Shown here: positions 1-64,000 of the stretch, in pieces | Numbering within the stretch: the first letter of the stretch is position 1 | Layout: the number at the start of each line of letters is the position of its first letter | Source: an uncultured virus (IMG/VR IMGVR_UViG_3300008954_001678) | Taxonomy: Duplodnaviria > Heunggongvirae > Uroviricota > Caudoviricetes | IMG/VR virus record: IMGVR_UViG_3300008954_001678 | Reading direction: 5' to 3' (one strand) | DNA length: 64,000 nt | Program-made: the position numbers and the translations under genes | Notes under the pieces: generated by a model | The model's input: only the letters and a program-made list of their open reading frames with translations | The model's database searches: none | Told to the model about the DNA's origin: nothing

Positions 1-303
1 GCGGTGGAAGTGATAGAGACAAACGCAAGTAATTGTCCCGGTACACCAGTCCTATTAGATGTTTATGTTTTACTATTGTCAGGTAATCCACTTGGACCAT
101 TTTGTCCAGGAGACCCAACAACACCGCTAGTAGGTAATCCAGCAGGAGGTACTTGGTCAGGGACAGGAGTAGTTGCAAATGCATTTCAACCCTCAGTGGG
201 TGTTGGAAATTATGTATTAACTTATTCCATGGCGGGATGTAATACAACTATAAATGTAACAGTAAACAGTGGCCCAGTAACGGGACCAATCCAACACTAT
301 TAG
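1..303 (+). CDS. 5'-truncated Ig/PKD-like beta-rich protein (Bacteroidota surface-protein type)
   Basis: Frame is open from the window edge; GGTWSGTGV...F.PS..G.GNY.LTY pattern typical of Bacteroidota secreted repeat domains. Confidence 0.5.
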   Translation, partial: AVEVIETNASNCPGTPVLLDVYVLLLSGNPLGPFCPGDPTTPLVGNPAGGTWSGTGVVANAFQPSVGVGNYVLTYSMAGCNTTINVTVNSGPVTGPIQHY

Positions 304-304
304 G

Positions 305-835
305 ATGAGGTGGTTAGTATACATATTACTACCACTACAATTATTTGCACAGGAAACCTACACCAATTGTGGGGATATTATTCCTCAAAATTATCAAGTA
401 AGTTATGATGTAGATAAAGTGTACTATTGGGATATATCAGAGGGGGAGATTATATATAATCAAGGTAATTCTATAACTGTTCAATGGCCTGATTCAATTG
501 GTACGTACATTATATCAGTATATACTACGAGATTCGGGTGTGAAGGAGACACATCCTACCATGAGGTAATAGTGGAGGATTGTCCCTACCTTCAGATTTT
601 TGTACCTAATTCATTTACTCCAAATGGTGATAATCATAATGAGACATTTTATGTACATGGAGCAGATAAAGGCGAAATAGAATTGGTGATTATCTATAAT
701 AGATGGGGAGAAAAAGTATATGAAACCAACGATAACACTCCTTGGGATGGAAAAAATAGTCAAATCGGAATATACACTTATTCTATTAGAACCCACAATC
801 AACATTACACAGGACAATTAAGTTTAATTAGATAA
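305..835 (+). CDS. Secreted protein with gliding-motility-associated (T9SS type B, CHU_C-like) C-terminal domain
   Basis: Signal peptide; IFVPNSFTPNGDNHNETF...IYNRWGEKVYE...WDG...GIYTY. Confidence 0.85.
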   Translation: MRWLVYILLPLQLFAQETYTNCGDIIPQNYQVSYDVDKVYYWDISEGEIIYNQGNSITVQWPDSIGTYIISVYTTRFGCEGDTSYHEVIVEDCPYLQIFVPNSFTPNGDNHNETFYVHGADKGEIELVIIYNRWGEKVYETNDNTPWDGKNSQIGIYTYSIRTHNQHYTGQLSLIR

Positions 836-895
836 TAGTTGATTATCATCTTTATTTTGAGTATACATTATTAATAAACCATTAAATTAAAAAAA

Positions 896-1693
896 ATGAA
901 GAAAATTTTATTAGCAGTACTAGTCTTGCTTGGACTACAAACACAAGCACAAATTTCACCATGTGACTCGATGACAGTTACCGGTTCACAGTATCAGTTA
1001 ACTATGGAAGTTAATAACATCAATACAATTATTGATTATTGGGTAACGACTGCACCAGATATGACTATATTAGGTGAAGATAGTATGACTAACACTCACA
1101 CTGTTCTCAACTCTAATCCAATGAGCTTCGTACCTTACGACACCCTTATTACTTGTATAAGTTCATCTTCAGCTCAAATTACATGTTGTGTAACTTGGGT
1201 ATGGAATGGAACAATGTGGATGAAAATGGGGCCACAACAACCTTATTTTTGTTGTGACTCAATAACATATTGGACAGACCATAGTCAAGGATTTAATATA
1301 GGACTTGACACAACAAACATAATTCACACTCCTGATTCTATGGAAGTAATGTGGGCAATATGTAATTCATCTCAATGTTATTCAGGACAAGGTATGTATG
1401 ATTATTTTCCACAAATTATGACAACAGATACAATTAAAGTTTGTTATGATGTTATGCTTTGGGAATCAGGTGTTTTAGAAGTATGTACTAATTGTGACTC
1501 ATTGATATTTGACCAAGGTATTAACAATTGGGTAGTATTTAGTAATCAAGGTAATCCAGTATCTATAAATGAATTTATTATTGAAAGATTTAATGATGGT
1601 AAAATGTATGATTTATTAGGTAGAGAAGTTACTCACATTAATGTAGGAGAGATGTACATTAGAAATAACAAAAAATACATAAGAATAAAATAA
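896..1693 (+). CDS. Secreted Cys-rich protein with short T9SS type A-like C-terminal sorting domain
   Basis: Signal peptide MKKILLAVLVLLGLQTQA; C-terminal MYDLLGR...YIRNNKK. Confidence 0.6.
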   Translation: MKKILLAVLVLLGLQTQAQISPCDSMTVTGSQYQLTMEVNNINTIIDYWVTTAPDMTILGEDSMTNTHTVLNSNPMSFVPYDTLITCISSSSAQITCCVTWVWNGTMWMKMGPQQPYFCCDSITYWTDHSQGFNIGLDTTNIIHTPDSMEVMWAICNSSQCYSGQGMYDYFPQIMTTDTIKVCYDVMLWESGVLEVCTNCDSLIFDQGINNWVVFSNQGNPVSINEFIIERFNDGKMYDLLGREVTHINVGEMYIRNNKKYIRIK

Positions 1694-1716
1694 AGATACA
1701 ACCTTAAATTATAATT

Positions 1717-1749
1717 AAACCGAAAACTAAACCCTTTCGGTTTTTTTTT
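1717..1749 (+). terminator. Intrinsic terminator
   Basis: CCGAAA/TTTCGG stem followed by a T run. Confidence 0.65.
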
Positions 1750-1761
1750 GTATATTTGTAT

Positions 1762-2238
1762 ATGAATATATTTTACTTAGATAACGACCCTAAAGTGTGT
1801 GCACAGTACCATGTGGACAAACATGTTGTTAAAATGATTTTAGAGACAGCACAGTTATTATCTACAACTCACTGGATGTCAGGTAGTGAAGGACCTTACA
1901 GACAAACTCATAAAAATCATCCATCCGCTGTTTGGGCACGTAATAACAAAGCAAACTATATTTGGTTATGTAAGCTAGGTATGGAATTGTGTAAAGAATA
2001 TACCCATCGTTATGGGAAGATACATAAAACCCAACAACACTTAGAGTGGTTAAGTAAAAATATACCCAATATACCACCAGGAGATTTTACACCCCCTACA
2101 TTAGCCATGCCTAAGACATTTATGTGTAGTGATAATTTATTAGCTTATCGAAAATATTATACGTATGGTAAAAAACACTTACATTCTTGGAAGAAAAGAG
2201 AAGAACCAAAGTTTATAGTTGAAGGTGTTGACTTTTAA
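1762..2238 (+). CDS. Pyrimidine-dimer DNA glycosylase / endonuclease V-related protein
   Basis: MNIFYLD.DP..CAQYHVDKHVVKMILETAQLLST and HKNHPSAVW motifs; ATG 1762 preferred over TTG 1756. Confidence 0.75.
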   Translation: MNIFYLDNDPKVCAQYHVDKHVVKMILETAQLLSTTHWMSGSEGPYRQTHKNHPSAVWARNNKANYIWLCKLGMELCKEYTHRYGKIHKTQQHLEWLSKNIPNIPPGDFTPPTLAMPKTFMCSDNLLAYRKYYTYGKKHLHSWKKREEPKFIVEGVDF

Positions 2239-2315
2239 TTTATTTAGGTGTATTTATAACTTGGATAAAATAAACCATAATAATTTTTTAACTACAAAGT
2301 GTGGTTAAAAAAAAA

Positions 2316-3143
2316 ATGATAAACACGAAAGATTACAATTCTCTAGTTCAGAAACTAAGAGAATTTTTTTTGCACAAAGGTTTCTTAGAAGTACCAGTGC
2401 AATCAAGACTAAGTATCCTCGCAGCATGTGAGGACCCGTTCACAGTTGAACAATTTAATTGGGCAAACGAAGTTTGGCCATTACCACAGACAGGACAAAT
2501 GTGGTTAGAATATGAATTACTTAAAACACCAGACGTTCCTGGTGTTTTTTGTATTAGTACCTCATATAGAAACGAACCTAATCCTATACCAGGAAGACAT
2601 GAAACTATTTTCCCTATGTTTGAGTTTGAAACAAAAGGAACTATGAGTGATTTAATTAGGATGGAATCAGATTTATTACATTATCTAGACTTACCATTAC
2701 CAACGTTACATAATTATGAAGACCTAGCAACCCATTATGGTGTAGACATTATAGAAACGGAACACGAAGGAATGATGTGTGAAGAATACGGACAAGCCAC
2801 AATCATCCAAAACTTCCCAGAAAGAACATCACCGTTTTGGAATATGAAACATGACAAAGATGGAATATTCAGTAAGGTAGACGTTATTCTATATGGTCAG
2901 GAAACTATTGGGTCCGCAGAAAGAGCAACCAACATAGAAGAAATGAGACACTATTTTGATACAATTTCTGACGGTGGATATAAAAAGAAGTTATATGACT
3001 TATTTGGGAAAGAAAGAGTAGAAAAAGAATTAGACGAGTACTTTGACAATGAGTTCTTTCCAAGATTCGGAGGAGGAATTGGTGTAACCAGATTAATTAG
3101 GGCTTTAAAGATGAGAGAAAAAGAATTAGAGTTAACCCTTTAA
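2316..3143 (+). CDS. Class IIb (Asp/Asn-type) aminoacyl-tRNA synthetase paralog, catalytic core only
   Basis: Motif 1 FFLHKGFLEV, motif 2 SYRNEP...RH...FEFE, motif 3 GGGIGVTRL; about 275 aa with no N-terminal OB-fold. Confidence 0.85.
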   Translation: MINTKDYNSLVQKLREFFLHKGFLEVPVQSRLSILAACEDPFTVEQFNWANEVWPLPQTGQMWLEYELLKTPDVPGVFCISTSYRNEPNPIPGRHETIFPMFEFETKGTMSDLIRMESDLLHYLDLPLPTLHNYEDLATHYGVDIIETEHEGMMCEEYGQATIIQNFPERTSPFWNMKHDKDGIFSKVDVILYGQETIGSAERATNIEEMRHYFDTISDGGYKKKLYDLFGKERVEKELDEYFDNEFFPRFGGGIGVTRLIRALKMREKELELTL

Positions 3144-3150
3144 TTCATCT

Positions 3151-3258
3151 TGTGGGGTGGTGAAATTGGCAGACACACCCGACTGTCTCTCGGGCGGAGA
3201 ATTGAGGATAAACTTTTAAGCTAACTACTCCGTATAGGTTCGAATCCTGTCCCCACAG
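3151..3258 (+). tRNA. Atypical tRNA-like RNA, GUC (Asp) anticodon, extended variable arm
   Basis: Acceptor TGTGGGG/CCCCACA plus G discriminator; D arm GTG/CAC; anticodon arm CCCGA-CTGTCTC-TCGGG; about 39-nt variable region closed by CGGAG/CTCCG; T arm ATAGG-TTCGAAT-CCTGT; no encoded CCA. Confidence 0.8.
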
Positions 3259-3456
3259 CTAATAAATAGAGTTAACAATTATTTAACGTAGATTTAACAT
3301 TAAATTGAATCCTTTATTATGATTGTTATTAGTTATAGGTATGGAAACACATAGAATAGATATCAGCCCATTTTTATACATTCTCATAATGGTGATTGTT
3401 TTTGGTTTAGCACTCTAATAATTTTCTCATTTTTTTACAAAAAAACTCATATTAAC

Positions 3457-3487
3457 TTTGTAGTTTAAAGATATTTTCTTATCTTTG
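3457..3487 (+). promoter_or_regulatory. Bacteroidota primary-sigma promoter (-33 TTTG / -7 TAnnTTTG)
   Basis: TTTG-19 nt-TATCTTTG, ending 4 nt before ATG 3492. Confidence 0.8.
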
Positions 3488-3491
3488 TACT

Positions 3492-3986
3492 ATGAAAAAA
3501 ATACCTATAAAACTTCAAAGAATAATCAAAAGAAAAAGATTCTCCTTTAATAATACAGCCGATGAACGTAATTGGAGAGGAAGACTTAAAATTAATTATA
3601 GAATAACTTGGATTGTTGCTCAAGGGGAAGACTATTACGAAAGTAGGTCACCATTCAACCCTGGGTATTCTCCAATAAGTGTTAATGTAAAAGTTTCAGG
3701 AAAAGTAGAAACCGCTACTAATCGTTACGACTCAAAGACTAACCGTTTGGTAGACCTTAAAGAAGTTGTAGGCAAATATAAAAGACAGGGTGGTACTATG
3801 GATGGATGGAATAGTTACTACAATGACCCTTATGATAGTAAATGGGGATACCAAGCACATAAAAAAGTAAGAGAAGAAATAAGAAGTCAGGTTAAAGATG
3901 ATATAAAAAATTACTTAAAGTTAATGGGAATTGTATCAGAGAATAGATATGATGGTATTCAAGTTAAGAATATAAGTTGGGAGTAA
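3492..3986 (+). CDS. Hypothetical protein (basic)
   Basis: 164-aa ORF directly behind a promoter. Confidence 0.7.
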   Translation: MKKIPIKLQRIIKRKRFSFNNTADERNWRGRLKINYRITWIVAQGEDYYESRSPFNPGYSPISVNVKVSGKVETATNRYDSKTNRLVDLKEVVGKYKRQGGTMDGWNSYYNDPYDSKWGYQAHKKVREEIRSQVKDDIKNYLKLMGIVSENRYDGIQVKNISWE

Positions 3987-3992
3987 TAGACT

Positions 3993-4064
3993 GCTCCGGT
4001 CGTCTAATGGTTAGGACGCCAGGTTTTCATCCTGGTAATCGGGGTTCGATTCCCCGTCGGAGTA
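3993..4064 (+). tRNA. tRNA-Glu (UUC)
   Basis: GCTCCGG/TCGGAGT acceptor, CCAGG-TTTTCAT-CCTGG anticodon arm, GGTTCGATTCC T arm. Confidence 0.92.
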
Positions 4065-4098
4065 CAAAAATTAAAATAATACAATAAAACAAGAAATT

Positions 4099-4293
4099 AT
4101 GGGAGAACCAGGAGAAAAAAGAATATTTTGGAGAGATGACTTTGAAGGACAACCCGATAAGGCTTATCCTTTTAGAAGTGATTTAAAAGAAACTATAGAA
4201 AAAGTAGAAAAACTTACTAATGAAAAAGTAGTAGGGATTGTCTACGATGAAACTTATACAATAGAATTATTAACAACAAAAAAAGAAAGATAA
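4099..4293 (+). CDS. Hypothetical protein
   Basis: 64-aa ORF, co-oriented, phage-like codon use. Confidence 0.6.
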   Translation: MGEPGEKRIFWRDDFEGQPDKAYPFRSDLKETIEKVEKLTNEKVVGIVYDETYTIELLTTKKER

Positions 4294-4339
4294 TCCCAAT
4301 TATCTTGGTGGTTTCATTAAATTTTCGTATCTTTGTTGT

Positions 4340-4819
4340 ATGAGTAAAGTAAAAAATAAAATATCATTAGAAGACGCAAAAACCTTATCTATCCAGTTAG
4401 TAAATAAGTTAAAACCTTATTGTAAAAGAATAAAAGTAGTAGGGTCTATCCGTAGACAAAAAAAGGAAATCGGAGATATAGATATCGTTATAATTCCTCT
4501 TCCAGAATTATTCAATAAAGTAAACCAAATTATCCAAGTAGAGTTAGGTGGAAAGAAAAAAATATTTGGGAGTTATAACGGAAGACCAATTAATTTATTT
4601 TTCACTAATAATGAATCTTGGGGAGCAGCATTGTTACATTCCACAGGTCCTGCTCAATTTAATATTCGTAAAAGATTTTTAATTAAAAGAAAAGGGTTAT
4701 TATTAAATGAGTATGGGTTATTCACGAGAAATAAAAGAAAATATCTGGTAGGAGAAACCGAAAAAGAAATATTTGATTACTTAGGGTGGACATATAAGAC
4801 CGCAACACAAAGAGCGTAA
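4340..4819 (+). CDS. Minimal family X DNA polymerase (palm and thumb only)
   Basis: VGSIRR...GDIDIV; LLHSTGPAQFN; LNEYGL...TEKEIFDYLG. Confidence 0.85.
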   Translation: MSKVKNKISLEDAKTLSIQLVNKLKPYCKRIKVVGSIRRQKKEIGDIDIVIIPLPELFNKVNQIIQVELGGKKKIFGSYNGRPINLFFTNNESWGAALLHSTGPAQFNIRKRFLIKRKGLLLNEYGLFTRNKRKYLVGETEKEIFDYLGWTYKTATQRA

Positions 4820-4842
4820 CCAAAAAGAAATAAAAAAAGAAA

Positions 4843-6156
4843 ATGAACGAAAGTAAAGATTTAAAAAGAATACAAGAATTTGTGGATAAACTAAAATCCA
4901 CCAACTCAACTAATGATAAGATTGAGATTATTAAAACGTACAAGGATGACTATCTAATTAACCAGGTTTTAAAATATACATACTCACCCTTCAAACAATT
5001 TCACTTGACAAGTGCAACAGTAAAGAAGAATAAAAAATTAGAACCTAGAGGTGGATATCATGATTTATTTTATTTGTTAGATGCGTTAAGTAAAAGAACC
5101 ATAACAGGACATGACGCAATTCAATACACTAAAGGATATATTGATGGTATGGAAGATTGGCAAAAAGATTTAGTATTCTGTATTTTAGATAAGAACTTAA
5201 AGACAAGAACGGGAGCGGACCTAATCAACAAAGCAATTCCAAAATGTGTACCTACATTTAAGGTAGCACTAGCTAACTCTTATGATAAACAAAAGGGTAA
5301 AGTTGACTTCAACGAACAAACATGGTTCGCCTCCCAAAAGTTAGACGGAGTAAGATGTCTCGCTATGGTAGATGAAAACGGCAAATGTAATTTTTATTCA
5401 AGACAAGGTAAGACTTTTGATACTTTAGATACCCTTAGAAAGGAAATAGAGAGTTTAAACCTATGTAATATAGTATTTGATGGTGAGGTATGTATTGTTG
5501 ATGATAATGGTGTAGAGGACTTCCAAGGAATCATGAAAGAGATTAAAAGAAAAGACCACACAATCCAAAATCCCAAATATAAAGTATTTGATTACCTAAT
5601 GTTAGAGGAGTTTGATAACCAAGAAAGTACACGGAAATTGAGTGAGAGATTAGGTAACTTCAATATGATATATAATGAATTAGGAAAAGATTTAAACTGT
5701 ATCAATCTCCTAAAACAATGGAAGGTTGATTCAGAAGAACACTTTCAAGCACTAGCAGAACTAGCCACCAAAAATAATTGGGAAGGTTTAATACTTCGAA
5801 AAGATGTTGAATACAAAGGAAAAAGAAGTAATGACCTTCTAAAGGTGAAGAAATTCTTTGACGAAGAGTATGTTGTAAAATCTATAGAAACATCCATACA
5901 TAGAATTATTGTGGATGGGCTAGAGGTAGAAGAGGAACTACTAAGTAATGTCATTATAGAACATAAGGGATGTGATGTGGGAGTAGGGTCAGGATTCGAC
6001 CAAGAAGAAAGAAGAAAGTACTTTAAGAACCCAGAGCTAATAATAGGTAAAACAATTACCGTTCAGTACTTCGAAGAAACACTTAATCAAGACGGATGTC
6101 ACTCATTAAGATTTCCTGTAGTAAAACATGTTTACGAAAACGGTAGAAATGTTTAA
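4843..6156 (+). CDS. lig: ATP-dependent DNA ligase
   Basis: KLDGVR (motif I), FDGEV, VFD, EGLILR, LLKVK, VGSGF, LRFP. Confidence 0.95.
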   Translation: MNESKDLKRIQEFVDKLKSTNSTNDKIEIIKTYKDDYLINQVLKYTYSPFKQFHLTSATVKKNKKLEPRGGYHDLFYLLDALSKRTITGHDAIQYTKGYIDGMEDWQKDLVFCILDKNLKTRTGADLINKAIPKCVPTFKVALANSYDKQKGKVDFNEQTWFASQKLDGVRCLAMVDENGKCNFYSRQGKTFDTLDTLRKEIESLNLCNIVFDGEVCIVDDNGVEDFQGIMKEIKRKDHTIQNPKYKVFDYLMLEEFDNQESTRKLSERLGNFNMIYNELGKDLNCINLLKQWKVDSEEHFQALAELATKNNWEGLILRKDVEYKGKRSNDLLKVKKFFDEEYVVKSIETSIHRIIVDGLEVEEELLSNVIIEHKGCDVGVGSGFDQEERRKYFKNPELIIGKTITVQYFEETLNQDGCHSLRFPVVKHVYENGRNV

Positions 6157-6351
6157 TTAAACACCATTCCACTTACGTTGATATTTGGTTCTTTGGTCCA
6201 CCAAGACATATTCTATATTATCTTTAGTACCACAATGAGGGCAGTGTAATTTTTCTAATTCATCTGCCTCATTTACTTTCCATTCTTCACCACATTGTTT
6301 ATTAGAACATTTATAAATGTATGTGTGTCGGATGAATACTTGATGGGCCAT
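6157..6351 (-). CDS. Small zinc-ribbon protein
   Basis: CSNKQC...CPHC. Confidence 0.6.
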   Translation of the reverse strand: MAHQVFIRHTYIYKCSNKQCGEEWKVNEADELEKLHCPHCGTKDNIEYVLVDQRTKYQRKWNGV

Positions 6352-6448
6352 TAGGGGTTTTTATTATAAGTAGTCCCCACCATTAAATCCCACAAAAAAT
6401 TTTAACAAAAATGTAGGTTAATTAAATTATTTTATTTATCTTTGTACT

Positions 6449-6649
6449 ATGACCAAAAAAGTATATACATTAGAAGAAAGAGTTACCATTATGTATGAAA
6501 GAATGGAAGATAAGTATGGCCCTAACAGAATGAGAAGAATGTGTAAAGATGAGTGGAATAAGATGTCACTACTCTTTGGTATTGAGAGAAAAGAAAGAAA
6601 CGAATTTAATAAGTTAATGACAGAAGAAATTATAAAAAGATATAAATAA
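6449..6649 (+). CDS. Hypothetical protein
   Basis: ORF 4 nt after TATCTTTG (6437-6444). Confidence 0.65.
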   Translation: MTKKVYTLEERVTIMYERMEDKYGPNRMRRMCKDEWNKMSLLFGIERKERNEFNKLMTEEIIKRYK

Positions 6650-6677
6650 ATTAATAACCCCCCTTAAATAAGAAATC

Positions 6678-6857
6678 ATGGCAAAGAAAAGAAAATTGAA
6701 CAGCAAAAACCCAAAGTACTGGGCTAAAGAAAAAAGTGAAGGACCTAAAATTAAAGAGAGAAAATTAATGTGTAATATTCCTGTACGAAATGTTAACAAG
6801 GAAATTATACCTGGTAAGACAATCCCAATGTACGGAGTGTGGTACGAAAATGAATAA
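6678..6857 (+). CDS. Small basic hypothetical protein (not in ORF track)
   Basis: 59-aa ORF MAKKRKLNSKNPKYW... fills the gap before the phosphatase. Confidence 0.55.
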   Translation: MAKKRKLNSKNPKYWAKEKSEGPKIKERKLMCNIPVRNVNKEIIPGKTIPMYGVWYENE

Positions 6858-6864
6858 TATAATT

Positions 6865-7368
6865 ATGGAAAACGAAGATATGTGGGTAATTTTTGATTTA
6901 GATGGCACACTTGCTAATATTGATAAACGTAGAAAACTAAGTCAACTCCCTAACAATAAACTTGATTGGGATAAATTCTTTGACCCGAAGAATATTGAAC
7001 TGGACGAACCTAATTCTCCAGTTATTAAAATGGCACAACTTTTAGCGTCTACTGGTCATAAGATAGCCATCTTATCTGGTAGAAGTAAGAGAACTGAAGA
7101 AGCAACTCAAAAGTGGTTAAGTGATAACGATATTCCTTATGACATTCTGAAGATGAGACCCTCCGACACCGCAGGCTCAGTTCGTCCTACCCACGGAAAA
7201 TTTGTATTCATGCCAGATGATAAACTTAAACAACACTGGCTAGATGAACTATGGAGAGGAAGAGATAGGAAGTCCATTGTGTGTGTGTTTGATGATAGAG
7301 ACAAAGTAGTTAATATGTGGAGAGAGAATGGTTTGACTTGTATGCAAGTTGCACCAGGAAACTTTTAA
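6865..7368 (+). CDS. HAD-family phosphatase resembling the 3'-phosphatase domain of T4 polynucleotide kinase
   Basis: IFDLDGTLA, LSGR, MRP...D..LK, FDDRDKVVNMWR...CMQVA; start reassigned to ATG 6865. Confidence 0.85.
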   Translation: MENEDMWVIFDLDGTLANIDKRRKLSQLPNNKLDWDKFFDPKNIELDEPNSPVIKMAQLLASTGHKIAILSGRSKRTEEATQKWLSDNDIPYDILKMRPSDTAGSVRPTHGKFVFMPDDKLKQHWLDELWRGRDRKSIVCVFDDRDKVVNMWRENGLTCMQVAPGNF

Positions 7369-7409
7369 AATAACTTGGTAGTTCCATTTATTTTGTTTAT
7401 ATTTGTAAT

Positions 7410-7778
7410 ATGAATTTAACTACACAACAACTTAATAAAAAATTAAAAGACCGAATCCTAAAGATTGAAGACCAACCCTACATGAAAGATACTAAAATTA
7501 GGGTAGTAAGAGCAAGACAGAAGACTCGTAGATTAAATTATCCATCTACTATTGGTACATTAGTTACCATTGAAGTACAGGCTAGGGTCAAGTCAACAAG
7601 AAATGAGTGGTTACCCTTAACTGCGTATGGACCAAGAGCTATTAGAAATTTTTTAAGAAGAGATAAGATGTTAAAAAAAGAAGTGTCTAGTTGGACAAGA
7701 TTGTGGGGGTTCCCCACTAAAGTCTCACTTGAGAAAATAAATTTAAGGACTAGTTGGAAGGATGAAGAGGTAGTGTAA
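7410..7778 (+). CDS. Hypothetical protein (basic)
   Basis: ORF 4 nt after TATATTTG. Confidence 0.65.
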   Translation: MNLTTQQLNKKLKDRILKIEDQPYMKDTKIRVVRARQKTRRLNYPSTIGTLVTIEVQARVKSTRNEWLPLTAYGPRAIRNFLRRDKMLKKEVSSWTRLWGFPTKVSLEKINLRTSWKDEEVV

Positions 7779-7827
7779 ACTACCTTTTTTCTTTTTATAA
7801 AGATTAGATTATTTATAATAAACAATT

Positions 7828-8061
7828 GTGATGAACTTAAGAAGACTATTAAAAGAATTTACTTTAGAAGAAATTAAAAGAGCTCCTTATAGAGACGGTG
7901 AAATAGTACTTGAATTTCTATCCGACGATGACCCCCCTAAATTTATTTTATACTATGAAGAAGAAGATGAAGTAGGTGAAATTGTATACGAACTAAATTC
8001 TGAATTTTTTGACGTACATATGGCTACTACAATCTTTGATTATTTACTCACCAAAGTATAA
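7828..8061 (+). CDS. Hypothetical protein with short LLKE leader
   Basis: TATTTAT upstream; MNLRRLLKE N-terminus. Confidence 0.6.
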   Translation: MMNLRRLLKEFTLEEIKRAPYRDGEIVLEFLSDDDPPKFILYYEEEDEVGEIVYELNSEFFDVHMATTIFDYLLTKV

Positions 8062-8256
8062 ATTAAGATAACTCAGACTATTTATAAAAAAAACGATTAT
8101 GATAAATTGGATTAACGGCTTTGACGCTGGAAACAAAAAAGAAAAGTATAGTTTAACCTTTAGATTGGGGACCTTTACTGTGTTTGAATTTAAAATTTCT
8201 ACGGTAGGACTAAGATTAATGATTTGTAACTTAGGACTAGAAGTATCATTCTAGAC

Positions 8257-8646
8257 ATGGAAAAATACATCTATAGAGGTAAATTAGAAAGAATTGTAGA
8301 TGGAGACACTATAGATGCGCTTATTGATGTAGGATTTGATATTTGGGTTAAGAAACGTATTAGATATAAAGGAATAGATACCTGGGAAAGTAGAACCCGA
8401 AACCTACAAGAAAAGAAGAAAGGGTTGGCTGCTAAAGATAGAAACAAACAATTATTGGAAGAAGTATCATCCAAACCAGGATATTTTAGATTGAAATCTT
8501 ATGGAGTGGGAAAGTACGGTCGGGTATTAGGTGAAATTTTTATCCAAGATAAGGAAGAGAATACGATTTGTATCAATAATCAACTTATCACTGAAGGACA
8601 CGCGTATGTGTATGAAGGTGGTAAAAAACAAGTATTTAAAGGATAA
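8257..8646 (+). CDS. Thermonuclease (SNase-like)
   Basis: IVDGDTID...RIRYKGIDTWE...GKYGRVLG...LITEGHA. Confidence 0.85.
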   Translation: MEKYIYRGKLERIVDGDTIDALIDVGFDIWVKKRIRYKGIDTWESRTRNLQEKKKGLAAKDRNKQLLEEVSSKPGYFRLKSYGVGKYGRVLGEIFIQDKEENTICINNQLITEGHAYVYEGGKKQVFKG

Positions 8647-8697
8647 TCCTTTATATATTGTAATAATTAATCTATATTTAATAAAAATATTATAACA

Positions 8698-9429
8698 ATG
8701 AAAACAGTATTATTAATTATAACCTTCTTATTGAGTAGTTGTTATGTGTACGAAGGAACAACCACCCACCATAATCAAAGTTGTGAATTAATGGAAAGAG
8801 GACAGGCTTGTCTTTCTGACCATTCATGTTGTAAAACAGATAATGACCTATCTTATTGGAGAACCAACTATGCACCAACTGTAGGATTATATTACTATAA
8901 TAGCCTTCCTTATTGGGGATACTACAGTGGATATTACTATTATTATGGATACCGTCACATCTATCCTTGGTGGTACTATTACAATTATTTACCTTCTTAC
9001 TATTATAATGTAAATACTCATGTATATTGTCATGTAGGGACACGTGGATACGTCTACAAACCAAGAGGAAATTGGAGACACAACAATAAAAAACATTTAA
9101 CCTATCATCATGATAAGGTTCATACAACTGGACTAAACATTAAGGATAAATCTAATGTTCCAACTAAGTGGAGAAATACTAAGGTAAAGGTGAATAGGAA
9201 TAATACCACAATCGTAAAACCTAATAATTCTATTAAGATTAACACGACCAAGTCAAATACGATTAAAACTAATATAAATAAGAAGACCAACACTAATAAA
9301 TCTAATATTAGAACCAATAATAAGTCTAACATTAAAAATAATAATAGACCTAATATAAAAATTAATAATAAGTCTAATACTAGAACTAACAATCGTTCTA
9401 ATAAAACTAATATAAGAAAACCTCGTTAA
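8698..9429 (+). CDS. Putative lipoprotein with Tyr-rich core and Asn/Lys-rich tail
   Basis: Lipobox-like LLSSC after a hydrophobic stretch; low-complexity regions. Confidence 0.65.
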   Translation: MKTVLLIITFLLSSCYVYEGTTTHHNQSCELMERGQACLSDHSCCKTDNDLSYWRTNYAPTVGLYYYNSLPYWGYYSGYYYYYGYRHIYPWWYYYNYLPSYYYNVNTHVYCHVGTRGYVYKPRGNWRHNNKKHLTYHHDKVHTTGLNIKDKSNVPTKWRNTKVKVNRNNTTIVKPNNSIKINTTKSNTIKTNINKKTNTNKSNIRTNNKSNIKNNNRPNIKINNKSNTRTNNRSNKTNIRKPR

Positions 9430-9623
9430 ACTACTTTCTTATTATTATCTCTAAAATTTTTCATAATTTTATCGTGTGCATAAATCCATCGTTCACGAGT
9501 ATCTCTGTAACGATGTTTGTCTTGAGTATCCATTTGTCGTAGCTTCGCTTCAAACTTCTTTTTTAAACCATGTTTGGTTAATTCTTCGTGTATTTCGTAG
9601 ATTCTATCTTCCCAATGTCCCAT
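9426..9623 (-). CDS. Hypothetical protein
   Basis: Likely start MGHWEDR at 9623; the upstream extension overlaps a divergent gene. Confidence 0.55.
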   Translation of the reverse strand: MGHWEDRIYEIHEELTKHGLKKKFEAKLRQMDTQDKHRYRDTRERWIYAHDKIMKNFRDNNKKVV

Positions 9624-9738
9624 TTTATGTGATTTTAATTGTTTATGTATAATACTACATTTAAAATTTATTAAAATCAAATTAAAATCAGCTTGATATA
9701 TACAAATATATGCATTATAATTACACATAAATAATAAT

Positions 9739-10128
9739 ATGGAAAACCAAGGAAAAAGAAAAAACCAAGTTAAATTTAGTAGTCTCATGGCACTCATAGG
9801 ATTTTTAGGAATTGTTTTTTGTGTTGGGTGGGCATTGATTGTTGGACTTCATATACGTAAAGACGAGAGTGGTCCTACCGATACTAATTGGTTTCCTTCT
9901 ACATCAGATACAATATGTAATGATTCGTTAGAGATAAAAGAAGATGACTCAATTGCAAGTTACGATAGTTTTATAAATGTTCCAGCAGTAGAACCAGGAG
10001 GAGACAGTATAATTATGGTCGATGGAATAATGTATCAATTAAATAATAAGGAAAACACTTGGACCCCACTTTACCCTGATGAGGATGTTATGTGGATAGG
10101 TGCTGATGGGGATACCATATGGGAATAA
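9739..10128 (+). CDS. Single-pass membrane protein
   Basis: N-terminal TM helix, acidic tail. Confidence 0.65.
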   Translation: MENQGKRKNQVKFSSLMALIGFLGIVFCVGWALIVGLHIRKDESGPTDTNWFPSTSDTICNDSLEIKEDDSIASYDSFINVPAVEPGGDSIIMVDGIMYQLNNKENTWTPLYPDEDVMWIGADGDTIWE

Positions 10129-10150
10129 ATTAAAAGATTAAGAAGAAATA

Positions 10151-10348
10151 ATGAAAATACCGTTAGAAATAGGAGACGTAATCTATACTGGAAAATTTAA
10201 AAATAGAAAAACAGAAATAGAAGAGATTGGTTACGATGAACAGGGTCAACCCACAGTTAATGGGACCCCTATGTTAAAATTTAAAATAGAAAAACTTTTA
10301 CCAAGAAAAGAAAAAGTTATTGTTAAATCTACTAAAAAAAATAAATAA
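10151..10348 (+). CDS. Hypothetical protein
   Basis: 65-aa ORF in a tight operon. Confidence 0.6.
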   Translation: MKIPLEIGDVIYTGKFKNRKTEIEEIGYDEQGQPTVNGTPMLKFKIEKLLPRKEKVIVKSTKKNK

Positions 10349-10618
10349 ATGGCAAAATTAAGAAAACTTGGAGCACGTAGTAGAGCTGATAGGAGAAAAG
10401 ATGCAGAATTAAGACAAGAGGAATATAATAAACTAACACCTCAACAAAAGTTAGATAGACTACCTAGGTGTGGAGAGTCAAAAAAAGAAATAAAAAGATT
10501 AGAACATCTAATTAGATTTGGGAGAAAGATTAATGAACCAGCCACACCTTCTAAAACTAAAAAGAATAAAAATAATAAACCATCTAGAAGAGAAAGGTGG
10601 GAAAACAAAAATAGTTAA
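10349..10618 (+). CDS. Basic hypothetical protein
   Basis: 89-aa ORF abutting its neighbours. Confidence 0.65.
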   Translation: MAKLRKLGARSRADRRKDAELRQEEYNKLTPQQKLDRLPRCGESKKEIKRLEHLIRFGRKINEPATPSKTKKNKNNKPSRRERWENKNS

Positions 10619-10620
10619 TT

Positions 10621-11049
10621 ATGAAAGTAAATATAGATACAGATAAAGGAACAATGACAGCAACTTTATATGACACAGCAACACCTAAGACTGTCGAGAA
10701 TTTTTTAAATCTTATTAAAAAAGATTTCTATAAAGATTTAACTTTTCATCGAGTTATTCCTGAATTCATGGTACAAGGTGGATGTCCTAATGGTGACGGA
10801 AGAGGAGGTCCAGGATATACAATAGATTGTGAGGTAGACGGTGACCAACAATATCATGATAAAGGAGTATTATCCATGGCTCATGCTGGAAGAAACACAG
10901 GAGGCTCACAATTTTTTATATGCCACAATAGACATAACACCCAACACCTAGATGGGAATCATACATGTTTTGGTAAAGTAGACGTTGGACTCGAAGTATT
11001 GGACCAAATTAAAGGTGGAGATAAATTTACAATAAAGTTAGTGGAGTAG
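10621..11049 (+). CDS. Cyclophilin-type peptidyl-prolyl isomerase
   Basis: FHRVIPEFMVQGG, SMAHAGRNTGGSQFFI, HLDGNHTCFG. Confidence 0.95.
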   Translation: MKVNIDTDKGTMTATLYDTATPKTVENFLNLIKKDFYKDLTFHRVIPEFMVQGGCPNGDGRGGPGYTIDCEVDGDQQYHDKGVLSMAHAGRNTGGSQFFICHNRHNTQHLDGNHTCFGKVDVGLEVLDQIKGGDKFTIKLVE

Positions 11050-11495
11050 TGGTAAATAAAATCCTTACATATATATCGAAAACCGCTCAATCTCTAGCGT
11101 CTCAAAATATTCTAACAGTAATATCTAATAATAAAGCTAAGGTTCTATGGGGGATAATTGGGATTATGGCAATCGTCACCTTTATAGATACCCTCCAACG
11201 AGGTAGTTGTGTTGACTGCTATACCTTAGAAAGTCTCCAACAAACGAATATTTTAAATCCTGAAGATTTTGGTGATAATTTAATGGACAAAGAAATTGGT
11301 AATACAAATGTGAGTGAGTGGAGAAAAACTAAACAATATGTTCCCTTTACTAATGTAGGGGAATTTATTAAAGTTTGGTTAATAAATTTCTTACCTACAG
11401 CTATTTTAGTTATAGGTTTGTATTTTTTCGTTTACTTTATATTTGTGTTTATAAAGAATAAAATAAAAAATAGAATTAAAAAAATAAAATTATAA
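11049..11495 (+). CDS. Membrane protein
   Basis: Two hydrophobic helices. Confidence 0.55.
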   Translation: MVNKILTYISKTAQSLASQNILTVISNNKAKVLWGIIGIMAIVTFIDTLQRGSCVDCYTLESLQQTNILNPEDFGDNLMDKEIGNTNVSEWRKTKQYVPFTNVGEFIKVWLINFLPTAILVIGLYFFVYFIFVFIKNKIKNRIKKIKL

Positions 11496-11497
11496 TT

Positions 11498-11971
11498 ATG
11501 ACAGAAACTAATTTACAGAATAAAGAAATTGTAATGTATACCATGGGCAGTTGTGCGTTCTGTGCACAATTAAAAAAAGTCCTCAAGGAAAATAATATTA
11601 CTTTTATAGAAAAAGATTCTCAAGAATACTCAGACGAATGGGAACATATTAAAGCAATTACTCTTGTTCCAGTTTTCCCCACTATCTATATGGACGGGGA
11701 ATACCTTGTACCTCGAAGAGATTTTCAAAACGTACAACATGGATTAGAAGTAATTCAAACTAGATTAAGTGAAGGATGGACACAACCCTCAGTGGAGATT
11801 AGGTTGTTAGAAGGTATTAAAACTTTGAACGGAGGACTTAATATGATGGGACAAAATTTCCCACCAATACAACAACACTTACAAAAAATCAATGAGAGTT
11901 TAGCAGGATTAGAGTTAGCTTCTGAAAAACTCCAGAATCCTGGAGACCCAGAACCCACTATAGACAAATAA
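11498..11971 (+). CDS. Glutaredoxin-like protein with C-terminal extension
   Basis: YTMGSCAFC (CxxC) and VFPTIYMDG. Confidence 0.8.
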   Translation: MTETNLQNKEIVMYTMGSCAFCAQLKKVLKENNITFIEKDSQEYSDEWEHIKAITLVPVFPTIYMDGEYLVPRRDFQNVQHGLEVIQTRLSEGWTQPSVEIRLLEGIKTLNGGLNMMGQNFPPIQQHLQKINESLAGLELASEKLQNPGDPEPTIDK

Positions 11972-11998
11972 AATAAATTATACCTAACCTAATTAAAA

Positions 11999-12427
11999 AT
12001 GATATATTGGTTTACAGGTCAACCTGGCTCAGGTAAGACCACCTTGGCAACCGCCATGATAGAAGAATGTAAGGGCACTTGTGTTCATGTAGACGGAGAT
12101 GGTCTTAGAGACTTATTCCAAAATTTTGATTACACCCCTGAAGGAAGAAAAAAGAATATACAATCTGTAGTGGATTTATGTAGGTTCTTAGATAGTAAAG
12201 GATTTATTACAGTAGTGTCTGTGGTAGCTCCTTATAAAGAAATGAGAGATTCTTTAAAGAAAACTAATGAGGTAACTGAAATATATGTTCACACTACTGA
12301 AACTAGAGGGAGAGAAAATTATTTTGCGAAAGATTATGAACCACCAGTAAATAATTTCATTGATATGGACACTACAAATATCTCTATTAAAGATTGTTTA
12401 GATAAAATAGATTTCCCAAGAAGATGA
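11999..12427 (+). CDS. cysC: Adenylyl-sulfate kinase
   Basis: WFTGQPGSGKTT, DGDGLR, VAPY..MR, YEPP. Confidence 0.88.
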   Translation: MIYWFTGQPGSGKTTLATAMIEECKGTCVHVDGDGLRDLFQNFDYTPEGRKKNIQSVVDLCRFLDSKGFITVVSVVAPYKEMRDSLKKTNEVTEIYVHTTETRGRENYFAKDYEPPVNNFIDMDTTNISIKDCLDKIDFPRR

Positions 12428-12774
12428 AATATTCACTATTTATAGGACGTTGGCAACCCTGGCATGAAGGACACCAATGGTTAATCGACCAAAGATTAAA
12501 AGAAGGAAAAAATGTCTGCATAGCGATACGAGATGTAGAAACGAATGAAAATCAACCCTGGAAGGCCCATGAAATTGAAGAAAATCTTAACACTAGATTT
12601 AAAAAAGAAATAGAAGAAGAAAGAATAAAGGTAATAATCATTCCAGATATTGAATCGGTTAACTATGGAAGAGGAGTAGGATATGATATTATAGAACATG
12701 TACCACCCCAACAAGTTAAAGAAATATCTGCAACTAAGATACGTCAACAATTAAAAGAAGAAGGTAAATTATAA
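12424..12774 (+). CDS. HxGH (cytidylyltransferase-like) nucleotidyltransferase
   Basis: FIGRWQPWHEGH ... ISATKIR; overlaps the cysC stop. Confidence 0.8.
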   Translation: MKYSLFIGRWQPWHEGHQWLIDQRLKEGKNVCIAIRDVETNENQPWKAHEIEENLNTRFKKEIEEERIKVIIIPDIESVNYGRGVGYDIIEHVPPQQVKEISATKIRQQLKEEGKL

Positions 12775-12778
12775 AAAA

Positions 12779-13054
12779 ATGAAACTTAGAAAAGGAAAAC
12801 CACATTTAGTTAGTAGGAAAAGACACATACTTAAAACAATTACCTGGAGAGTAGTGGGTACGTTAGACACAATGCTATTAGGATGGTTAGTAAGTGGAGA
12901 CCCAATGATAGGATTAAAAGTAGGTGCATTAGAATTATTTACAAAAATGATACTTTATTATTTTCATGAAAGAGCCTGGTATAATTTTGGATTGGGAATA
13001 CCAAAAAGAAAATTATTTAATAAATTAAAAGAGAAAAATGGAAACCATCAGTAA
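12779..13054 (+). CDS. DUF2061-like membrane protein
   Basis: KTITWRVVGTLDT...YYFHERAW. Confidence 0.8.
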   Translation: MKLRKGKPHLVSRKRHILKTITWRVVGTLDTMLLGWLVSGDPMIGLKVGALELFTKMILYYFHERAWYNFGLGIPKRKLFNKLKEKNGNHQ

Positions 13055-13244
13055 TTTAGATTTTAAAAAAGATTTTAAGAAATTAAAAAAAGTAATAACT
13101 CATAGAGATAATGAGTACTTACATTTAAGGAATATAACTAACTATATAAATTTGTTTTTTAAAAAATGGAATGCCTTTATATCACCAACTCATGAAAATC
13201 AAATTATTCTATTACAAAATGACTTGGTAAAAAGACTAACCTAA
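13038..13244 (+). CDS. Hypothetical protein
   Basis: 68-aa ORF. Confidence 0.5.
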   Translation: METISNLDFKKDFKKLKKVITHRDNEYLHLRNITNYINLFFKKWNAFISPTHENQIILLQNDLVKRLT

Positions 13245-13268
13245 GTTCCTCACCAACTATTTATTAAT

Positions 13269-13490
13269 ATGATTAATGAAAAGAAAGAGGACCACCTTAT
13301 AAATAAAATAATCACTCACGTAGAGTCTGGAATTTTAAATGATAAAAAAGATTTAAAATTATATGGTATTACAGACCATAAATTACAAGAAGACGTAATA
13401 TGGGGAATACTAGAAAATCAACTTCTAACCAACAACTCCAATACTAAATCTAATATTATAAGAAAATTCTACAGGTCTAATCTTATGTAG
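13269..13490 (+). CDS. Hypothetical protein
   Basis: 73-aa ORF with TATTTAT upstream. Confidence 0.55.
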   Translation: MINEKKEDHLINKIITHVESGILNDKKDLKLYGITDHKLQEDVIWGILENQLLTNNSNTKSNIIRKFYRSNLM

Positions 13491-13498
13491 AAAAAATA

Positions 13499-13505
13499 TA
13501 TTTAT
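13499..13505 (+). promoter_or_regulatory. TATTTAT putative phage late-promoter motif (representative copy)
   Basis: Recurs within about 4-35 nt upstream of starts at 13511, 18651, 19610, 37104, 38421, 40832, 46821, 48744, 49391, 53127, 54769, 56492, 58495, 60389, 62182, 63361. Confidence 0.65.
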
Positions 13506-13510
13506 TAATA

Positions 13511-16500
13511 ATGAATACCTCTGTTAAAAATATACTAAAAGAAGAAGTGAAAGACTCACCAAGGCGTCCGACTATAGAAGATATACAAAATATAATAGAT
13601 AAAGTATATCCACACATAGTCACTAATCTAGGACCAAGTAAATATAATGAAGAAATTCCCCCAGTAGAAATTTGGAATGATATCTACGCTAGATATAGTG
13701 GAATTCCCGAGATGAGAGGAGAAGCGAGTAAGAAGACCAAAGCGGAATGGGTCTACGAAGACAATACCATTTATGTATATCACCTTAATATGGTAGATGT
13801 AGAAGACATAATAAGGTCATTACTACATGAGTATACCCATTCACTACAAGATGAAGAAAAACGTGAAGAAAATCGCCAACTAGGATATGAGAATGACCCA
13901 GATGAAATAGGTGCACACGCAGCTGAAGAAGATTGGGAAGACTATCTTATATACCTTACCGACACCCCTAAACAAAATATAACTGAACAAATAGATGCCA
14001 GTAATGGTTTTACACCCCAATTAATAGCGGTCCTAAAATATATATTCACCCTCTATCCAACTACACAAACTGATGCAAGTAAGTTTACTCTTAAAATGCA
14101 AGATTTATTCAGTAATGATGCACTTGTTTATAATGTACTCTATGTTATTCTAGTTTACAATAAAAATGAAGGGGGATTTGGAAATCTTGAGGAGGTGGTT
14201 AACACTTTAAAACCTGAGGAATACCGTATCACAAATTTATATCAGTACTATCTGAACTATAAGGAGGACTATACCAGTTATGAAGAAGAGGAAGAATGTG
14301 TGGATGGTTATGGTGAACATACTGGTGATGAATGTGAGTGTGAAAATTGGGAGGAAATTGTTATAGAGGATGAAGATGGTGATGAGGAAAGAATTCCATG
14401 TGATGAGGCCGATGAAGACCAATTAGAAAGTATAGGTTGGGATATGGATGATTGTGAATGTGAAGCTTGGGAATATAAAGAAGTAGAATGGTTTTACTAC
14501 GAGGAAACAAGAAAAGATATTTTAACTTATATAGATTTAACATATGGGGGTACTGAAGAGTTACGGGACTATTATAGTATTAGTGATATAGACCACGAGT
14601 TAAATGATGAAGGGGTTGTAACTCTCTGGGAGGATACGGAAGCAATAGATGACGATAGACAAACTTGGGAGTATTTTCCCGATAGTGAAGGTGGAGAGAT
14701 AGGGGATTTCTTTATTGATGGAGAGTGGGAAAAATCTGACATAGTAGATTTGATAACTACTTTCACTAATAAGTTAACTAAGAAAGAATCTTTAAATGAA
14801 CAAGACGAACAAGTAAGTTTGTTCCCTTATGGAGAGTGGGAATTCCCTGTAGGTTGGGAAGACGACGATGATTATATTTCAGAAGTAAAACATCATGTAC
14901 CTGAAAAACTATTCCAAAAGATTTTTAATATATGGGATGAAAACGGTATAGACTTTTCAATATTCAAATTACTAGGAATACCTGCCGATACTGTGGTCCA
15001 CACTTATGTGTTGAAACGATACATTCAAAATACCAAGAAACCTATTCCAGTTTCTTATACATTTGATTGTAATGATTTAAAAGAGTTATTCGATAGAAAT
15101 AATAGGGATTATGATTTGGGGTATATTGAAGACTATCTCTGTGGGAATGATTCATTTTGGGACCATAGCGATTGGTATAATTATGAATGGGAGGATTATA
15201 TGACCGACCAGATTGATGAAAATAATTGGAAAACTATAAGTGAAATTTTTGGAGGTGTATCTCAGTCAGTCGCAGAAGATATGTTAAACGAAAAGTCTTC
15301 TAGTGAAGAAGTTGATGAATTAATAGAAAAATATCAAGAAGATATAAATGACATTCAAAGCTTTATAGTGTGGGCACACAATGATGAACATGAATACGCT
15401 ATTAAAAATGCTATGGCTCAGGATATAGAAGATAAACTAGCGGAACACTTCCAACACGAAGGACAGTTACATACAGATAATAAGGGAAGTAAGAGTTGGA
15501 CCATTGAAGGAGATTTAAGAGATTATGTAAATGACGAATGGGACAATACCGACACATTCCAATATCATCCAGACTATGCCAGTCAACCAATAGAAGATTG
15601 GTTATTAGATACAACTATAACTAATAAAACTCCCCAGTATATTTTTAGTGAATTAATGGATGAAGAATATAGATTCTGGGATTACTGTGAGGGAAAACGA
15701 GGAGACTGTTTAGAGGTAGACACAAGATACTTTGACGGATATTGGTATCCCGATATTGATATTAATAATAGTTTAGCAGATAGATTGAGTGAACTACAGT
15801 ATGAACCAACAGTAACAACCCCAGAAGGTGAAACCAAACCTTTAAATGAAGCTCAACTAGATAAGGATGGTAACGATTTAGAATCTGGGTTAGACCAATA
15901 TGATGGATATACGGAAACAACTCCTTTTACACCAACCGAAGTTAGAGTACTAAACTATATAGCAAGTAAGTGGGCTATGGAAGACCTGAAAGAGATAGTC
16001 AACACGGATGAAACTCAAATCAGTGTCGAGTTAACAACACCGTGGAAAGACACTGTAAAATTATTTGGAGAACGAGTACAGTCAGATGAAGATTACGCAA
16101 AAAGTACGAGATTTGCAAAATGGATAATAGATAATCACAAGGAAGCAGGAGGAGAAGATTTCGATGACGACTCTTTAGATTTTGGAAGAGTAACCAATCC
16201 AATAAAAGCGTGGCCTTCATTATTCTCAGTACGCGGTCGCGAGAGTGGATGGGAAAAGACATATAGAGAGGGAACCATATATATCCCAGCATGGGATAAA
16301 GATGACGCAATGGATAAGGCTTCTGAAGCATGGTGGGACTACGACCCTGATATGGAAACCGTAGACTACGGGGACTATGAAAGTGATGACTTTGAGATAG
16401 ACGATGCAGAACATGATGAGATTCTTAAAGAAGGGAAAATCACTCCAATCGACACTAAAGAAGTTAGTCCAGACTTAGAAATTGGTGACAGAATAATGGT

Positions 16501-17827
16501 ATGGGACTTAACCCCAGACCCTGCACCTCCAGGAGGGTTAGACCGTGATGTAGAGATACCAAGAACTCTTATTGGGATAGTAACAGATTCATTAGATGAT
16601 GATGAAATAGATTTAGAGTCTTTTAGAGGAGGAATTAAATATATGGTAAGAGATGATAGTAGTGGGGAGGAATACGGTTTATATAGAGGAGCGGATGGTT
16701 ATAGTGAACCTTATCTCGATAGAGATAAATGGGTTAAGTTACCTAAAAAAACATTGACAGAGATAAAAAATAATGTGGATTATTATATGAGGTTAAGTGA
16801 AAATGTATATCCTTTTATGGTCAATAAATTAAAAAATTCTAACACTGTAACCCCTAAACAATTAGACGAGTATATTACGTTATATAAAGAAAGTTGTAAT
16901 GTTAATAATAAATTCTTAATTATTAATAGGGAGAAATTAGTGGATAATCTAGAGAGTGAAGGAATAAAAATAGAATTTCCACTTATTAAAGAACACGGTA
17001 CCTTCCCTACTGATAATGAAGATGATTCTTCTATTAATATTCCTGATTGGATGACTAAATTTTTGGTGACAGCTCTTTTCTTTCATCCAGGGGGATGGGG
17101 AGTACCACCTAAGAGATTTAGAGTATTCATGAAACCCAATGGTGAAGTAGTTAAAACGGATATGGGGGCGTCTACTAATCGGTCAGATATTCCAGAACAA
17201 TTTAGAGTAGGGAAAAGTGTAACCTTTGGAGACTTATTAAATTTTGAGAATAATAGTAAATGGGATTTAAGAATGAAAGGAAGACTAAGAGAATCATATA
17301 TTAACCCTAATAAGACTAAACTAACAGAGACCATTTCATCCAAAATTGAAATGACAGCACAAAAGAATCACTATTTAAGGAGAATATTAAAAGAACAAAG
17401 AGAGGACTCTGTGGAAGAATTATTAAGATTAGCAAGAGAAACCAAAAAAGGATGGATGGCAGGACCAGGAAGAAAAAAAGTATTTGAATTTCTTAATAAA
17501 TTAAGAGAAAGTGGACTAGTAAATATGTACCAGTCACCAGATTTTCTATGGTCAGGTTCTGTATGGTTAAGAAAATATATAGATTTACACCATCCTGAAT
17601 ACCTCGAACCTATAGACGAATACGAGGACGATAATATTAATATAAAACAGAAGGAAACTATACAATACCTTCTAGATAATGCAGATTCAGTGAGAGATGT
17701 GATAATTTCTAATATTCTAGCCAAATCAGAGGAAGAAGGAATTACCGATATTAATCACCAAAGTAGAATGATGAGAGGAGCAGCAAAAGATATGTTTAAA
17801 TTGTGGGCTCAATATTTTGCCAGTTAA
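13511..17827 (+). CDS. 1438-aa acidic multidomain (polyvalent-type) protein with N-terminal HExxH metallopeptidase-like domain
   Basis: LLHEYTHSLQ...E; Cys/Glu-rich insert; modules shared with 22374..31034; segments separated by ITEQ, LNEQ, LNEA, LKEG, LTEI, IKEH, LKEQ. Confidence 0.8.
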   Translation: MNTSVKNILKEEVKDSPRRPTIEDIQNIIDKVYPHIVTNLGPSKYNEEIPPVEIWNDIYARYSGIPEMRGEASKKTKAEWVYEDNTIYVYHLNMVDVEDIIRSLLHEYTHSLQDEEKREENRQLGYENDPDEIGAHAAEEDWEDYLIYLTDTPKQNITEQIDASNGFTPQLIAVLKYIFTLYPTTQTDASKFTLKMQDLFSNDALVYNVLYVILVYNKNEGGFGNLEEVVNTLKPEEYRITNLYQYYLNYKEDYTSYEEEEECVDGYGEHTGDECECENWEEIVIEDEDGDEERIPCDEADEDQLESIGWDMDDCECEAWEYKEVEWFYYEETRKDILTYIDLTYGGTEELRDYYSISDIDHELNDEGVVTLWEDTEAIDDDRQTWEYFPDSEGGEIGDFFIDGEWEKSDIVDLITTFTNKLTKKESLNEQDEQVSLFPYGEWEFPVGWEDDDDYISEVKHHVPEKLFQKIFNIWDENGIDFSIFKLLGIPADTVVHTYVLKRYIQNTKKPIPVSYTFDCNDLKELFDRNNRDYDLGYIEDYLCGNDSFWDHSDWYNYEWEDYMTDQIDENNWKTISEIFGGVSQSVAEDMLNEKSSSEEVDELIEKYQEDINDIQSFIVWAHNDEHEYAIKNAMAQDIEDKLAEHFQHEGQLHTDNKGSKSWTIEGDLRDYVNDEWDNTDTFQYHPDYASQPIEDWLLDTTITNKTPQYIFSELMDEEYRFWDYCEGKRGDCLEVDTRYFDGYWYPDIDINNSLADRLSELQYEPTVTTPEGETKPLNEAQLDKDGNDLESGLDQYDGYTETTPFTPTEVRVLNYIASKWAMEDLKEIVNTDETQISVELTTPWKDTVKLFGERVQSDEDYAKSTRFAKWIIDNHKEAGGEDFDDDSLDFGRVTNPIKAWPSLFSVRGRESGWEKTYREGTIYIPAWDKDDAMDKASEAWWDYDPDMETVDYGDYESDDFEIDDAEHDEILKEGKITPIDTKEVSPDLEIGDRIMVWDLTPDPAPPGGLDRDVEIPRTLIGIVTDSLDDDEIDLESFRGGIKYMVRDDSSGEEYGLYRGADGYSEPYLDRDKWVKLPKKTLTEIKNNVDYYMRLSENVYPFMVNKLKNSNTVTPKQLDEYITLYKESCNVNNKFLIINREKLVDNLESEGIKIEFPLIKEHGTFPTDNEDDSSINIPDWMTKFLVTALFFHPGGWGVPPKRFRVFMKPNGEVVKTDMGASTNRSDIPEQFRVGKSVTFGDLLNFENNSKWDLRMKGRLRESYINPNKTKLTETISSKIEMTAQKNHYLRRILKEQREDSVEELLRLARETKKGWMAGPGRKKVFEFLNKLRESGLVNMYQSPDFLWSGSVWLRKYIDLHHPEYLEPIDEYEDDNINIKQKETIQYLLDNADSVRDVIISNILAKSEEEGITDINHQSRMMRGAAKDMFKLWAQYFAS

Positions 17828-17850
17828 AAAAAATTTCTTATATTTGTATT

Positions 17851-18153
17851 ATGTTTGAAAGAAAAAACAACAACCCAATCGATAACGTAACCTGGAAAGG
17901 AGTACTTCTTTATCTTCATCATTATGTAAATGAGAAGATTGTAGATATTATCCGCAGTAAAGATATGACTGAATCGGACTCAATCACTTTATTAGGTATA
18001 AAGGAAAATGATATTTATAAAGCAAGAAGAAAGTATTTGTCCGCACACGGAGTAAATGTTTTTAGTGAAGATGATTTATATGCAGGACCACTAGAAAGAT
18101 ACACAGACGGAAGAAGTTGGGTGACATTTATAAACAACGCGAGAGTAGCTTAA
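17851..18153 (+). CDS. Hypothetical protein
   Basis: ATG 17851 lies 4 nt after TTTG-19-TATATTTG; the 3' end overlaps a tRNA. Confidence 0.6.
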   Translation: MFERKNNNPIDNVTWKGVLLYLHHYVNEKIVDIIRSKDMTESDSITLLGIKENDIYKARRKYLSAHGVNVFSEDDLYAGPLERYTDGRSWVTFINNARVA

Positions 18154-18216
18154 TTTGGTTTAAAAAAGCGATATACATCCAGTATGTAGATGGTGGTTCG
18201 ATTCCACCCTCCCGCT
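18139..18216 (+). tRNA. Degenerate tRNA-Gly (UCC)
   Basis: GCGAGAG/CTCCCGC acceptor (one mismatch) with U discriminator; ATATA-CATCCAG-TATGT anticodon arm (A33); GGTGG-TTCGATT-CCACC T arm. Confidence 0.7.
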
Positions 18217-18333
18217 CTAAAATTAAAAACAAATGGGAATTATACTAATAATCATATTACTTCTAATCATCTGGAAACCACTTTGGTACGGCACTAAAAA
18301 AGAAAGAGAAAAATTTGGAAGAGATTAATAATT

Positions 18334-18357
18334 AAAAGACCTTAACGGGTCTTTTTT
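18334..18357 (+). terminator. Intrinsic terminator
   Basis: AAAAGACCT-TAAC-GGGTCTTTTTT. Confidence 0.75.
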
Positions 18358-18375
18358 ATTTTATATTTATATAAT

Positions 18376-18633
18376 ATGGAAGATTCAGAAAATAAAAAAA
18401 AATTACTGGAAATGTTCAGGGATAGACATGCGGAATGGGCATATGAAACCTGGGCTTATATACGAGATTATGGGCCTGAGAAATGGACAGAGGGTTACGT
18501 ACTCTCCCACCAAGATAAACTAGACCAATTGGATAGTTTAATTGAATATTTTGAGGTTGAAGAAGAATACGAAATTTGTCAATATCTTCTAGGTGTTAAA
18601 GAAACAACCAATAAGAACAAATATATGCTGTAA
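18376..18633 (+). CDS. Hypothetical protein with C-terminal YFExxEEYExC motif
   Basis: Motif shared with 45017..45268. Confidence 0.65.
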   Translation: MEDSENKKKLLEMFRDRHAEWAYETWAYIRDYGPEKWTEGYVLSHQDKLDQLDSLIEYFEVEEEYEICQYLLGVKETTNKNKYML

Positions 18634-18650
18634 GTGAGATATTTATAATC

Positions 18651-19139
18651 ATGAAAGTATTAATCACCGAATCACAAAGACAACAACTACTTAAGGAAGC
18701 ACCTCTTCTGACGGATATTTTAAAGAAGGCAATTGTAAAAGCTATTGAGAGTCCTGAAGTACAAAAAATCATTAAAAAAGGAATGGAGAATGTGTTAGAG
18801 AAAGGAGCAGGTGAGTTAAGAAAGTTTACTGACAATCCTAGAGGATACGTAGAAAATCTTAAAGCAAACATAAAACCAAACGTTACCCTTGAACCAGAAC
18901 AAGATATTGATATTCCTGGAGAATATGAAGATGAAATAGTAGATGTAGACGTAGAAGAAGTAGTTGAAAGCCCTGAAATTACTGCAAAAAAGGAAGAAAT
19001 ATCCGTAAACAGAAGATTCTTAGAAGAATTAAAATCCAAAAAAGGTTATAAAAGTAGAAGAGATAGAGATAATATTGATTTATTAACTATCAATATAGGA
19101 AAACTCGAAAGAGATTTACAAGCTTTGTATGAAAGATAA
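18651..19139 (+). CDS. Leader-bearing hypothetical protein
   Basis: MKVLITESQRQQLLKE N-terminus; TATTTAT upstream. Confidence 0.7.
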   Translation: MKVLITESQRQQLLKEAPLLTDILKKAIVKAIESPEVQKIIKKGMENVLEKGAGELRKFTDNPRGYVENLKANIKPNVTLEPEQDIDIPGEYEDEIVDVDVEEVVESPEITAKKEEISVNRRFLEELKSKKGYKSRRDRDNIDLLTINIGKLERDLQALYER

Positions 19140-19338
19140 AATTAAACAAATATTAAGAGAGGAATTTTATCATGAAAACTACACTCCTGATAAGTGGGAC
19201 TTACTGGAACACGATTTAAGGAAATACGTAGAAAAATTAATAACCGACCATCGTAAAAACTTCCATAATGACCAATACGAAGTGATTAGTGCAATTGAAG
19301 AGATAATGGAAGGAATGTTTGCAAGAGTTCCTAGATAA
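19129..19338 (+). CDS. Leader-bearing small protein
   Basis: MKDKIKQILREE. Confidence 0.6.
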   Translation: MKDKIKQILREEFYHENYTPDKWDLLEHDLRKYVEKLITDHRKNFHNDQYEVISAIEEIMEGMFARVPR

Positions 19339-19609
19339 TCTTGACAACCCCCAGAAACTTTATTATTCTTAAATAAAAATATAAAGATATGCCAAAATCA
19401 AGACATAGAAAAAACCACAAACAGAAAGTTAAACAATACAAAAAAGGTCTCTCAGACGCCCGAAACAGAGAAATTAAGAGATATTATGAGGAAATGAAAG
19501 AGAAACAAGAAGAGATGGCAAGGGTGAGAGAAGAGCAAGGAGAAACACAAAAGCCCATAACTCTATAATATATACTTTCTAATCATTACTTATATAATAT
19601 TTATGAGTA

Positions 19610-20959
19610 ATGGACTATTCAAAAAAATCAAAATACAAAGTTATTAAGGAAGGAGAGTCTCCTGAAGAAAATGACATTCTTGTAAGTTTACAATCTCTTG
19701 TAGACCGCTGGGATGAAAATGAAATGTCCCCTGCCTGTGAATATAAAGACGAACTCCAAAATTTAATAAATGATTACTTGCAACGTCCTTTACATGAAGT
19801 GGAAGGAAGAGTGCGCCACAACTACAACTACGACACCAAAAAGGTAGAAGAGACTCAGGAGAAAATAAATGACAATGTTTTCTATAAATTAGTAAAACAT
19901 ATTGTCAACTCTACTAATCTAAACCAACTCAAAGAGATGCATGAAGATGGTATAGAAAACTATACTGAGATATTAGAGATACTTAAATTATATGGTTTAC
20001 CGTTATATGTGGAGAATGAGGCAGATGGAATCATAACGCGACTAATGTTAGCAGCGATAGATAATCATGAAGAAATAAAGGAAGGAAGGATTAACGATTT
20101 TAGTGGGTTAAAGTTAAGACCACTGATAGAATACAATGTAGACCTAGAGGAATCTTGGACCGAACATAAATGGTATTCTTGGAGAGTCAATATAAAAGGA
20201 TATTCCGCAGAGGATGTTGCAAGGGAAGTTGTTACAAATGAAGATGGTCTTTATGATTGGTGGGAATGGGATGATGGACCCCATTTTAGTGATGAACATG
20301 GTGATAGTGATAGAGATGGCATACAAGTCGTCAATATTGCACCAGCGACTCCAGTAGAATCCACAACAATTAAAGAATCAGAGACAGAGTATTTCTCAGG
20401 ATATAAGATTCAGAACAATAACGACCTAAAAGTTACGAAGACAGTAAATTCTATGTGTATCCATATTTTAAAGGAATTTGGAAAACAAGAAATCGGAGAG
20501 ATGGTAGACATGAATATAGAGGAAGTGGAGGGTAGACTACGGAATATTCTTAAACTTTATTCTTGGCCTGCACCCAACACAGACCCAGTGATGGCTAGTA
20601 AACAACTCATCCAATTTATGTGGGATAAAAATGTACCAGATAACTACAGTCCTTTTATAGGAGAATCTTTACCTCCAATTCATGAGTACAATATATCTCA
20701 AGAATTTATAGAATGGGACAAAACTCTCAAAAGAGCTTATGTAAATGTATACGATACTAATTTTAATACTGTCAAATGTGAAATGCAGGGAGGAAATTTC
20801 TGGGAATATGATTATACATTTGATGACTATGAAGTTCTAGAGAGTGACCACATTGGAGAGGAAGAATGGAAGAGTGTGATAATAGACGGTGAGACAGTAT
20901 GGACCGACTTTCAAAAAAACGCTAACCCTAAATATGACCCTACTGTTGGGTGTGAATAA
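19610..20959 (+). CDS. Acidic protein with two diverged copies of the module also found in both giant proteins
   Basis: ILKLY...LxEYN...YDWWEWD / FWEYD pattern occurs twice. Confidence 0.7.
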   Translation: MDYSKKSKYKVIKEGESPEENDILVSLQSLVDRWDENEMSPACEYKDELQNLINDYLQRPLHEVEGRVRHNYNYDTKKVEETQEKINDNVFYKLVKHIVNSTNLNQLKEMHEDGIENYTEILEILKLYGLPLYVENEADGIITRLMLAAIDNHEEIKEGRINDFSGLKLRPLIEYNVDLEESWTEHKWYSWRVNIKGYSAEDVAREVVTNEDGLYDWWEWDDGPHFSDEHGDSDRDGIQVVNIAPATPVESTTIKESETEYFSGYKIQNNNDLKVTKTVNSMCIHILKEFGKQEIGEMVDMNIEEVEGRLRNILKLYSWPAPNTDPVMASKQLIQFMWDKNVPDNYSPFIGESLPPIHEYNISQEFIEWDKTLKRAYVNVYDTNFNTVKCEMQGGNFWEYDYTFDDYEVLESDHIGEEEWKSVIIDGETVWTDFQKNANPKYDPTVGCE

Positions 20960-20975
20960 TAAAATAAAAAGACAT

Positions 20976-22370
20976 ATGAAAATTAAATTAACAAATAACC
21001 AAATAGGAAGACTCATAAAAGAAGGACTAGATAACGAACCCCAAACTCTTTTAAAAGAAGCGACTCTCTCCGCACCTTTACCAGGTACCTTATCAGTGAA
21101 TAGTAAGTTTTCCAAACGAAGATGTCTAAGAGGACCATCCTCGTGTAGAGCTCATAATGGTACCGATTATAAAGCACGGTCAGGTACCCAAGCACTTGCA
21201 ATTGCGGATGGAACAGTGTCTAAAGTAAAACCTAATCAAGGTAGATGTGGTGGAACTATTATTATTAAACATTCTAATGGTTATAAAAGTTCTTACTGTC
21301 ATATGAAAAGAATAACAGTAAAAAAAGGTGATTCAGTCAAACAAGGACAGCTCATTGGATATACAGGTGGTGGTTCTAAAGATTATGGTAGAGGAAATTC
21401 TATGGGTGCACATTTACATTTTGGTTTGAGACTTAACGGAAAATGGGTAGACCCAGAAAAATATATAGATAAATCTAATGTCTTAGCAGGGGGAACTGAA
21501 ACAAGACCTGAAGGGATGATTGCACAATTTGGTGATGGATTAGATGGACCGATTAGTCAGGAAGTTAAAGATATACAACAAAAATTAGAGGACTTAAATT
21601 ATTTATTACCTAGACATGGTGTAGACGGTAAGTTTGGCCCTGAGACTCAAGCAACAGTGGAAGCATTCCAAGAGGACCACCTCAATACGGTCACTGGAGT
21701 AGTAGATAAAGAAACTTTCGCTGCATTACAAGACGCAAAAAATGTTAATCTAAAACCACAGAGAAATGATTTAACTAAAGTAAAAATAAAAAGTAAGGGT
21801 GGAGATATGGGTAAGTTTGGTCCTACGGTAGTAGAAGCTTTGAATAAGGCAGCAGAAAAACATTCTCTCCCTAAAAGTATTTTATTTACCATTGCAAATA
21901 TAGAATCTGGGGGTAATCCAGGAGCAATCAATAAAAGAAGTAGAGCATCTGGGTTGTTCCAAATATTACCTAGGTATTTTAAAAGTTATGGAGTTACTAA
22001 TACTTCCGTATGGGACCCATATGTTAATGCAGATGTCGCAGCTGCTAAACTAAAAGAAAAATTCACTGAACTTACTACTTTCCTAGGTAGACCACCATCA
22101 GCATATGAATTATACTTAGCTCATAATCAAGGAACTTTAGGGTTTAAAGTTATAAGAACAGCATGCACTACTTATGGAGAAGTGGCAACGAGTAAAGAAG
22201 GTAAACACAATTTACAGAAAGCAGCTGTGAGTTTAGGGTATAATAAAAGAACAGGAGGAAAAATATATAGAAATATGATTGGTAATAAAGGAGATACTCC
22301 ATGTAAATTTTTACGAGGATGGGAGGAGTTATATACTTCTAAACAAATCTCACCATCACAATTTGCTTAA
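20976..22370 (+). CDS. Multidomain peptidoglycan hydrolase: M23 peptidase + PG-binding + SLT-like lytic transglycosylase
   Basis: HNGTD...YCHM...HLHF (M23); GVDGKFGPETQATVEAFQ (PG_binding_1); IESGGNPGA...ASGLFQI...LAHNQG (SLT); start reassigned to ATG 20976. Confidence 0.9.
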   Translation: MKIKLTNNQIGRLIKEGLDNEPQTLLKEATLSAPLPGTLSVNSKFSKRRCLRGPSSCRAHNGTDYKARSGTQALAIADGTVSKVKPNQGRCGGTIIIKHSNGYKSSYCHMKRITVKKGDSVKQGQLIGYTGGGSKDYGRGNSMGAHLHFGLRLNGKWVDPEKYIDKSNVLAGGTETRPEGMIAQFGDGLDGPISQEVKDIQQKLEDLNYLLPRHGVDGKFGPETQATVEAFQEDHLNTVTGVVDKETFAALQDAKNVNLKPQRNDLTKVKIKSKGGDMGKFGPTVVEALNKAAEKHSLPKSILFTIANIESGGNPGAINKRSRASGLFQILPRYFKSYGVTNTSVWDPYVNADVAAAKLKEKFTELTTFLGRPPSAYELYLAHNQGTLGFKVIRTACTTYGEVATSKEGKHNLQKAAVSLGYNKRTGGKIYRNMIGNKGDTPCKFLRGWEELYTSKQISPSQFA

Positions 22371-22373
22371 TTT

Positions 22374-25300
22374 ATGAGTTTAAAAAATAACATATTATCA
22401 AGAACGGTTACATTTTTAAAAGAAAATCATTTAGATATTAAAGATTTAAATGAAGAAATGGTAAAGAATGTCATGTCTTCTGACAATTTGTCAGAACAAG
22501 TAGACCCAGCGGAGTATGGAATCATAGATGGTGAAAAAAGAGAGAAAGAGATAGAGTTTGATGTAGAAGTAAGAGGAGAACCACTCACTAAAAAAGAATT
22601 AACTGCTGTCAACCTTTTACATAAGAATTTCACTAAACCTGAATTAGAAAACCTTTCCAGTGAAACCCCAGGTAACTACTCACTAGGTGAAAAGTTTTGG
22701 GATGTGATGAAATTGTTAGGGTATCATTATACCTATGGAGGAGGAGACGCTCACCCTAAGAATACCCGAGTAGCACATTATGCAAAATTAGCAGCTGACA
22801 ACTACACAGAAGAAGGTAATTATGAAGACATCACCAATCCAATTAGAACTCCCTTATCATGGTGGAACGTAGAATTAGACCAAACAGGTTCACAAGTAGA
22901 AATGAAAACTGGGGACGTCACTCTTATGGGATATGATGAGGAGGACGCAGAATCACGAGCTATGTCGGAGTTTGACAGTTGGGAAGGAGAATGGGAAACT
23001 CAAGATTGGGGTGACTATGAAGAATACGATACAGAAGTAAGAAGTATAGAAAAATTAGATGCCGACCCAATGACTGTAAACGAACAAGTAGAGGGTTATG
23101 CTGAAGAAGACGAAGTAGACCGAACACCATTCACATCAATGGAGGTTAAAATATTAAAACAATTACATCGAAATTTAAACAAAGATGAATTGCAACAGAT
23201 ATCGGAAGAGACGCCAGAAACCTATAAAGGAGGAAGCGGAGAAAAGTTTTGGAATGTCATGAAACTCTTTGGTATTAACTTTTCTAATGACATAGCAATT
23301 GATACAAGAGTATCGAAATATGCAAAATGGGCATTCGATAATTGGACAGAAGAAGGTGATTATGAAAATATAGAAGCACCTATTAAAACACCACTTAAAT
23401 GGTACCAGGTAGATAGGAGTGAGACAGGTAGTCAAGTAGAATATAAAGATGGGACCGCAGAGGTTTTAGGTTTTGATGAAGATGATGCGGGTGAGAGAGC
23501 AGATTATGATTTTTATTCTTGGGGTGGAGAAATGGAAACTACTGATTGGGGTGACTATGAAACATATGACTCAAAAATAGAGGATACCCAATTTATAAGA
23601 CTAGATGAAACAATCAGAAGAATACTTCGAGAACAAGAAGAAGGACCTGATTTAAGAACTAAAGCTCTTATTTCTATTGGTGGAATCCAAAGAGATAAGG
23701 TAACAACCCCTAAATTTATTAAAAATATATTTAAAAGTTCGGGACATCAAGCTAAAAGTAGTGGGGTTGAACCAGAAGATGGTGGAGAATGGAACAGATT
23801 TTATACGCCAGGAACTAATATAGATTTGAATGCTGATTTACAAAGAATTAGAGATAGAATAAGATTCGAAGAATATGGCGAAATGTTCCAACAAGGAATA
23901 GAAGGTAGAGGGTTTGCGTTTGAAGGGATGTTAGCAGGACTTTTCAATGGAGAACCAATGGAAGCTGGAGGAAAAGAAGACATTAAAGTAGGTAATGACT
24001 ACTATTCCATTAAACAATCCAACCCAGGTGATGCGTGGGACACTGGAAGTTTACAGAAAGGATATCAGTTTGCAAGAGAAAATATGGTAAGAGACGGTTT
24101 TGCAGAAGAAGAAATTCCACCAACACCAGTTGAATTAATGATTGCAGGTCAGGACTATATTCAATATCAAGCACAAATGTTAACCGAATCATTTAAGGCA
24201 AGTAATGGGCAACCACTTAAATGGATTTTTGCTCATGTTTTAGATGATAAACATATTAAATATGTGTCAATGGATTCAGATGAGTTGATTAGTACAATAT
24301 TAAGTAGTGATTGTAGTAATGGTACTGAAAGTAGAGCATGTGCAGTTGGTAAAAGTAGAAAGAAAGATACTGGAATTAGAATAAAATCCCGATTTGTATT
24401 AGGTGCTGACCCTAAGATGATTACCTTTCCAGAGGTAAGTGAAGAAGATATTAGAAGTATTATTTATGACCCAGAAGGAGATAGAATAGAGGATAAAATT
24501 AGAAGAATATTTAAAAATCCAAATAAAGTTAGTCAATATACAGTAGAATACATTAGAGATAATCCTAAGGAGTTCGTAGACGCAGTAAATAGAGAGATTC
24601 CTAATTTAACTCTAGAGGAAAGAAATATTGCCTACAATCTTTTATTAGAAGAAACAGATGTATTTGGTCAAGGACTCTTAGACCCAATAGCACCAGAAGA
24701 ATTTGAAGGTACGCAAGAAGAATGGGAGAAAATAGTGAAGGATACGGAAGAAGAAGGAGATAAGTTTGACTATGATTATGATGAAGATGAAACACTAATA
24801 TACACAGGAGGACCAACAGACCCTGAACGAGGATTCGTTGCTCCCTCAAAAGAAGTAACAACCAATGTTTGTAGAGTAGAAGGATTTTGTCAAGAACAAG
24901 GACCAATCACTTTTGGACAACTTAAAGCTTTAGTTGAGGCAGCAACAAGAAAAAGAATTCAAGCGGACATGGGACGTGGGGTTTTTAAAATGTTATGGAG
25001 AATAATACCATTTTTTGTCCCACAAATATTACTAGCGGCGGTTGGTGTTACAGCTACAAGAGCTTTCAATAAAATAATTACACCCGCACTTACTGATACT
25101 AGAGGTTATAAAGAATGGTGGGGTAAAGCTGTATTAAAAGCAATGGATATAGCAGAAGGGGATTATATTCCTGATATCACGATGGGAGATGACCCTTTGA
25201 GTAAAGTGTTCTTTATATCTGATGGACTAATGTCAATGATTAAAGATAAATACAAACTTAAATTCGCTAGATATGTTGCGGATTACGCTGCTACCCGACC

Positions 25301-28300
25301 AGATAATGAACCAGTACCAGAATGGTTTGTAGAAAATTTATTAAGAGATTACTTAAATCAAAAGTTTTTACTAAACCCACCTTTACCTGTTAAAATAGAT
25401 ATAGAAACTAAGAAATTAGATGAATCATATCCACCATTAAAACCTGAAGAGCAAAAAAAAATAGCATTAACCACCCAAGTTTTTAATACACTAGACGATG
25501 AATTTTCTCTTCATCCTCATCCTGAAGGAGATATAGAGAGTGTAGAAGAACCCGTAGCGTTGTATTCACAGTCTCTGGACATGTTTGTCCCAATGGACTA
25601 TATCTTTACTCCGATTAATAATATGGTAGATGGTGGAATCCCTAAAGAGGATATCGAAATGTTTGTGGATATCATAACGGATTGGTTAAATCAACGTATA
25701 AATTTAAAAACAACTCATCATCTTAACGAAGAATCACATAATCCTTTTGGATTGTTAAAGAATGATTGGAAAGATGAGTTACTCCGTCATGAGAAAAACT
25801 TATCCGCCAACGAGTTAAAACATAAAAAACTTGCAGACCAATTAAATGGTATGACTGTAACTATTCCAGTAGATATACATGATGGTGCAGAACCAGTAAT
25901 TGGTACCACTGACATAACATTTACTATTGTTAGGCCTTTTATATTCCAAGGTTTAAGAGGTGACTTTTTTGATAATATGAGACCATCAGAAGATTATAAA
26001 GACAACCCTAAAAGGCCTACAGTAATTAAGTATGATTTAGTTTTTAGAGGTGTGGAACCTGGAAGTATATTAGAAGAATTACTTGATGAGAACTCCTTAG
26101 AAGGAATGGACATACATAATATATCAGCGAGGGAAAGACTAATTGAATTACTAGTTGAAGAAAGTTATAACATTAATGAGTCTCTTATGAAAAACTATTT
26201 TAAATTATATGGTGCAACTATAGGTAGAGTGGGTAAGATATACGACTCACAACAATTAGAAGAACAATCCACCAAATTCAGAGATAATTGGCAAGAAGAC
26301 AAAAAATTTACTGAGAAACCTGCTGATGATAGTAAATTAAATGTTTCACCAGAATCACTCTGGAAGTACTTAAATTCTAACCACAGGGAAAGATTAATAA
26401 AAGCAATAACCCCAACACTAGACTGTCTTATATATAACTGTTATGACGGATGGAAAAATGACCCAGATAATGAATGGGATGAAGATGAGGTGGATTTCGA
26501 CGAAATGGCACAGGGATATTGTAGTGAATGTGGGGATGAGTTAAATGCAGAGTTAGAAAAAGTAGACCAAGACTTAGTTAAGTTAGGTTTTGCCCAAGAA
26601 CATGATAGTGAAGGGTATGATGACAATCATAGAAAAACTTGGTTAGAAAAACCTTTTCCACATAGTTACAATGTATGGGTAGATGGTGTTGTTAAAGAAA
26701 TAAATCCTAGATTCTATGTGGATGTAAATGATGACATATCATATTGGGAGGACCGTCTAATCACTCAACCCAAATTATTTGAACATAAAGAATCCCAGTT
26801 AAGTCCCAAACTACAAATAGGAGATGAGATTATTGTGGTTGATGTGGGAACAAAAGAGATAAACCCCGAGAACAAACCAGATATGTTTTTACGTTATTTC
26901 GTTACAAAGATATATAGTGGTGATGAATTTCATAGACCTCCTTTTAGTGAACGAACATATTATGGATTGAATAGGCCTGATGTAGACGTGACTGACCCTG
27001 AAAGACCAGGAGTGTACGACCAGTCATCAACTCACAAATATCTTTTTCCTCATTATGATACTTGGATATTTAACCCAAAAGGAAAAACCATGAAATATGA
27101 AGATGCCTTTCAACCAGACCACTACTTGTCTGATGAGGAATATGAAGAACTATATGGGGATGACGGACAAGATGAATACGGGGGTTATCCTGACTTAATT
27201 CCAGAAACTAAAAAAGAAAAAATACGTGAACATACAGAAAGCAGACTTAATCCTGAATTAGAAGAAGGTGATACAATACTTGTAGTGAATAGAAAGGAGA
27301 CACCAGTAGGATATAGAGACCCTTTACCAGGACATACACCAGAATTATTCACCACCTATGTGGTTATAGAGAAAAGATATAGTGGTCATAAAGCAAAAGA
27401 CCCTTATCATTATTTCTTATTACCAGAAGACAAATATGATATTTTTATAAACGACCCATATGCTCGAGAGGTAGATGACCATGAAAGGTCATTATTCCCT
27501 TGGATACACGATTGGATTCTAGATAAGGAAGACATAATTACTGAACAGAAAGACTCTAAACTTAATCCTGAGTTAATGGTAGGTGATGAGATAGTAGTGG
27601 TTTCTACTGAAGGAATTCATGATTTCGGGTCACCCAACTTATTTAAACCTTATGTTGTAGTAGGAATTAAACATGGTACTACTATGAACAGAGAAAAGGA
27701 TAAGTGGACTCATGACGAAGATGAAGAGCAAACACCAGAAAGAAATAGACTTGGATTTAGGAAGGGATTCGATACTATTCCGTATACGTATTATCAAATA
27801 GAACCTATTGGGATGACAGATGAAGAGAGAACAGGTGCTATGTTAGCTGGAGGTGGACGTATGAAACCAATGTATATTTTTCCTTCACCTAGTGAATATA
27901 GAGGAAAAGACCAATGGATACTAAGACCAGGATTTAGAAGAGGAGAACATCTAACTGAAGATAAAATGGATGAGGTACCTTTATCACAAATTATCGGGGA
28001 TAATGTTAATAATGAAGAATTTATGGAAATACTTAATAGATTTCCTGAGAAACTTCAGAGAGAGTTATTAGACGAAAGACCTAAACCTGAAGATTTTATT
28101 GAAGAGTTTAAGAGTTACCATTTAAATTCACCAGAACCTATAGAAATCTATTTAGAAGATGAATTAAATAAGGACCATACTATAGATACAATGAGTAGAA
28201 CACCCGAAGATGTGGTAGATACCATTAATGATGAATGGGATACTGATTATGAGAGTATTGAAGTTTATGACCCCAACCCAGACAGGTATTTTGAATATGC

Positions 28301-31034
28301 AAACTTTCCAGGTAGTACGGCAAAACCATCTTTAATGGTGAATGGAGAAATAGCATTTGGGGTAGCCCGATTTGTAGCTGCCTTACTAAGAGGAGATGAA
28401 AAACTGAGAGTTTGGGACATTACAAAGAAAGAAAATCTTACGGAACATATCCACCCTGGAATTAATCCAGAGTTAGAAATAGGCGACATTATAAAAATAA
28501 TAGACATAGATAGAGAAGTAGAGAACAATACAATAAAATATCATATCCCACCACCAGAGTTAAGACCAGAAAAATTTACACCATACGCAGTAGTAGACAA
28601 AGAAAGTAATGGTTCGGAATCAAAATATCCTTTCCGATATACATTAGTTGCAGAAGACGAACTGGAGGGATATGAAAGATATCCAGTCCTACAAAGCAAC
28701 CCTCTCTTTCAGAAATACACAACAAAACTTCTATTCCCTTGGGTACACCAATGGATTTATGCTGACACTCCAATGGCAAATAAGGTAGATAGATTAACAA
28801 TTAGTGAACATAAAGACTCTGAAGTAAATCCTGATTTAGAAGAAGGTGACATTATAAGAGTAATTGATATTGATGGTGAACACGCAAATATGCCAGATAG
28901 ATTTGGTATGTACAAAGTATACGGTGTTATGGGATTAGGTGGCAGTCAGGAACCTTATTACCAACTATCAGGTGAAACATCTGAGGTAATACATGATAGA
29001 CTAATGAATGGAAAATATCTCTACCGAGGGGATACATGGATTTATGCTAAGACACCAATCGCAACTAAGGTAGATAGGAAAACAATCAGTGAACATACAC
29101 AACCCAGACTTAATCCTGAATTAAAGGTAGGAGACCACATCTTAGTTGTGCATAGCAATGAAACGGTTAATGCTCCAGAATTATATGTCCCATATGTGGT
29201 TGAAGACATAAGACAAAGTAATATGACACAAGAAATATATTATAATTTAGACATGTTATATCCACCAACTAAAGAAGATATGTTAGGTCATGATATCCGT
29301 AGAAAAGACTTACGTTTAGCTCCAAACCAAGGTGATGCATGGATATTCGTTCCACCAGATTACGTAGACATGATGCATGAGTCTACTGTGGATGATAGAG
29401 AAAGGATAATAGAAGCACTTAATGATTTGGTTTATAGAGATGAACCTAGAGAGAAACATACTAGACGAATGCAAAAGGACTTAGGAGATTTAAGAGGGTT
29501 TCCTTTAGATAAGTACAGAAATATGCCACCACCTGCAAATGAGTCCAGTGAGACAGAAGAAGAAATAGGATATCTAGAAGGTATTCCTGTAGACAAGACT
29601 CTTGTAGATAGTGCTGACGAAATACGTGAACACTTTACTGAGTTCCTATCTTCTAAAGGATTGGAATATCCTATTGAAGAATTAAAACAAGTCATGCCAG
29701 GAGTTAAAGCAATTATCTTAAGATTAAAATATTATTATAATAGACCTCGACCATGGCAAATTGCACAAGCGAAAGGATTACCCTTAAATTCAGAAACCTT
29801 ACAATCTAGTTCTTCACCTTCCTACCCATCAGGTCATGCAACACAAGGTAGATTTGTGGCTCGATATCTTGCCGACCTTTATCCTGAATATGAGGAAGAG
29901 ATTAGAAAGATAGGTGAAGAAATTGCTTATAGTAGAAATATGGCAAAGGTTCACTATCCTAGTGATTCAAAATTTGGTAAGTTACTTGGAGATGACATGT
30001 ATGAATATGTGTATAAACCACAAACAGAAGAATTAGAAACCGAGTTAGACGAATACTGCCCTATGGGAAACCCAAACCGTTGTGAAATAGTGGATTATGA
30101 TAGGTTACCTGATACAATACATGAAGGGGTAAGTATTGATGATTCTTCTCACCCATATAAAGAAGAACAATATATTGATTTTATAGAATATGCAGTAGAC
30201 CAATTAGATATAGAGGAACCACCATTCATTAAAATAGAAAGAGAACCCACATCTAATTACACTACAGGTTCTTATAATAAGAAAACTGGGGAGATTAAAG
30301 TAAAAGGTGTGAGAAGACAGTTGGCTGACTTACTAAGAAGTATCGCTCACGAAATGGTACACCATCGTCAAAATGAATTAGGTCTTATTATCGGAAAGAT
30401 TCCGGCTGTCGGTGGAAAGATAGAAGACGATGCAAATTTATATGCGGGACGATTAGTTAAAAGTTACGGACAACAATTTCCTAACATATACACAGAGAGT
30501 ACTGTTCAAAAAGTATTTAGAAGAACGATTAACGAAGCTTTAGAACCAGAATGGTCCATAAGACGAGGACGACAACACTATGCTATGAATAGAACTCCCG
30601 AATCCGGCGAACAAATTACAGCATTTAATGATTACTTAGTAAAGAAATCTCCATTTATTTATGACGGATTCGAGTATTATCTAAGTGCTATTCCCGGTAA
30701 TATGCCTAATAGTGCAAAGATAGACCTTTTCATTCCTCAAATAGACAAAGGAGAGGATGCCGATAAGATATGGTCTAAGGATAACTTACAACTTAATAAT
30801 TCTCATTTTCCACGTCAAACCCAAACATATTATAAACAATACAGGGATAGAATCGGTGAGTTCGCCAATGAAATGGAAGAAATAGGAAAGTTATTTTCTA
30901 TAGAGAGTGTGATTATTAATAGAAATATTAATAGACCATGGAGTAGAATACCAGATAGTTACGGTAATGAGAATATCAGACCAGGTAAACGAGTACCAAG
31001 AGGATGGCCAAGAGAAGAATTAGAGAGGGTTTAA
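22374..31034 (+). CDS. 2886-aa mosaic protein with repeated modules, PAP2-type phosphatase, HExxH metallopeptidase-like and possible nuclease and ParB-like domains
   Basis: KYYYNRPRP...SYPSGH...SR...VHYPSD (PAP2); SIAHEMVHHRQ; two copies of module A; six copies of module B (E[HQ]xxxx[LIV][NS]PxLxxGD). Confidence 0.85.
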   Translation: MSLKNNILSRTVTFLKENHLDIKDLNEEMVKNVMSSDNLSEQVDPAEYGIIDGEKREKEIEFDVEVRGEPLTKKELTAVNLLHKNFTKPELENLSSETPGNYSLGEKFWDVMKLLGYHYTYGGGDAHPKNTRVAHYAKLAADNYTEEGNYEDITNPIRTPLSWWNVELDQTGSQVEMKTGDVTLMGYDEEDAESRAMSEFDSWEGEWETQDWGDYEEYDTEVRSIEKLDADPMTVNEQVEGYAEEDEVDRTPFTSMEVKILKQLHRNLNKDELQQISEETPETYKGGSGEKFWNVMKLFGINFSNDIAIDTRVSKYAKWAFDNWTEEGDYENIEAPIKTPLKWYQVDRSETGSQVEYKDGTAEVLGFDEDDAGERADYDFYSWGGEMETTDWGDYETYDSKIEDTQFIRLDETIRRILREQEEGPDLRTKALISIGGIQRDKVTTPKFIKNIFKSSGHQAKSSGVEPEDGGEWNRFYTPGTNIDLNADLQRIRDRIRFEEYGEMFQQGIEGRGFAFEGMLAGLFNGEPMEAGGKEDIKVGNDYYSIKQSNPGDAWDTGSLQKGYQFARENMVRDGFAEEEIPPTPVELMIAGQDYIQYQAQMLTESFKASNGQPLKWIFAHVLDDKHIKYVSMDSDELISTILSSDCSNGTESRACAVGKSRKKDTGIRIKSRFVLGADPKMITFPEVSEEDIRSIIYDPEGDRIEDKIRRIFKNPNKVSQYTVEYIRDNPKEFVDAVNREIPNLTLEERNIAYNLLLEETDVFGQGLLDPIAPEEFEGTQEEWEKIVKDTEEEGDKFDYDYDEDETLIYTGGPTDPERGFVAPSKEVTTNVCRVEGFCQEQGPITFGQLKALVEAATRKRIQADMGRGVFKMLWRIIPFFVPQILLAAVGVTATRAFNKIITPALTDTRGYKEWWGKAVLKAMDIAEGDYIPDITMGDDPLSKVFFISDGLMSMIKDKYKLKFARYVADYAATRPDNEPVPEWFVENLLRDYLNQKFLLNPPLPVKIDIETKKLDESYPPLKPEEQKKIALTTQVFNTLDDEFSLHPHPEGDIESVEEPVALYSQSLDMFVPMDYIFTPINNMVDGGIPKEDIEMFVDIITDWLNQRINLKTTHHLNEESHNPFGLLKNDWKDELLRHEKNLSANELKHKKLADQLNGMTVTIPVDIHDGAEPVIGTTDITFTIVRPFIFQGLRGDFFDNMRPSEDYKDNPKRPTVIKYDLVFRGVEPGSILEELLDENSLEGMDIHNISARERLIELLVEESYNINESLMKNYFKLYGATIGRVGKIYDSQQLEEQSTKFRDNWQEDKKFTEKPADDSKLNVSPESLWKYLNSNHRERLIKAITPTLDCLIYNCYDGWKNDPDNEWDEDEVDFDEMAQGYCSECGDELNAELEKVDQDLVKLGFAQEHDSEGYDDNHRKTWLEKPFPHSYNVWVDGVVKEINPRFYVDVNDDISYWEDRLITQPKLFEHKESQLSPKLQIGDEIIVVDVGTKEINPENKPDMFLRYFVTKIYSGDEFHRPPFSERTYYGLNRPDVDVTDPERPGVYDQSSTHKYLFPHYDTWIFNPKGKTMKYEDAFQPDHYLSDEEYEELYGDDGQDEYGGYPDLIPETKKEKIREHTESRLNPELEEGDTILVVNRKETPVGYRDPLPGHTPELFTTYVVIEKRYSGHKAKDPYHYFLLPEDKYDIFINDPYAREVDDHERSLFPWIHDWILDKEDIITEQKDSKLNPELMVGDEIVVVSTEGIHDFGSPNLFKPYVVVGIKHGTTMNREKDKWTHDEDEEQTPERNRLGFRKGFDTIPYTYYQIEPIGMTDEERTGAMLAGGGRMKPMYIFPSPSEYRGKDQWILRPGFRRGEHLTEDKMDEVPLSQIIGDNVNNEEFMEILNRFPEKLQRELLDERPKPEDFIEEFKSYHLNSPEPIEIYLEDELNKDHTIDTMSRTPEDVVDTINDEWDTDYESIEVYDPNPDRYFEYANFPGSTAKPSLMVNGEIAFGVARFVAALLRGDEKLRVWDITKKENLTEHIHPGINPELEIGDIIKIIDIDREVENNTIKYHIPPPELRPEKFTPYAVVDKESNGSESKYPFRYTLVAEDELEGYERYPVLQSNPLFQKYTTKLLFPWVHQWIYADTPMANKVDRLTISEHKDSEVNPDLEEGDIIRVIDIDGEHANMPDRFGMYKVYGVMGLGGSQEPYYQLSGETSEVIHDRLMNGKYLYRGDTWIYAKTPIATKVDRKTISEHTQPRLNPELKVGDHILVVHSNETVNAPELYVPYVVEDIRQSNMTQEIYYNLDMLYPPTKEDMLGHDIRRKDLRLAPNQGDAWIFVPPDYVDMMHESTVDDRERIIEALNDLVYRDEPREKHTRRMQKDLGDLRGFPLDKYRNMPPPANESSETEEEIGYLEGIPVDKTLVDSADEIREHFTEFLSSKGLEYPIEELKQVMPGVKAIILRLKYYYNRPRPWQIAQAKGLPLNSETLQSSSSPSYPSGHATQGRFVARYLADLYPEYEEEIRKIGEEIAYSRNMAKVHYPSDSKFGKLLGDDMYEYVYKPQTEELETELDEYCPMGNPNRCEIVDYDRLPDTIHEGVSIDDSSHPYKEEQYIDFIEYAVDQLDIEEPPFIKIEREPTSNYTTGSYNKKTGEIKVKGVRRQLADLLRSIAHEMVHHRQNELGLIIGKIPAVGGKIEDDANLYAGRLVKSYGQQFPNIYTESTVQKVFRRTINEALEPEWSIRRGRQHYAMNRTPESGEQITAFNDYLVKKSPFIYDGFEYYLSAIPGNMPNSAKIDLFIPQIDKGEDADKIWSKDNLQLNNSHFPRQTQTYYKQYRDRIGEFANEMEEIGKLFSIESVIINRNINRPWSRIPDSYGNENIRPGKRVPRGWPREELERV

Positions 31035-31178
31035 TTGTCTATCTCTCCATGTATCCGTGTTTTCTCCCTCTTCACTTCGTTCGGGGGTTCACTCCGTTTC
31101 ACCCACGGTGCGAAAGACACGAATCCACGTAGTTCTATGGACAAAATAAAATAACTTATTATATTTAAAGTAAAAATC

Positions 31179-31394
31179 ATGAATAAAGAAGAAAAAGCAC
31201 GTTATTACGACTGGTTAATGAAACAATACCAGATTAATGAGAACCAAATTAGTAAAATTCCTCAGTTAACTATAGAAGAACAAAGTAAATCTTCTGATGT
31301 GGTTAGATACTCACCAGAAAATCTTCAAAAGGTTAACCATTTCCGTCAGATGCTACAACGAATCCAAAATGAAATGCAATCAATTATGCAATAA
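31179..31394 (+). CDS. Hypothetical protein
   Basis: 71-aa ORF coupled to the next gene (TAATG). Confidence 0.6.
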   Translation: MNKEEKARYYDWLMKQYQINENQISKIPQLTIEEQSKSSDVVRYSPENLQKVNHFRQMLQRIQNEMQSIMQ

Positions 31395-32761
31395 TGTATA
31401 AAGTAGGGGATGTATTAGAATTAGAATTAAAAGAGTTAAAGAGAGCGGGTGCATACAAAAAACTAAAACTTCAAGATGAACCTGTGGTAATCTTTAAAAG
31501 AAACTCTGAAGATATTCTTTCAGATAAACCTATAGAGTCTATTAGAATCAGGGTGGTTAACGATTCTGAAGGAAATTTCTTTTATCACCAAATTATAGAT
31601 GTGATAGGGAATAATAAAAGAGATGAGTTAAAGGTTTCCCATGGGGATAATTATAAAGTTAAATGTGAAGTAGTAGACATAAAACAAATAACTTTTAAAG
31701 ATACCATAGAATTAAAATTAAAAGATTTAACTTCAAGATTTATTTATTTAGAACCCACAGAAAAGTACCATAATCTCCCGACCGACCTAGATGAAAGATG
31801 GAAGAAATATCCCTTAATTCAATTAAAAGGTGGTGATGGGTACGACTATCCAGCATTAGAAAAATCTATCAAGAAAGAAGGACTTAAAGAACCCCTTCGT
31901 ATTAATGAGAATCTATTAAATGGTAAACACCATTCTTACGAACTTGCAAATGGACATCATAGATGGATAGTTTTACACCAATTGTATGGTGAAAATCATG
32001 TAGTTAAATGTACAGTTTCTCGTATAAGAAATATAGAAGAAGACGCAAGTAAGAATATAGATGCTCTTCTTAAGTCTACAACTTATCAGAATTTAACCAA
32101 AGAAGAAAGAGAAGAATTATTAACCCCTGAGATTACTACTGTTAGAAGACATGTTTTACCAACAGATACTTGTAGAGTCAGTACTGACCCTGATAAGATT
32201 TATCTCATCCCACTTAACTGGATATCTCCTCATCGCTTATATGAAGAGGTAGTAGAGACTCAACCTTCTGAAACATGGTATGACACACCCTGGGATGTAC
32301 TAGCAAGTGCCCGAGAACGTTTAGGGGAGAACCAACTATACAAAGATGAATTAAAAAAACATCCAATCAGACCAGAAACAGGAGACTTTAATAAACTCGA
32401 TAAAAGTATTCGTGAGGAAGGATTATTAAGACCCTTAACTTTAATGGATGTGAGTGGTATAGGGAGTGAGAAACCATATAAGTTATTGTTAGGTCACCAT
32501 AGATGGTTAGTCCTATGTAAAATATATGGTAAAGACCATCCAGTTAAATGTAGAATATGGTACACACAAAAGAAGATACCTACTATGGACGCAATTAAAG
32601 GACCCATTAAATCTATGGATAAAGTCAAAGCTCGATACCAAGAATGGATAAAGTGGAGAACAGATGAACACCAAAGATTACACAACCAAGTTTCCAGTAC
32701 CAAAGTAAATCAAACTAAGAAGGACAAGTTTAATTTTAATCCAAATAAATTAGGACTTTAG
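31394..32761 (+). CDS. Protein with tandem ParB/Srx-like domains
   Basis: LEKSIKKEGLKEPL...LANGHHRW and LDKSIREEGLLRPL...LLGHHRW. Confidence 0.8.
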   Translation: MYKVGDVLELELKELKRAGAYKKLKLQDEPVVIFKRNSEDILSDKPIESIRIRVVNDSEGNFFYHQIIDVIGNNKRDELKVSHGDNYKVKCEVVDIKQITFKDTIELKLKDLTSRFIYLEPTEKYHNLPTDLDERWKKYPLIQLKGGDGYDYPALEKSIKKEGLKEPLRINENLLNGKHHSYELANGHHRWIVLHQLYGENHVVKCTVSRIRNIEEDASKNIDALLKSTTYQNLTKEEREELLTPEITTVRRHVLPTDTCRVSTDPDKIYLIPLNWISPHRLYEEVVETQPSETWYDTPWDVLASARERLGENQLYKDELKKHPIRPETGDFNKLDKSIREEGLLRPLTLMDVSGIGSEKPYKLLLGHHRWLVLCKIYGKDHPVKCRIWYTQKKIPTMDAIKGPIKSMDKVKARYQEWIKWRTDEHQRLHNQVSSTKVNQTKKDKFNFNPNKLGL

Positions 32762-32971
32762 ATTATTATTTCTTATATTTTTAATAATGAAAGGAATTAA
32801 GAAACTAAAAGATGTAATAATAGACGTAACGGTTTCCCTCGTAGCACTACTCGTACTCGTGAACCTTGCGTTACTTTCCATTATTACATCCTTCACCTTC
32901 CTAATTCTATTTTCACCAATAATCTTAGTATTAACAATTTTATACAAACTAGAAAGATGGGATATAATATA

Positions 32972-33169
32972 ATGAAAATAATGACGGACCCTAATACGGG
33001 AAAGAAAGTGAATGTATTACTAACGGACGGACTATCACAAATCTGGACTCTTAACAATATCAAAGAAGCAACCAAGATTGCACAGATGTTAAGCGAGAAT
33101 TCAGATAGTGGACATATCTATGAAGTAAGAGGTGAACCATGTAAGGTAGGTAATAAGAAAAAAAAATAA
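32972..33169 (+). CDS. Hypothetical protein
   Basis: MKIMTDPNTGKKVNVLL...; start uncertain (2957 offset alternative 32957). Confidence 0.55.
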   Translation: MKIMTDPNTGKKVNVLLTDGLSQIWTLNNIKEATKIAQMLSENSDSGHIYEVRGEPCKVGNKKKK

Positions 33170-33263
33170 TGAGTGGGGCAAAGAAAAAGAAATCAAAGAA
33201 AATCTCTACCCACAAGAGAAAGAAACAAAGTAGAAAAAATAGACATAAAAACAAGAAAAGATA

Positions 33264-34028
33264 ATGGGAACACTAATATTCATAGCAGTTATAGGAGTAA
33301 TAATATTACTAGGTAGATATGCAATAAGGGAAGGACAAAGAATAGAATCACAAAAGAAATTCATGAAGAACATGAATGAATACGATAGTGGACGTTCAAA
33401 GAATGACCCAGTTAATGTATGGAACAAACATAAAAGAACAAATAAATGACAATATTTAAAATAGCTTTAACAGTATTCTGGATATGTACAGTATTATTTT
33501 TACTAGGATGGCTTGCGTATGAAATAGTATATGCCCCCGAAGTAGATGATGACGATAATATAATAGAAAAAAAGAAATAATGGACTGGACACTAATAATA
33601 TCAATAGTAACAATGGTGGGTATAACACTTGCCTGGATGTACATCTATAAAAAAATTAAAAAGGACAGACAATATAGAAGAAGGAAATGGAAGCAGATGT
33701 CTAAGAGTGAACAAGTAAAACATGTGGACAACGTGATGGATAAATGGTTTAATGAAGAAGATTTTTAATGATGAAAGGAGAGGTAGACTTTAGAGAACTT
33801 ATGTTTATGGTATTATTATTCCTGTGGATGTTAACGGTAGTACCAATTAGATTATTAAAAGAAATTATAGAGGAGATGGGAGAACACATTATTAAACTAA
33901 AAACGATAGGTACGAGAGTAGTGAACGTAATAAGAAAAAGGGAGAGTATAGAGTTATTCTTAATCACAGCAATGATATACTTGTCATTAACTCTAATCTT
34001 AATGTTATTCTTAAAGGACGGTCTGTAG
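33264..34028 (+). other. Run of small membrane-anchored ORFs (33264..33449, 33580..33768, 33768..34028)
   Basis: Each has a hydrophobic helix; + strand extremely A-rich. Confidence 0.55.
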
Positions 34029-34120
34029 AGGACGATATTAAAAATGGAGGATATAATAAGATTAATAAAAGGAACAATAGAATTCATATGGTTCTTAATT
34101 AGAGTACTCATAACAATAAT

Positions 34121-34564
34121 ATGTGTATTACCTTACTTTATAGTCTTCATATTACCAGTCTATATATTAGAGAGAATAACGATGGATACCAAAGAACAAA
34201 AGAAATGAGACTAAGAAACAAACATGATAGAGATAAATCCTGGGACAATCAAGATAACATTCCCCCTATGATGAAGGAGGAGAGTAAAGATGACAGACTA
34301 CAGGGAACAATGAAATATCCTACACAGGAGGAAATCATTGCCTTCAATAGAAAGGAAAACAAACAAAAGGACATAGACAAAAGAATAGAATATCTAAAGA
34401 GTGAGATTCACTCTAACCATAATGATGGATATGTTAAAGAGGGATTAACAAAGGAGTTAAAGACCCTATGGAATTCTCAAGAATACATAGACTCTATAGA
34501 AGACAATCCTATAGACAATAATGATGACGAAACCTACGGAGCTACCTTTGGAATGAGTTATTAA
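34121..34564 (+). CDS. Hypothetical protein (start uncertain)
   Basis: Charged ORF, last before the non-coding locus. Confidence 0.5.
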   Translation: MCITLLYSLHITSLYIRENNDGYQRTKEMRLRNKHDRDKSWDNQDNIPPMMKEESKDDRLQGTMKYPTQEEIIAFNRKENKQKDIDKRIEYLKSEIHSNHNDGYVKEGLTKELKTLWNSQEYIDSIEDNPIDNNDDETYGATFGMSY

Positions 34565-35500
34565 AAAGACTTTATTAGAGACGATTTGAGAGTGTTGTCG
34601 GAGTCTCCCACCCCTGTACTTATTTAACTTTTAATATTCGTTTATACGAACCCTTACACACCTTATACAATACATTAGACACTTACGTACTACTTATCTA
34701 TACACATACCATAACATACTATATTTATCGTACTCTGTTTCCCACAATATACCACTTCTTACCACCTTATGACACAATCATAATCCCTTCTGGTTATATC
34801 ACTAGGGTAAATTACACACAACTTATTACTAAGAAAACTTAACAGGACAATTTGTCACTGGGTCCTCTAGCGATTGTCCCGCTCCTCTCTCGTGCCCTAT
34901 ATTTTTAAAAATCCCAGGATTTATTAACAATTTACTAACAAGTTTTACACATGACAGTGTGTCAGGGGTAATTTAGAACGTATTTAAATAGGGTTTTTAT
35001 ATGTACCTTTTACAGCGAAACGCATACCCCGCCCTAATACCACCCTAAAGGTACCACTATTTTTTGACATGGCCAAATTATTAGTGTGACATATTGTCAT
35101 TGTTAATAACTTTTTTATTTACTAACAATGGATGTTAATAACTTCATTAGTATGGGACAAATTGTCAGGGATATTATTTGGCCACGTCGGCAGAAAGCAG
35201 TATCTTTGCAGGGTGGGAGGGAGGTATGCTCTGAAGGGAACACGCTTACTTAGTCCAGTTCTAAATAAGACCCCAGTAATAAATGACAACATAGGGAGGG
35301 GTATGTTGCAACGTATTTAACCGTAGGACCCCCCGCGGCTATTAACATTAATACTCCCCCTGTACAAACCCCCTTGCGGCCGTATACGTGGGGCGGCCCC
35401 CCTGCCCCCCGCTCGCCGTATCCCCTGTTATCAGCCGCTTTTAGGGGGCTCATAAGGGGGGACGGTGCTCTCTGCCAAGTATGCAATGCCGGAAAAATAT
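34565..35500. other. Large non-coding locus with palindromes, DnaA-box-like 9-mers, divergent promoters and a GC-rich tract (origin, terminus or packaging-site candidate)
   Basis: (T/G)GACA-N3-TGTCA at 34845, 34952, 35087, 35155; TTA(T/C)TAACA on either strand near 34921, 34932, 35101, 35119, 35133; G/C runs at 35325-35465. Confidence 0.6.
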
Positions 35501-35648
35501 TTTTAGAAATTTTTTGGATAATTTGGGACTATCCCCTATACTTGTATATGATGGACATACTTCTGTTGTTTATATCGATAATATTATTGTTTAAGTTTAT
35601 CTTCTGGTTTATTGACTTGATGAACATAGACTAGACTATTTATATTAC

Positions 35649-36386
35649 ATGAGACTGAACGAACATGTGAAACCTGAATTTGTATTTGATAGAGATTATA
35701 TTAGAAATGTAGACTTAGACCTATTAGGTAAATTTTTCGATAAGAATAAGATTAACGAATTAGAGAGGATAACCCGAGAATACCTAAAGGAGGGTAAAGG
35801 TCTAGAAAATTCCGGAAAAAATTATTACAAAAATCTAGCAGGTAACTTTGAACATAGAAATGAGGTATATGGGGAGGATGTAAACAATTTCTTTAATAGA
35901 CTCTTGTTTGCTCCTAATATTGCTATGTTAGACCATATAGTTAAAAACTATGATGAGTTTAAAAATTATAAGTTTATAGATAATGGATGTGGAATAGCTA
36001 CTATGTCGGTATTCCTTAAGATGATTGGTATTGATTGTTATAACTACGATGCTGGTTGTGGTGATAAAAACCCTAATCCTATGTTTGGTCAAGTTATTCC
36101 TGAACAAATTACTCTACATGAAGATATTCTTTCTGGTATGGATATTTCTATTTCTCCTGTTACTGATATACCCCCTACTACAGGTGATGTACTTCTTTGT
36201 TCGGGTATATGGGTTACCTCTGTTGCGTACAATAAACTGTTCACTGACCATTTTAAGTATTTTATGGTAGATTCATTCTATGAGAACAATTCACATGATA
36301 ATACTAACTGGAGACAGATGAAGGATTCGGAGATATTTGTAAGACTGAAAGAATATCCAACTATTAAAGTATACAAAAAGTGGTAG
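35649..36386 (+). CDS. Class I SAM-dependent methyltransferase-like protein
   Basis: FIDNGCGIA...YNYD motif I/II pattern. Confidence 0.6.
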   Translation: MRLNEHVKPEFVFDRDYIRNVDLDLLGKFFDKNKINELERITREYLKEGKGLENSGKNYYKNLAGNFEHRNEVYGEDVNNFFNRLLFAPNIAMLDHIVKNYDEFKNYKFIDNGCGIATMSVFLKMIGIDCYNYDAGCGDKNPNPMFGQVIPEQITLHEDILSGMDISISPVTDIPPTTGDVLLCSGIWVTSVAYNKLFTDHFKYFMVDSFYENNSHDNTNWRQMKDSEIFVRLKEYPTIKVYKKW

Positions 36387-36420
36387 ATGGGTGTATACTT
36401 ATATAACTAAAATTAATATA

Positions 36421-36639
36421 ATGAAAAATTTAATAACAATTCTTTTAATTACACTAGGTGGGATTATGGTAGGGTATTATGGTTTTCCTTATGGGTGTGG
36501 ACCCCAACTCGGATTCAGTCTTGGACTGGAGACCTTGTTAGGATTTGGTCTAATCGTATTGGGAGGAGAAAGACTCTACAGTGAAGATAAGAAAGAACAG
36601 ACTATTGGGTTTAAGATAAAGAAGAAGAAGAAGAAATGA
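36421..36639 (+). CDS. Small membrane protein
   Basis: Two hydrophobic segments and a Lys tail. Confidence 0.55.
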   Translation: MKNLITILLITLGGIMVGYYGFPYGCGPQLGFSLGLETLLGFGLIVLGGERLYSEDKKEQTIGFKIKKKKKK

Positions 36640-36812
36640 GACGTTGGAGTGAAAAGACGTGGGGGATACTAACTATGTTATCCTTATCAGCCTATATCGT
36701 ATGGTTGGTTTTAGGTAATTGTTAAACCAATGAAATTCCCCGATTTTGAAATTACACTTCTTAATGTGTGTATCGTTATCTTCATAATAATTCTAATAAT
36801 AAGTTTATTACC

Positions 36813-37088
36813 ATGATGAATCTTATTTTGTTTTATTTATTGGTGTTTGTACATCATACATTTATTATCCTTTTAATTCTAACTCCCCCGTTTGTTATTA
36901 TTAATGAACCTTTTTGGATTGCCATCCCTATTTGTGTGTGGGTTTTACATTTAATGTTCTCTCCCGTCCTTGTTTGTCCTGCAACCATATGGGAGAACAG
37001 ATTAAGACGTAAGATGTGCAAACCGGAAATCGGGACGTTTTTTAATCACTACTATATTAAACCCTTCCGTAAATTTATTGGTAGATAG
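36813..37088 (+). CDS. Membrane protein (DUF2784-like)
   Basis: TM helices followed by CPATIWENRLRR...FFNHY. Confidence 0.55.
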   Translation: MMNLILFYLLVFVHHTFIILLILTPPFVIINEPFWIAIPICVWVLHLMFSPVLVCPATIWENRLRRKMCKPEIGTFFNHYYIKPFRKFIGR

Positions 37089-37103
37089 AAGTATTTATTG
37101 TAT

Positions 37104-37598
37104 ATGAAACTAATTAATACAGTAAGAGATATTATCCAGGAACAAGATACGGATAAAGGTAAGAAATGGATTTCTACCGAAGATAAGAACTTTGTCATGA
37201 AACATAAGAAGTATATTGCTGATTGTGTTAAAGACCCTAAGAAACATAAGTTCTGTGAAAAACTTCTTTCTCTTATGGATGTCACGTCCACTACTACAAC
37301 GACCACTAAGGTACTTCCTGAGAATACCATGGCCGCGACTACACGTAAAGGTAGAGGCAATTGGTCTCCAGAAGCGGAACAAGACCTATATGCGTTTCAC
37401 CCTGAATTAAAGAAGGACATAGCTCTAGAAGAGGATTTTGTTGAAGAAGATTATTCACTACGAGATACTTTTACATCAGCTGATAGAAGAATGTTGCATG
37501 CGATTTATGATGTTCTTGTTAAAGGTGGTTCAGGTGGTGGTTACAAAGGTGGAAGAAAACGTTCAATTGCTCCTCTGGGCCATTTATCCCCTAATTAA
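37104..37598 (+). CDS. Leader-bearing hypothetical protein
   Basis: MKLINTVRDIIQEQ; TATTTAT at 37092. Confidence 0.65.
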   Translation: MKLINTVRDIIQEQDTDKGKKWISTEDKNFVMKHKKYIADCVKDPKKHKFCEKLLSLMDVTSTTTTTTKVLPENTMAATTRKGRGNWSPEAEQDLYAFHPELKKDIALEEDFVEEDYSLRDTFTSADRRMLHAIYDVLVKGGSGGGYKGGRKRSIAPLGHLSPN

Positions 37599-37600
37599 AA

Positions 37601-38356
37601 ATGACTTCGTGGAATAGTTACTCATCTAAACAACCAATACAAGATGAGTCTCCATTAGAATTACATATATCCAAAGATTCGTCAGACGATTTTGATATAA
37701 ATCTTCCGATGTTCGAAAAATACCTCCCTACTAAAGAAAGAATTCGTATAAAAGAGATAGCATGTAAACATCTCGATGCAATGAATGGTGCTACCCGTTA
37801 TATGGATATGAAAGCAGAAGAATCGTGGCATCCGTTTGAGTGGCCTAAAGAATTGACAGACCCTCAAGACATTTACGAAATTAACTTTAGACCGATGCAG
37901 TATCTACTAAACTTAATAGGTAAGTACAAGGTTGACCCTAGAAAAGTAAGGATTTTATGTTGGGGTTGTGGTCCCGCCATAATTGATTATCATTTGGATA
38001 AACTGGGATTCAATATGACATCACATGATAATTGGTCACAATTAGGTAAACCCCAAGTCATTAATTGGTTAAAACATATTGAAGATACTGAGGGTTATAA
38101 ACATACTATTAACTTTGTGGATGAGGTGGAACTTTTATGTGATATGGACTTTGATATTTTATACGATACTGGAAATAGAATGGATATCGAACGTATAGTA
38201 CAGAACCCAAATGTAAAACTAATCTTTACATGGTTACCAGATGAGAGAATGGGAGGAACAAATATAACTTATCTAAAGGAAAATTTCACTAGAAAAAATT
38301 TCAACGGTATAATAGCATTTTTTAATAATAACCACTTTAAGGGACGAATTAGGTAA
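37601..38356 (+). CDS. SAM-dependent methyltransferase-like protein
   Basis: ILCWGCGPA...SHDNWSQ. Confidence 0.5.
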   Translation: MTSWNSYSSKQPIQDESPLELHISKDSSDDFDINLPMFEKYLPTKERIRIKEIACKHLDAMNGATRYMDMKAEESWHPFEWPKELTDPQDIYEINFRPMQYLLNLIGKYKVDPRKVRILCWGCGPAIIDYHLDKLGFNMTSHDNWSQLGKPQVINWLKHIEDTEGYKHTINFVDEVELLCDMDFDILYDTGNRMDIERIVQNPNVKLIFTWLPDERMGGTNITYLKENFTRKNFNGIIAFFNNNHFKGRIR

Positions 38357-38420
38357 TTTATTAGGAAACCCAACCAGTTTAGCTTTTCTATTATATTTAT
38401 ATATTAAAAACTACACTACT

Positions 38421-39755
38421 ATGAAAATACACATTAAAGAATCCGAACTAATTCAAATTATAGACCAGGTTTTAAATGAACAAGAATATAGCCAAGGCAA
38501 CGTTGGTTTGGGTGGAGGTGCAACTTCCACAGATTCGTCTGGTTCATTTGATTCAGCTGGTTCTTGGAAACAAGGTGGTATTTTAACTGGTAAAGCAAGA
38601 AAAGGAAAAGATGGTAGAAAGAGAGTAAAGACAAATACTGCTATCCCTGATTCATTTACAGGTGGATGGCAAACAGTCGATACACAACATAAGACTGATG
38701 ATATGGGTAAAATTTCTTCTGCAGTTAATACAATAGACCAACCAAAATCAAGAAAAAATACATCACCTACAGACGACCCAAACAGTATCAATGCTGAGGG
38801 TCCAGCATTAGTATGGCCAAATCCTCAAGACCAAAATGGTCGAGACCCATACGATGATGATAACCCAAGACAAAGAAGAGACCCAAAACCAAAAGGTAAA
38901 AATAAAAAGGATTGGCGTTCACCTCCTTGTTGTGAATCTTGTGGAGGAGGAAAATGGAGAAGATGTCAAGGTGGAGCTAAGAAACCAGGAGTGTGTAAAT
39001 ACAATTCTTTAACCGATTGTCAAATGTTAGGTAATCCTAAAGGTAATCTAAAACCACTAAAATTAAAAGCCATATACGAAAGTAAGAAACCTACTTCTAA
39101 GAGAAAAGTAATTCGTATTACGGAAAGTAACCTTAAAAACTTAATTAAGAAAGCTCTCATTAGTGAACAAGAGGGAAAAGCTGTAAATGTTAAGCCAGAA
39201 GAATTTGTATGTGACAAATGTAGATGGAATGGATTAAAAACTCATCAACTTACAGCTGACGGTAAACCAACGGGTGACATTCTGTTATTCTTAACTTTAT
39301 TTAATCATACAGGTAATGATACAGATAGAATTGAAAGATTTGATTGGGAAGGAAATGTAAAAGATGAAAGAAGAGGTTACGCTGAATTAAAAAGAAAAGC
39401 TGACGCAGCTAACAAAAAATATGGTATTACAATAAAAATACCACAACTTAACGGTTTTATGGAAAAGGAAGAAAAATCAAAAGAAAAATTTCCATCAGAC
39501 CCACGGAGAGTAGGGAAACTTAGAGAACAGATAAGTACTAGTTGTAAACCTTGTCCTTCAAGTACAAGATTCCCAGCTGTTGTGAATCCTACATGTGGTA
39601 AAAGAGTTAAATGTGATGGTCGTCCATGTGGTGATAAGGATTATTTTGGTGGATGTTGTGATAAAGCTAAAGAAGGAACGTATAAATTATTTAACGGAGC
39701 CGGACAAGCATCTTGTAATTGTTATCAAGCAGTACACATGAGTTATTGTAAATAA
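38421..39755 (+). CDS. Leader-bearing multi-segment protein with Cys-rich modules
   Basis: MKIHIKESELIQIIDQVLNEQ; second internal leader VIRITESNLKNLIKKALISEQ; WRSPPCC module. Confidence 0.75.
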   Translation: MKIHIKESELIQIIDQVLNEQEYSQGNVGLGGGATSTDSSGSFDSAGSWKQGGILTGKARKGKDGRKRVKTNTAIPDSFTGGWQTVDTQHKTDDMGKISSAVNTIDQPKSRKNTSPTDDPNSINAEGPALVWPNPQDQNGRDPYDDDNPRQRRDPKPKGKNKKDWRSPPCCESCGGGKWRRCQGGAKKPGVCKYNSLTDCQMLGNPKGNLKPLKLKAIYESKKPTSKRKVIRITESNLKNLIKKALISEQEGKAVNVKPEEFVCDKCRWNGLKTHQLTADGKPTGDILLFLTLFNHTGNDTDRIERFDWEGNVKDERRGYAELKRKADAANKKYGITIKIPQLNGFMEKEEKSKEKFPSDPRRVGKLREQISTSCKPCPSSTRFPAVVNPTCGKRVKCDGRPCGDKDYFGGCCDKAKEGTYKLFNGAGQASCNCYQAVHMSYCK

Positions 39756-39764
39756 ATTAATATT

Positions 39765-40403
39765 ATGAGATTAACAGAACAAGAAAAAAATAGAATACTT
39801 AGTCTACACACTAATAGTAAAAATGTTAATGGTTCATTGATTACTGAACAGTATACGTGGAAGGGACCAGTTGATATGACAGACGAACTAATAGCTAGAG
39901 GTCAGGTTGGCATGAGTGATGATTTAAGAGATTGGGAGGCACAGAGTGATAGTGTAAAAAATATATTTTTCTGTTTAGACGGAAGAGAGTATAGGGACTA
40001 TGGTTTTGATGAACCGACCTATGAAAGATTCCTGTGGTTATGGCAGTCTATTGAAGGAAAGGCAGGTACAGATGAAGATGGTGTATATCAAGCAATTTCT
40101 TCTTGGTGTAATGAGGAAAATAGAAAGGGTTGTCCTAAATTTACCGATAAAGGTAAATATACAATAAGTGACCTTGAAAAATTTAAACCTATTTTACAAT
40201 GTATGAAAACTAAAGAACCGTGGAAAAACGATTTTACCAAAACTGATGTTAGTGTGTGGTCATGGATATTAGATGATTTTAGTGGGATAGAAAAATGTTA
40301 CTTACAAGCTTTTATGAATGGAAAAGGCCGTGGAGATTGTGATACGAAACATGGTTATTTCTGGTGGAATAAAGCATCAAACTTCATAAAAGGATTATTC
40401 TAA
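39765..40403 (+). CDS. Leader-bearing protein with annexin-like GTDE motif
   Basis: MRLTEQEKNRILSLH...LITEQ; IEGKAGTDEDGVYQAI. Confidence 0.6.
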   Translation: MRLTEQEKNRILSLHTNSKNVNGSLITEQYTWKGPVDMTDELIARGQVGMSDDLRDWEAQSDSVKNIFFCLDGREYRDYGFDEPTYERFLWLWQSIEGKAGTDEDGVYQAISSWCNEENRKGCPKFTDKGKYTISDLEKFKPILQCMKTKEPWKNDFTKTDVSVWSWILDDFSGIEKCYLQAFMNGKGRGDCDTKHGYFWWNKASNFIKGLF

Positions 40404-40410
40404 GAGTAAT

Positions 40411-40782
40411 ATGAAAATTAGATTAACAGAATCAGCACTTATTTCTCTTATAGAACAAGCTATAGTAGATGATTACGGGGTAAAGAAAAACTTATACAAA
40501 CAACTCACTTTATCACAACCTAACGAATTTTATGAACATGAGGAGGAAGATGATGATAGACCTGATAATTGGAGAGAACTTCCAGGATATAATCCTGATT
40601 ACTTTTATGGTACTGACAAGGAAGAGTCTTGGAGAGATAGATTGACTAGAAAAATAGCTGGAGTTAGTGATGACCAAGCTAAATACAATAGAGAACATGG
40701 ATTACCTAATACTTGGAGAGGTAGTAAGGAAGGTTACCATGAATACATCACTAAAAAAACCTTCCCTTCAGGAAGTAATTAA
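40411..40782 (+). CDS. Leader-bearing hypothetical protein
   Basis: MKIRLTESALISLIEQ. Confidence 0.7.
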   Translation: MKIRLTESALISLIEQAIVDDYGVKKNLYKQLTLSQPNEFYEHEEEDDDRPDNWRELPGYNPDYFYGTDKEESWRDRLTRKIAGVSDDQAKYNREHGLPNTWRGSKEGYHEYITKKTFPSGSN

Positions 40783-40831
40783 ACCTCACCTTTTTTACCC
40801 AATATAAAGTATTTATTATAAAACCCTTATA

Positions 40832-42169
40832 ATGATTATATCTGAACAAGAAAAAAATAGAATACTTAATTTACATCAGATAAGTACAAATGTCAATGGA
40901 GTGTTAATTACAGAACAAAGTAATTCAGAGAAAGCATATTACTGGATTAGAGTAAAACAATCTGATACAGTCAACTGGGGTAAAGGTTGGGAGGCAAAGG
41001 AAGCAGAAGAGAAGAATATATGGTGGAAAGCTGAGTACCCACACTACGAAACCCAAGGTGCGATAGAGGATTGGAATGAAGAAACAAACGATAGGGGAGA
41101 GAAGATGAGGATAATTAAAAGAACAAAGGGTAAATATCTGTATAGCTGGGTTGTCGGACCTTTCGATAAACTTTCGGAAGCTAGAGAGATGGCAGAGAAG
41201 ATACGAGGATATAACAGTCCCACACATAATGCACAATATTTTTCAGCCGCCTTCGTATACCAACAATGTGGAACAACACCAGGATTTGGTACGATAGTTA
41301 AGGTAGGTACTAAATGTGGAGAAACAAAAGGTGATGTAGCAACTGAAACTGAAACTGATAGGTTTCCTAATTTAGAACTTTCAGACTCTCTAGATTTAAA
41401 TAAGATGCCTACCTTTGACCCAACCAAAGAAGGTAAAGTCTATAAGTGTGGTTTAGAAGGATGTGCAGCTTATGTACGTTCAACTTTGGACCAATACCAA
41501 GGAAATGCATGGCATGCCCATAGAATGAATGATAATTTAGTATACTCAACGTTTAAAGGTAATTCTGCTAGTCAGAAGGGGGCCATGGAACAACTTTTTA
41601 CTCTGATAAATAAAAATGCAGGAAAACTTTCAAGTAATAAAGACTCATTTGATGATGCTGCAAGAAAGATTAGTAAATCTTTAGTCCCGAGCCAAAGTAA
41701 ATTTACTAATTTAGAAATAGATGATGTTGTTGGATTATACTACGACCCATCAAGTATGCACTCTACAGCATTTTTTGAAGGAATGACAGGTTATGATGAT
41801 AATGGTAAAGGTACTAAATTAGGTGACGGCCCATTCATGGTTACACAAGACGGTAAAGAATGGAATCCAAATCATTTAGGAAAAGACGTACAGTTTAAAG
41901 CTGGAAAAACTTTAACCGCAGGTAATGGACCTGGATTAAACACACACTTAGGTTTTGTAGGTGCGAAAAATGACGGTAAACCAATAATATTTCATAATAT
42001 TCATGGACAGGTGTGGGCTACCCCTCTAGATAAATTGAGTAAAAACGGTACCGCGATAGTATGGGCAAAAAGAGGTGAAGGAACGTCAGGTCAGGAAGTG
42101 GTACTAAAATCAAACCTTGATACTGTCAAACAAAAATTCACTCAATTATATAATAAGTACTTTGATTAA
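40832..42169 (+). CDS. Leader-bearing protein with SPOR-like segment and CHAP/NlpC-like Cys-His amidase domain
   Basis: VGPFDKLSEAREMAEKI...AAFV; GCAAYVR...GNAWH...THLGFV. Confidence 0.6.
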   Translation: MIISEQEKNRILNLHQISTNVNGVLITEQSNSEKAYYWIRVKQSDTVNWGKGWEAKEAEEKNIWWKAEYPHYETQGAIEDWNEETNDRGEKMRIIKRTKGKYLYSWVVGPFDKLSEAREMAEKIRGYNSPTHNAQYFSAAFVYQQCGTTPGFGTIVKVGTKCGETKGDVATETETDRFPNLELSDSLDLNKMPTFDPTKEGKVYKCGLEGCAAYVRSTLDQYQGNAWHAHRMNDNLVYSTFKGNSASQKGAMEQLFTLINKNAGKLSSNKDSFDDAARKISKSLVPSQSKFTNLEIDDVVGLYYDPSSMHSTAFFEGMTGYDDNGKGTKLGDGPFMVTQDGKEWNPNHLGKDVQFKAGKTLTAGNGPGLNTHLGFVGAKNDGKPIIFHNIHGQVWATPLDKLSKNGTAIVWAKRGEGTSGQEVVLKSNLDTVKQKFTQLYNKYFD

Positions 42170-42175
42170 ATTACT

Positions 42176-43063
42176 ATGAAAATTATAATCACTGAATCTC
42201 AACTAAAGAATATAGTTTCCGAACAAGTACCAGTTGCTCCTGAGGATTATAAGGAAAGTGGGAATGATGGTAAGGATAAATTTGAAAATAAAGCCTTATC
42301 TCGATTGATGAAATGTCTTCCTAGTAAGGAAGTAGCCCTTGCTGTGTATACCGCTCTTAAACAAAAAAATAAAATTAAAAAGTTAGCAGGAATAAGTGAC
42401 GATAAACTATTCTTGAGTATTTTGAAGTATGCGATTGCAACAATGGGTAGAGAAACAGATTACACTCTAGGTGATTATAAAGATGCCGCAGCTTTAACTG
42501 TAAGAAATCTTCCTTTAGGTGATTGGTTAATGGACACTGTTGAAGATTTAGCTGGCCAAGGAATGAGTTTAGGTCCAGCACAGTTTACTAAAGACACCTG
42601 GGAGGAATATGGTTTAGATAAAAAAGTAGGAAAGTTTACTAGTGTTGGGAATGTGGTCAACGCACTAATAGGTACAATTTATAGGATAGCGGCAGACTAT
42701 AAATTAGCTTTAGAACGAGGAGTTGGAACCAAACCTTCTGTTAATCCTATAGCAGTTCAACAAGGTAAGATAAAAAATATTGATGGTAGTGGGAACATCT
42801 CCATGGACTTAGCAATAATCGCTCATAATATGGGGCAAAATAAAATTAAAAAATATTGTAAAACTAGTGATTCGCGTTATAATGCCCCATGTGATAGTAA
42901 GAATGGGCTTTACAAACCTTTTAAAGATAAACCACCTATTAAAGTTTATACGGATAAAGTTGTAGAAGGATATTTCCCAAATCTTAGATTTGAACAATTA
43001 ACATCGATAGGGTATTTGGAAGAAGTGGTGAAACGAGCAAATGCGTTCACTTGTATTACTTAA
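42176..43063 (+). CDS. Leader-bearing lysozyme-fold / transglycosylase-like protein
   Basis: MKIIITESQLKNIVSEQ; MGRET...SLGPAQF...AIIAHNMG. Confidence 0.55.
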   Translation: MKIIITESQLKNIVSEQVPVAPEDYKESGNDGKDKFENKALSRLMKCLPSKEVALAVYTALKQKNKIKKLAGISDDKLFLSILKYAIATMGRETDYTLGDYKDAAALTVRNLPLGDWLMDTVEDLAGQGMSLGPAQFTKDTWEEYGLDKKVGKFTSVGNVVNALIGTIYRIAADYKLALERGVGTKPSVNPIAVQQGKIKNIDGSGNISMDLAIIAHNMGQNKIKKYCKTSDSRYNAPCDSKNGLYKPFKDKPPIKVYTDKVVEGYFPNLRFEQLTSIGYLEEVVKRANAFTCIT

Positions 43064-43754
43064 AATTACCACTAATATAAACAGGTGGTTGGTCAATACC
43101 TATAATAGATTTTATACCATCACTCCAAGCTTTGAAAGTGGAGAAATATCCGTCAGTCTTAAAGTAATAATCCACTGAAGTTCCACCGTCACAAAATATT
43201 GCATCCACTAAATTATAAGTCTCTCCAAATTCTATAATAGTTTTCGCATCTAATCTGATTTTAGAAACAATAAGAATTATTTGACCTTTTTCATTTTCCC
43301 CAATTAAAGTACGTAATACTTTTACTTTGGAGTGATTCTCACTAACACCGAAGTTATTAATTTTACCGTCATTAATTGCCCAGAAAACGGATTGAGCACT
43401 ATGTTGGGTAGACGAAGGACAATATCTACTACTTACAGAAGGTTTTCCGTTTTTCACATAGAAGAACCCACCACCTTTACGTTTATTGTGTTTTTTCTTA
43501 CCATCTACAACCACTAATCCCATCGGTTCACCACCTTTAAAAAAGTAATTAGCATTTATGTAAAAATCCGTGTTTGTTGGTCTACCTTCACTTACACTGA
43601 ATTCAAAATGTTTAGGGTTAAATTCTAATACCTCATACGATGCACTCTTAGAAATAGTAACTCCTTCATTTTTAAATACTACTTCCATTTCTGTACTGCA
43701 AGGAGTAAAGAAAGTCATAAGGAGAGTTAAGATGGATAGTGTTATTGTTTTCAT
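43056..43754 (-). CDS. Phosphodiester glycosidase (NAGPA/DUF2233)-like secreted protein
   Basis: INANYF...PMGLVVVDG...RTLIG...AIFCDGGTS; signal peptide; TAnnTTTG promoter 4 nt upstream. Confidence 0.7.
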   Translation of the reverse strand: MKTITLSILTLLMTFFTPCSTEMEVVFKNEGVTISKSASYEVLEFNPKHFEFSVSEGRPTNTDFYINANYFFKGGEPMGLVVVDGKKKHNKRKGGGFFYVKNGKPSVSSRYCPSSTQHSAQSVFWAINDGKINNFGVSENHSKVKVLRTLIGENEKGQIILIVSKIRLDAKTIIEFGETYNLVDAIFCDGGTSVDYYFKTDGYFSTFKAWSDGIKSIIGIDQPPVYISGNFK

Positions 43755-43848
43755 ACTACAAAGATAAATAAATTTATTGACATAACCAAATAATTTCCCT
43801 ATCTTTATAGAGTCTTATAGACATAAACTTTTTAAAACATAAAATGAC

Positions 43849-44160
43849 ATGGAAACTATTTTAACAGTTTTAATTACACTTGGGGTTGTATTATTAATGT
43901 ATGCAGTTGTGGGTGTGGTAAGGTTGAGTAGAAAGGTCGATGACTTGGAACTTCTAAGAATGGAGGTGGTCGATGTGGAAAGTAGAATGGAAAAAGCGTG
44001 GGACGAAATTAATACCGACCTACGTCAATACCAAACAGAGAATGAATCTAACATGGATAGAAGATTAGATAATCTCTGGAGTGAACTTCACATCACTAAA
44101 AAACTGGCTAAGAAATTAGACAAGACAGTTAACCCTAATACGGAATTACTTAAATCTTAA
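43849..44160 (+). CDS. Membrane-anchored coiled-coil protein
   Basis: N-terminal TM helix followed by heptad-like region. Confidence 0.65.
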   Translation: METILTVLITLGVVLLMYAVVGVVRLSRKVDDLELLRMEVVDVESRMEKAWDEINTDLRQYQTENESNMDRRLDNLWSELHITKKLAKKLDKTVNPNTELLKS

Positions 44161-44163
44161 ATT

Positions 44164-44190
44164 AAAAAAGGTCCTTCGGGACCTTTTTTT
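44164..44190. terminator. Bidirectional intrinsic terminator
   Basis: AAAAAAGGTCC-TTCG-GGACCTTTTTTT between convergent genes. Confidence 0.9.
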
Positions 44191-44524
44191 ATAACATACC
44201 TAATTCTAATTTTGCTTCTTCACTCATAAAACTTCTATCCCATGGAGGGTCAAAAGTAATATTCACATCACATTTATTAACATCTTGTAAATTTTCGATA
44301 ACTTCTTTTACGTTAAGGGGGAGAGTTTCCGCAACAGGGCAGTTGGGGCTAGTTAATGTCATCTCTACATTAACATTAAATTTATCTTTATCACGTTTAA
44401 GATTAATAAAATAAATCAATCCTAATTCATAAACATCTACTGGAATTTCCGGGTCGAGTACAGTTTTAATAACCATAATAATTTGGTCTTCTAATATTTT
44501 TTCTGGTGTCATACCTTCTCCCAT
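44189..44524 (-). CDS. Fe-S cluster assembly protein (DUF59/SufT family)
   Basis: DPEIPVDVYELGLIY...MTLTSPNCP...FDPPW...MSEEAKLELG. Confidence 0.9.
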   Translation of the reverse strand: MGEGMTPEKILEDQIIMVIKTVLDPEIPVDVYELGLIYFINLKRDKDKFNVNVEMTLTSPNCPVAETLPLNVKEVIENLQDVNKCDVNITFDPPWDRSFMSEEAKLELGML

Positions 44525-44907
44525 TTTCCGTTATTTAATAGTTTAAATGACCCTACATATGGTTGGTCCCATTCACTAGGTGATATAAGACTTAAAAACA
44601 GTTCCCTATCTTTTCTTTCATATAAATAATAAATGGTACCAACTAATGGTTGGAAACTGTATTCAGATTCGTAAACTAATTTGGTCCAATTATATTCTTT
44701 TACTAGATGTTGGTACTCTTCCTTGAGTTCGTTAAGTCGTGATTCGAAATAGGTATTAGCTTTGTGTTGTTCTCTTTTGTCTACACTGATAGGTTTAAAG
44801 GAAGGAGCCCCTAGGTTAGTGGGGTAATGTTTAATCTTTGCGTCAAATTTACCTTCAGTATAAACAACACTATCAGGATATTCTTTATTGTCTGTAGTAT
44901 TAACCAT
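44509..44907 (-). CDS. DUF2452-like protein
   Basis: YPTNLGAP.F...Y.FQP.VG..YYLY...FLSLISPSEW. Confidence 0.7.
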   Translation of the reverse strand: MVNTTDNKEYPDSVVYTEGKFDAKIKHYPTNLGAPSFKPISVDKREQHKANTYFESRLNELKEEYQHLVKEYNWTKLVYESEYSFQPLVGTIYYLYERKDRELFLSLISPSEWDQPYVGSFKLLNNGKWEKV

Positions 44908-45016
44908 AAGTTATAATAAAGGGCCCGAACTACCTGTGTATTTAGATGCTCTCATTCTTTCTTCTTCAATGAAAGCCCAATACTTATTCCATTTCTTAAT
45001 TCTTGTTACTATTCTT

Positions 45017-45268
45017 TTAAATATTTTTTTCATCGGTTTTTAATTTTAATATAGTTCCACATTTTTCATATTCTTCTAAATCTTCAAAATATTCAATCAT
45101 TAAATCTAGGAGAAAGTTGTCAGCAGTTTCCTTCCCAGGTTCTATAAGAAAAATTGGGTCTTCGTTTTGGTCGACCATACTCTCTACAATATCTTCCATA
45201 GTCGCTTCACCCGATAATAAACGATAAGTGTTATTAATTCCTATTTCTACAGTTTTGTGTACATTCAT
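45017..45268 (-). CDS. Hypothetical protein with YFExxEEYExC motif
   Basis: MIEYFEDLEEYEKC. Confidence 0.65.
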   Translation of the reverse strand: MNVHKTVEIGINNTYRLLSGEATMEDIVESMVDQNEDPIFLIEPGKETADNFLLDLMIEYFEDLEEYEKCGTILKLKTDEKNI

Positions 45269-45269
45269 T

Positions 45270-45650
45270 TTATATCCATTTATTTTTTTTAAAGTATACC
45301 CACATCCCTCCGATTGTTAATATTGATAGAACCATGAATATCCAAAATCCATTATCATCAGTGATTAGAGGAACATCATCAAAATTCATTCCCCATAATC
45401 CAGTATAGAAAGAAAGAGGTAGAAAAATCGTAGACCAAATGGTTAAAAGATTTAATCTCTTATTCATAAGTTCATTTTGTTGTTTATCTAACATCGTTTC
45501 TAAAATCATATGTAATTCTAATAAATCTTGATTGTCTTTCTTAGTGTCAATCAAATGTTTTTTAAGTTTATAAAACTCTTTAATGTTAATTTCTTTCCCT
45601 TCAAAGATATCTTCTTCGAATTGTTGTAATTTGTTTTCTATTTTTTCCAT
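45270..45650 (-). CDS. Truncated CorA-family divalent-cation channel (C-terminal part)
   Basis: LTIWSTIFLPLSFYTGLWGMNF (GMN signature) plus second TM helix; start near 45650. Confidence 0.8.
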   Translation of the reverse strand: MEKIENKLQQFEEDIFEGKEINIKEFYKLKKHLIDTKKDNQDLLELHMILETMLDKQQNELMNKRLNLLTIWSTIFLPLSFYTGLWGMNFDDVPLITDDNGFWIFMVLSILTIGGMWVYFKKNKWI

Positions 45651-45853
45651 AAGTCTAATGTCCATAATAATGATTCTATAAAATAAAGTAATCCGACCAT
45701 TAACATCCCATAATGTGTCCACTCTCCTTGATGACCATAAGTAAAATCTTGATAGATTGATGGAATCGCGGAGACCATGATGGAGATACTAAATAATATC
45801 TTAACCCATCTCTTTTCTAGGAAAGATTGTTTCTTAGTCTTCATCTTCATCAA
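45638..45853 (-). CDS. Small membrane protein
   Basis: Two TM helices; start uncertain. Confidence 0.5.
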   Translation of the reverse strand: MMKMKTKKQSFLEKRWVKILFSISIMVSAIPSIYQDFTYGHQGEWTHYGMLMVGLLYFIESLLWTLDLWKK

Positions 45854-46127
45854 CATAACCGTCTTGTGAAAAATAAAAATTATCCTCATCAATGCTTTTT
45901 GTCTCCTCTATTAGGTTATTGATAATATGGTTTACACCGTATTTTTTATTAGGCATCTCAACTGCTTTTATAGCTTCATCTAATTTATTTAACGTTAATT
46001 CTACATTATAATCATAGAGGTCATAGTGATTATAGTCTGCGTAGTCAAATACGTCTTCTTTTAATTTATTAAGTCTTTCTAAAACTTCTTTTTTTGTAGT
46101 GTGGGTGTTGTAATTTTTAATACTCAT
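45834..46127 (-). CDS. Hypothetical protein
   Basis: 97-aa acidic ORF. Confidence 0.6.
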   Translation of the reverse strand: MSIKNYNTHTTKKEVLERLNKLKEDVFDYADYNHYDLYDYNVELTLNKLDEAIKAVEMPNKKYGVNHIINNLIEETKSIDEDNFYFSQDGYVDEDED

Positions 46128-46320
46128 ATAATTCTATTTAATGATTTAATTTCTTTATAAACAAATATAATAAAAATATTGTTATATTTCCACTCATATT
46201 ACTATAAATAGCCGCTTACCGGAATCCGGCTTCGACTTCGTCGACCGGAAATTCGTCCCCCCTCGTCTTTATTAAAAATTTATATAATAAGTAGATATTT
46301 ATAAATAAACATTAATTATT

Positions 46321-46779
46321 TTGGCTGTTAAAATATCCGATTATCTAAAGAGTAAAAAGAAAGCTGATTTAGAAATAACTAAAAATCAAGAAATCAGTGA
46401 TGACGTATGGGCATCGATTGACGAGGGACAAGTTCTTTCAGGAAGAACAGGTACATCATCTGAAGGAAAATCGTATAGAGCTGTGAGATTTAATCCTAAG
46501 AATACTACTAATGATGCGGATACAGACTCAAGAGAAGTAACCGAGTTAACTTTAATAGAAATTACTGGGGGAATTGAAGAACCTTGGGAAGACTATAGAG
46601 ATATTGTAATAAATTCTAGTGGTACTACTAAAGGAACTCTCTATCGACCTTTTCAGGGGTACTATCACAGCAGGACAATAAACGAAAATTATTTTCTAGG
46701 GAAGAGAGAAAACTCAGCAATTTATAACAATGACCTTCTATTTAATAAATTTCCTGGTATTAGGAAACAAACGTCTTAA
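46321..46779 (+). CDS. Hypothetical protein
   Basis: 152-aa ORF (TTG start) with TATTTAT upstream. Confidence 0.6.
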   Translation: MAVKISDYLKSKKKADLEITKNQEISDDVWASIDEGQVLSGRTGTSSEGKSYRAVRFNPKNTTNDADTDSREVTELTLIEITGGIEEPWEDYRDIVINSSGTTKGTLYRPFQGYYHSRTINENYFLGKRENSAIYNNDLLFNKFPGIRKQTS

Positions 46780-46820
46780 TCACTTAATTAATATATTTAT
46801 ATATAAATAATCTAATTCAT

Positions 46821-47567
46821 ATGAGTTTAAAAAAACAAATAAAAAGAATACACGAATTACTCTCAGAAGGTGAAGGTTCGGGTACGGCGTCTAGTCGAAG
46901 TGCAACTTCTACCGCTTCTTCAGGTTCATACGAATCACCAGAAGCGTGGGAACAAGGTGGTATTCTAACAAAAGATACTGAAGCAGAAATTAAATCACCT
47001 TTACCACCAGAAGTAGATATTACGGATAGAACAACTGAAGTTATTACGGTAGATATTGATGATGTATTCGGGGAAGACCCATTAAGTGGTATATTAGATA
47101 CTTTAGATGATGTTTTAGATGACGATAAATTTGACGATGATGAACCGTCTGAACCACATGGGGATGATGACCCTAAACCACCATTAGGAGACCCTAGTGG
47201 TGAGGATGATGATGACGGACTAACTCCCACATACACTAAAGGATGTCCATGTTCCCCAGCCCAACTAGCTTATTTACAAAATATGCAGATTAGTACAGTA
47301 AATAATCATCATCATTATTGTTGTCCTCCCGGTCATCATGATGAAAGAGAAGAAGAAGTTGAGACGGATGTAAATTTATGGCGTTCACCACCATGTTGTG
47401 AACCATGTGAAGAAAAACAAGGTTGGTGGAGAAGATGTAGAGAATCTGAAGACGACAATCCACCGTGTCAATACGCGACTATTTCTGATTGTGAATTGGC
47501 TGATGAGAAAGGTGAATCCAATATCAATCCTTTATCCTTATCTAATCTGTGGGGTGAACAATATTAA
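46821..47567 (+). CDS. Leader-bearing acidic protein, partial paralog of 38421..39755
   Basis: Shares SSGS[FY]...W[KE]QGGILT and WRSPPCCExC...WRRC...CxY...DC. Confidence 0.75.
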   Translation: MSLKKQIKRIHELLSEGEGSGTASSRSATSTASSGSYESPEAWEQGGILTKDTEAEIKSPLPPEVDITDRTTEVITVDIDDVFGEDPLSGILDTLDDVLDDDKFDDDEPSEPHGDDDPKPPLGDPSGEDDDDGLTPTYTKGCPCSPAQLAYLQNMQISTVNNHHHYCCPPGHHDEREEEVETDVNLWRSPPCCEPCEEKQGWWRRCRESEDDNPPCQYATISDCELADEKGESNINPLSLSNLWGEQY

Positions 47568-47778
47568 TCGTTAATTTCCTCAAATTTTACTTTCCATGCT
47601 GCTTGTTCAATAGGACTTAATCCGTCATACCATTCTTGAAAATCACCAGCTTTAATTGTTTTGTAAGTTTGCCAGATACGGGCTTTTAGTTGTTCCATAA
47701 GATGTGTGTTATTTGTAAACATTAAAGGTTTATTCATTTTATATTTCGTTTAATAAAAATATAACAATAAAATCTCTA

Positions 47779-48324
47779 TTAATCAATCTCTACGTCAAAA
47801 CCTTTACCTGTTGTATCACCTGGACCGTCATTGAGAATCTCTTTTCCATCGTAGGAAAACCCTGTAATTATTTCATAGATACTTGAAGGAGTCATTAATT
47901 CTTTTACTTCTAATTTTAATTTCTTTTCATCAAATTTTTCACCGTCCTCCAATTCAAATTCTCCATCTAGGATAGTCCCTTTTTCCCACGATACACAACA
48001 GATAGTGGTACCACTAGGTGAAGTTTCGTTTACCTCAGCAACATCATGTTCTACATCACTAACATCTAATTCCCACTCACCTTCATTATCTTCTAAGTAT
48101 ATCCTACTAGATAGAGATGCACCATAATAATGACCCAAGTCATCACATTCATACCAAGGACCTCTACCATCCAAAATTTCTTCTAACTCAAATAGGAAAG
48201 CTCCTTCCATACTTTCCTCATTTTCTTGACACCAAGTTTCTAACTGAGTTAATTCATCATCTTTAAATGTACTTTGCACTATTTCGTACCCTGCTCCACC
48301 TATTGTTATTTTTATTTTATTCAT
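47779..48324 (-). CDS. Acidic hypothetical protein
   Basis: 181-aa ORF. Confidence 0.7.
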   Translation of the reverse strand: MNKIKITIGGAGYEIVQSTFKDDELTQLETWCQENEESMEGAFLFELEEILDGRGPWYECDDLGHYYGASLSSRIYLEDNEGEWELDVSDVEHDVAEVNETSPSGTTICCVSWEKGTILDGEFELEDGEKFDEKKLKLEVKELMTPSSIYEIITGFSYDGKEILNDGPGDTTGKGFDVEID

Positions 48325-48401
48325 TTTATTAGTCTTTTTGTTATCTTTTAATTATAAAGAAAAAAATATATAAAATCAAATACGTATAAATAAAAACTAT
48401 T

Positions 48402-48710
48402 ATGAAAACAGCACCAAAAAATTTAGAAGAATATTACCAATACTATTTAAGTCTACACCAAAATAAAACTTGTAGACTATTACATTTTCTAGGGCAACTT
48501 GCTACCATCACCTTTACCATATGGGTACTATATAACTGGTATTGGTATTTAATTCCCTTTATACCTTTTGTGGTTTACCCCTTTGCATGGTCAGGACATT
48601 ATTTATTTGAGAAAAATGAACCTGCTGCATTTAAAGACCCAGTAAAAGCAAAAATATCCGATTGGATGATGTTTAGAGATATTCTTAGAGGTAAAGTAAA
48701 AATCTGGTAA
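48402..48710 (+). CDS. DUF962/Mpo1-like membrane protein
   Basis: YLSLHQNKTCRLLHFLG...AWSGHYLFEKNEPAAF. Confidence 0.85.
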   Translation: MKTAPKNLEEYYQYYLSLHQNKTCRLLHFLGQLATITFTIWVLYNWYWYLIPFIPFVVYPFAWSGHYLFEKNEPAAFKDPVKAKISDWMMFRDILRGKVKIW

Positions 48711-48743
48711 CTAGGTTATCTTTCATATATTATATTTATAGGT

Positions 48744-49352
48744 ATGAAATTAATAAACCAGCTAAGATGTCTTATAGAACAAACCGAAGAGTATTTCGTT
48801 ACTCCAGAAACCGCTTCTGACGAATTGACCACTTTCATCTCAAAAGACGAAGGGGTGGGAGGAGAACCAGTTCTATATACTTATGACGATGCATATTACA
48901 ATGACCCTCCAATAGAGTATGTGAGTAGTAGATATAAAAAAGGTAAACCTGGTGGTACTTTAACTATAGGTTATGGTCATACGGGTAAAGAAGCTTATGA
49001 AGGTAATACAATTACAAAAGAAACTGCTTTAAAATTACTAAAGAATGATTTAGCAGAAGCTGTAGGATGTGTAAATAGAATTATTAATGCATGGTCTGGT
49101 GATAAATTGGAAGGTGGTAAAATTGACCAATGTATGTACGACGCGATGGTATCTTTAGTATTTAATTCTGGATGTCACAATGTGAGAATGAGTCCTTGGA
49201 TACAAGATGTAAAAAAAGGAAGTTGGAAAGAAGCTTATTCTGCAATTAAATTGTGGAATCCACCACAACGAAGAAAAAAAGATGGTACTTGGGTAGACAA
49301 TTATACTAGAAGAGAGAAAGAAGCGGAACTATTTTTTAATTGCACTTATTAA
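48744..49352 (+). CDS. GH24 phage-type lysozyme with leader
   Basis: EG...YDD...TLTIGYGHT...YDAMVSLVFNSG...RREKEAELF. Confidence 0.88.
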   Translation: MKLINQLRCLIEQTEEYFVTPETASDELTTFISKDEGVGGEPVLYTYDDAYYNDPPIEYVSSRYKKGKPGGTLTIGYGHTGKEAYEGNTITKETALKLLKNDLAEAVGCVNRIINAWSGDKLEGGKIDQCMYDAMVSLVFNSGCHNVRMSPWIQDVKKGSWKEAYSAIKLWNPPQRRKKDGTWVDNYTRREKEAELFFNCTY

Positions 49353-49390
49353 GGATATGAATATATTTATAAACAAACACCAATTAAGAT

Positions 49391-49777
49391 ATGAAAAGAA
49401 TTAGAATAACAGAAGCGGAACTACAAAGACTCGTAAAAAAAGTCATCAAAGAAAGTTATGGAACTAAATCATTAGGTGGTTTTGGTTTCGGTGATACCGA
49501 TGAAAGTGATGTGGGATTAGGTTACGGTTTTGACGAACCAATAATTTCTCAATATTCTGGAGGTGGAAGTGAGATGGATTTAGATGAACAAACAGAAGGT
49601 GATGAAGAAACTGAAGGTACCGAAGAAACTGAAGAAGAGGACACAAGTAAAGTCCAAAGTAGTTCAGACAAATATAGTGAAGCTGATGTACAAGCGGTTA
49701 AGTTAGTTATATCAGGTAAAAAACAACTTAATCAATTAACAGTGAATCAAAGAAAACTATACACTATTTTAAAGTAG
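49391..49777 (+). CDS. Leader-bearing acidic protein
   Basis: MKRIRITEAELQRLVKKVIKES. Confidence 0.7.
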   Translation: MKRIRITEAELQRLVKKVIKESYGTKSLGGFGFGDTDESDVGLGYGFDEPIISQYSGGGSEMDLDEQTEGDEETEGTEETEEEDTSKVQSSSDKYSEADVQAVKLVISGKKQLNQLTVNQRKLYTILK

Positions 49778-49939
49778 GGTTTTTCATTTCCCCATCCTTT
49801 ACATCACCTAAATGTTGACATTGAGTACATTCTGCTAAGGTAGGGTGGTCAGGAATTAAAATACCTTTATCGTTCCCACATTCTTTACATGGATATATTT
49901 CTACAATTTTACCACCATCCCATACTGTTTTTTCCATAG

Positions 49940-50776
49940 TTAGTTTTTTTTAATTAAACCCCATTGTTCTACATGCTTTTTTCCAAATAATATACCTATA
50001 GCGTCACACTGATTACAAGGATAATTGTCCCTTCCTTTTACTAGTAATTTTCTATACTTATCCATTTTTTCTCCATACCATATTTCTTTTAAAGAACTTT
50101 CTAAAATATTACCATTTTTAATAGATTTATTATATAAAGTATGACAACAAAATAAAATGTCACCGTTCCAGTCCAACTCCATAGAGTAATGCATGTAATA
50201 ACACGGGTTATTGGATTTATTTTTGCCGTTTTTAATAGACCCTGCTCTATTAGTCATATTTTTCGGAGCCTCCCAGTACTCTCTTAAACTGTATTGAGAT
50301 TTGGGTATCCCACATTTAGAAAATAATTCATTAAATTCAGTAACTTGGTGTTCTCCATCATATAAACTCACATTAATAAATTTTAATCCACTATCAAATA
50401 GTTCATAAATTTTTTCTTCCGTTAACTCGTCTCCATTGGTTACCATTTCTACTTTAAAATTCTTTAAACGAGAAATTAATAAATTTAAATTTTTACATAA
50501 AAGAGGTTCACCATTTCCACATATATTTATCATTCCTTTAAAATCTAATTCTTCTAAATCTGAACCAAGTTTTTCTATTACTTCGGGGGACATATGTAAG
50601 TTTTGGTTGGGGTAGTCAATTCCTCTAGGACAAAAAGAACAGGTTCTGTTACATAATTCGGTAGGGTTTATGTCAAGCCAACTAAATAAGGGAAGGCCGT
50701 CAACATCTTGGAGTACATTACTTCTGTGGTAATCTCTTACTTCCTCTACCGTATTAAATATAACCTCTTCTAACAT
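49940..50776 (-). CDS. Radical SAM / SPASM-twitch domain protein
   Basis: CNRTCSFC, GNGEPLL, C-terminal C...CC...GNI...PCNQC. Confidence 0.9.
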   Translation of the reverse strand: MLEEVIFNTVEEVRDYHRSNVLQDVDGLPLFSWLDINPTELCNRTCSFCPRGIDYPNQNLHMSPEVIEKLGSDLEELDFKGMINICGNGEPLLCKNLNLLISRLKNFKVEMVTNGDELTEEKIYELFDSGLKFINVSLYDGEHQVTEFNELFSKCGIPKSQYSLREYWEAPKNMTNRAGSIKNGKNKSNNPCYYMHYSMELDWNGDILFCCHTLYNKSIKNGNILESSLKEIWYGEKMDKYRKLLVKGRDNYPCNQCDAIGILFGKKHVEQWGLIKKN

Positions 50777-50778
50777 CT

Positions 50779-51435
50779 TTATTTCTTTTTACTTACAATA
50801 ATTTCATCGATAATACCATATTTAAGAGAGTCGTCCGCATTTAACCACAAATCTCTAGAAGCGTCCTTCTCTACCTTTTTAGCTGTTTTTTTACAATACC
50901 TACCTAGGAGTTTAAAAAGAGTTTGGTTGGTTTTTTCCCACTCTTCCATAGTAATTCTCGCATCTTGAATATTACCTACGGCACCACCACTAGATTGGTG
51001 TAACATGGTTTTACTGAATCTTAGTGAGGAACGTTTACCTCGGGTTCCAGCTGCTAATAATACTGAACCCATTGAAGCGGCCATTCCAGTATTAACGGTA
51101 GAAATGTCACAATTAATATATTCCATCACATCTATAATTCCTAACCCAGCTTTTACCGAACCACCAGGAGAATCTATATGCATGGTAATATCTTTTTTGT
51201 CAGTGTTATCTAAAAACATTAATTGAGCTTGTAAAATTATTCCTGTCATTTCCGTTATAGGTCCAGCTACCCATAAAATCCTATCCATCATCAACCTGGA
51301 AAAGATATCCATTTGAGTGGCTCGTAATTCTCTTTCCTCCAAAATATAAGGAGTCATACTATTTTGATAATCGTTTAAAGCCATTGATGAAACACCTAGA
51401 TGTTTAGTGGCGTATTTATTAAATTCGTTATTCAT
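50779..51435 (-). CDS. clpP: Clp protease proteolytic subunit
   Basis: DIFSRLMMDRI, IDSPGGSV, MAASMG (Ser), MLHQ (His), RD (Asp). Confidence 0.95.
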   Translation of the reverse strand: MNNEFNKYATKHLGVSSMALNDYQNSMTPYILEERELRATQMDIFSRLMMDRILWVAGPITEMTGIILQAQLMFLDNTDKKDITMHIDSPGGSVKAGLGIIDVMEYINCDISTVNTGMAASMGSVLLAAGTRGKRSSLRFSKTMLHQSSGGAVGNIQDARITMEEWEKTNQTLFKLLGRYCKKTAKKVEKDASRDLWLNADDSLKYGIIDEIIVSKKK

Positions 51436-51438
51436 TTT

Positions 51439-52317
51439 TTATTTTTTATTTGTGTTAATAATTGCTCTACCTTCCATTTTTTCCCAGTTACGATTTTTTC
51501 TAACATGGTTATTTTTAGAGTCTGTTGCTTTTAATAATGTAAAATTTATTCCTAATTGTGAAGCCTCGTGCATTAATGCCTTAACATCCTTTGGGAAACA
51601 ATGTCCCCCATAACCAAAATCACCATCAGGACCAGGTACATTCCAGTGTGAATATCCTAATCTTTCGTCATGTTGAGCGTATTCGATAACCTTATCATAA
51701 TCTATTCCTAATCCTTGACAGATTTCATACATTTCATTTGCAAAAGAAACTTTAGTAGCTAGAAAACAATTAGTTACGTACTTTACCATTTCTGCGTAAG
51801 TCGAATCCGTCTTTATTATCTTAACTTTAGGAAATGCTTTTGCAAATATAACCTTAACCATACTGGTAATTTCATTTTTACCCCCTAGAATAATTCTACT
51901 TTGATTCTTATAGTCATCCACCGCGTTTGCCTCGGTTAAAAATTCGGGATTGAACACAAAGTCTATATTTGGGTAGGTGTCGTCAAAATCTTTTGTAGTC
52001 CCAGGAGGAACGGTAGACTTAATAACTACAATCCTTTTTTCATTACCATAATAATCTTTTTCCCCACATATGGGGTCTATCTCATCTAATACGGATTTAA
52101 TAATACCTAAATAACATTCCCCAGTATTCCCCACCATAGGTGTGGGTAAACATAGAAATATTACTCTACACCTTTCAACCACCTCATCAAGGGCATTAGT
52201 ACATTTGGTTGTATCCTTATCGTAAGTTAAAATTGTGAAATATTTTTGTAATCCTTCTCGTACCGCGGTACCTACAAAACCTTGACCGACGATACCTATT
52301 TTATTGTATTGTTTCAT
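51439..52317 (-). CDS. UDP-glucose/GDP-mannose dehydrogenase family protein (lacks C-terminal UDP-binding domain)
   Basis: GQGFVG, CLPTP, KSTVPPG, FNPEFL, GYGGHCFPKD. Confidence 0.88.
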   Translation of the reverse strand: MKQYNKIGIVGQGFVGTAVREGLQKYFTILTYDKDTTKCTNALDEVVERCRVIFLCLPTPMVGNTGECYLGIIKSVLDEIDPICGEKDYYGNEKRIVVIKSTVPPGTTKDFDDTYPNIDFVFNPEFLTEANAVDDYKNQSRIILGGKNEITSMVKVIFAKAFPKVKIIKTDSTYAEMVKYVTNCFLATKVSFANEMYEICQGLGIDYDKVIEYAQHDERLGYSHWNVPGPDGDFGYGGHCFPKDVKALMHEASQLGINFTLLKATDSKNNHVRKNRNWEKMEGRAIINTNKK

Positions 52318-53025
52318 TTAATCTAGATTTATTACTTCACTAATTTTCTGGCCAGTTGTCACAATTGTGTAGGGTTTAAGTGAACTATTTCCACTACCCC
52401 CTCTCACTCCTCGTATATCTAAAACAATACCATTATTATACATTTTATTATGAGTGTCAAACTCTTCACCTAAGTAGTAGTACATACCGTTAGATTTAAC
52501 TGTAACCTCAACATCATTTCCTTTATATTTTCTAGTTAAAACTAATTCTTCACAACCTAATTCGGAACACAATTCTACAATTCTAGGGTCACCTTCTGTG
52601 TCACTTAGTTTACTTACAAGATTTCTTCTATTTTCTATATTAAGGTCACACCATTTATCACTATTCAGAGTAACTTTGGTTATTTTAACGCCAGGAAGAC
52701 GATTTAAGGAACTCAGACCTCTACTTACTGAAGTATAGAAAGAAGATTTACCTAATTTTTCGGTATTAAACCATTCATTCCTATCATAACGAAAAACATG
52801 GAAAAACGAATGACAAATCCCTTCAATAATCTGAGCGGGATTTTCAATGCCGTCAATAGAAATTTCCCACACACCAGTCATTTCATACTTAATAGGACCA
52901 TTAGTGTTAGTTAATTCTTTTTCCCGTTGATTAAAATCTTTAGTTAGACCAATCTTTACGTCATTAGATATAAAATCTTCGTCGGTCTGATGAAAATATT
53001 CTCCAGTGTAAATATATTTTTTCAT
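52318..53025 (-). CDS. T5orf172/GIY-YIG-like domain protein
   Basis: YIY...VKIGLTKD...REKEL...E...H...EWF. Confidence 0.65.
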   Translation of the reverse strand: MKKYIYTGEYFHQTDEDFISNDVKIGLTKDFNQREKELTNTNGPIKYEMTGVWEISIDGIENPAQIIEGICHSFFHVFRYDRNEWFNTEKLGKSSFYTSVSRGLSSLNRLPGVKITKVTLNSDKWCDLNIENRRNLVSKLSDTEGDPRIVELCSELGCEELVLTRKYKGNDVEVTVKSNGMYYYLGEEFDTHNKMYNNGIVLDIRGVRGGSGNSSLKPYTIVTTGQKISEVINLD

Positions 53026-53126
53026 TTTTATTAATTTTTAATGTATATAAATTTAATAAAATTTAAATGGGATGACAAATTATATTTTAATTAAATTAGT
53101 AGGTATTTATATTAAACGACTTTTTT

Positions 53127-53936
53127 ATGGCAGACATACTATTAACTGAAGAACAGATAGATACTTTATTAGGTAAAAAGAAAAGTAAAATTATTAAAGA
53201 ATCTACTAAACAACAATTATTAAAAGAATATAAATGGTATAATACTTTTTTAGATGTGGTAGGTATTGTGGACCCGACGGGTGCGGCAGACGCCATTAAC
53301 GCAATTTCTTATTTTAGACAAGGTCATGTATTTTTTGGTTTTTTAAGTTTAGTTTCTCTTATTCCTTATGCGGGAGACGCTGTGGCAAAACCAATAATAG
53401 CTTTAACCAAAATGGGTAAAGGAGGATTTAAAGGAATGGATGCAGCAATTAAATCTAAAAATGCATCTAAAGTTGCGTCGGAAGCTACAAAGATGGGAGA
53501 CAAAGGAACCACATTTGTTAAATGGTTAGGAAGTACATCTGTAGGTAAATGGTTAATGAGTTTTGGTAAAAAATTAGGGAATTTCGGTGTCTTAGGAATT
53601 AAACCTTTTAGTAAGGTAGGGAGTGACATATCAAGTTATAGTAAAGTATTCAAAGATGCAGGTGCAATGTTATCAGCTGGAAAATCGGTTAGAGTTTTTA
53701 GAAATCTAAAAAAATCTGGTGAACTTAAAGGTCTTCTAGGAAGGACAAAATTATATAGTAAAATGGTGGCCTGGATGGTGGGTGGTGGAGCGGTTGCTGC
53801 TACTATAGAAAATATGAGTGATGGTGAACTCGACGCTCAATTCTCCGAATTTATTATGACCGACGAAGGAAAAGAAGCCTTTACAAATTTAAGTGAAGAA
53901 TCACAAGAAGAAATATTCAACGCTGCATCCTCATAA
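53127..53936 (+). CDS. Leader-bearing protein with pre-toxin TG-like helical hairpin
   Basis: LDVVGIVDPTGAADAINA...LSLVSLIPYAGD. Confidence 0.6.
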   Translation: MADILLTEEQIDTLLGKKKSKIIKESTKQQLLKEYKWYNTFLDVVGIVDPTGAADAINAISYFRQGHVFFGFLSLVSLIPYAGDAVAKPIIALTKMGKGGFKGMDAAIKSKNASKVASEATKMGDKGTTFVKWLGSTSVGKWLMSFGKKLGNFGVLGIKPFSKVGSDISSYSKVFKDAGAMLSAGKSVRVFRNLKKSGELKGLLGRTKLYSKMVAWMVGGGAVAATIENMSDGELDAQFSEFIMTDEGKEAFTNLSEESQEEIFNAASS

Positions 53937-54040
53937 AATTAAATTTTTTTCTCCAAATATATAGTTTTTTTTAATTTACGTAATATGTATAGCTAGCTGC
54001 AGCATTTAAATAATAAAATAAATTGAAGCAGCATTTGATT

Positions 54041-54063
54041 AAAAGCTTTTAAAGCTTTTTTTT
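54041..54063. terminator. Weak bidirectional terminator
   Basis: AAAAGCTTT-T-AAAGCTTTTTTTT between convergent genes. Confidence 0.45.
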
Positions 54064-54070
54064 ATGCTTG

Positions 54071-54325
54071 CTAATCCCAGCAACGAGATAATTGGATTTT
54101 TTGTTCTTGAGTTAGAGATTCGATAAAATCAATCCACTCTTTTCCGCTCATATTTAATGCGGGACGAATATATTCTCCCTCACAGACACCATCGTCTATT
54201 CCTGGTACTGAATTAACTGCAGGGTTAACCATCTTTTCATTTCCATAGTCTCCAGACTTTCTTTTTCTTATTTCTCCCGTATCTGGATTACGTTCGAATA
54301 TCCATGTATTTTTTTCTTCACTCAT
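54071..54325 (-). CDS. Hypothetical protein
   Basis: 84-aa ORF coupled to the upstream gene. Confidence 0.6.
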   Translation of the reverse strand: MSEEKNTWIFERNPDTGEIRKRKSGDYGNEKMVNPAVNSVPGIDDGVCEGEYIRPALNMSGKEWIDFIESLTQEQKIQLSRCWD

Positions 54326-54708
54326 TAGTTTTCTCCTTTTCTAATATAATTATACCACAATCCTGCTACTAACATTAGACCTATAATAGTGCCCATTGTC
54401 CACACTAACATCCATGGTGTATTTTGTGTACCAAAGAATATAGCTGGTCCTCCCATTATTACTAACCATGATAAGAATATCAGTCCAGTATTGTTTTCTA
54501 ACTTTCGTTCAACCTTTACAGTCCTTTCTGTATTCATTAGTCTTGATAATGCTCCTTGCATATCTTTACCGTAGGCTGGTTGTTTATGTACTGTACCATC
54601 TAGTTCTGCTATCGTAATCATATACTTACAATAACCTGGATTTGATTTACTCCGTTCTACTAATTTACATTCGATAGCTCTACGTCTGGTGTATTTACTT
54701 TTCTTCAT
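54325..54708 (-). CDS. Membrane protein
   Basis: Two C-terminal TM helices. Confidence 0.65.
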   Translation of the reverse strand: MKKSKYTRRRAIECKLVERSKSNPGYCKYMITIAELDGTVHKQPAYGKDMQGALSRLMNTERTVKVERKLENNTGLIFLSWLVIMGGPAIFFGTQNTPWMLVWTMGTIIGLMLVAGLWYNYIRKGEN

Positions 54709-54768
54709 AATAATTCTATTTAAAATATATCACAATAATAACATATTTATTATAAATGACAAACCATT

Positions 54769-55860
54769 ATGAATAAAATATTAATCACTGAAAGACAATT
54801 AGAAATTCTGACAAATATTGTTCTTAATGAGCAGGAAATGTCTAGTGAAGTTACATCACATCCCCTATATAAGTCCTTCGTAAAAAAATTATCGGACTAC
54901 TCTAAAAAAATATGGACAAACACTAATAAAAGTTATACGAAAAAAGGTCTTACGTTAGATGATGAAGAAAGAATAGCTCTATTAAATCAGTTTCAAGAAC
55001 TTTTAAATAGAGGAAAGAAATATAAAAACGCAAAACAAAAATATAAAAAACTTAAAACTATTAATATAAAAGGAAAAAATATGAAAATAGAAGCACTTCC
55101 TACAGTAGAAGAGGATTTAGATGTTAATAGTTGTCCTACCCTACAATTTGATATTGCGGCTATTGGAGATAGTAATTATGAACCTTTTAAAGATAATAGT
55201 TATGAATTGGGTGATGGACTTAAGGATGATATTCAGGTATTAGTTGATGATATTAAGGGATTACAGAGTGACTATGAAGGAAAATTACAAGTAAAAGTGT
55301 TAAACTTTGATGTTAAAACATCTGCAAGTAGAATTAGAAACGGAGGTAAATACACTGGAAAGAGTTTCTTAAAACTTTCTAAGGATAGAACCACTAATGT
55401 AGTAAATACTATAACTAAAGCATTACAAAATATAGGTGTTGAAGTTCCACAACCTACTATTGATTTTAAAGGAAAAAATGGGGACGGTTCCAGTGGACCA
55501 CATCCAAGAGACCCGTATAAAATGGTAAAAGATGAGGGAGATAATCAAACAGTAGATAATAATCAAGATAGGACAGCTTATGGTACTCCTTTAAATACTG
55601 ATGCTGATTATGACAAATTTAAATATTGTATTGTAACATTAGTGATTAGTGGGAAAGTAGAAGGTGATGAAGATGAGGGTAAAGTAGAAGCTGAAACAGA
55701 ACTTAAACAAGTAACTCAGGAATGGGGTCTACGACTCGCTATGAAAAGAAGAAGAAAGATTAAACTACCGAATTGGAGGATTAGTTTCAAAAAACGTTAT
55801 AAGAATCCTAGACGTAGAAAGATAACCAGTAAGATGTTAACTAAATGTCCTAAGTGGTAG
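54769..55860 (+). CDS. Leader-bearing protein, possible divergent OmpA-like domain
   Basis: MNKILITERQLEILTNIVLNEQ; F.DNSYEL...SASR...LSKDR..V...L. Confidence 0.55.
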   Translation: MNKILITERQLEILTNIVLNEQEMSSEVTSHPLYKSFVKKLSDYSKKIWTNTNKSYTKKGLTLDDEERIALLNQFQELLNRGKKYKNAKQKYKKLKTINIKGKNMKIEALPTVEEDLDVNSCPTLQFDIAAIGDSNYEPFKDNSYELGDGLKDDIQVLVDDIKGLQSDYEGKLQVKVLNFDVKTSASRIRNGGKYTGKSFLKLSKDRTTNVVNTITKALQNIGVEVPQPTIDFKGKNGDGSSGPHPRDPYKMVKDEGDNQTVDNNQDRTAYGTPLNTDADYDKFKYCIVTLVISGKVEGDEDEGKVEAETELKQVTQEWGLRLAMKRRRKIKLPNWRISFKKRYKNPRRRKITSKMLTKCPKW

Positions 55861-56373
55861 CTAATCTCCGTAGACATTTAAGGTAACATACGTCCACACA
55901 CTCTCCTCATATTTTGCACCTACCCAATCATCTTGAGTCGTACTACTCAGTGCACCATATTGATAGTAGAAGTCCTCTAAAAGAAGTTCATGGTGGGGTT
56001 TAGAAGCAATCCAGGACTTAAGAATTTTAACCGCTGCTTCTTGAACCGACAAACCAGTAGTGTTTATTACAGCTAAATTTTCACCACACGCACTCCAGTC
56101 TATACCTTGTGACTCTAATCTTTTACCAACAGTACGAATTTCAGTATGACTTTTAACATTTTGTGTTTCATGGTGTTTAATATTCTTAATCTTAGTTTGG
56201 TAGGAATTGTGAAACTCACACGCAACAAATGTTTCTTGACTCCAAATCCATGGAGTTAAACCGTTACTTATTCTATATTCGTTTACTACCTTAAAAATTT
56301 CCTGGTCTAATTCTGTTTGACTGTAAGATATTAAAGTAAATAAAGTTAATAGTATTGTGATTAATTGTTTCAT
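55861..56373 (-). CDS. CAP/SCP domain secreted protein
   Basis: VNEYRISNGL...H...H...GENLA...WIASKPH; signal peptide. Confidence 0.85.
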   Translation of the reverse strand: MKQLITILLTLFTLISYSQTELDQEIFKVVNEYRISNGLTPWIWSQETFVACEFHNSYQTKIKNIKHHETQNVKSHTEIRTVGKRLESQGIDWSACGENLAVINTTGLSVQEAAVKILKSWIASKPHHELLLEDFYYQYGALSSTTQDDWVGAKYEESVWTYVTLNVYGD

Positions 56374-56377
56374 AGTA

Positions 56378-56408
56378 CAAATATAAGGATTTTTAGTTAA
56401 ACTACAAA
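56378..56408 (-). promoter_or_regulatory. Bacteroidota primary-sigma promoter
   Basis: Minus-strand TTTG-19 nt-TATATTTG, 4 nt before ATG 56373. Confidence 0.8.
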
Positions 56409-56491
56409 GTTAAATGGTAATAATTTTTTAATTGGTTGTTGTATTATCTTATACGTTAATTTTTATTAAAGGTTTCTAGTATTTATAATAT

Positions 56492-57787
56492 ATGAAAATT
56501 ATTATAACAGAAAAACAACATAAGTCTTTAGCTTATGGATACACATTAGGACCTATTCTAGAACAGAAGAAGGTAATGATAAAAACTGTTGTAGGAGCAG
56601 AAATTGTGGAGGGACCAATGACTGAAGTTTTTAATGAATTAGTTAAACAAAAAGAAGAAGAAATACTCAAACCTTGGAGATTTTATGTAACTGGTGGTCA
56701 AGAACAAGGACCAGGATTAAAAATAGAAAATAAAGAAGAGGGACTGGCTAGTAAAAACTACCCATTTACATGGGATACACAGAGAAGAAGGTGGGTCGTT
56801 TCAGATATGTTTCCTATGGAGTTACCAGTAACTGTTGGTGGACAAGGATTATTCGAACAGTTAAACCAATATAAAGACTTCAATTACTTTTTTGCAACCA
56901 ATACTGAAGCAGCAAATAAATTAAAAGAACAAATCGAAAAGATGAAGTTAAAACTTCGAATTTATCCTGAAAATGAGAACGCTGCAATAGAAATGTATAT
57001 GGTACCTAATAAAAAAAAGAATAGAAAAGGAGAAAGAGTCTACATGAGAGGACAAGGAATACCCCTTAATAATTTATTACCTTTAGGGTCAGGAAAAGAT
57101 GGGTCAGGAATGAATAGTGCAGCAGTAGAACCAGAAAACAAAAATGATGCACTTTTAAAGCTTTTTAGTGGTAGTATCTCTGCGAGATATCCTTGGTTAA
57201 ATCTTAGAGCTCCTATTATTGAAAAAGAAGGTGAAGCGGACCCAGACCCAGGAATTGTCGCAAAAAATGTGTCATTTAAATTTGAGGTTACAGACCCTTT
57301 CGAATTTGATTCACCCGAATTAAGTGAAAATGCTAAAGAAGCTATCGCTACCGAAATGAATAAAATATATAAGTTAAAGGAAAAAGGATTGTTAGAACAA
57401 TATCTTACCACCAAAATCAATGGAAAGACGATTAATATAGACGCTTACTCTTCTATAGATGCAGCTTCTGACGAACTAGGAGGTGGAGCTGTAAAAGATT
57501 GTAACCCCGGAAAAGTTACTAGAGCAAAGTATAATTTATGTTTAAGTCAAAAGAGAGCCCAAACAGTGGTTAATCATCTAAAGTCCGAATTTGAAGATAT
57601 TTTTGGAGAGGCTAACCTAATAGCACAAGGAAAGGGAGAATTAGAATCCCCAAATAGTATGAAAAAACCTTGGGGACATCCAGACCAAGTAGCCCATAAA
57701 AAATCTAAAAGGGTAGCAACAAAAGCAGACCGTAAGTTTGTTATAAATCTACCAGATTTTGAAGCTACTATAATATCCTCCGATTAA
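56492..57787 (+). CDS. Leader-bearing protein with C-terminal OmpA-like peptidoglycan-binding domain
   Basis: FEFDSPELS...YNLCLSQKRAQTVVNHL...GKGE...DRK. Confidence 0.8.
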   Translation: MKIIITEKQHKSLAYGYTLGPILEQKKVMIKTVVGAEIVEGPMTEVFNELVKQKEEEILKPWRFYVTGGQEQGPGLKIENKEEGLASKNYPFTWDTQRRRWVVSDMFPMELPVTVGGQGLFEQLNQYKDFNYFFATNTEAANKLKEQIEKMKLKLRIYPENENAAIEMYMVPNKKKNRKGERVYMRGQGIPLNNLLPLGSGKDGSGMNSAAVEPENKNDALLKLFSGSISARYPWLNLRAPIIEKEGEADPDPGIVAKNVSFKFEVTDPFEFDSPELSENAKEAIATEMNKIYKLKEKGLLEQYLTTKINGKTINIDAYSSIDAASDELGGGAVKDCNPGKVTRAKYNLCLSQKRAQTVVNHLKSEFEDIFGEANLIAQGKGELESPNSMKKPWGHPDQVAHKKSKRVATKADRKFVINLPDFEATIISSD

Positions 57788-58401
57788 ACTAACCCCATCA
57801 CTTTATAAACCTCAAAAGCTGATTCGGGACTATTTCCCCCCACACTCCAATAGAATACATCATTATATGGGTCTTTATCATATTGTTTATAATCGTAAAT
57901 CGAAGCTCTTACACCATTATCAAATTTAATATCCCACTCTAACTGAACTTTACCATCTCCACTACCTTCCTCATAACTTGGGGGACCGAATTGTTGGCGT
58001 ATATCATCATACGAGGGACCATCCAACTCTCCTTGTCTACTCCCACCTACAAAAGGTAGAGGTTTATCTTCAGAACCTACAATAAATGGTCTCGGTGATA
58101 ATGCAGCCTCTATTGAGGACTCATTAAAATTAGGATAGGTTTGTAATAATAGTGAAGTTAAAATAGAACCCTCTTCTCTAGGACTAAGGAATTGTTCATC
58201 ACCTAACCTAACCCCATATAGTTTTGCACTTCTTTGTATGGCACTACTAATAGTTTGTATGAATTTCCAGTTTAATCCAGGACTGTCAGGGTCCGATAAA
58301 GTACCTTTCTCCCCTAAATGTTCTAACTCATCCAGAATCTCAATAGGAAGTTCTCTAGTCATCACATAGTCAAAAAGTTTGGGTATCATTGTGTATTCCA
58401 T
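57784..58401 (-). CDS. Hypothetical phage protein
   Basis: Likely start MEYTM at 58401; C-terminal FGPP...DGKVQLEW...SIYDYK...WSVGG. Confidence 0.65.
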   Translation of the reverse strand: MEYTMIPKLFDYVMTRELPIEILDELEHLGEKGTLSDPDSPGLNWKFIQTISSAIQRSAKLYGVRLGDEQFLSPREEGSILTSLLLQTYPNFNESSIEAALSPRPFIVGSEDKPLPFVGGSRQGELDGPSYDDIRQQFGPPSYEEGSGDGKVQLEWDIKFDNGVRASIYDYKQYDKDPYNDVFYWSVGGNSPESAFEVYKVMGLV

Positions 58402-58494
58402 GGTCGTAGTTATATTATATAATAAATACCCGTCTCTTTTATAATAACAGGTATATTTATATGTAAATAACAATTTAATAAAATATAATTTATT

Positions 58495-60315
58495 ATGGCT
58501 AGAAAGCACAAATCAAAAATATTAATAGAAGATATTAATAAGATATCCAAAATGATGGGATATGATAGAGCGTTAACTTCAACCGAAAACAATGTTCTTT
58601 TTGAATCAAAACAATTACAAGAACAAAATTCTAAAATAATTCCTTTTGAAAATTATAGTGATATAACTGTTGAATGGGAGGAAGATGAAAATGGTAACAA
58701 TATAATAGATGTATCTTCATTAGGAGGTTTAGCATCAGGATTGGAGGACGCAACGGACACCCCAATTGATGATGAAGATGTGAATGATGTTTATAGAGCG
58801 GTTAAATTCTTAAAAGATAAATGGACACCTGATGGTGAAAATGCATGTGAAAAAGTATTAGAACTTTTCGCTGATAAAACAGGTAATGAAGACTTAGAAA
58901 AAAATATATTAAATGCTGGAATGTATAAAGGTTTTGAATTCGCGGGGTGGTCTGACGATGACGATATGTATTTGGATGGAGTGAGTACCACTTATGGAGC
59001 AGCTAAAAGAAAAGTCGCAAAAGCGGTAAGAGCATGTACTAGAGGGTCAATGACAACTGCACAGTAAACTGAAGATGCAGCAAACAAAGCAGGATGGCCA
59101 GCAAAATATAAATGTGTATTAAAAGGTGGTAAAGGACCTGGATTATTCAGTTGGGGAACAAAAGAAGCTGGTAAATTCCAGAAAACAAAATCAGGTGCGG
59201 TAGTTTATATTGTACCAGTAGATGGAAAGACAGCTCAAAGTTCTGGAGGAAATCTACAGAAAGAAGATAAACTTGTTTACTATAGTAACGGAACTATGAG
59301 AGTTTACCCAAGAGGTAAAAGTGGATTAGCGGACAGTAAAGGTCCTTTCCCGTTTAGTTGTAATAGAAATGAAGATATGGAATTTGAAGCATCAGTGGAA
59401 AAGACGGACGTGGAGGTTTCAGAAGTATGGGGAGAGGACGCACACGAATACCGAAGACATGATGTTGGTGGTGTAGAAAAGAGAGCTGGTGAAGGTCCTG
59501 AAGTTGGTGGACATAGACACTTCAAAGACTATATGGGTGAAAGTACAACAAATAGAGCCGTAAGAAATGCATATAAATTACTTACAGAACAAACAACAGA
59601 TGTAGGAGGTGTGTTTATTGATTTTGGAGACCCTAAGCAGACAGAGGACAAAGGTGATGTTAAGTCGGATACTGAAGGTGATGGTAGTGGTACTGGTACT
59701 GATGGTACTGATACACCACCAAAGAAAAAAAGAAGTAAGTGGAATAAAGCAACTTACACATTAGAAACTATTAGAGATGGTAAAGTATGTGCTAAACTAT
59801 GGGATTTTGGTGAAACAGTTAAAATAATACAAAAATTAATAGGAGCTAAACCAGATGGTTATTTTGGACCAAAAACTGAAGAAGCTTTAAAAGGATGGCA
59901 AAGACGTAATGGAAAAGATGCGACAGGACAATTCTGTTCAGTTACATTTAAAGATTCAGGTGGTACAATAGAAGGTGAGGTAGAGACACAGACAGATACA
60001 GATAGTGATGCGGACGCTAAAGAAGATGCTGAAGTAGTAACTAACCAGGAAATAGAACAAGTAAAACAAACTATTACAAGTGATAGTGATGCGGGTGAGA
60101 CTTTAGAGTATTTAGCGGATGTTAAAGAAACTAAATTAGACAAACCAACATGTATTCAATTAGTAGTTGCAGCAAATGCAGCGTTACCTAATCTAGTTCC
60201 TGAAATTTTACCTAAACTACAAGCATGTTTCTACGATTATAATTTCCCACGAGGTATTGGAAGAAGAGCAGTTAAGAAGAGATATGGAATTACTGGTAAA
60301 GGAAGAAAAAAATAA
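58495..60315 (+). pseudogene. Single 606-codon leader-bearing gene with PG-binding domain, interrupted by one in-frame TAA (59065-59067)
   Basis: ORFs 58495..59067 and 59296..60315 are in frame and 59068-59295 has no stop; IQKLIGAKPDGYFGPKTEEALKGWQ. Confidence 0.7.
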
Positions 60316-60336
60316 TTTAAATATTATAGATAAAAT

Positions 60337-60363
60337 AAAGGGAAGTTCGTCTTCCCTTTTTTT
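60337..60363 (+). terminator. Intrinsic terminator
   Basis: AAAGGGAAG-TTCGT-CTTCCCTTTTTTT. Confidence 0.85.
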
Positions 60364-60388
60364 ATGCAATCAAAAATATTTATAGGTA

Positions 60389-61342
60389 ATGAAAACACAT
60401 CTTAAACAATTATTAAAGGAAAGTGGATATTATGGTCATGTCCTTAGTAAAAGATTACCTAAAGGGTTAGATAATCGTTTATATACACTAATTAGTATGA
60501 TTGGTGGTGATATCACAACCACAGACGTCGTCAATTTTGCAGAACATGCAACACCACAACAGGTACAATATCTTTATGAAAAAGTTAGACAATTTCCTTC
60601 TAAAATTGATGAGGTCCTTCCTTATGCTGGAGGATATAAATCACTTAAAGACTCTAAACAATATCAGGAGATAATTAATTTGGTAAAATTTAAAGAAATA
60701 TTAGGAGATGATATTATAAAAGAAGATGTAAGTATTGATGCGGACGGTTACCACGCTACTGACACAAATCCATATTTTACACAATACTTCCAACCCCAAT
60801 TTAAAAGTAAGTTATTTAAATATTGGGATTCTCTAGGGGAACCAGATTATGATGCTTTGAAATTGTTTGGAGTGGTTGCGGATGAAAATGAGGAGGACTA
60901 TACTGATTTTAGAAATGTGGGTGATGTGGTATATCCTCTTTTAGTGTTAGAGTGGTTGGGTGGGGTAGAAAATACGGAGTTTGCAAAAGCTCCTTGGATG
61001 GAAACTAGTGAAATGGGATTTAACAAGTTAAAATTTAAAGTAGAGCCTATACAGTTTGATTATATGTTTGATGAAAGTGTAAATTTTGGGGAACAGGGAT
61101 ATGCCTGTTGGGACATTAGAGTTTTAATAGATAAAATGGGGGATTTTGGGTCTAGTGATTCTACGTTAGTTGATGAACCTTTCATACAGGTTTTATTTCC
61201 CGAAAGTAGTAGAAATAAATTAAGTAATTTTAGAAACTACACCAACGACCAAATGGAACTTATAGAAATGTTATGGGATGAATATGAGGGTTATAGGCCT
61301 ATGGTTAGACAGTTCTGTAGTGTTGAAGTGGTTTTAGTCTAA
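60389..61342 (+). CDS. Leader-bearing two-segment hypothetical protein
   Basis: MKTHLKQLLKES; internal IIKED boundary; LFKYWD...KLFGV resembles IFNIWD...KLLGI of the 1438-aa protein. Confidence 0.7.
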   Translation: MKTHLKQLLKESGYYGHVLSKRLPKGLDNRLYTLISMIGGDITTTDVVNFAEHATPQQVQYLYEKVRQFPSKIDEVLPYAGGYKSLKDSKQYQEIINLVKFKEILGDDIIKEDVSIDADGYHATDTNPYFTQYFQPQFKSKLFKYWDSLGEPDYDALKLFGVVADENEEDYTDFRNVGDVVYPLLVLEWLGGVENTEFAKAPWMETSEMGFNKLKFKVEPIQFDYMFDESVNFGEQGYACWDIRVLIDKMGDFGSSDSTLVDEPFIQVLFPESSRNKLSNFRNYTNDQMELIEMLWDEYEGYRPMVRQFCSVEVVLV

Positions 61343-61521
61343 ATTCCTATAGAATAATCTTTTTTCCAGTTAAACTTCTTTCCTTCTTTTAAACCCTTAA
61401 TATAATCTCTAAATTTACCACCAAGTTCAAAATTATTAGGGGTTAATCTCTCCAATTTTTCTAGTTCTTCTATACGGTCTATATACCAGTATATAGTTCT
61501 TATTTCTTTATTTTTATTCAT
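61339..61521 (-). CDS. Hypothetical protein
   Basis: 60-aa ORF overlapping its neighbours. Confidence 0.55.
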   Translation of the reverse strand: MNKNKEIRTIYWYIDRIEELEKLERLTPNNFELGGKFRDYIKGLKEGKKFNWKKDYSIGI

Positions 61522-61927
61522 AGATTTCTTTTACTTTTAAATTATATTCGTCACCAAATAAATCTTTTAATACATGCCATTTCATAGTTCCTTCTACCAC
61601 ATATTTTTGATTTTCCCACTCAAATATTTTTAGATACCCATCTTCCTCTGGAGTGTAACCATCGGATTTATATTTTTCATCTAATTTTTTTAATTTAGAT
61701 TCGTATATTGAAGTCTGACTATTTTTAAGGTCATTCAACTCCTCTTCACTAACTTTATTTTCCATTTCCGAAACCTCTTCAGTTGTAGCCATCTGAATTA
61801 TTCCTTTATTAGCTAATCTCAATAAGTCCTGAGTTCTACCATTAGCCAATTCCTGTACCAAATAAATGGTTGGTTGTAAGTCCTTTATTGTTATATCTAC
61901 TATTTTAATATTCTTTTCTTTATTCAT
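61514..61927 (-). CDS. Hypothetical protein, possibly degenerate ParB-like
   Basis: DLQPT...YVVEGTMKWHVLKDLFG. Confidence 0.5.
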   Translation of the reverse strand: MNKEKNIKIVDITIKDLQPTIYLVQELANGRTQDLLRLANKGIIQMATTEEVSEMENKVSEEELNDLKNSQTSIYESKLKKLDEKYKSDGYTPEEDGYLKIFEWENQKYVVEGTMKWHVLKDLFGDEYNLKVKEIYE

Positions 61928-61928
61928 T

Positions 61929-62120
61929 TTATTCTTTATTATAATAATACTTAGTTACCCCTGAAAAGTCAAAGCATAGTTGGTCGGGATTAACTCCCCT
62001 GTAAGAAGATAAAGTAGTTCCCCTTCCCTTCCCTATCTTTATAATTCTAGTATGGGGTGAGACCCAAGTCCCATCCTTTCTCCTATATCCTTTTATATAA
62101 ATTTCACGGTATGCTGCCAT
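61929..62120 (-). CDS. Small basic protein
   Basis: YIKGYRRKDGTWVSPHTR motif. Confidence 0.6.
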   Translation of the reverse strand: MAAYREIYIKGYRRKDGTWVSPHTRIIKIGKGRGTTLSSYRGVNPDQLCFDFSGVTKYYYNKE

Positions 62121-62181
62121 ATGAAGAAATATAAGTTATTTTTTGTTGATTTACAAATATTTATAAATAAAATATACTACT

Positions 62182-62523
62182 ATGAACAAACCAATATGGG
62201 AAGGACACCAATACAACGACTACAAACAAGACTCTAAACATTATAATAATGTTAAATCTGAAGAAGAAAGAATAAGAGAACTTCATGAAAAGAATGAAAT
62301 GAAGAAGGCAGAGAAAAAACAATTAAATGAATGGGCATACCTTAGTGTTGGAGCAACTGGAGGACCAAACATCCAGGGAGCTAATCATGGGCTAATTAAT
62401 GATAGACACGGTTTAGTAGTTGACCATTTAAATCAAGTAGGAAGAAACGTTAAAAAAGAAAGTGTTAAAGAATTCGTTCAAAACACCAAGGGGTGGATGA
62501 AACGATTTAAAGATGTATCTTAG
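62182..62523 (+). CDS. Hypothetical protein (TATTTAT class)
   Basis: TATTTAT at 62158; EEERIRELH, QLNE and VKES motifs. Confidence 0.65.
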   Translation: MNKPIWEGHQYNDYKQDSKHYNNVKSEEERIRELHEKNEMKKAEKKQLNEWAYLSVGATGGPNIQGANHGLINDRHGLVVDHLNQVGRNVKKESVKEFVQNTKGWMKRFKDVS

Positions 62524-62569
62524 TTACATTTAATTTTGTAGTAACAATATTTTTCTGTATCTTTGTAAT

Positions 62570-62725
62570 ATGAAAAATAAATCTACAAAGATAATATCAA
62601 TTGGTTGGAATCAACAAGAAAGATTTGTGGCTATGGGTAAATTAATCCAACAAGGTAAAGCCAGACGACTTTACTATTCCTGTGATAAATTTTATTATGA
62701 GGTAGAGAAAGGACTAAAAATATAA
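62570..62725 (+). CDS. Small hypothetical protein (not in ORF track)
   Basis: 51-aa ORF 4 nt after TTTG-19-TATCTTTG. Confidence 0.55.
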   Translation: MKNKSTKIISIGWNQQERFVAMGKLIQQGKARRLYYSCDKFYYEVEKGLKI

Positions 62726-62852
62726 AAAATCAGTAATTTTAGCCGCAAAAATAGAAGTTTTTTTGACTTATCGGGATTAGTGGTATATTTATCTTCGTAT
62801 TAACACCATTATAAGGTGAAAGATACTTTCCACATTATACATATTTTGCGTT

Positions 62853-62878
62853 AAAAAAGGGACTTTCGTCCCTTTTTT
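62853..62878. terminator. Bidirectional intrinsic terminator
   Basis: AAAAAAGGGAC-TTTC-GTCCCTTTTTT. Confidence 0.88.
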
Positions 62879-62964
62879 GTTTTTAGATACTTTCCTCTTT
62901 TTTTTATGTAAATTTATTTAACTAGTTACACCTATAAATATATGCAACCCTCTTAAAGGTGACA

Positions 62965-63309
62965 TTATTTCCAAAATACTTGGATTAAAACCAGAGTAAA
63001 AGCTAAGGATAAAGAGACTATAGTTTTAGTGGTTATTCCTTCATTTAAGAAGAACCAAGTACATAAGGCAAATACAACAATACCTAACCCAAAACCCATC
63101 AGACGTTGTCCCCACAATACATTATTGAATCCTGAATAACCATACTTTGTACCTACAATAAATAAATAACTTATGGGAACACCAATCAGTGTTAAAATCA
63201 AAGGATTACGGTCAAACCATTTCCACACAAACTGGCCATTTAGTTGGAACCAAACCAAGATTTGACCAATAGCTAAAAGTATTGCACATATTAAAATATC
63301 TTTATTCAT
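62965..63309 (-). CDS. Four-TM membrane protein (DMT/SMR-like topology)
   Basis: 114 aa, four hydrophobic helices, FFLNEGIT before the last helix. Confidence 0.6.
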   Translation of the reverse strand: MNKDILICAILLAIGQILVWFQLNGQFVWKWFDRNPLILTLIGVPISYLFIVGTKYGYSGFNNVLWGQRLMGFGLGIVVFALCTWFFLNEGITTKTIVSLSLAFTLVLIQVFWK

Positions 63310-63360
63310 GGAATAAATATAGTATTATTATTTAACTAAGTCCAATAGTATTTATAAGAA

Positions 63361-64000
63361 ATGGAAGACACGAAAGAGCATATGACCACAAAAGAAGAAA
63401 ATTTATTTAAAAAATTCTATACCGAATTCTGGCCTAAATGGAGAAGTAGACTCTATAGTCAATTATATAGAACATATCATCCCTCCACATACGTAGAAAG
63501 TTTTAATAGTCCCAGTAGTAACTTTGAAGGTGCATTAGAAATTATAGAGGAGGCTGTCCATGAAGGGAAAAAATTAGGGTTATTACCTGTATTAGATTTT
63601 CACTATCCTGTTTTAGCTGGAAAGTTGAGGATATTACAAAAAGACCACTACGTCTTGGATTGGATACATTCTTTTTTATTATTCGATGTCATGTGGGACA
63701 TAGTGCACGAATTTAGATGTTATTGTGGGGAAAATGGAATAGACCCTAATTGTGAGGGGAAATGTATGGATGAATTTCCACCAGGTGGCCATAACAGTCC
63801 GCTCACATCGGGGACCTTAAAACAAGATTATTATACTTTACATCATTATGTAAAGGGAATAAAAGAAAGAGCAAAAAGAGAAGGGTTAAACTTAGATAAT
63901 ATTTTACCTGAGATAACAAATGAGTTACAGTATTTAGTTCCAGATGTTACCGTTGAAGATGTAAAAATTAAAATAAAAAAAGAGATGCCAGAAATCTGGA
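63361..64000 (+). CDS. 3'-truncated hypothetical protein
   Basis: Open frame from ATG 63361 to the window end; TATTTAT at 63349. Confidence 0.65.
   Translation, partial: MEDTKEHMTTKEENLFKKFYTEFWPKWRSRLYSQLYRTYHPSTYVESFNSPSSNFEGALEIIEEAVHEGKKLGLLPVLDFHYPVLAGKLRILQKDHYVLDWIHSFLLFDVMWDIVHEFRCYCGENGIDPNCEGKCMDEFPPGGHNSPLTSGTLKQDYYTLHHYVKGIKERAKREGLNLDNILPEITNELQYLVPDVTVEDVKIKIKKEMPEIW

Follow-up and report, generated by a model that had tools for sequence, protein, structure and literature searches.

A recurrent viral pairing of an AsnRS-like catalytic core with a long-arm tRNA-like RNA, and its possible role in asparagine supply and use

We observed that a viral synthetase-like enzyme and a long-arm tRNA-like RNA, adjacent in the stretch of DNA analysed here (64 kb of an uncultured virus; hereafter the window), form a pair that is recurrent, not obligate. 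Two abundant, uncharacterised entities meet in the module: a family of AsnC-linked RNAs found in Bacteroidota, and a viral enzyme for which at least 8000 homologs exist, some in cultured cyanophages. As the best explanation we propose that the RNA is a carrier, not used in decoding, on which host AspRS and GatCAB generate Asn, and that the enzyme consumes Asn, probably toward dihydroorotate; we put the probability of this reading at roughly 40%. It starts from conservation, linkage, pocket motifs and gene fusions, and every chemical step in it is our proposal.

The locus

The virus record is 77.7 kb long, with a completeness estimate of 37%, and the window covers its first 64 kb. Features of the module are listed in Table 1.

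Table 1. Coordinates of the enzyme-RNA module and of a neighbouring tRNA gene in the window
Feature	Position	Strand	Remarks
Synthetase-like ORF	2316..3143	+	275 aa from ATG; class IIb catalytic core, no anticodon-binding domain
Spacer, stop codon to RNA	3144..3150	+	7 nt
Long-arm tRNA-like RNA, GUC form	3151..3258	+	108 nt; U1-A72, G2-C71, G73 at 3258
D arm, tRNA-Leu-type	3158..3177	+	A15 with U48, G18G19, extra 20a base
Anticodon arm	3178..3194	+	GUC 3185-3187, U37 3188, C38 3189
Variable arm, short form of Bacteroidota-type domain	3195..3233	+	39 nt; closed by CGGAG/CUCCG
T arm	3234..3250	+	A49-U65 and A51-U63
tRNA-Glu(UUC), ordinary	3993..4065	+	outside the enzyme-RNA module

An in-frame GTG is present at 2301, 5' of the ATG of the ORF. 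The only Pfam match of the ORF is PF00152 (residues 9–264), with the class IIb motifs present and no OB-fold, which agrees with the preliminary description of a catalytic core without OB-fold ending at 3143. The ORF falls in PHROG 29758, a family annotated as of unknown function. The promoter scan returned 8 sites against 8.9 expected, and no terminator was found 3' of the RNA.

Upstream of the enzyme, 305–835 encodes a CHU_C (type IX secretion signal) protein; this T9SS-type domain hints at a Bacteroidota host. A PolX-like protein beside an ATP-dependent DNA ligase is encoded at 4340–6156, and a PNKP-type phosphatase at 6790–7368. At 18139–18216 we noted a weak tRNA-like match (19 bits) with a T arm and no clear anticodon arm, possibly a decayed tRNA.

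Structure of the window RNA

The RNA scored 42 bits on the Rfam tRNA model (cut-off 29), although default ARAGORN does not report it at 3151–3258. It folds as a 7/5 cloverleaf with the 39-nt variable arm, its anticodon loop reads CUGUCUC, and CCA is not encoded. All the features initially described for a tRNA-like RNA 7 nt 3' of the stop codon (U1-A72, GUC, U37, G73, a Leu-type D arm and the CGGAG/CUCCG arm) were found. Both base strands of the variable arm are common to Pedobacter copies, and the arm is without the GGUUGACC hairpin of the long forms.

Folding energy of the window RNA alone showed no excess over shuffles (z −0.74). Covariation, to which the preliminary description had pointed, was evident: among 20 distinct homologs 17 of the 25 pairs changed on both sides and 99% of cells pair, the structure having been drawn from the same 20 sequences (of 26 distinct) on which it was scored. 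The observed value was reached by 0 of 500 shuffles, and slid controls gave 0.12–0.16 compared to 0.65. RNA runs gave shares of 0.06–0.22; three of the RNA runs consist of contigs, which carry no information on expression level, strand or transcript ends. An RNA-library contig of 204 nt spans 3053–3256 and retains the arm, and this weak evidence may reflect DNA or a precursor. We consider the window RNA to be confirmed as real.

Two other structures were rejected. An intron-containing tRNA does not fit an insert that lies in the variable position (not after 37), pairs covariantly and is retained, on weak evidence, in the RNA-library contig. Base pairs between the anticodon loop and either the D arm or the arm base were not conserved across homologs.

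Comparison with canonical identity marks, which for AspRS follow PMC9976931 in part, gave a mixed picture. The bacterial tRNA-Asp marks G73, GUC, C38 and G2-C71 are present; instead of G1-C72, a short variable loop, a purine at 37, G49-U65 and G51-C63, the window RNA has U1-A72, the 39-nt arm, U37, A49-U65 and A51-U63. The latter two pairs have been linked to weak EF-Tu binding (PMC1904265). The tRNA-Leu features of the D arm (A15-U48, G18G19, 20a; PMC9976931) are all found, with A at 20a and a long arm, whereas the A73 of tRNA-Leu is replaced by G73 (25/26 and 54/54 homologous RNAs). The 8/4 or 9/3 acceptor branch and Sec-like D arm of allo-tRNAs and selC* are not seen; the 7/5 form is supported by covariation.

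A family of GUC-form RNAs

A first search pattern, which fixed the D arm, GUC and the T loop, matched 35 viral loci (26 distinct). At positions that it left free we observed G73 and W1-W72 in 25/26, C38 in 23/26 and U37 in 21/26. A second pattern matched at least 120 loci, of which 80 were fetched and 76 parsed; all the 54 distinct RNAs among these listed matches have U1-A72 (unconstrained here), G2-C71, U3-A70, G34 and G73. In the 123 distinct GUC-type RNAs, a set defined on W1-W72, the 1-72 pair is U-A in 117 and A-U in 6, the 51-63 pair is A-U or U-A in 118, and G49-C65 is found in 115. The common plan is a Leu-type body with U1-A72, G73, U37, a tRNA-Asn-type T-stem and an arm of 15–117 nt, and the class exists in two forms, GUU and GUC. 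Rfam has no entry for this family beyond the generic tRNA, and blastn against cultured phages gave no match to the long GUC RNA. U37 together with the A-U pair at 51-63 argues for a use outside routine decoding, so the non-routine role first suggested for the RNA appears well founded.

One such use would be that of an uncharged decoy or sponge, whose targets would be anticodon nucleases, AspRS or the regulation linked to AsnC, and whose giant arm would bind a protein. The conserved arm motifs, including a GGUUGACC-type hairpin in 62 of the 123 RNAs, tandem copies in several genomes, and the rarity of encoded CCA (12/123) are in line with it. Nevertheless, conservation of U1-A72, G2-C71 and G73 equals that of the anticodon, although a nuclease decoy could do without these acceptor-end marks, and cells carry the RNA stably on the chromosome. 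We therefore regard a decoy as highly improbable.

The searches also returned another class of RNAs that combine GUC with a Leu body (e.g. L119, L128, L143 and L182–L187 of L117–L189; L081), mostly with G1-C72, A73, a purine at 37, G51-C63 and an arm of 13–33 nt. Its 48 distinct members come from many phyla; one gammaproteobacterial chromosome has a cluster of several copies. With Leu identity, an Asp anticodon and a decoding-competent look, it is a candidate Asp-to-Leu mistranslating tRNA. Separately, jumbo phages (L194, L195, L200, L201, L204, L207, L208) carry several tRNA-like RNAs per genome, in which the acceptor stem (A1-U72) and T arm are near-constant and the anticodon and variable regions, often overlong, vary freely.

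The GUC RNA in Bacteroidota genomes

The GUC RNA was found in 8/151 genomes of a phylum sample and in 16/251 of a class sample (Bacteroidia). One unpublished genome among the 251, G366, enters the RNA and gatB tallies only, as RNA-negative and gatB-positive. An AsnC-like gene faces the RNA head-to-head in 16 of the 21 genomes located via the RNA (19/24 including three located via AsnC), its start lying 128–305 nt upstream of the RNA; other flanking genes vary. Searching from the protein, we found the RNA beside 3 of 5 close AsnC orthologs, so the pattern undercounts it. In the four regulators scanned, AsnC was the best model with 161–178 bits, below its cut-off of 227, compared to 50–57 for Lrp. 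In E. coli, asnC is kept opposite asnA, which it faces and activates.

gatB was present in 16/16 pattern-positive Bacteroidia compared to 193/251 overall (P 0.013, kinship not corrected); at the phylum level the difference was not significant (8/8 RNA-positive genomes vs 126/151). Among RNA-positive genomes checked, AsnRS was present in 10/10, GlnRS in 4/5 and AsnB-family genes in 5/5. An anti-correlation with asnA was uninformative, asnA being above cut-off in 4/151 genomes. Markers of discriminating versus non-discriminating AspRS in the anticodon domain showed no difference between gatB-positive genomes with the RNA (19) and without it (24), and thus gave no sign of a special need for a GUC carrier.

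Several Pedobacter genomes (L121, L136, L141, L164, L174, L181) have tandem copies of 107 nt and 141–142 nt. In one genome (L226; G223) UUC replaces GUC in both tandem AsnC-linked copies, and some other AsnC-linked copies carry G33.

Recurrence of the enzyme-RNA pair

The GUU form provides the clearest pairing. In the Prochlorococcus phages P-SSM7 and P-SSM2 a 53% identical homolog is followed, after 7 and 9 nt respectively, by a long-arm GUU tRNA with U1-A72, U37 and G73. (RefSeq places the P-SSM2 tRNA-Asn ∼2 kb downstream, inside a CDS at L536:4805–4890; the actual site is 9 nt after PSSM2_198.) A viral scan for this form, with U37 and A38 fixed by the pattern, gave at least 120 matches, of which 80 loci were fetched. 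The enzyme is upstream on the same strand in 78 of these 80 loci of the matches listed, with a spacer of at most 11 nt in 66 of the 78; the two loci without it have just 59 and 366 nt of upstream DNA. At positions left free, G73 and W1-W72 are each found in 59/59 distinct RNAs, and CCA is encoded in 51/59.

Searches that started from the enzyme gave a different result. None of 79 viral loci (60–66% identical) has the RNA within 3 kb, and none of their 49 records, 4 of them ≥90% complete, matches the GUC pattern; two complete enzyme-bearing genomes, scanned whole, have only canonical tRNA-Asn and tRNA-Asp. Among metagenome loci the RNA was found at 4/80: L382 and L383 (enzyme 94% and 88% identical to that of the window, same 7-nt spacer), L457 (59%, GUC RNA 300 nt away) and L461 (59%, GUU RNA 62 nt away). 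Starting from the GUC RNA, we found the enzyme in 1/34 and 0/45 virus records, i.e. 1/79, and in 0/12 near-complete ones. Chance pairing was rejected as the main reading, because the enzyme-first samples sat in the closest clade and missed the GUU clade, where nearly all listed loci are paired.

Thinning at 85% reduced 202 cores to 90; in their midpoint-rooted tree, the GUU-paired enzymes form two groups, to one of which L457 is sister; the window enzyme is nested in a large clade where the RNA is absent. Owing to the pattern, L537 and L457 are wrongly labelled 'none' in this tree. The slot behind the enzyme is thus repeatedly filled by the long-arm RNA class, usually in the GUU form, three times separately in the GUC form (window clade, L457, L116), and is often empty; the window is a bridge, with a Bacteroidota-type GUC RNA in the GUU slot. 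What survives of the dedicated pair of the preliminary description is its recurrence; an obligate pairing is not supported for the GUC form. Likewise, consistent adjacency to homologs was borne out for the GUU form and not for the long-arm GUC tRNA.

These data bear on two rival explanations. In the first, the core enzyme acts as a synthetase for Asn that loads the long-arm RNA anticodon-blind, like CysRS* with selC*; the GUU form would top up Asn-tRNA, and the GUC form would carry Asn on an Asp-reading RNA, either as a non-ribosomal donor or for deliberate Asp-to-Asn mistranslation like ProRSx/tRNA-ProA. The GUU adjacency and the CCA encoded there support it, as do the intact ATP and Asn motifs, and the slot accepts both forms: the GUC RNA body of L116 is nearly that of the GUU RNAs of L543 and L557, and L457 is sister to four GUU enzymes. 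On the other hand, the two complete genomes and most of the window enzyme's clade keep the enzyme without RNA, the enzyme occurs in giant-virus contigs (searched for the enzyme only), the GUC RNA persists without enzyme, and neither the conserved anticodon nor the pyrimidine fusions described below are explained. We consider such a private charging pair unlikely.

In the second, there is no biochemical link in the window lineage, and a host-derived auxiliary GUC RNA landed behind the enzyme, tRNA genes being insertion sites. This would suit the nesting of the window enzyme in a mostly RNA-less clade and the presence of the RNA behind enzymes of 94% and 88% identity and its lack at 80% (with only 69 nt of downstream DNA) and 78%; flanking genes of enzyme loci are also highly variable, with few recurrent neighbours. 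It is quite unlikely in view of the order, strand and 7-nt spacing shared with P-SSM7, the three separate GUC pairings and the regularity of the GUU loci.

Asn-rich short leaders were found ahead of 8/62 enzymes without RNA compared to 1/25 with RNA (crude filter, AT-rich DNA), as would be expected if the RNA-less enzymes wait for host Asn.

The enzyme pocket and the fusions

Motif 2 (R85, E87, R94, H95, F99), motif 3 (R259) and the residues for ATP are invariant in 46 homologs. The pocket residues of the window enzyme are AsnRS-type (Q61, E65, E103, E105, R203), and the Asn-type signature, a Glu four residues after the conserved Gln (E65) with a Glu on the motif-2 strand (E103), is likewise invariant in the 46 sequences. 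At the Asp-binding positions, Lys and Asp are both present in 8/8 AspRS and in 4/4 AsnA, whereas the core has Leu and Glu. By its residues, the pocket matches AsnRS, not AspRS or AsnA, and the earlier suggestion that Asp is the substrate is probably wrong. AsnRS was also the best NCBIfam model, all models being far below cut-off (asnS, 35.8 bits; cut-off 342.6), and it headed the PDB profile matches. EpmA fits neither by family score (19–23 bits; cut-offs 264–287) nor by its LysRS-type pocket.

The enzyme could also be a tRNA-independent asparagine synthetase like archaeal AS-AR, with enzyme and RNA as parallel routes to Asn. The core-only architecture is the same, the AS-AR structure 3P8T gives a weak profile match (positions 59–263, E 0.001), and the AS-AR model NF005055 scores 27.7 bits (cut-off 389). 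AS-AR has the Lys/Asp pattern at the Asp-binding positions. The core lacks this Lys and Asp of AspRS and AsnA, AsnRS scores higher, and the pyrimidine fusions would be unaccounted for; we rate this possibility as very unlikely.

Among 5411 candidates, 12 long homologs were found (10 of the 12 rescanned for domains), with dihydroorotate dehydrogenase in 9 and OMP decarboxylase in 1; the OB-fold anticodon-binding domain is absent from the listings of all 12. Seven of the fusion proteins are 72–84% alike and count as one event, and P0130 (39%), P0132 and P0131 are separate, so that the pyrimidine-enzyme fusions appear to have arisen in about four events. The domain order is reversed in P0132, whose core is partial; pocket motifs are retained in the fusions wherever present. 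Their rarity counts against a pyrimidine reading, as the homologs number at least 8000 and the fusions 10. Of five records of jumbo phages with the enzyme, none showed dihydroorotate dehydrogenase and one showed OMP decarboxylase; the 37% complete record of the window likewise yielded no dihydroorotate dehydrogenase. Phages with the enzyme thus mostly lack these downstream genes, and completion of the pathway would fall to the host. Another homolog, P0121, is fused to a GIY-YIG/NUMOD3 homing-endonuclease-like domain, and the unfused enzyme is also present in giant-virus-like contigs (L732–L736, two of them GVMAG records).

A proposed route through asparagine

Our preferred reading, in which Asn is made on the RNA by host enzymes and consumed by the phage enzyme, would proceed as follows. 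Host AspRS would charge the RNA with Asp, reading GUC, C38 and G73. The preliminary description had supposed recognition without anticodon reading; the near-invariance of GUC and C38 where left free makes this probably wrong for the GUC form and points to an anticodon-reading host AspRS. Moreover, the anticodon is conserved and yet alternates between GUU and GUC while the enzyme stays the same, a pattern more in line with selection by the host synthetase than by an enzyme unable to read it.

Host GatCAB would then turn Asp into Asn on the RNA, by way of U1-A72. U1-A72 is a GatCAB determinant and the anticodon is unread by GatCAB (PMC1635274). The tRNA-Asn-type T-stem would keep the Asp-RNA off EF-Tu; in Asp-tRNA-Asn, the pairs G49-C65 and A51-U63 together prevent binding to EF-Tu (PMC1904265). 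An RNA with a GUC anticodon that carries Asn would cause mistranslation if decoded, and U37 and the large arm may therefore serve to hinder decoding. Asn would next be released or passed on. Bacteroidota cells hold the RNA opposite the AsnC-like regulator, the position of asnA in E. coli.

The phage enzyme would bind Asn and ATP and supply pyrimidine synthesis. Dihydroorotate is Asn with one carbonyl bridging both nitrogens, and the most plausible reaction would be ring closure of Asn and bicarbonate to dihydroorotate, from free or RNA-borne Asn, perhaps by ATP-driven activation of N-carboxy-Asn in analogy with TsaC.

This explanation is weakest in three respects: the 20a base of the D loop, the handicap that U1-A72 poses for AspRS, and a chemistry that is so far hypothetical. 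U20A is a GatCAB antideterminant, and a tRNA-Asp with U1-A72 but U20A was amidated 120-fold worse (PMC1635274); of the GatCAB substrate features the RNA has U1-A72 and, owing to the extra base, lacks a short D loop without 20A. G1-C72 has been described as important for bacterial AspRS (PMC9976931). The AsnC scores below the cut-off of 227, the AsnB-family genes in 5/5 genomes and the genome with UUC copies also count against it.

A stronger version, doubtful but a real possibility, is a viral pyrimidine shortcut on an RNA cofactor: Asn built on the RNA by host AspRS and GatCAB would be turned by the AsnRS-derived enzyme, with bicarbonate and ATP, into dihydroorotate, skipping carbamoyl-phosphate synthetase, PyrB and PyrC, with the anticodon tuned to host AspRS and the Bacteroidota GUC form serving as an AsnC-controlled asnA replacement.

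If the preferred reading is true, the module would present a tRNA-like RNA with a purely metabolic job, give GatCAB a function even in bacteria where AsnRS and GlnRS are present, and point to an unknown shortcut in pyrimidine synthesis. Were the private charging pair true instead, a 275-aa anticodon-blind synthetase with its own tRNA would be useful for genetic-code engineering.

Comparison with known systems

In the literature covered, which included few subscription papers, we found no account of the RNA family, the pair or an Asn-to-dihydroorotate enzyme; the RNA family and the enzyme-RNA pair are apparently undescribed. The enzyme belongs to the same family as T4-GC 194 of P-SSM2 and P-SSM7 (PHROG 29758), the cyanophage homolog with the closely following long-arm tRNA, which PMC3037559 annotates just as 'tRNA ligase'; the partner RNA there is GUU and that of the window is GUC.

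CysRS* with selC* tRNA-Cys of Desulfobacterales (PMC5389517) resembles the module in having a synthetase copy without anticodon-binding domain, genetic coupling to a long-arm tRNA and an unusual 1-72 pair. That system, however, is class I with an 8/4 tRNA, always coupled, and decodes UGA, whereas the present pair is class IIb with a 7/5 body and U37, and is not obligate; its coupling counts are 78/80 for the GUU RNA (of matches listed), 1/79 for the GUC RNA, and 4/80 and 0/79 from the enzyme. ProRSx/tRNA-ProA of Streptomyces (PMC9437257) is likewise a synthetase paralog encoded next to a tRNA, and there too anticodon and amino acid may disagree; ProRSx is full-length and its mistranslation was shown, whereas the window enzyme is core only and decoding is doubtful. 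The allo-tRNAs (PMC5389517) share the long arm, G73 and often the GUC anticodon, and differ in their 8/4 or 9/3 fold, Sec-like D arm and Ser or Ala identity.

The indirect Asn pathway, with non-discriminating AspRS and GatCAB on tRNA-Asn (PMC1635274, PMC4206432), shares U1-A72, G73 and the T-stem type with the RNA, and is found in genomes with AsnRS, GlnRS and GatCAB. In that pathway the tRNA-Asn used also decodes, whereas the carrier proposed here would be a distinct RNA that has a Leu-type body, a large arm, U37 and either GUC or GUU. The staphylococcal non-proteinogenic tRNA-Gly IA (PMC1904265) has the two A-U pairs of the window RNA (49-65 and 51-63) and is a carrier used outside the ribosome, the use that we propose here; unlike the window RNA it has a short arm and donates Gly for the cell wall. 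Archaeal AS-AR/AsnRS2 (PDB 3P8T) and bacterial AsnA are stand-alone class IIb cores used in metabolism; they bind Asp and use no RNA, whereas the pocket motifs of the window core are AsnRS-type, an RNA lies next to it and some of its homologs are fused to pyrimidine enzymes. The module thus combines a CysRS*/selC*-like layout, the RNA marks of the indirect Asn pathway and an AS-AR-like metabolic core, and misses a defining feature of each.

Follow-up and report, generated by a model that had tools for sequence, protein, structure and literature searches.

The prohead protease of phage T4, gp21, is reported to cleave according to the rule L/I-X-E; when the Glu of this motif is replaced by Asp, processing is blocked and targeting is kept, and large fusions, such as those with beta-galactosidase, are packaged and delivered by T4 (PMC9026906). 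T4 Alt is cleaved at ITE-6 and at LTE-619 (PMC5694885), and gp21 also fragments gp22, gp67 and gp68 of the T4 core (PMC5694885, PMC9026906). For polyvalent proteins it was suggested that they are delivered together with the DNA and set free by proteolysis, in analogy to the polyproteins of RNA viruses (Iyer et al. 2017, PMC5512222). Moraphages (Perez-Hernandez et al. 2025, PMC12619734) are described as aquatic phages of 200-307 kb that encode a prohead protease, portal and capsid of the T4 type; Bacteroidota were predicted as their hosts, and glutamine synthetase is encoded in some of them (PMC12619734). Injected phage proteins are treated in PMC7824862, PMC9503650, PMC13282480, PMC12373910 and PMC3012670 as well, and the architecture described below does not appear in the portions of these papers drawn on here.

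The DNA analysed (the window) was the initial 64 kb of a linear 77.7-kb record of an uncultured virus. A first-pass annotation, which was made from the letters of the window, had described a 2886-aa mosaic protein that resembles a polyprotein punctuated by [ILV]-x-E sites, and on re-checking the reading frame was recovered at this length on the plus strand (Table 1). Pieces of the mosaic gene with at least 99% identity were present in marine metagenome contigs, and no public contig among these carried the whole gene. Four runs, all marine metagenomes from one study, contained at least half of the words of the gene, no RNA dataset being among the runs listed; in run X1, 30 of 30 bins of the gene were covered. 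An identical protein with two member sequences was found in the protein collection, and two homologs (P0002 and P0003) were collinear over 1300-1500 aa.

A phage tblastn search returned six records and no cultured close relative; these were four uncultured genomes of 635-735 kb, which matched in module C, and two weak matches to Synechococcus phages. The uncultured 635-735 kb phages are the nearest annotated records, with one module in common at about 31% identity. More closely related are metagenomic contigs, which reach about 300 kb, and in one of them (G001, 232 kb) the ligase and ClpP are 75% and 72% identical, respectively, to those of this phage; another (G002) encodes a glutamine synthetase. 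A viral contig collection searched with aa 1-419 gave zero matches. ClpP is encoded in the window. The host is likely a member of the Bacteroidota, because several ORFs of the window are directly preceded by TAnnTTTG, which we take to be the -7 promoter element of Bacteroidota.

Many further ORFs of the window, wall hydrolases included, begin with leaders similar to that of the mosaic protein. The gene directly upstream lies 3 bases from the mosaic ORF, and because of this spacing and of a TATTTAT site at 19598 the two genes are likely part of one late operon. TATTTAT is not over-represented across the whole window (56 against 52). An association of leader genes with an upstream TATTTAT was obtained in G000 (p 0.003) and G002 (p 0.001), and none in G001 (p 0.83). 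We infer that TATTTAT is a late promoter and that the leader genes would be expressed late.

Table 1. Features of the mosaic reading frame and its surroundings (positions are those of the window).
Feature	Position	Strand	Remarks
Second mosaic protein	13511..17827	+	1438 aa; module A and an S-like unit in common with the 2886-aa ORF; HExxH unit by eye
Upstream gene	20889..22370	+	M23 peptidase, PG-binding and SLT lysozyme domains; leader ends in IxE
Mosaic ORF	22374..31034	+	2886 aa; acidic (Glu+Asp 19%, Lys+Arg 12%)
Leader	22374..22496	+	41 aa, N-terminal; three [IL]xE sites (Glu 17, 27, 41)
Module A1	22497..23084	+	acidic C-half; 47-50% identical to A2
Module A2	23085..23609	+	found too in ORFs 13511 and 19610
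Spacer	23610..23633	+	8 aa with a site on each side; kept in some homologs, a single site in others
Module B	23634..24650	+	predicted PD-(D/E)xK restriction-endonuclease-like fold; pLDDT about 90
Module C	24651..25424	+	conserved; own gene in 635-735 kb phages; low-confidence model
Module D	25425..25730	+	about 100 aa
Module E	25731..26264	+	
Module F	26265..26783	+	predicted helical
Repeat units S1, S2, S3	26784..27959	+	each preceded by a site; SH3/Tudor-like beta barrels by homology to S4-S6
Module G	27960..28445	+	stand-alone versions carry leaders
Repeat units S4, S5, S6	28446..29381	+	cores with pLDDT 75-90; tandem Tudor/SH3 matches (E 0.02-0.04)
11-aa spacer between two sites, and PAP2 module	29382..30053	+	class A acid phosphatase/PAP2
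Mini-unit	30054..30125	+	24 aa, two cysteines, between two sites
Zincin-like metallopeptidase module, and spacer	30126..30536	+	HExxH
Module K	30537..31034	+	C-end without motif here; motif present in P0009, where K is internal

Behind its leader the chain runs A1, A2, B, C, D, E, F, S1-S3, G, S4-S6, PAP2, mini-unit, zincin and K, which amounts to about 17 modules of 11 families. Eight of the 17 are copies of two repeat families, on which the first-pass annotation was silent: six units represent one SH3-like repeat, and A1 and A2 another. For comparison, 180 proteins were used (the query and 179 homologs, taken from one list of 60 and from the 120 top entries of another list of 128, query included), within which family A was represented by 146 instances. 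The leader is a candidate capsid-targeting propeptide, and leaders similar to it were found in three homologs (P0165, L027 and L055). The 8-aa spacer between A2 and B looks like a leftover leader. In one homolog at least (P0070), the mini-unit moves separately from PAP2.

Searches of single modules against Pfam, PHROG and NCBIfam gave nothing significant except for PAP2, and module A1, for one, was assigned to no family in any of the three. Nothing convincing was matched in PDB profile searches with modules A, B, S and G, nothing usable in searches of ESM Atlas and PDB with module A2 and of ESM Atlas with module C, and nothing clear in the fold search with module F. Structure models covered aa 421-1470 and aa 1863-2886; nine D-only rows and several MP and K rows were left out of the alignments before folding. 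By these predictions, enzyme folds are recognisable in three modules only, namely PAP2, zincin and, weakly, a restriction nuclease. The PAP2 phosphatase had been named in the first-pass annotation and was recovered with PF01569 (40.7 bits; cut-off 27.2) and with a PhoN/PhoC fold; the model (29415-30053) matched 7f17 with Z 16.4 (rmsd 2.9, 176 aligned), a PhoC match stayed below the cut-off, and all three PAP2 active-site motifs were visible by eye. The HExxH metallopeptidase-like unit was likewise upheld by a predicted zincin fold at 30126-30503 (Z 9-10); Z was 10.1 to the YbeY-like 1oz9 and 9.4 to Wss1, and the substrate may be a peptide or an RNA. The possible PD-(D/E)xK nuclease (module B) held up in part: E97, D116 and K127 (S-x-K) are invariant in 12 of 12 alignment rows and the top five matches of the fold search were all restriction enzymes, but the scores are weak (Z at most 7.6, best Foldseek E 0.06), and a restriction-nuclease fold is weakly suggested. 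The S units gave weak matches to SH3/Tudor barrels. For the ParB-like unit placed at 27960-28445, no support was obtained by BLAST, Pfam, PDB-HMM or hhalign; module G, whose part of the model is of low confidence, resembles ParB only visually, around a Gly-x-x-Arg, and this label was not confirmed.

All sites listed in the first-pass annotation are present in the translated ORF, with their Glu at positions 41, 237, 412/420, 759/760, 1017, 1119, 1297, 1470, 1619, 1724, 1862, 2024, 2145, 2240, 2336, 2584 and 2721; two joint sites had been overlooked (Glu 2347 and 2560). About 35 further [ILVM]xE sites sit inside modules. A bulk excess of [ILVM]xE was not found, with 58 sites in the chain and about 68 expected (E 10.8%, ILVM 21.7%), and since the bulk count is at or below background, the claim depends on the position of the motif. 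Breakpoints were obtained from an all-against-all alignment of the 180 proteins, which was blind to the motif, and were then made non-redundant (n=306). The Glu of the motif stood at offset 0 in 52 of the 306 breakpoints (6.8 +- 2.8 expected), in agreement with the proposed coincidence of motif and domain transition. A motif lay no more than 5 residues from the breakpoint in 139 cases (69 expected); it was farther away or absent in the remaining 167, and many of those inspected are located within modules, in stretches of fading similarity. Control motifs were not in excess at offset 0 ([ILVM]xD, 5 against 8.4; [ILVM]xK, 3 against 5.8; [^ILVM]xE, 27 against 24; [ILVM]E, 9 against 6.2), nor was the phiKZ-type [AGST]xE enriched at breakpoints (3 against 7.0); [ILVM]xxE was slightly raised (13 against 6.9 +- 2.4). 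In a cruder test on the query alone, 10 of 25 segment starts were within 3 aa of a site (p=0.0007), and the result for segment ends (4 of 25, p=0.41) was not significant. Judged by these breakpoints, [ILVM]xE marks the module joints, and its placement is not a matter of chance.

Ahead of module C, 50 of 51 distinct windows have Glu at P1, and 47 of the 51 have Leu, Ile or Val at P3; P2 is variable, and the codons differ synonymously across 37 DNA windows. On this alignment the joint motif is conserved at the protein level. The possibility that the joints share a conserved cassette of DNA was considered and rejected (17-window alignment, 42% column identity, no invariant base).

Comparison of the unit order among relatives gave 104 module orders in the 180 proteins, some of which are cut off by contig ends; by this comparison, modules are reshuffled between related phages. 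Short module-C proteins, 15 of which were chosen from 115 matches, contain [ILVM]xE within the first 25 aa in 13 of the 15. Behind module C the motif was found in 6 of 6 fused cases and in 2 of 7 terminal cases, a count that leaves out P0219 (aberrant end) and the internal site of P0269. Distant short forms of module G have [IL]xE before the module in 5 of 5 cases and after it in 0 of 5, whereas the fused forms listed have the motif after the module in 8 of 8. S units that open a protein have Met in the place of the motif, and the zincin occurs as a stand-alone protein with a motif-ended leader (L066). Because stand-alone modules carry leaders, mostly without a motif at the C-end, the predicted cut products match proteins that exist independently.

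Contigs from the marine runs, mostly derived from related phages, were compared at 85% likeness. Two of four joints in this comparison run from motif to motif, a 1263-nt skip corresponding to Glu1724-Glu2145 (421 codons) and a 414-nt step back to Glu1724-Glu1862 (138 codons); the other two are short and lie within modules. The reading frames of eight distinct contig joints with known inserted letters were worked out by hand: six are in frame with both ends no more than 12 codons from a joint Glu, and two of these six rebuild the motif from different letters; the other two are a within-module indel and a joint with a single end at a site. Most contig joints are represented by one contig per run, and the conserved ends of the repeats favour breaks there. 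Contigs of related phages delete and duplicate modules in frame, from motif to motif, and the reshuffling takes place at the sites.

Relatives of the phage do encode, as judged by profile and sequence matches, a protease of the T4 gp21 type and a gp23 with the same motif. Peptidase_S77 scored over the cut-off in three of three viral contigs carrying module C, and gp23 is encoded in two of the three; the S77 protease of G001 (116602-117303) matched T4 gp21 with E 9e-15. In G001 this protease is grouped with a portal of the T4 type, with gp23 and with a scaffold-like gene that is acidic and rich in the motif. In the gp23 of G001 and G002, INE occupies residues 58-60 and is the final site ahead of the conserved body; T4 gp23 shortens from 521 to 456 residues. 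S77 had no match in this phage's own record, which is about 37% complete.

Two predicted structures bear on whether the sites fall in linkers. In the model of aa 1863-2886, blocks of 10 residues with pLDDT below 50 hold 5 of 7 joint sites and 1 of 14 other [ILVM]xE sites, and the mean pLDDT, read by hand, is 47 at joint sites and 77 at other sites. In the model of aa 421-1470, pLDDT is low at the four internal joints, but modules C-E are low throughout. Low pLDDT at the joints is partly built in, because the alignment rows ended there.

The reading that we consider probable is that the chain is loaded into the prohead by its leader, cut at the joint Glu residues by a gp21-type protease, and ejected in pieces together with the DNA. 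For the time of expression, packaging, cutting and injection we infer the following course. The chain would be made late, and the leader would bring it into the prohead core; as the head matures, the phage's T4 gp21-type prohead protease would then cut behind every joint Glu that is exposed, while the roughly 35 sites within modules would have to be shielded by folding, a demand that speaks against this course. The freed proteins of 95-340 aa would remain inside the head until they pass into the host together with the DNA. A single leader could in this way load many types of cargo in a fixed ratio, cutting could yield pieces small enough for portal and tail, and recombination at the joints could make the cargo set changeable. 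The core of the earlier proposal, one chain with the leader motif at its joints that is likely cut by the head protease, is well supported by the comparative evidence, and relatives encode a gp21-type protease; packaging and cutting are predictions. Its estimate of 15 or more effectors was overstated, because eight of the 17 modules belong to two repeat families, only three have enzyme folds, and the ParB label was unconfirmed. The majority of SPN3US head proteins (about 80%) is left uncut and the known cuts take off end propeptides (PMC10052503), which calls for caution towards a model of cutting at many sites. The strongly acidic nature of the chain, against the basic internal proteins of T4 (PMC9026906), also runs counter to it, as do the 167 breakpoints that have no motif nearby, the result for segment ends in the query, the missing S77 match in the phage's own record and the failure of the TATTTAT association in G001. 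More tentatively, and with slightly less than even confidence, the gene may be regarded as part of a combinatorial, in-frame cassette library of these marine jumbo phages, in which the three-residue site serves both as the joint for swapping, duplicating or dropping modules and as cut point and one gene delivers at least 17 proteins that enter the host. A polyprotein strategy in the style of RNA viruses would then be operated by a capsid maturation protease, and at least seven uncharacterised families (A, C, D, E, F, G and K) would be injected host-takeover or counter-defence factors.

The joints might instead be relics of gene fusion, leader ends having been kept as a recombination joint in a chain that is packaged and trimmed at its ends only, like T4 Alt. 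Leader-like spacers do persist at aa 413-420, 2337-2347 and 2711-2721, such leaders are borne by stand-alone modules, and rearrangements occur at joints in the contigs; yet the leader has been lost at most joints while P3 and P1 are nearly invariant and P2 and the codons vary, and the DNA windows of the 17 joints, with their low column identity and zero invariant bases, do not look like a preserved joint. Sites exposed within the prohead would in any case be expected to encounter the protease. This explanation is considered unlikely. Somewhat less likely still is an acidic core or filler of the prohead, cut at the joints into pieces that serve head assembly or DNA organisation and not attack on the host. 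The acidic composition, the non-enzymatic look of the eight repeat modules, the fragmentation of gp22, gp67 and gp68 by gp21 and the wealth of the same motif in the scaffold-like protein of G001 would suit such a role; the strong variation of module content between close relatives fits an essential assembly part poorly, and nuclease, phosphatase and peptidase folds, with leader-tagged wall hydrolases nearby, suit delivered cargo better.

A different enzyme was also weighed, be it the chain's own zincin or, after entry, a protease of the host or the ClpP of the phage. An HExxH zincin fold lies within the chain, a ClpP gene lies in the window, and autoprocessing by a zincin was proposed for polyvalent proteins (PMC5512222); but the zincin was counted no more than 45 times in the set of 180 proteins, zincin-free chains have the motif at their joints too, and the motif fits the published rule of gp21 and recurs in the gp23 propeptide of the clade, so that cutting by one of these other proteases seems very improbable. 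Chance coincidence in a Glu-rich protein, or an ORF that is a chimera of assembly, can be given hardly any weight. The background-level bulk count and the lack of a single public contig spanning the gene speak for it. Chance, however, is largely refuted by the sevenfold excess of the motif exactly at breakpoints, where the controls are flat, and by the near-invariant P1 and P3 before module C, and a chimera is opposed by the identical protein with its two member sequences, the long collinearity of P0002 and P0003 and the complete coverage of bins in run X1.

If loading by the leader, cutting by the head protease and ejection of the pieces are correct, large T4-like phages would use their head protease to unpack a multi-protein cargo, beyond the trimming of propeptides. 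With the motif as a simple guide, one could then predict which proteins uncultured jumbo phages inject and split giant hypothetical proteins into testable units. Several new small protein families would become candidates for counter-defence, and a route would be given to load many proteins via one T4-type tag.

In the literature covered (main texts, with few subscription papers), no description of cargo polyproteins jointed by prohead-protease sites was found. The clade resembles the moraphages, with a glutamine synthetase in G002 and homologs on contigs of up to about 300 kb; the moraphage marker genes (MCP, TerL and PolB) are absent from this record, and mosaic proteins or the motif are not mentioned in the parts of the moraphage description used here (PMC12619734). 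In common with the proteases of phiKZ (gp175) and SPN3US (gp245) would be a cut after the Glu of a three-residue motif, in many head proteins and at several sites per propeptide (PMC10052503, PMC5694885); unlike here, the motif of those phages is A/S/G-X-E, and propeptides are removed there, several mature domains not being freed, as far as these accounts go. With polyvalent proteins the chain shares many unrelated domains in one mosaic, zincin included (PMC5512222). MuF, ArdC, DarA, ART and LPD marker domains, which together with DdrB-ParB characterise polyvalent proteins, were not detected in the chain by Pfam, in which PAP2 alone scored. Processing of polyvalent proteins was ascribed to the embedded zincin, and a junction motif is not described in the consulted part of that source (PMC5512222). 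The nearest known model is the capsid-targeting/gp21 system of T4 and not the polyvalent proteins, which are less close because their proposed processing enzyme is an embedded zincin. As in T4 IPI-III and Alt, there is a short N-terminal propeptide ending in L/I-X-E (PMC9026906, PMC5694885, PMC3012670); further likenesses to T4 are head genes of the gp20/gp21/gp23 type in relatives, a variable accessory cargo and, in T4 Alt, cutting at both ends. The cargo of T4, as described in these sources, is small and basic, with one domain per gene and end propeptides that are removed, whereas about 17 modules are joined here in an acidic chain of 2886 aa with internal sites and with a module order that is reshuffled between phages. 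On the reading preferred here, the chain would operate like the T4-type scheme of capsid-targeting sequence and gp21, enlarged from single small proteins to a chain of 17 modules.

A second mosaic protein is encoded in the window (see table). Its apparent joints carry [IL]xE, the motif of T4 gp21-type prohead proteases, and homologues were found in the related phage contigs G001 and G002.

Many small, unrelated ORFs (window 18651-22370, 37098-43063 and 46821-61342) have similar N-terminal leaders, which are basic and amphipathic and end in [IL]xE. These ORFs are candidates for single-module head cargo. The sequence TATTTAT lies directly upstream of many leader-bearing genes (e.g. at 13499, 18640 and 19598) and is a candidate late promoter. 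TAnnTTTG was found upstream of six ORFs, other than the leader genes preceded by TATTTAT; it is a candidate host-type promoter.

Module C, one of the module families of the 2886-aa chain, also occurs as a stand-alone gene in three phage genomes, preceded in two of the three by a leader of 13-14 aa with [IL]xE at its end. The module contains a hydrophobic stretch. Within the chain itself, a 24-aa unit with two cysteines (window 30054-30125) is flanked by two [ILVM]xE sites and was found beside different neighbours in at least one homologue; it is possibly a released mini-protein.

Features and their locations
Feature	Location	Description
Second mosaic protein	window 13511-17827	1438 aa; short leader, HExxH unit, module A, S-like unit
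M23/PG-binding/SLT enzyme	window 20889	leader-bearing; leader ends in [IL]xE
Phage lysozyme	window 48744	leader-bearing; leader ends in [IL]xE
Stand-alone module C	L001:19953-20663, L002:19884-20552, L003:19758-20516	phage genomes of 635-735 kb
tRNA-synthetase-like gene	window 2301-3143	class II catalytic domain, without anticodon domain
ClpP	window 50779-51435

Downstream of the 2886-aa ORF, gene 31394-32761 encodes two ParB-like domains in tandem (38% identical), with a Pfam ParB_N score slightly below the cut-off. An adenylylsulphate kinase gene adjoins a cytidylyltransferase-like gene (window 11999-13054); the pair may represent sulfate-activation genes. Past the end of the window, the same contig also encodes a 689-aa mosaic protein with an IxE site followed by an S-like unit (63361-65430, starting just inside the window) and a cysteine-rich repeat protein of 1170 aa (73023-76535), which G001 and G002 encode too.

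Glutamine synthetase is reported from some moraphages (PMC12619734); the related phage G002 resembles these in also encoding a glutamine synthetase (L090:18506-19558).
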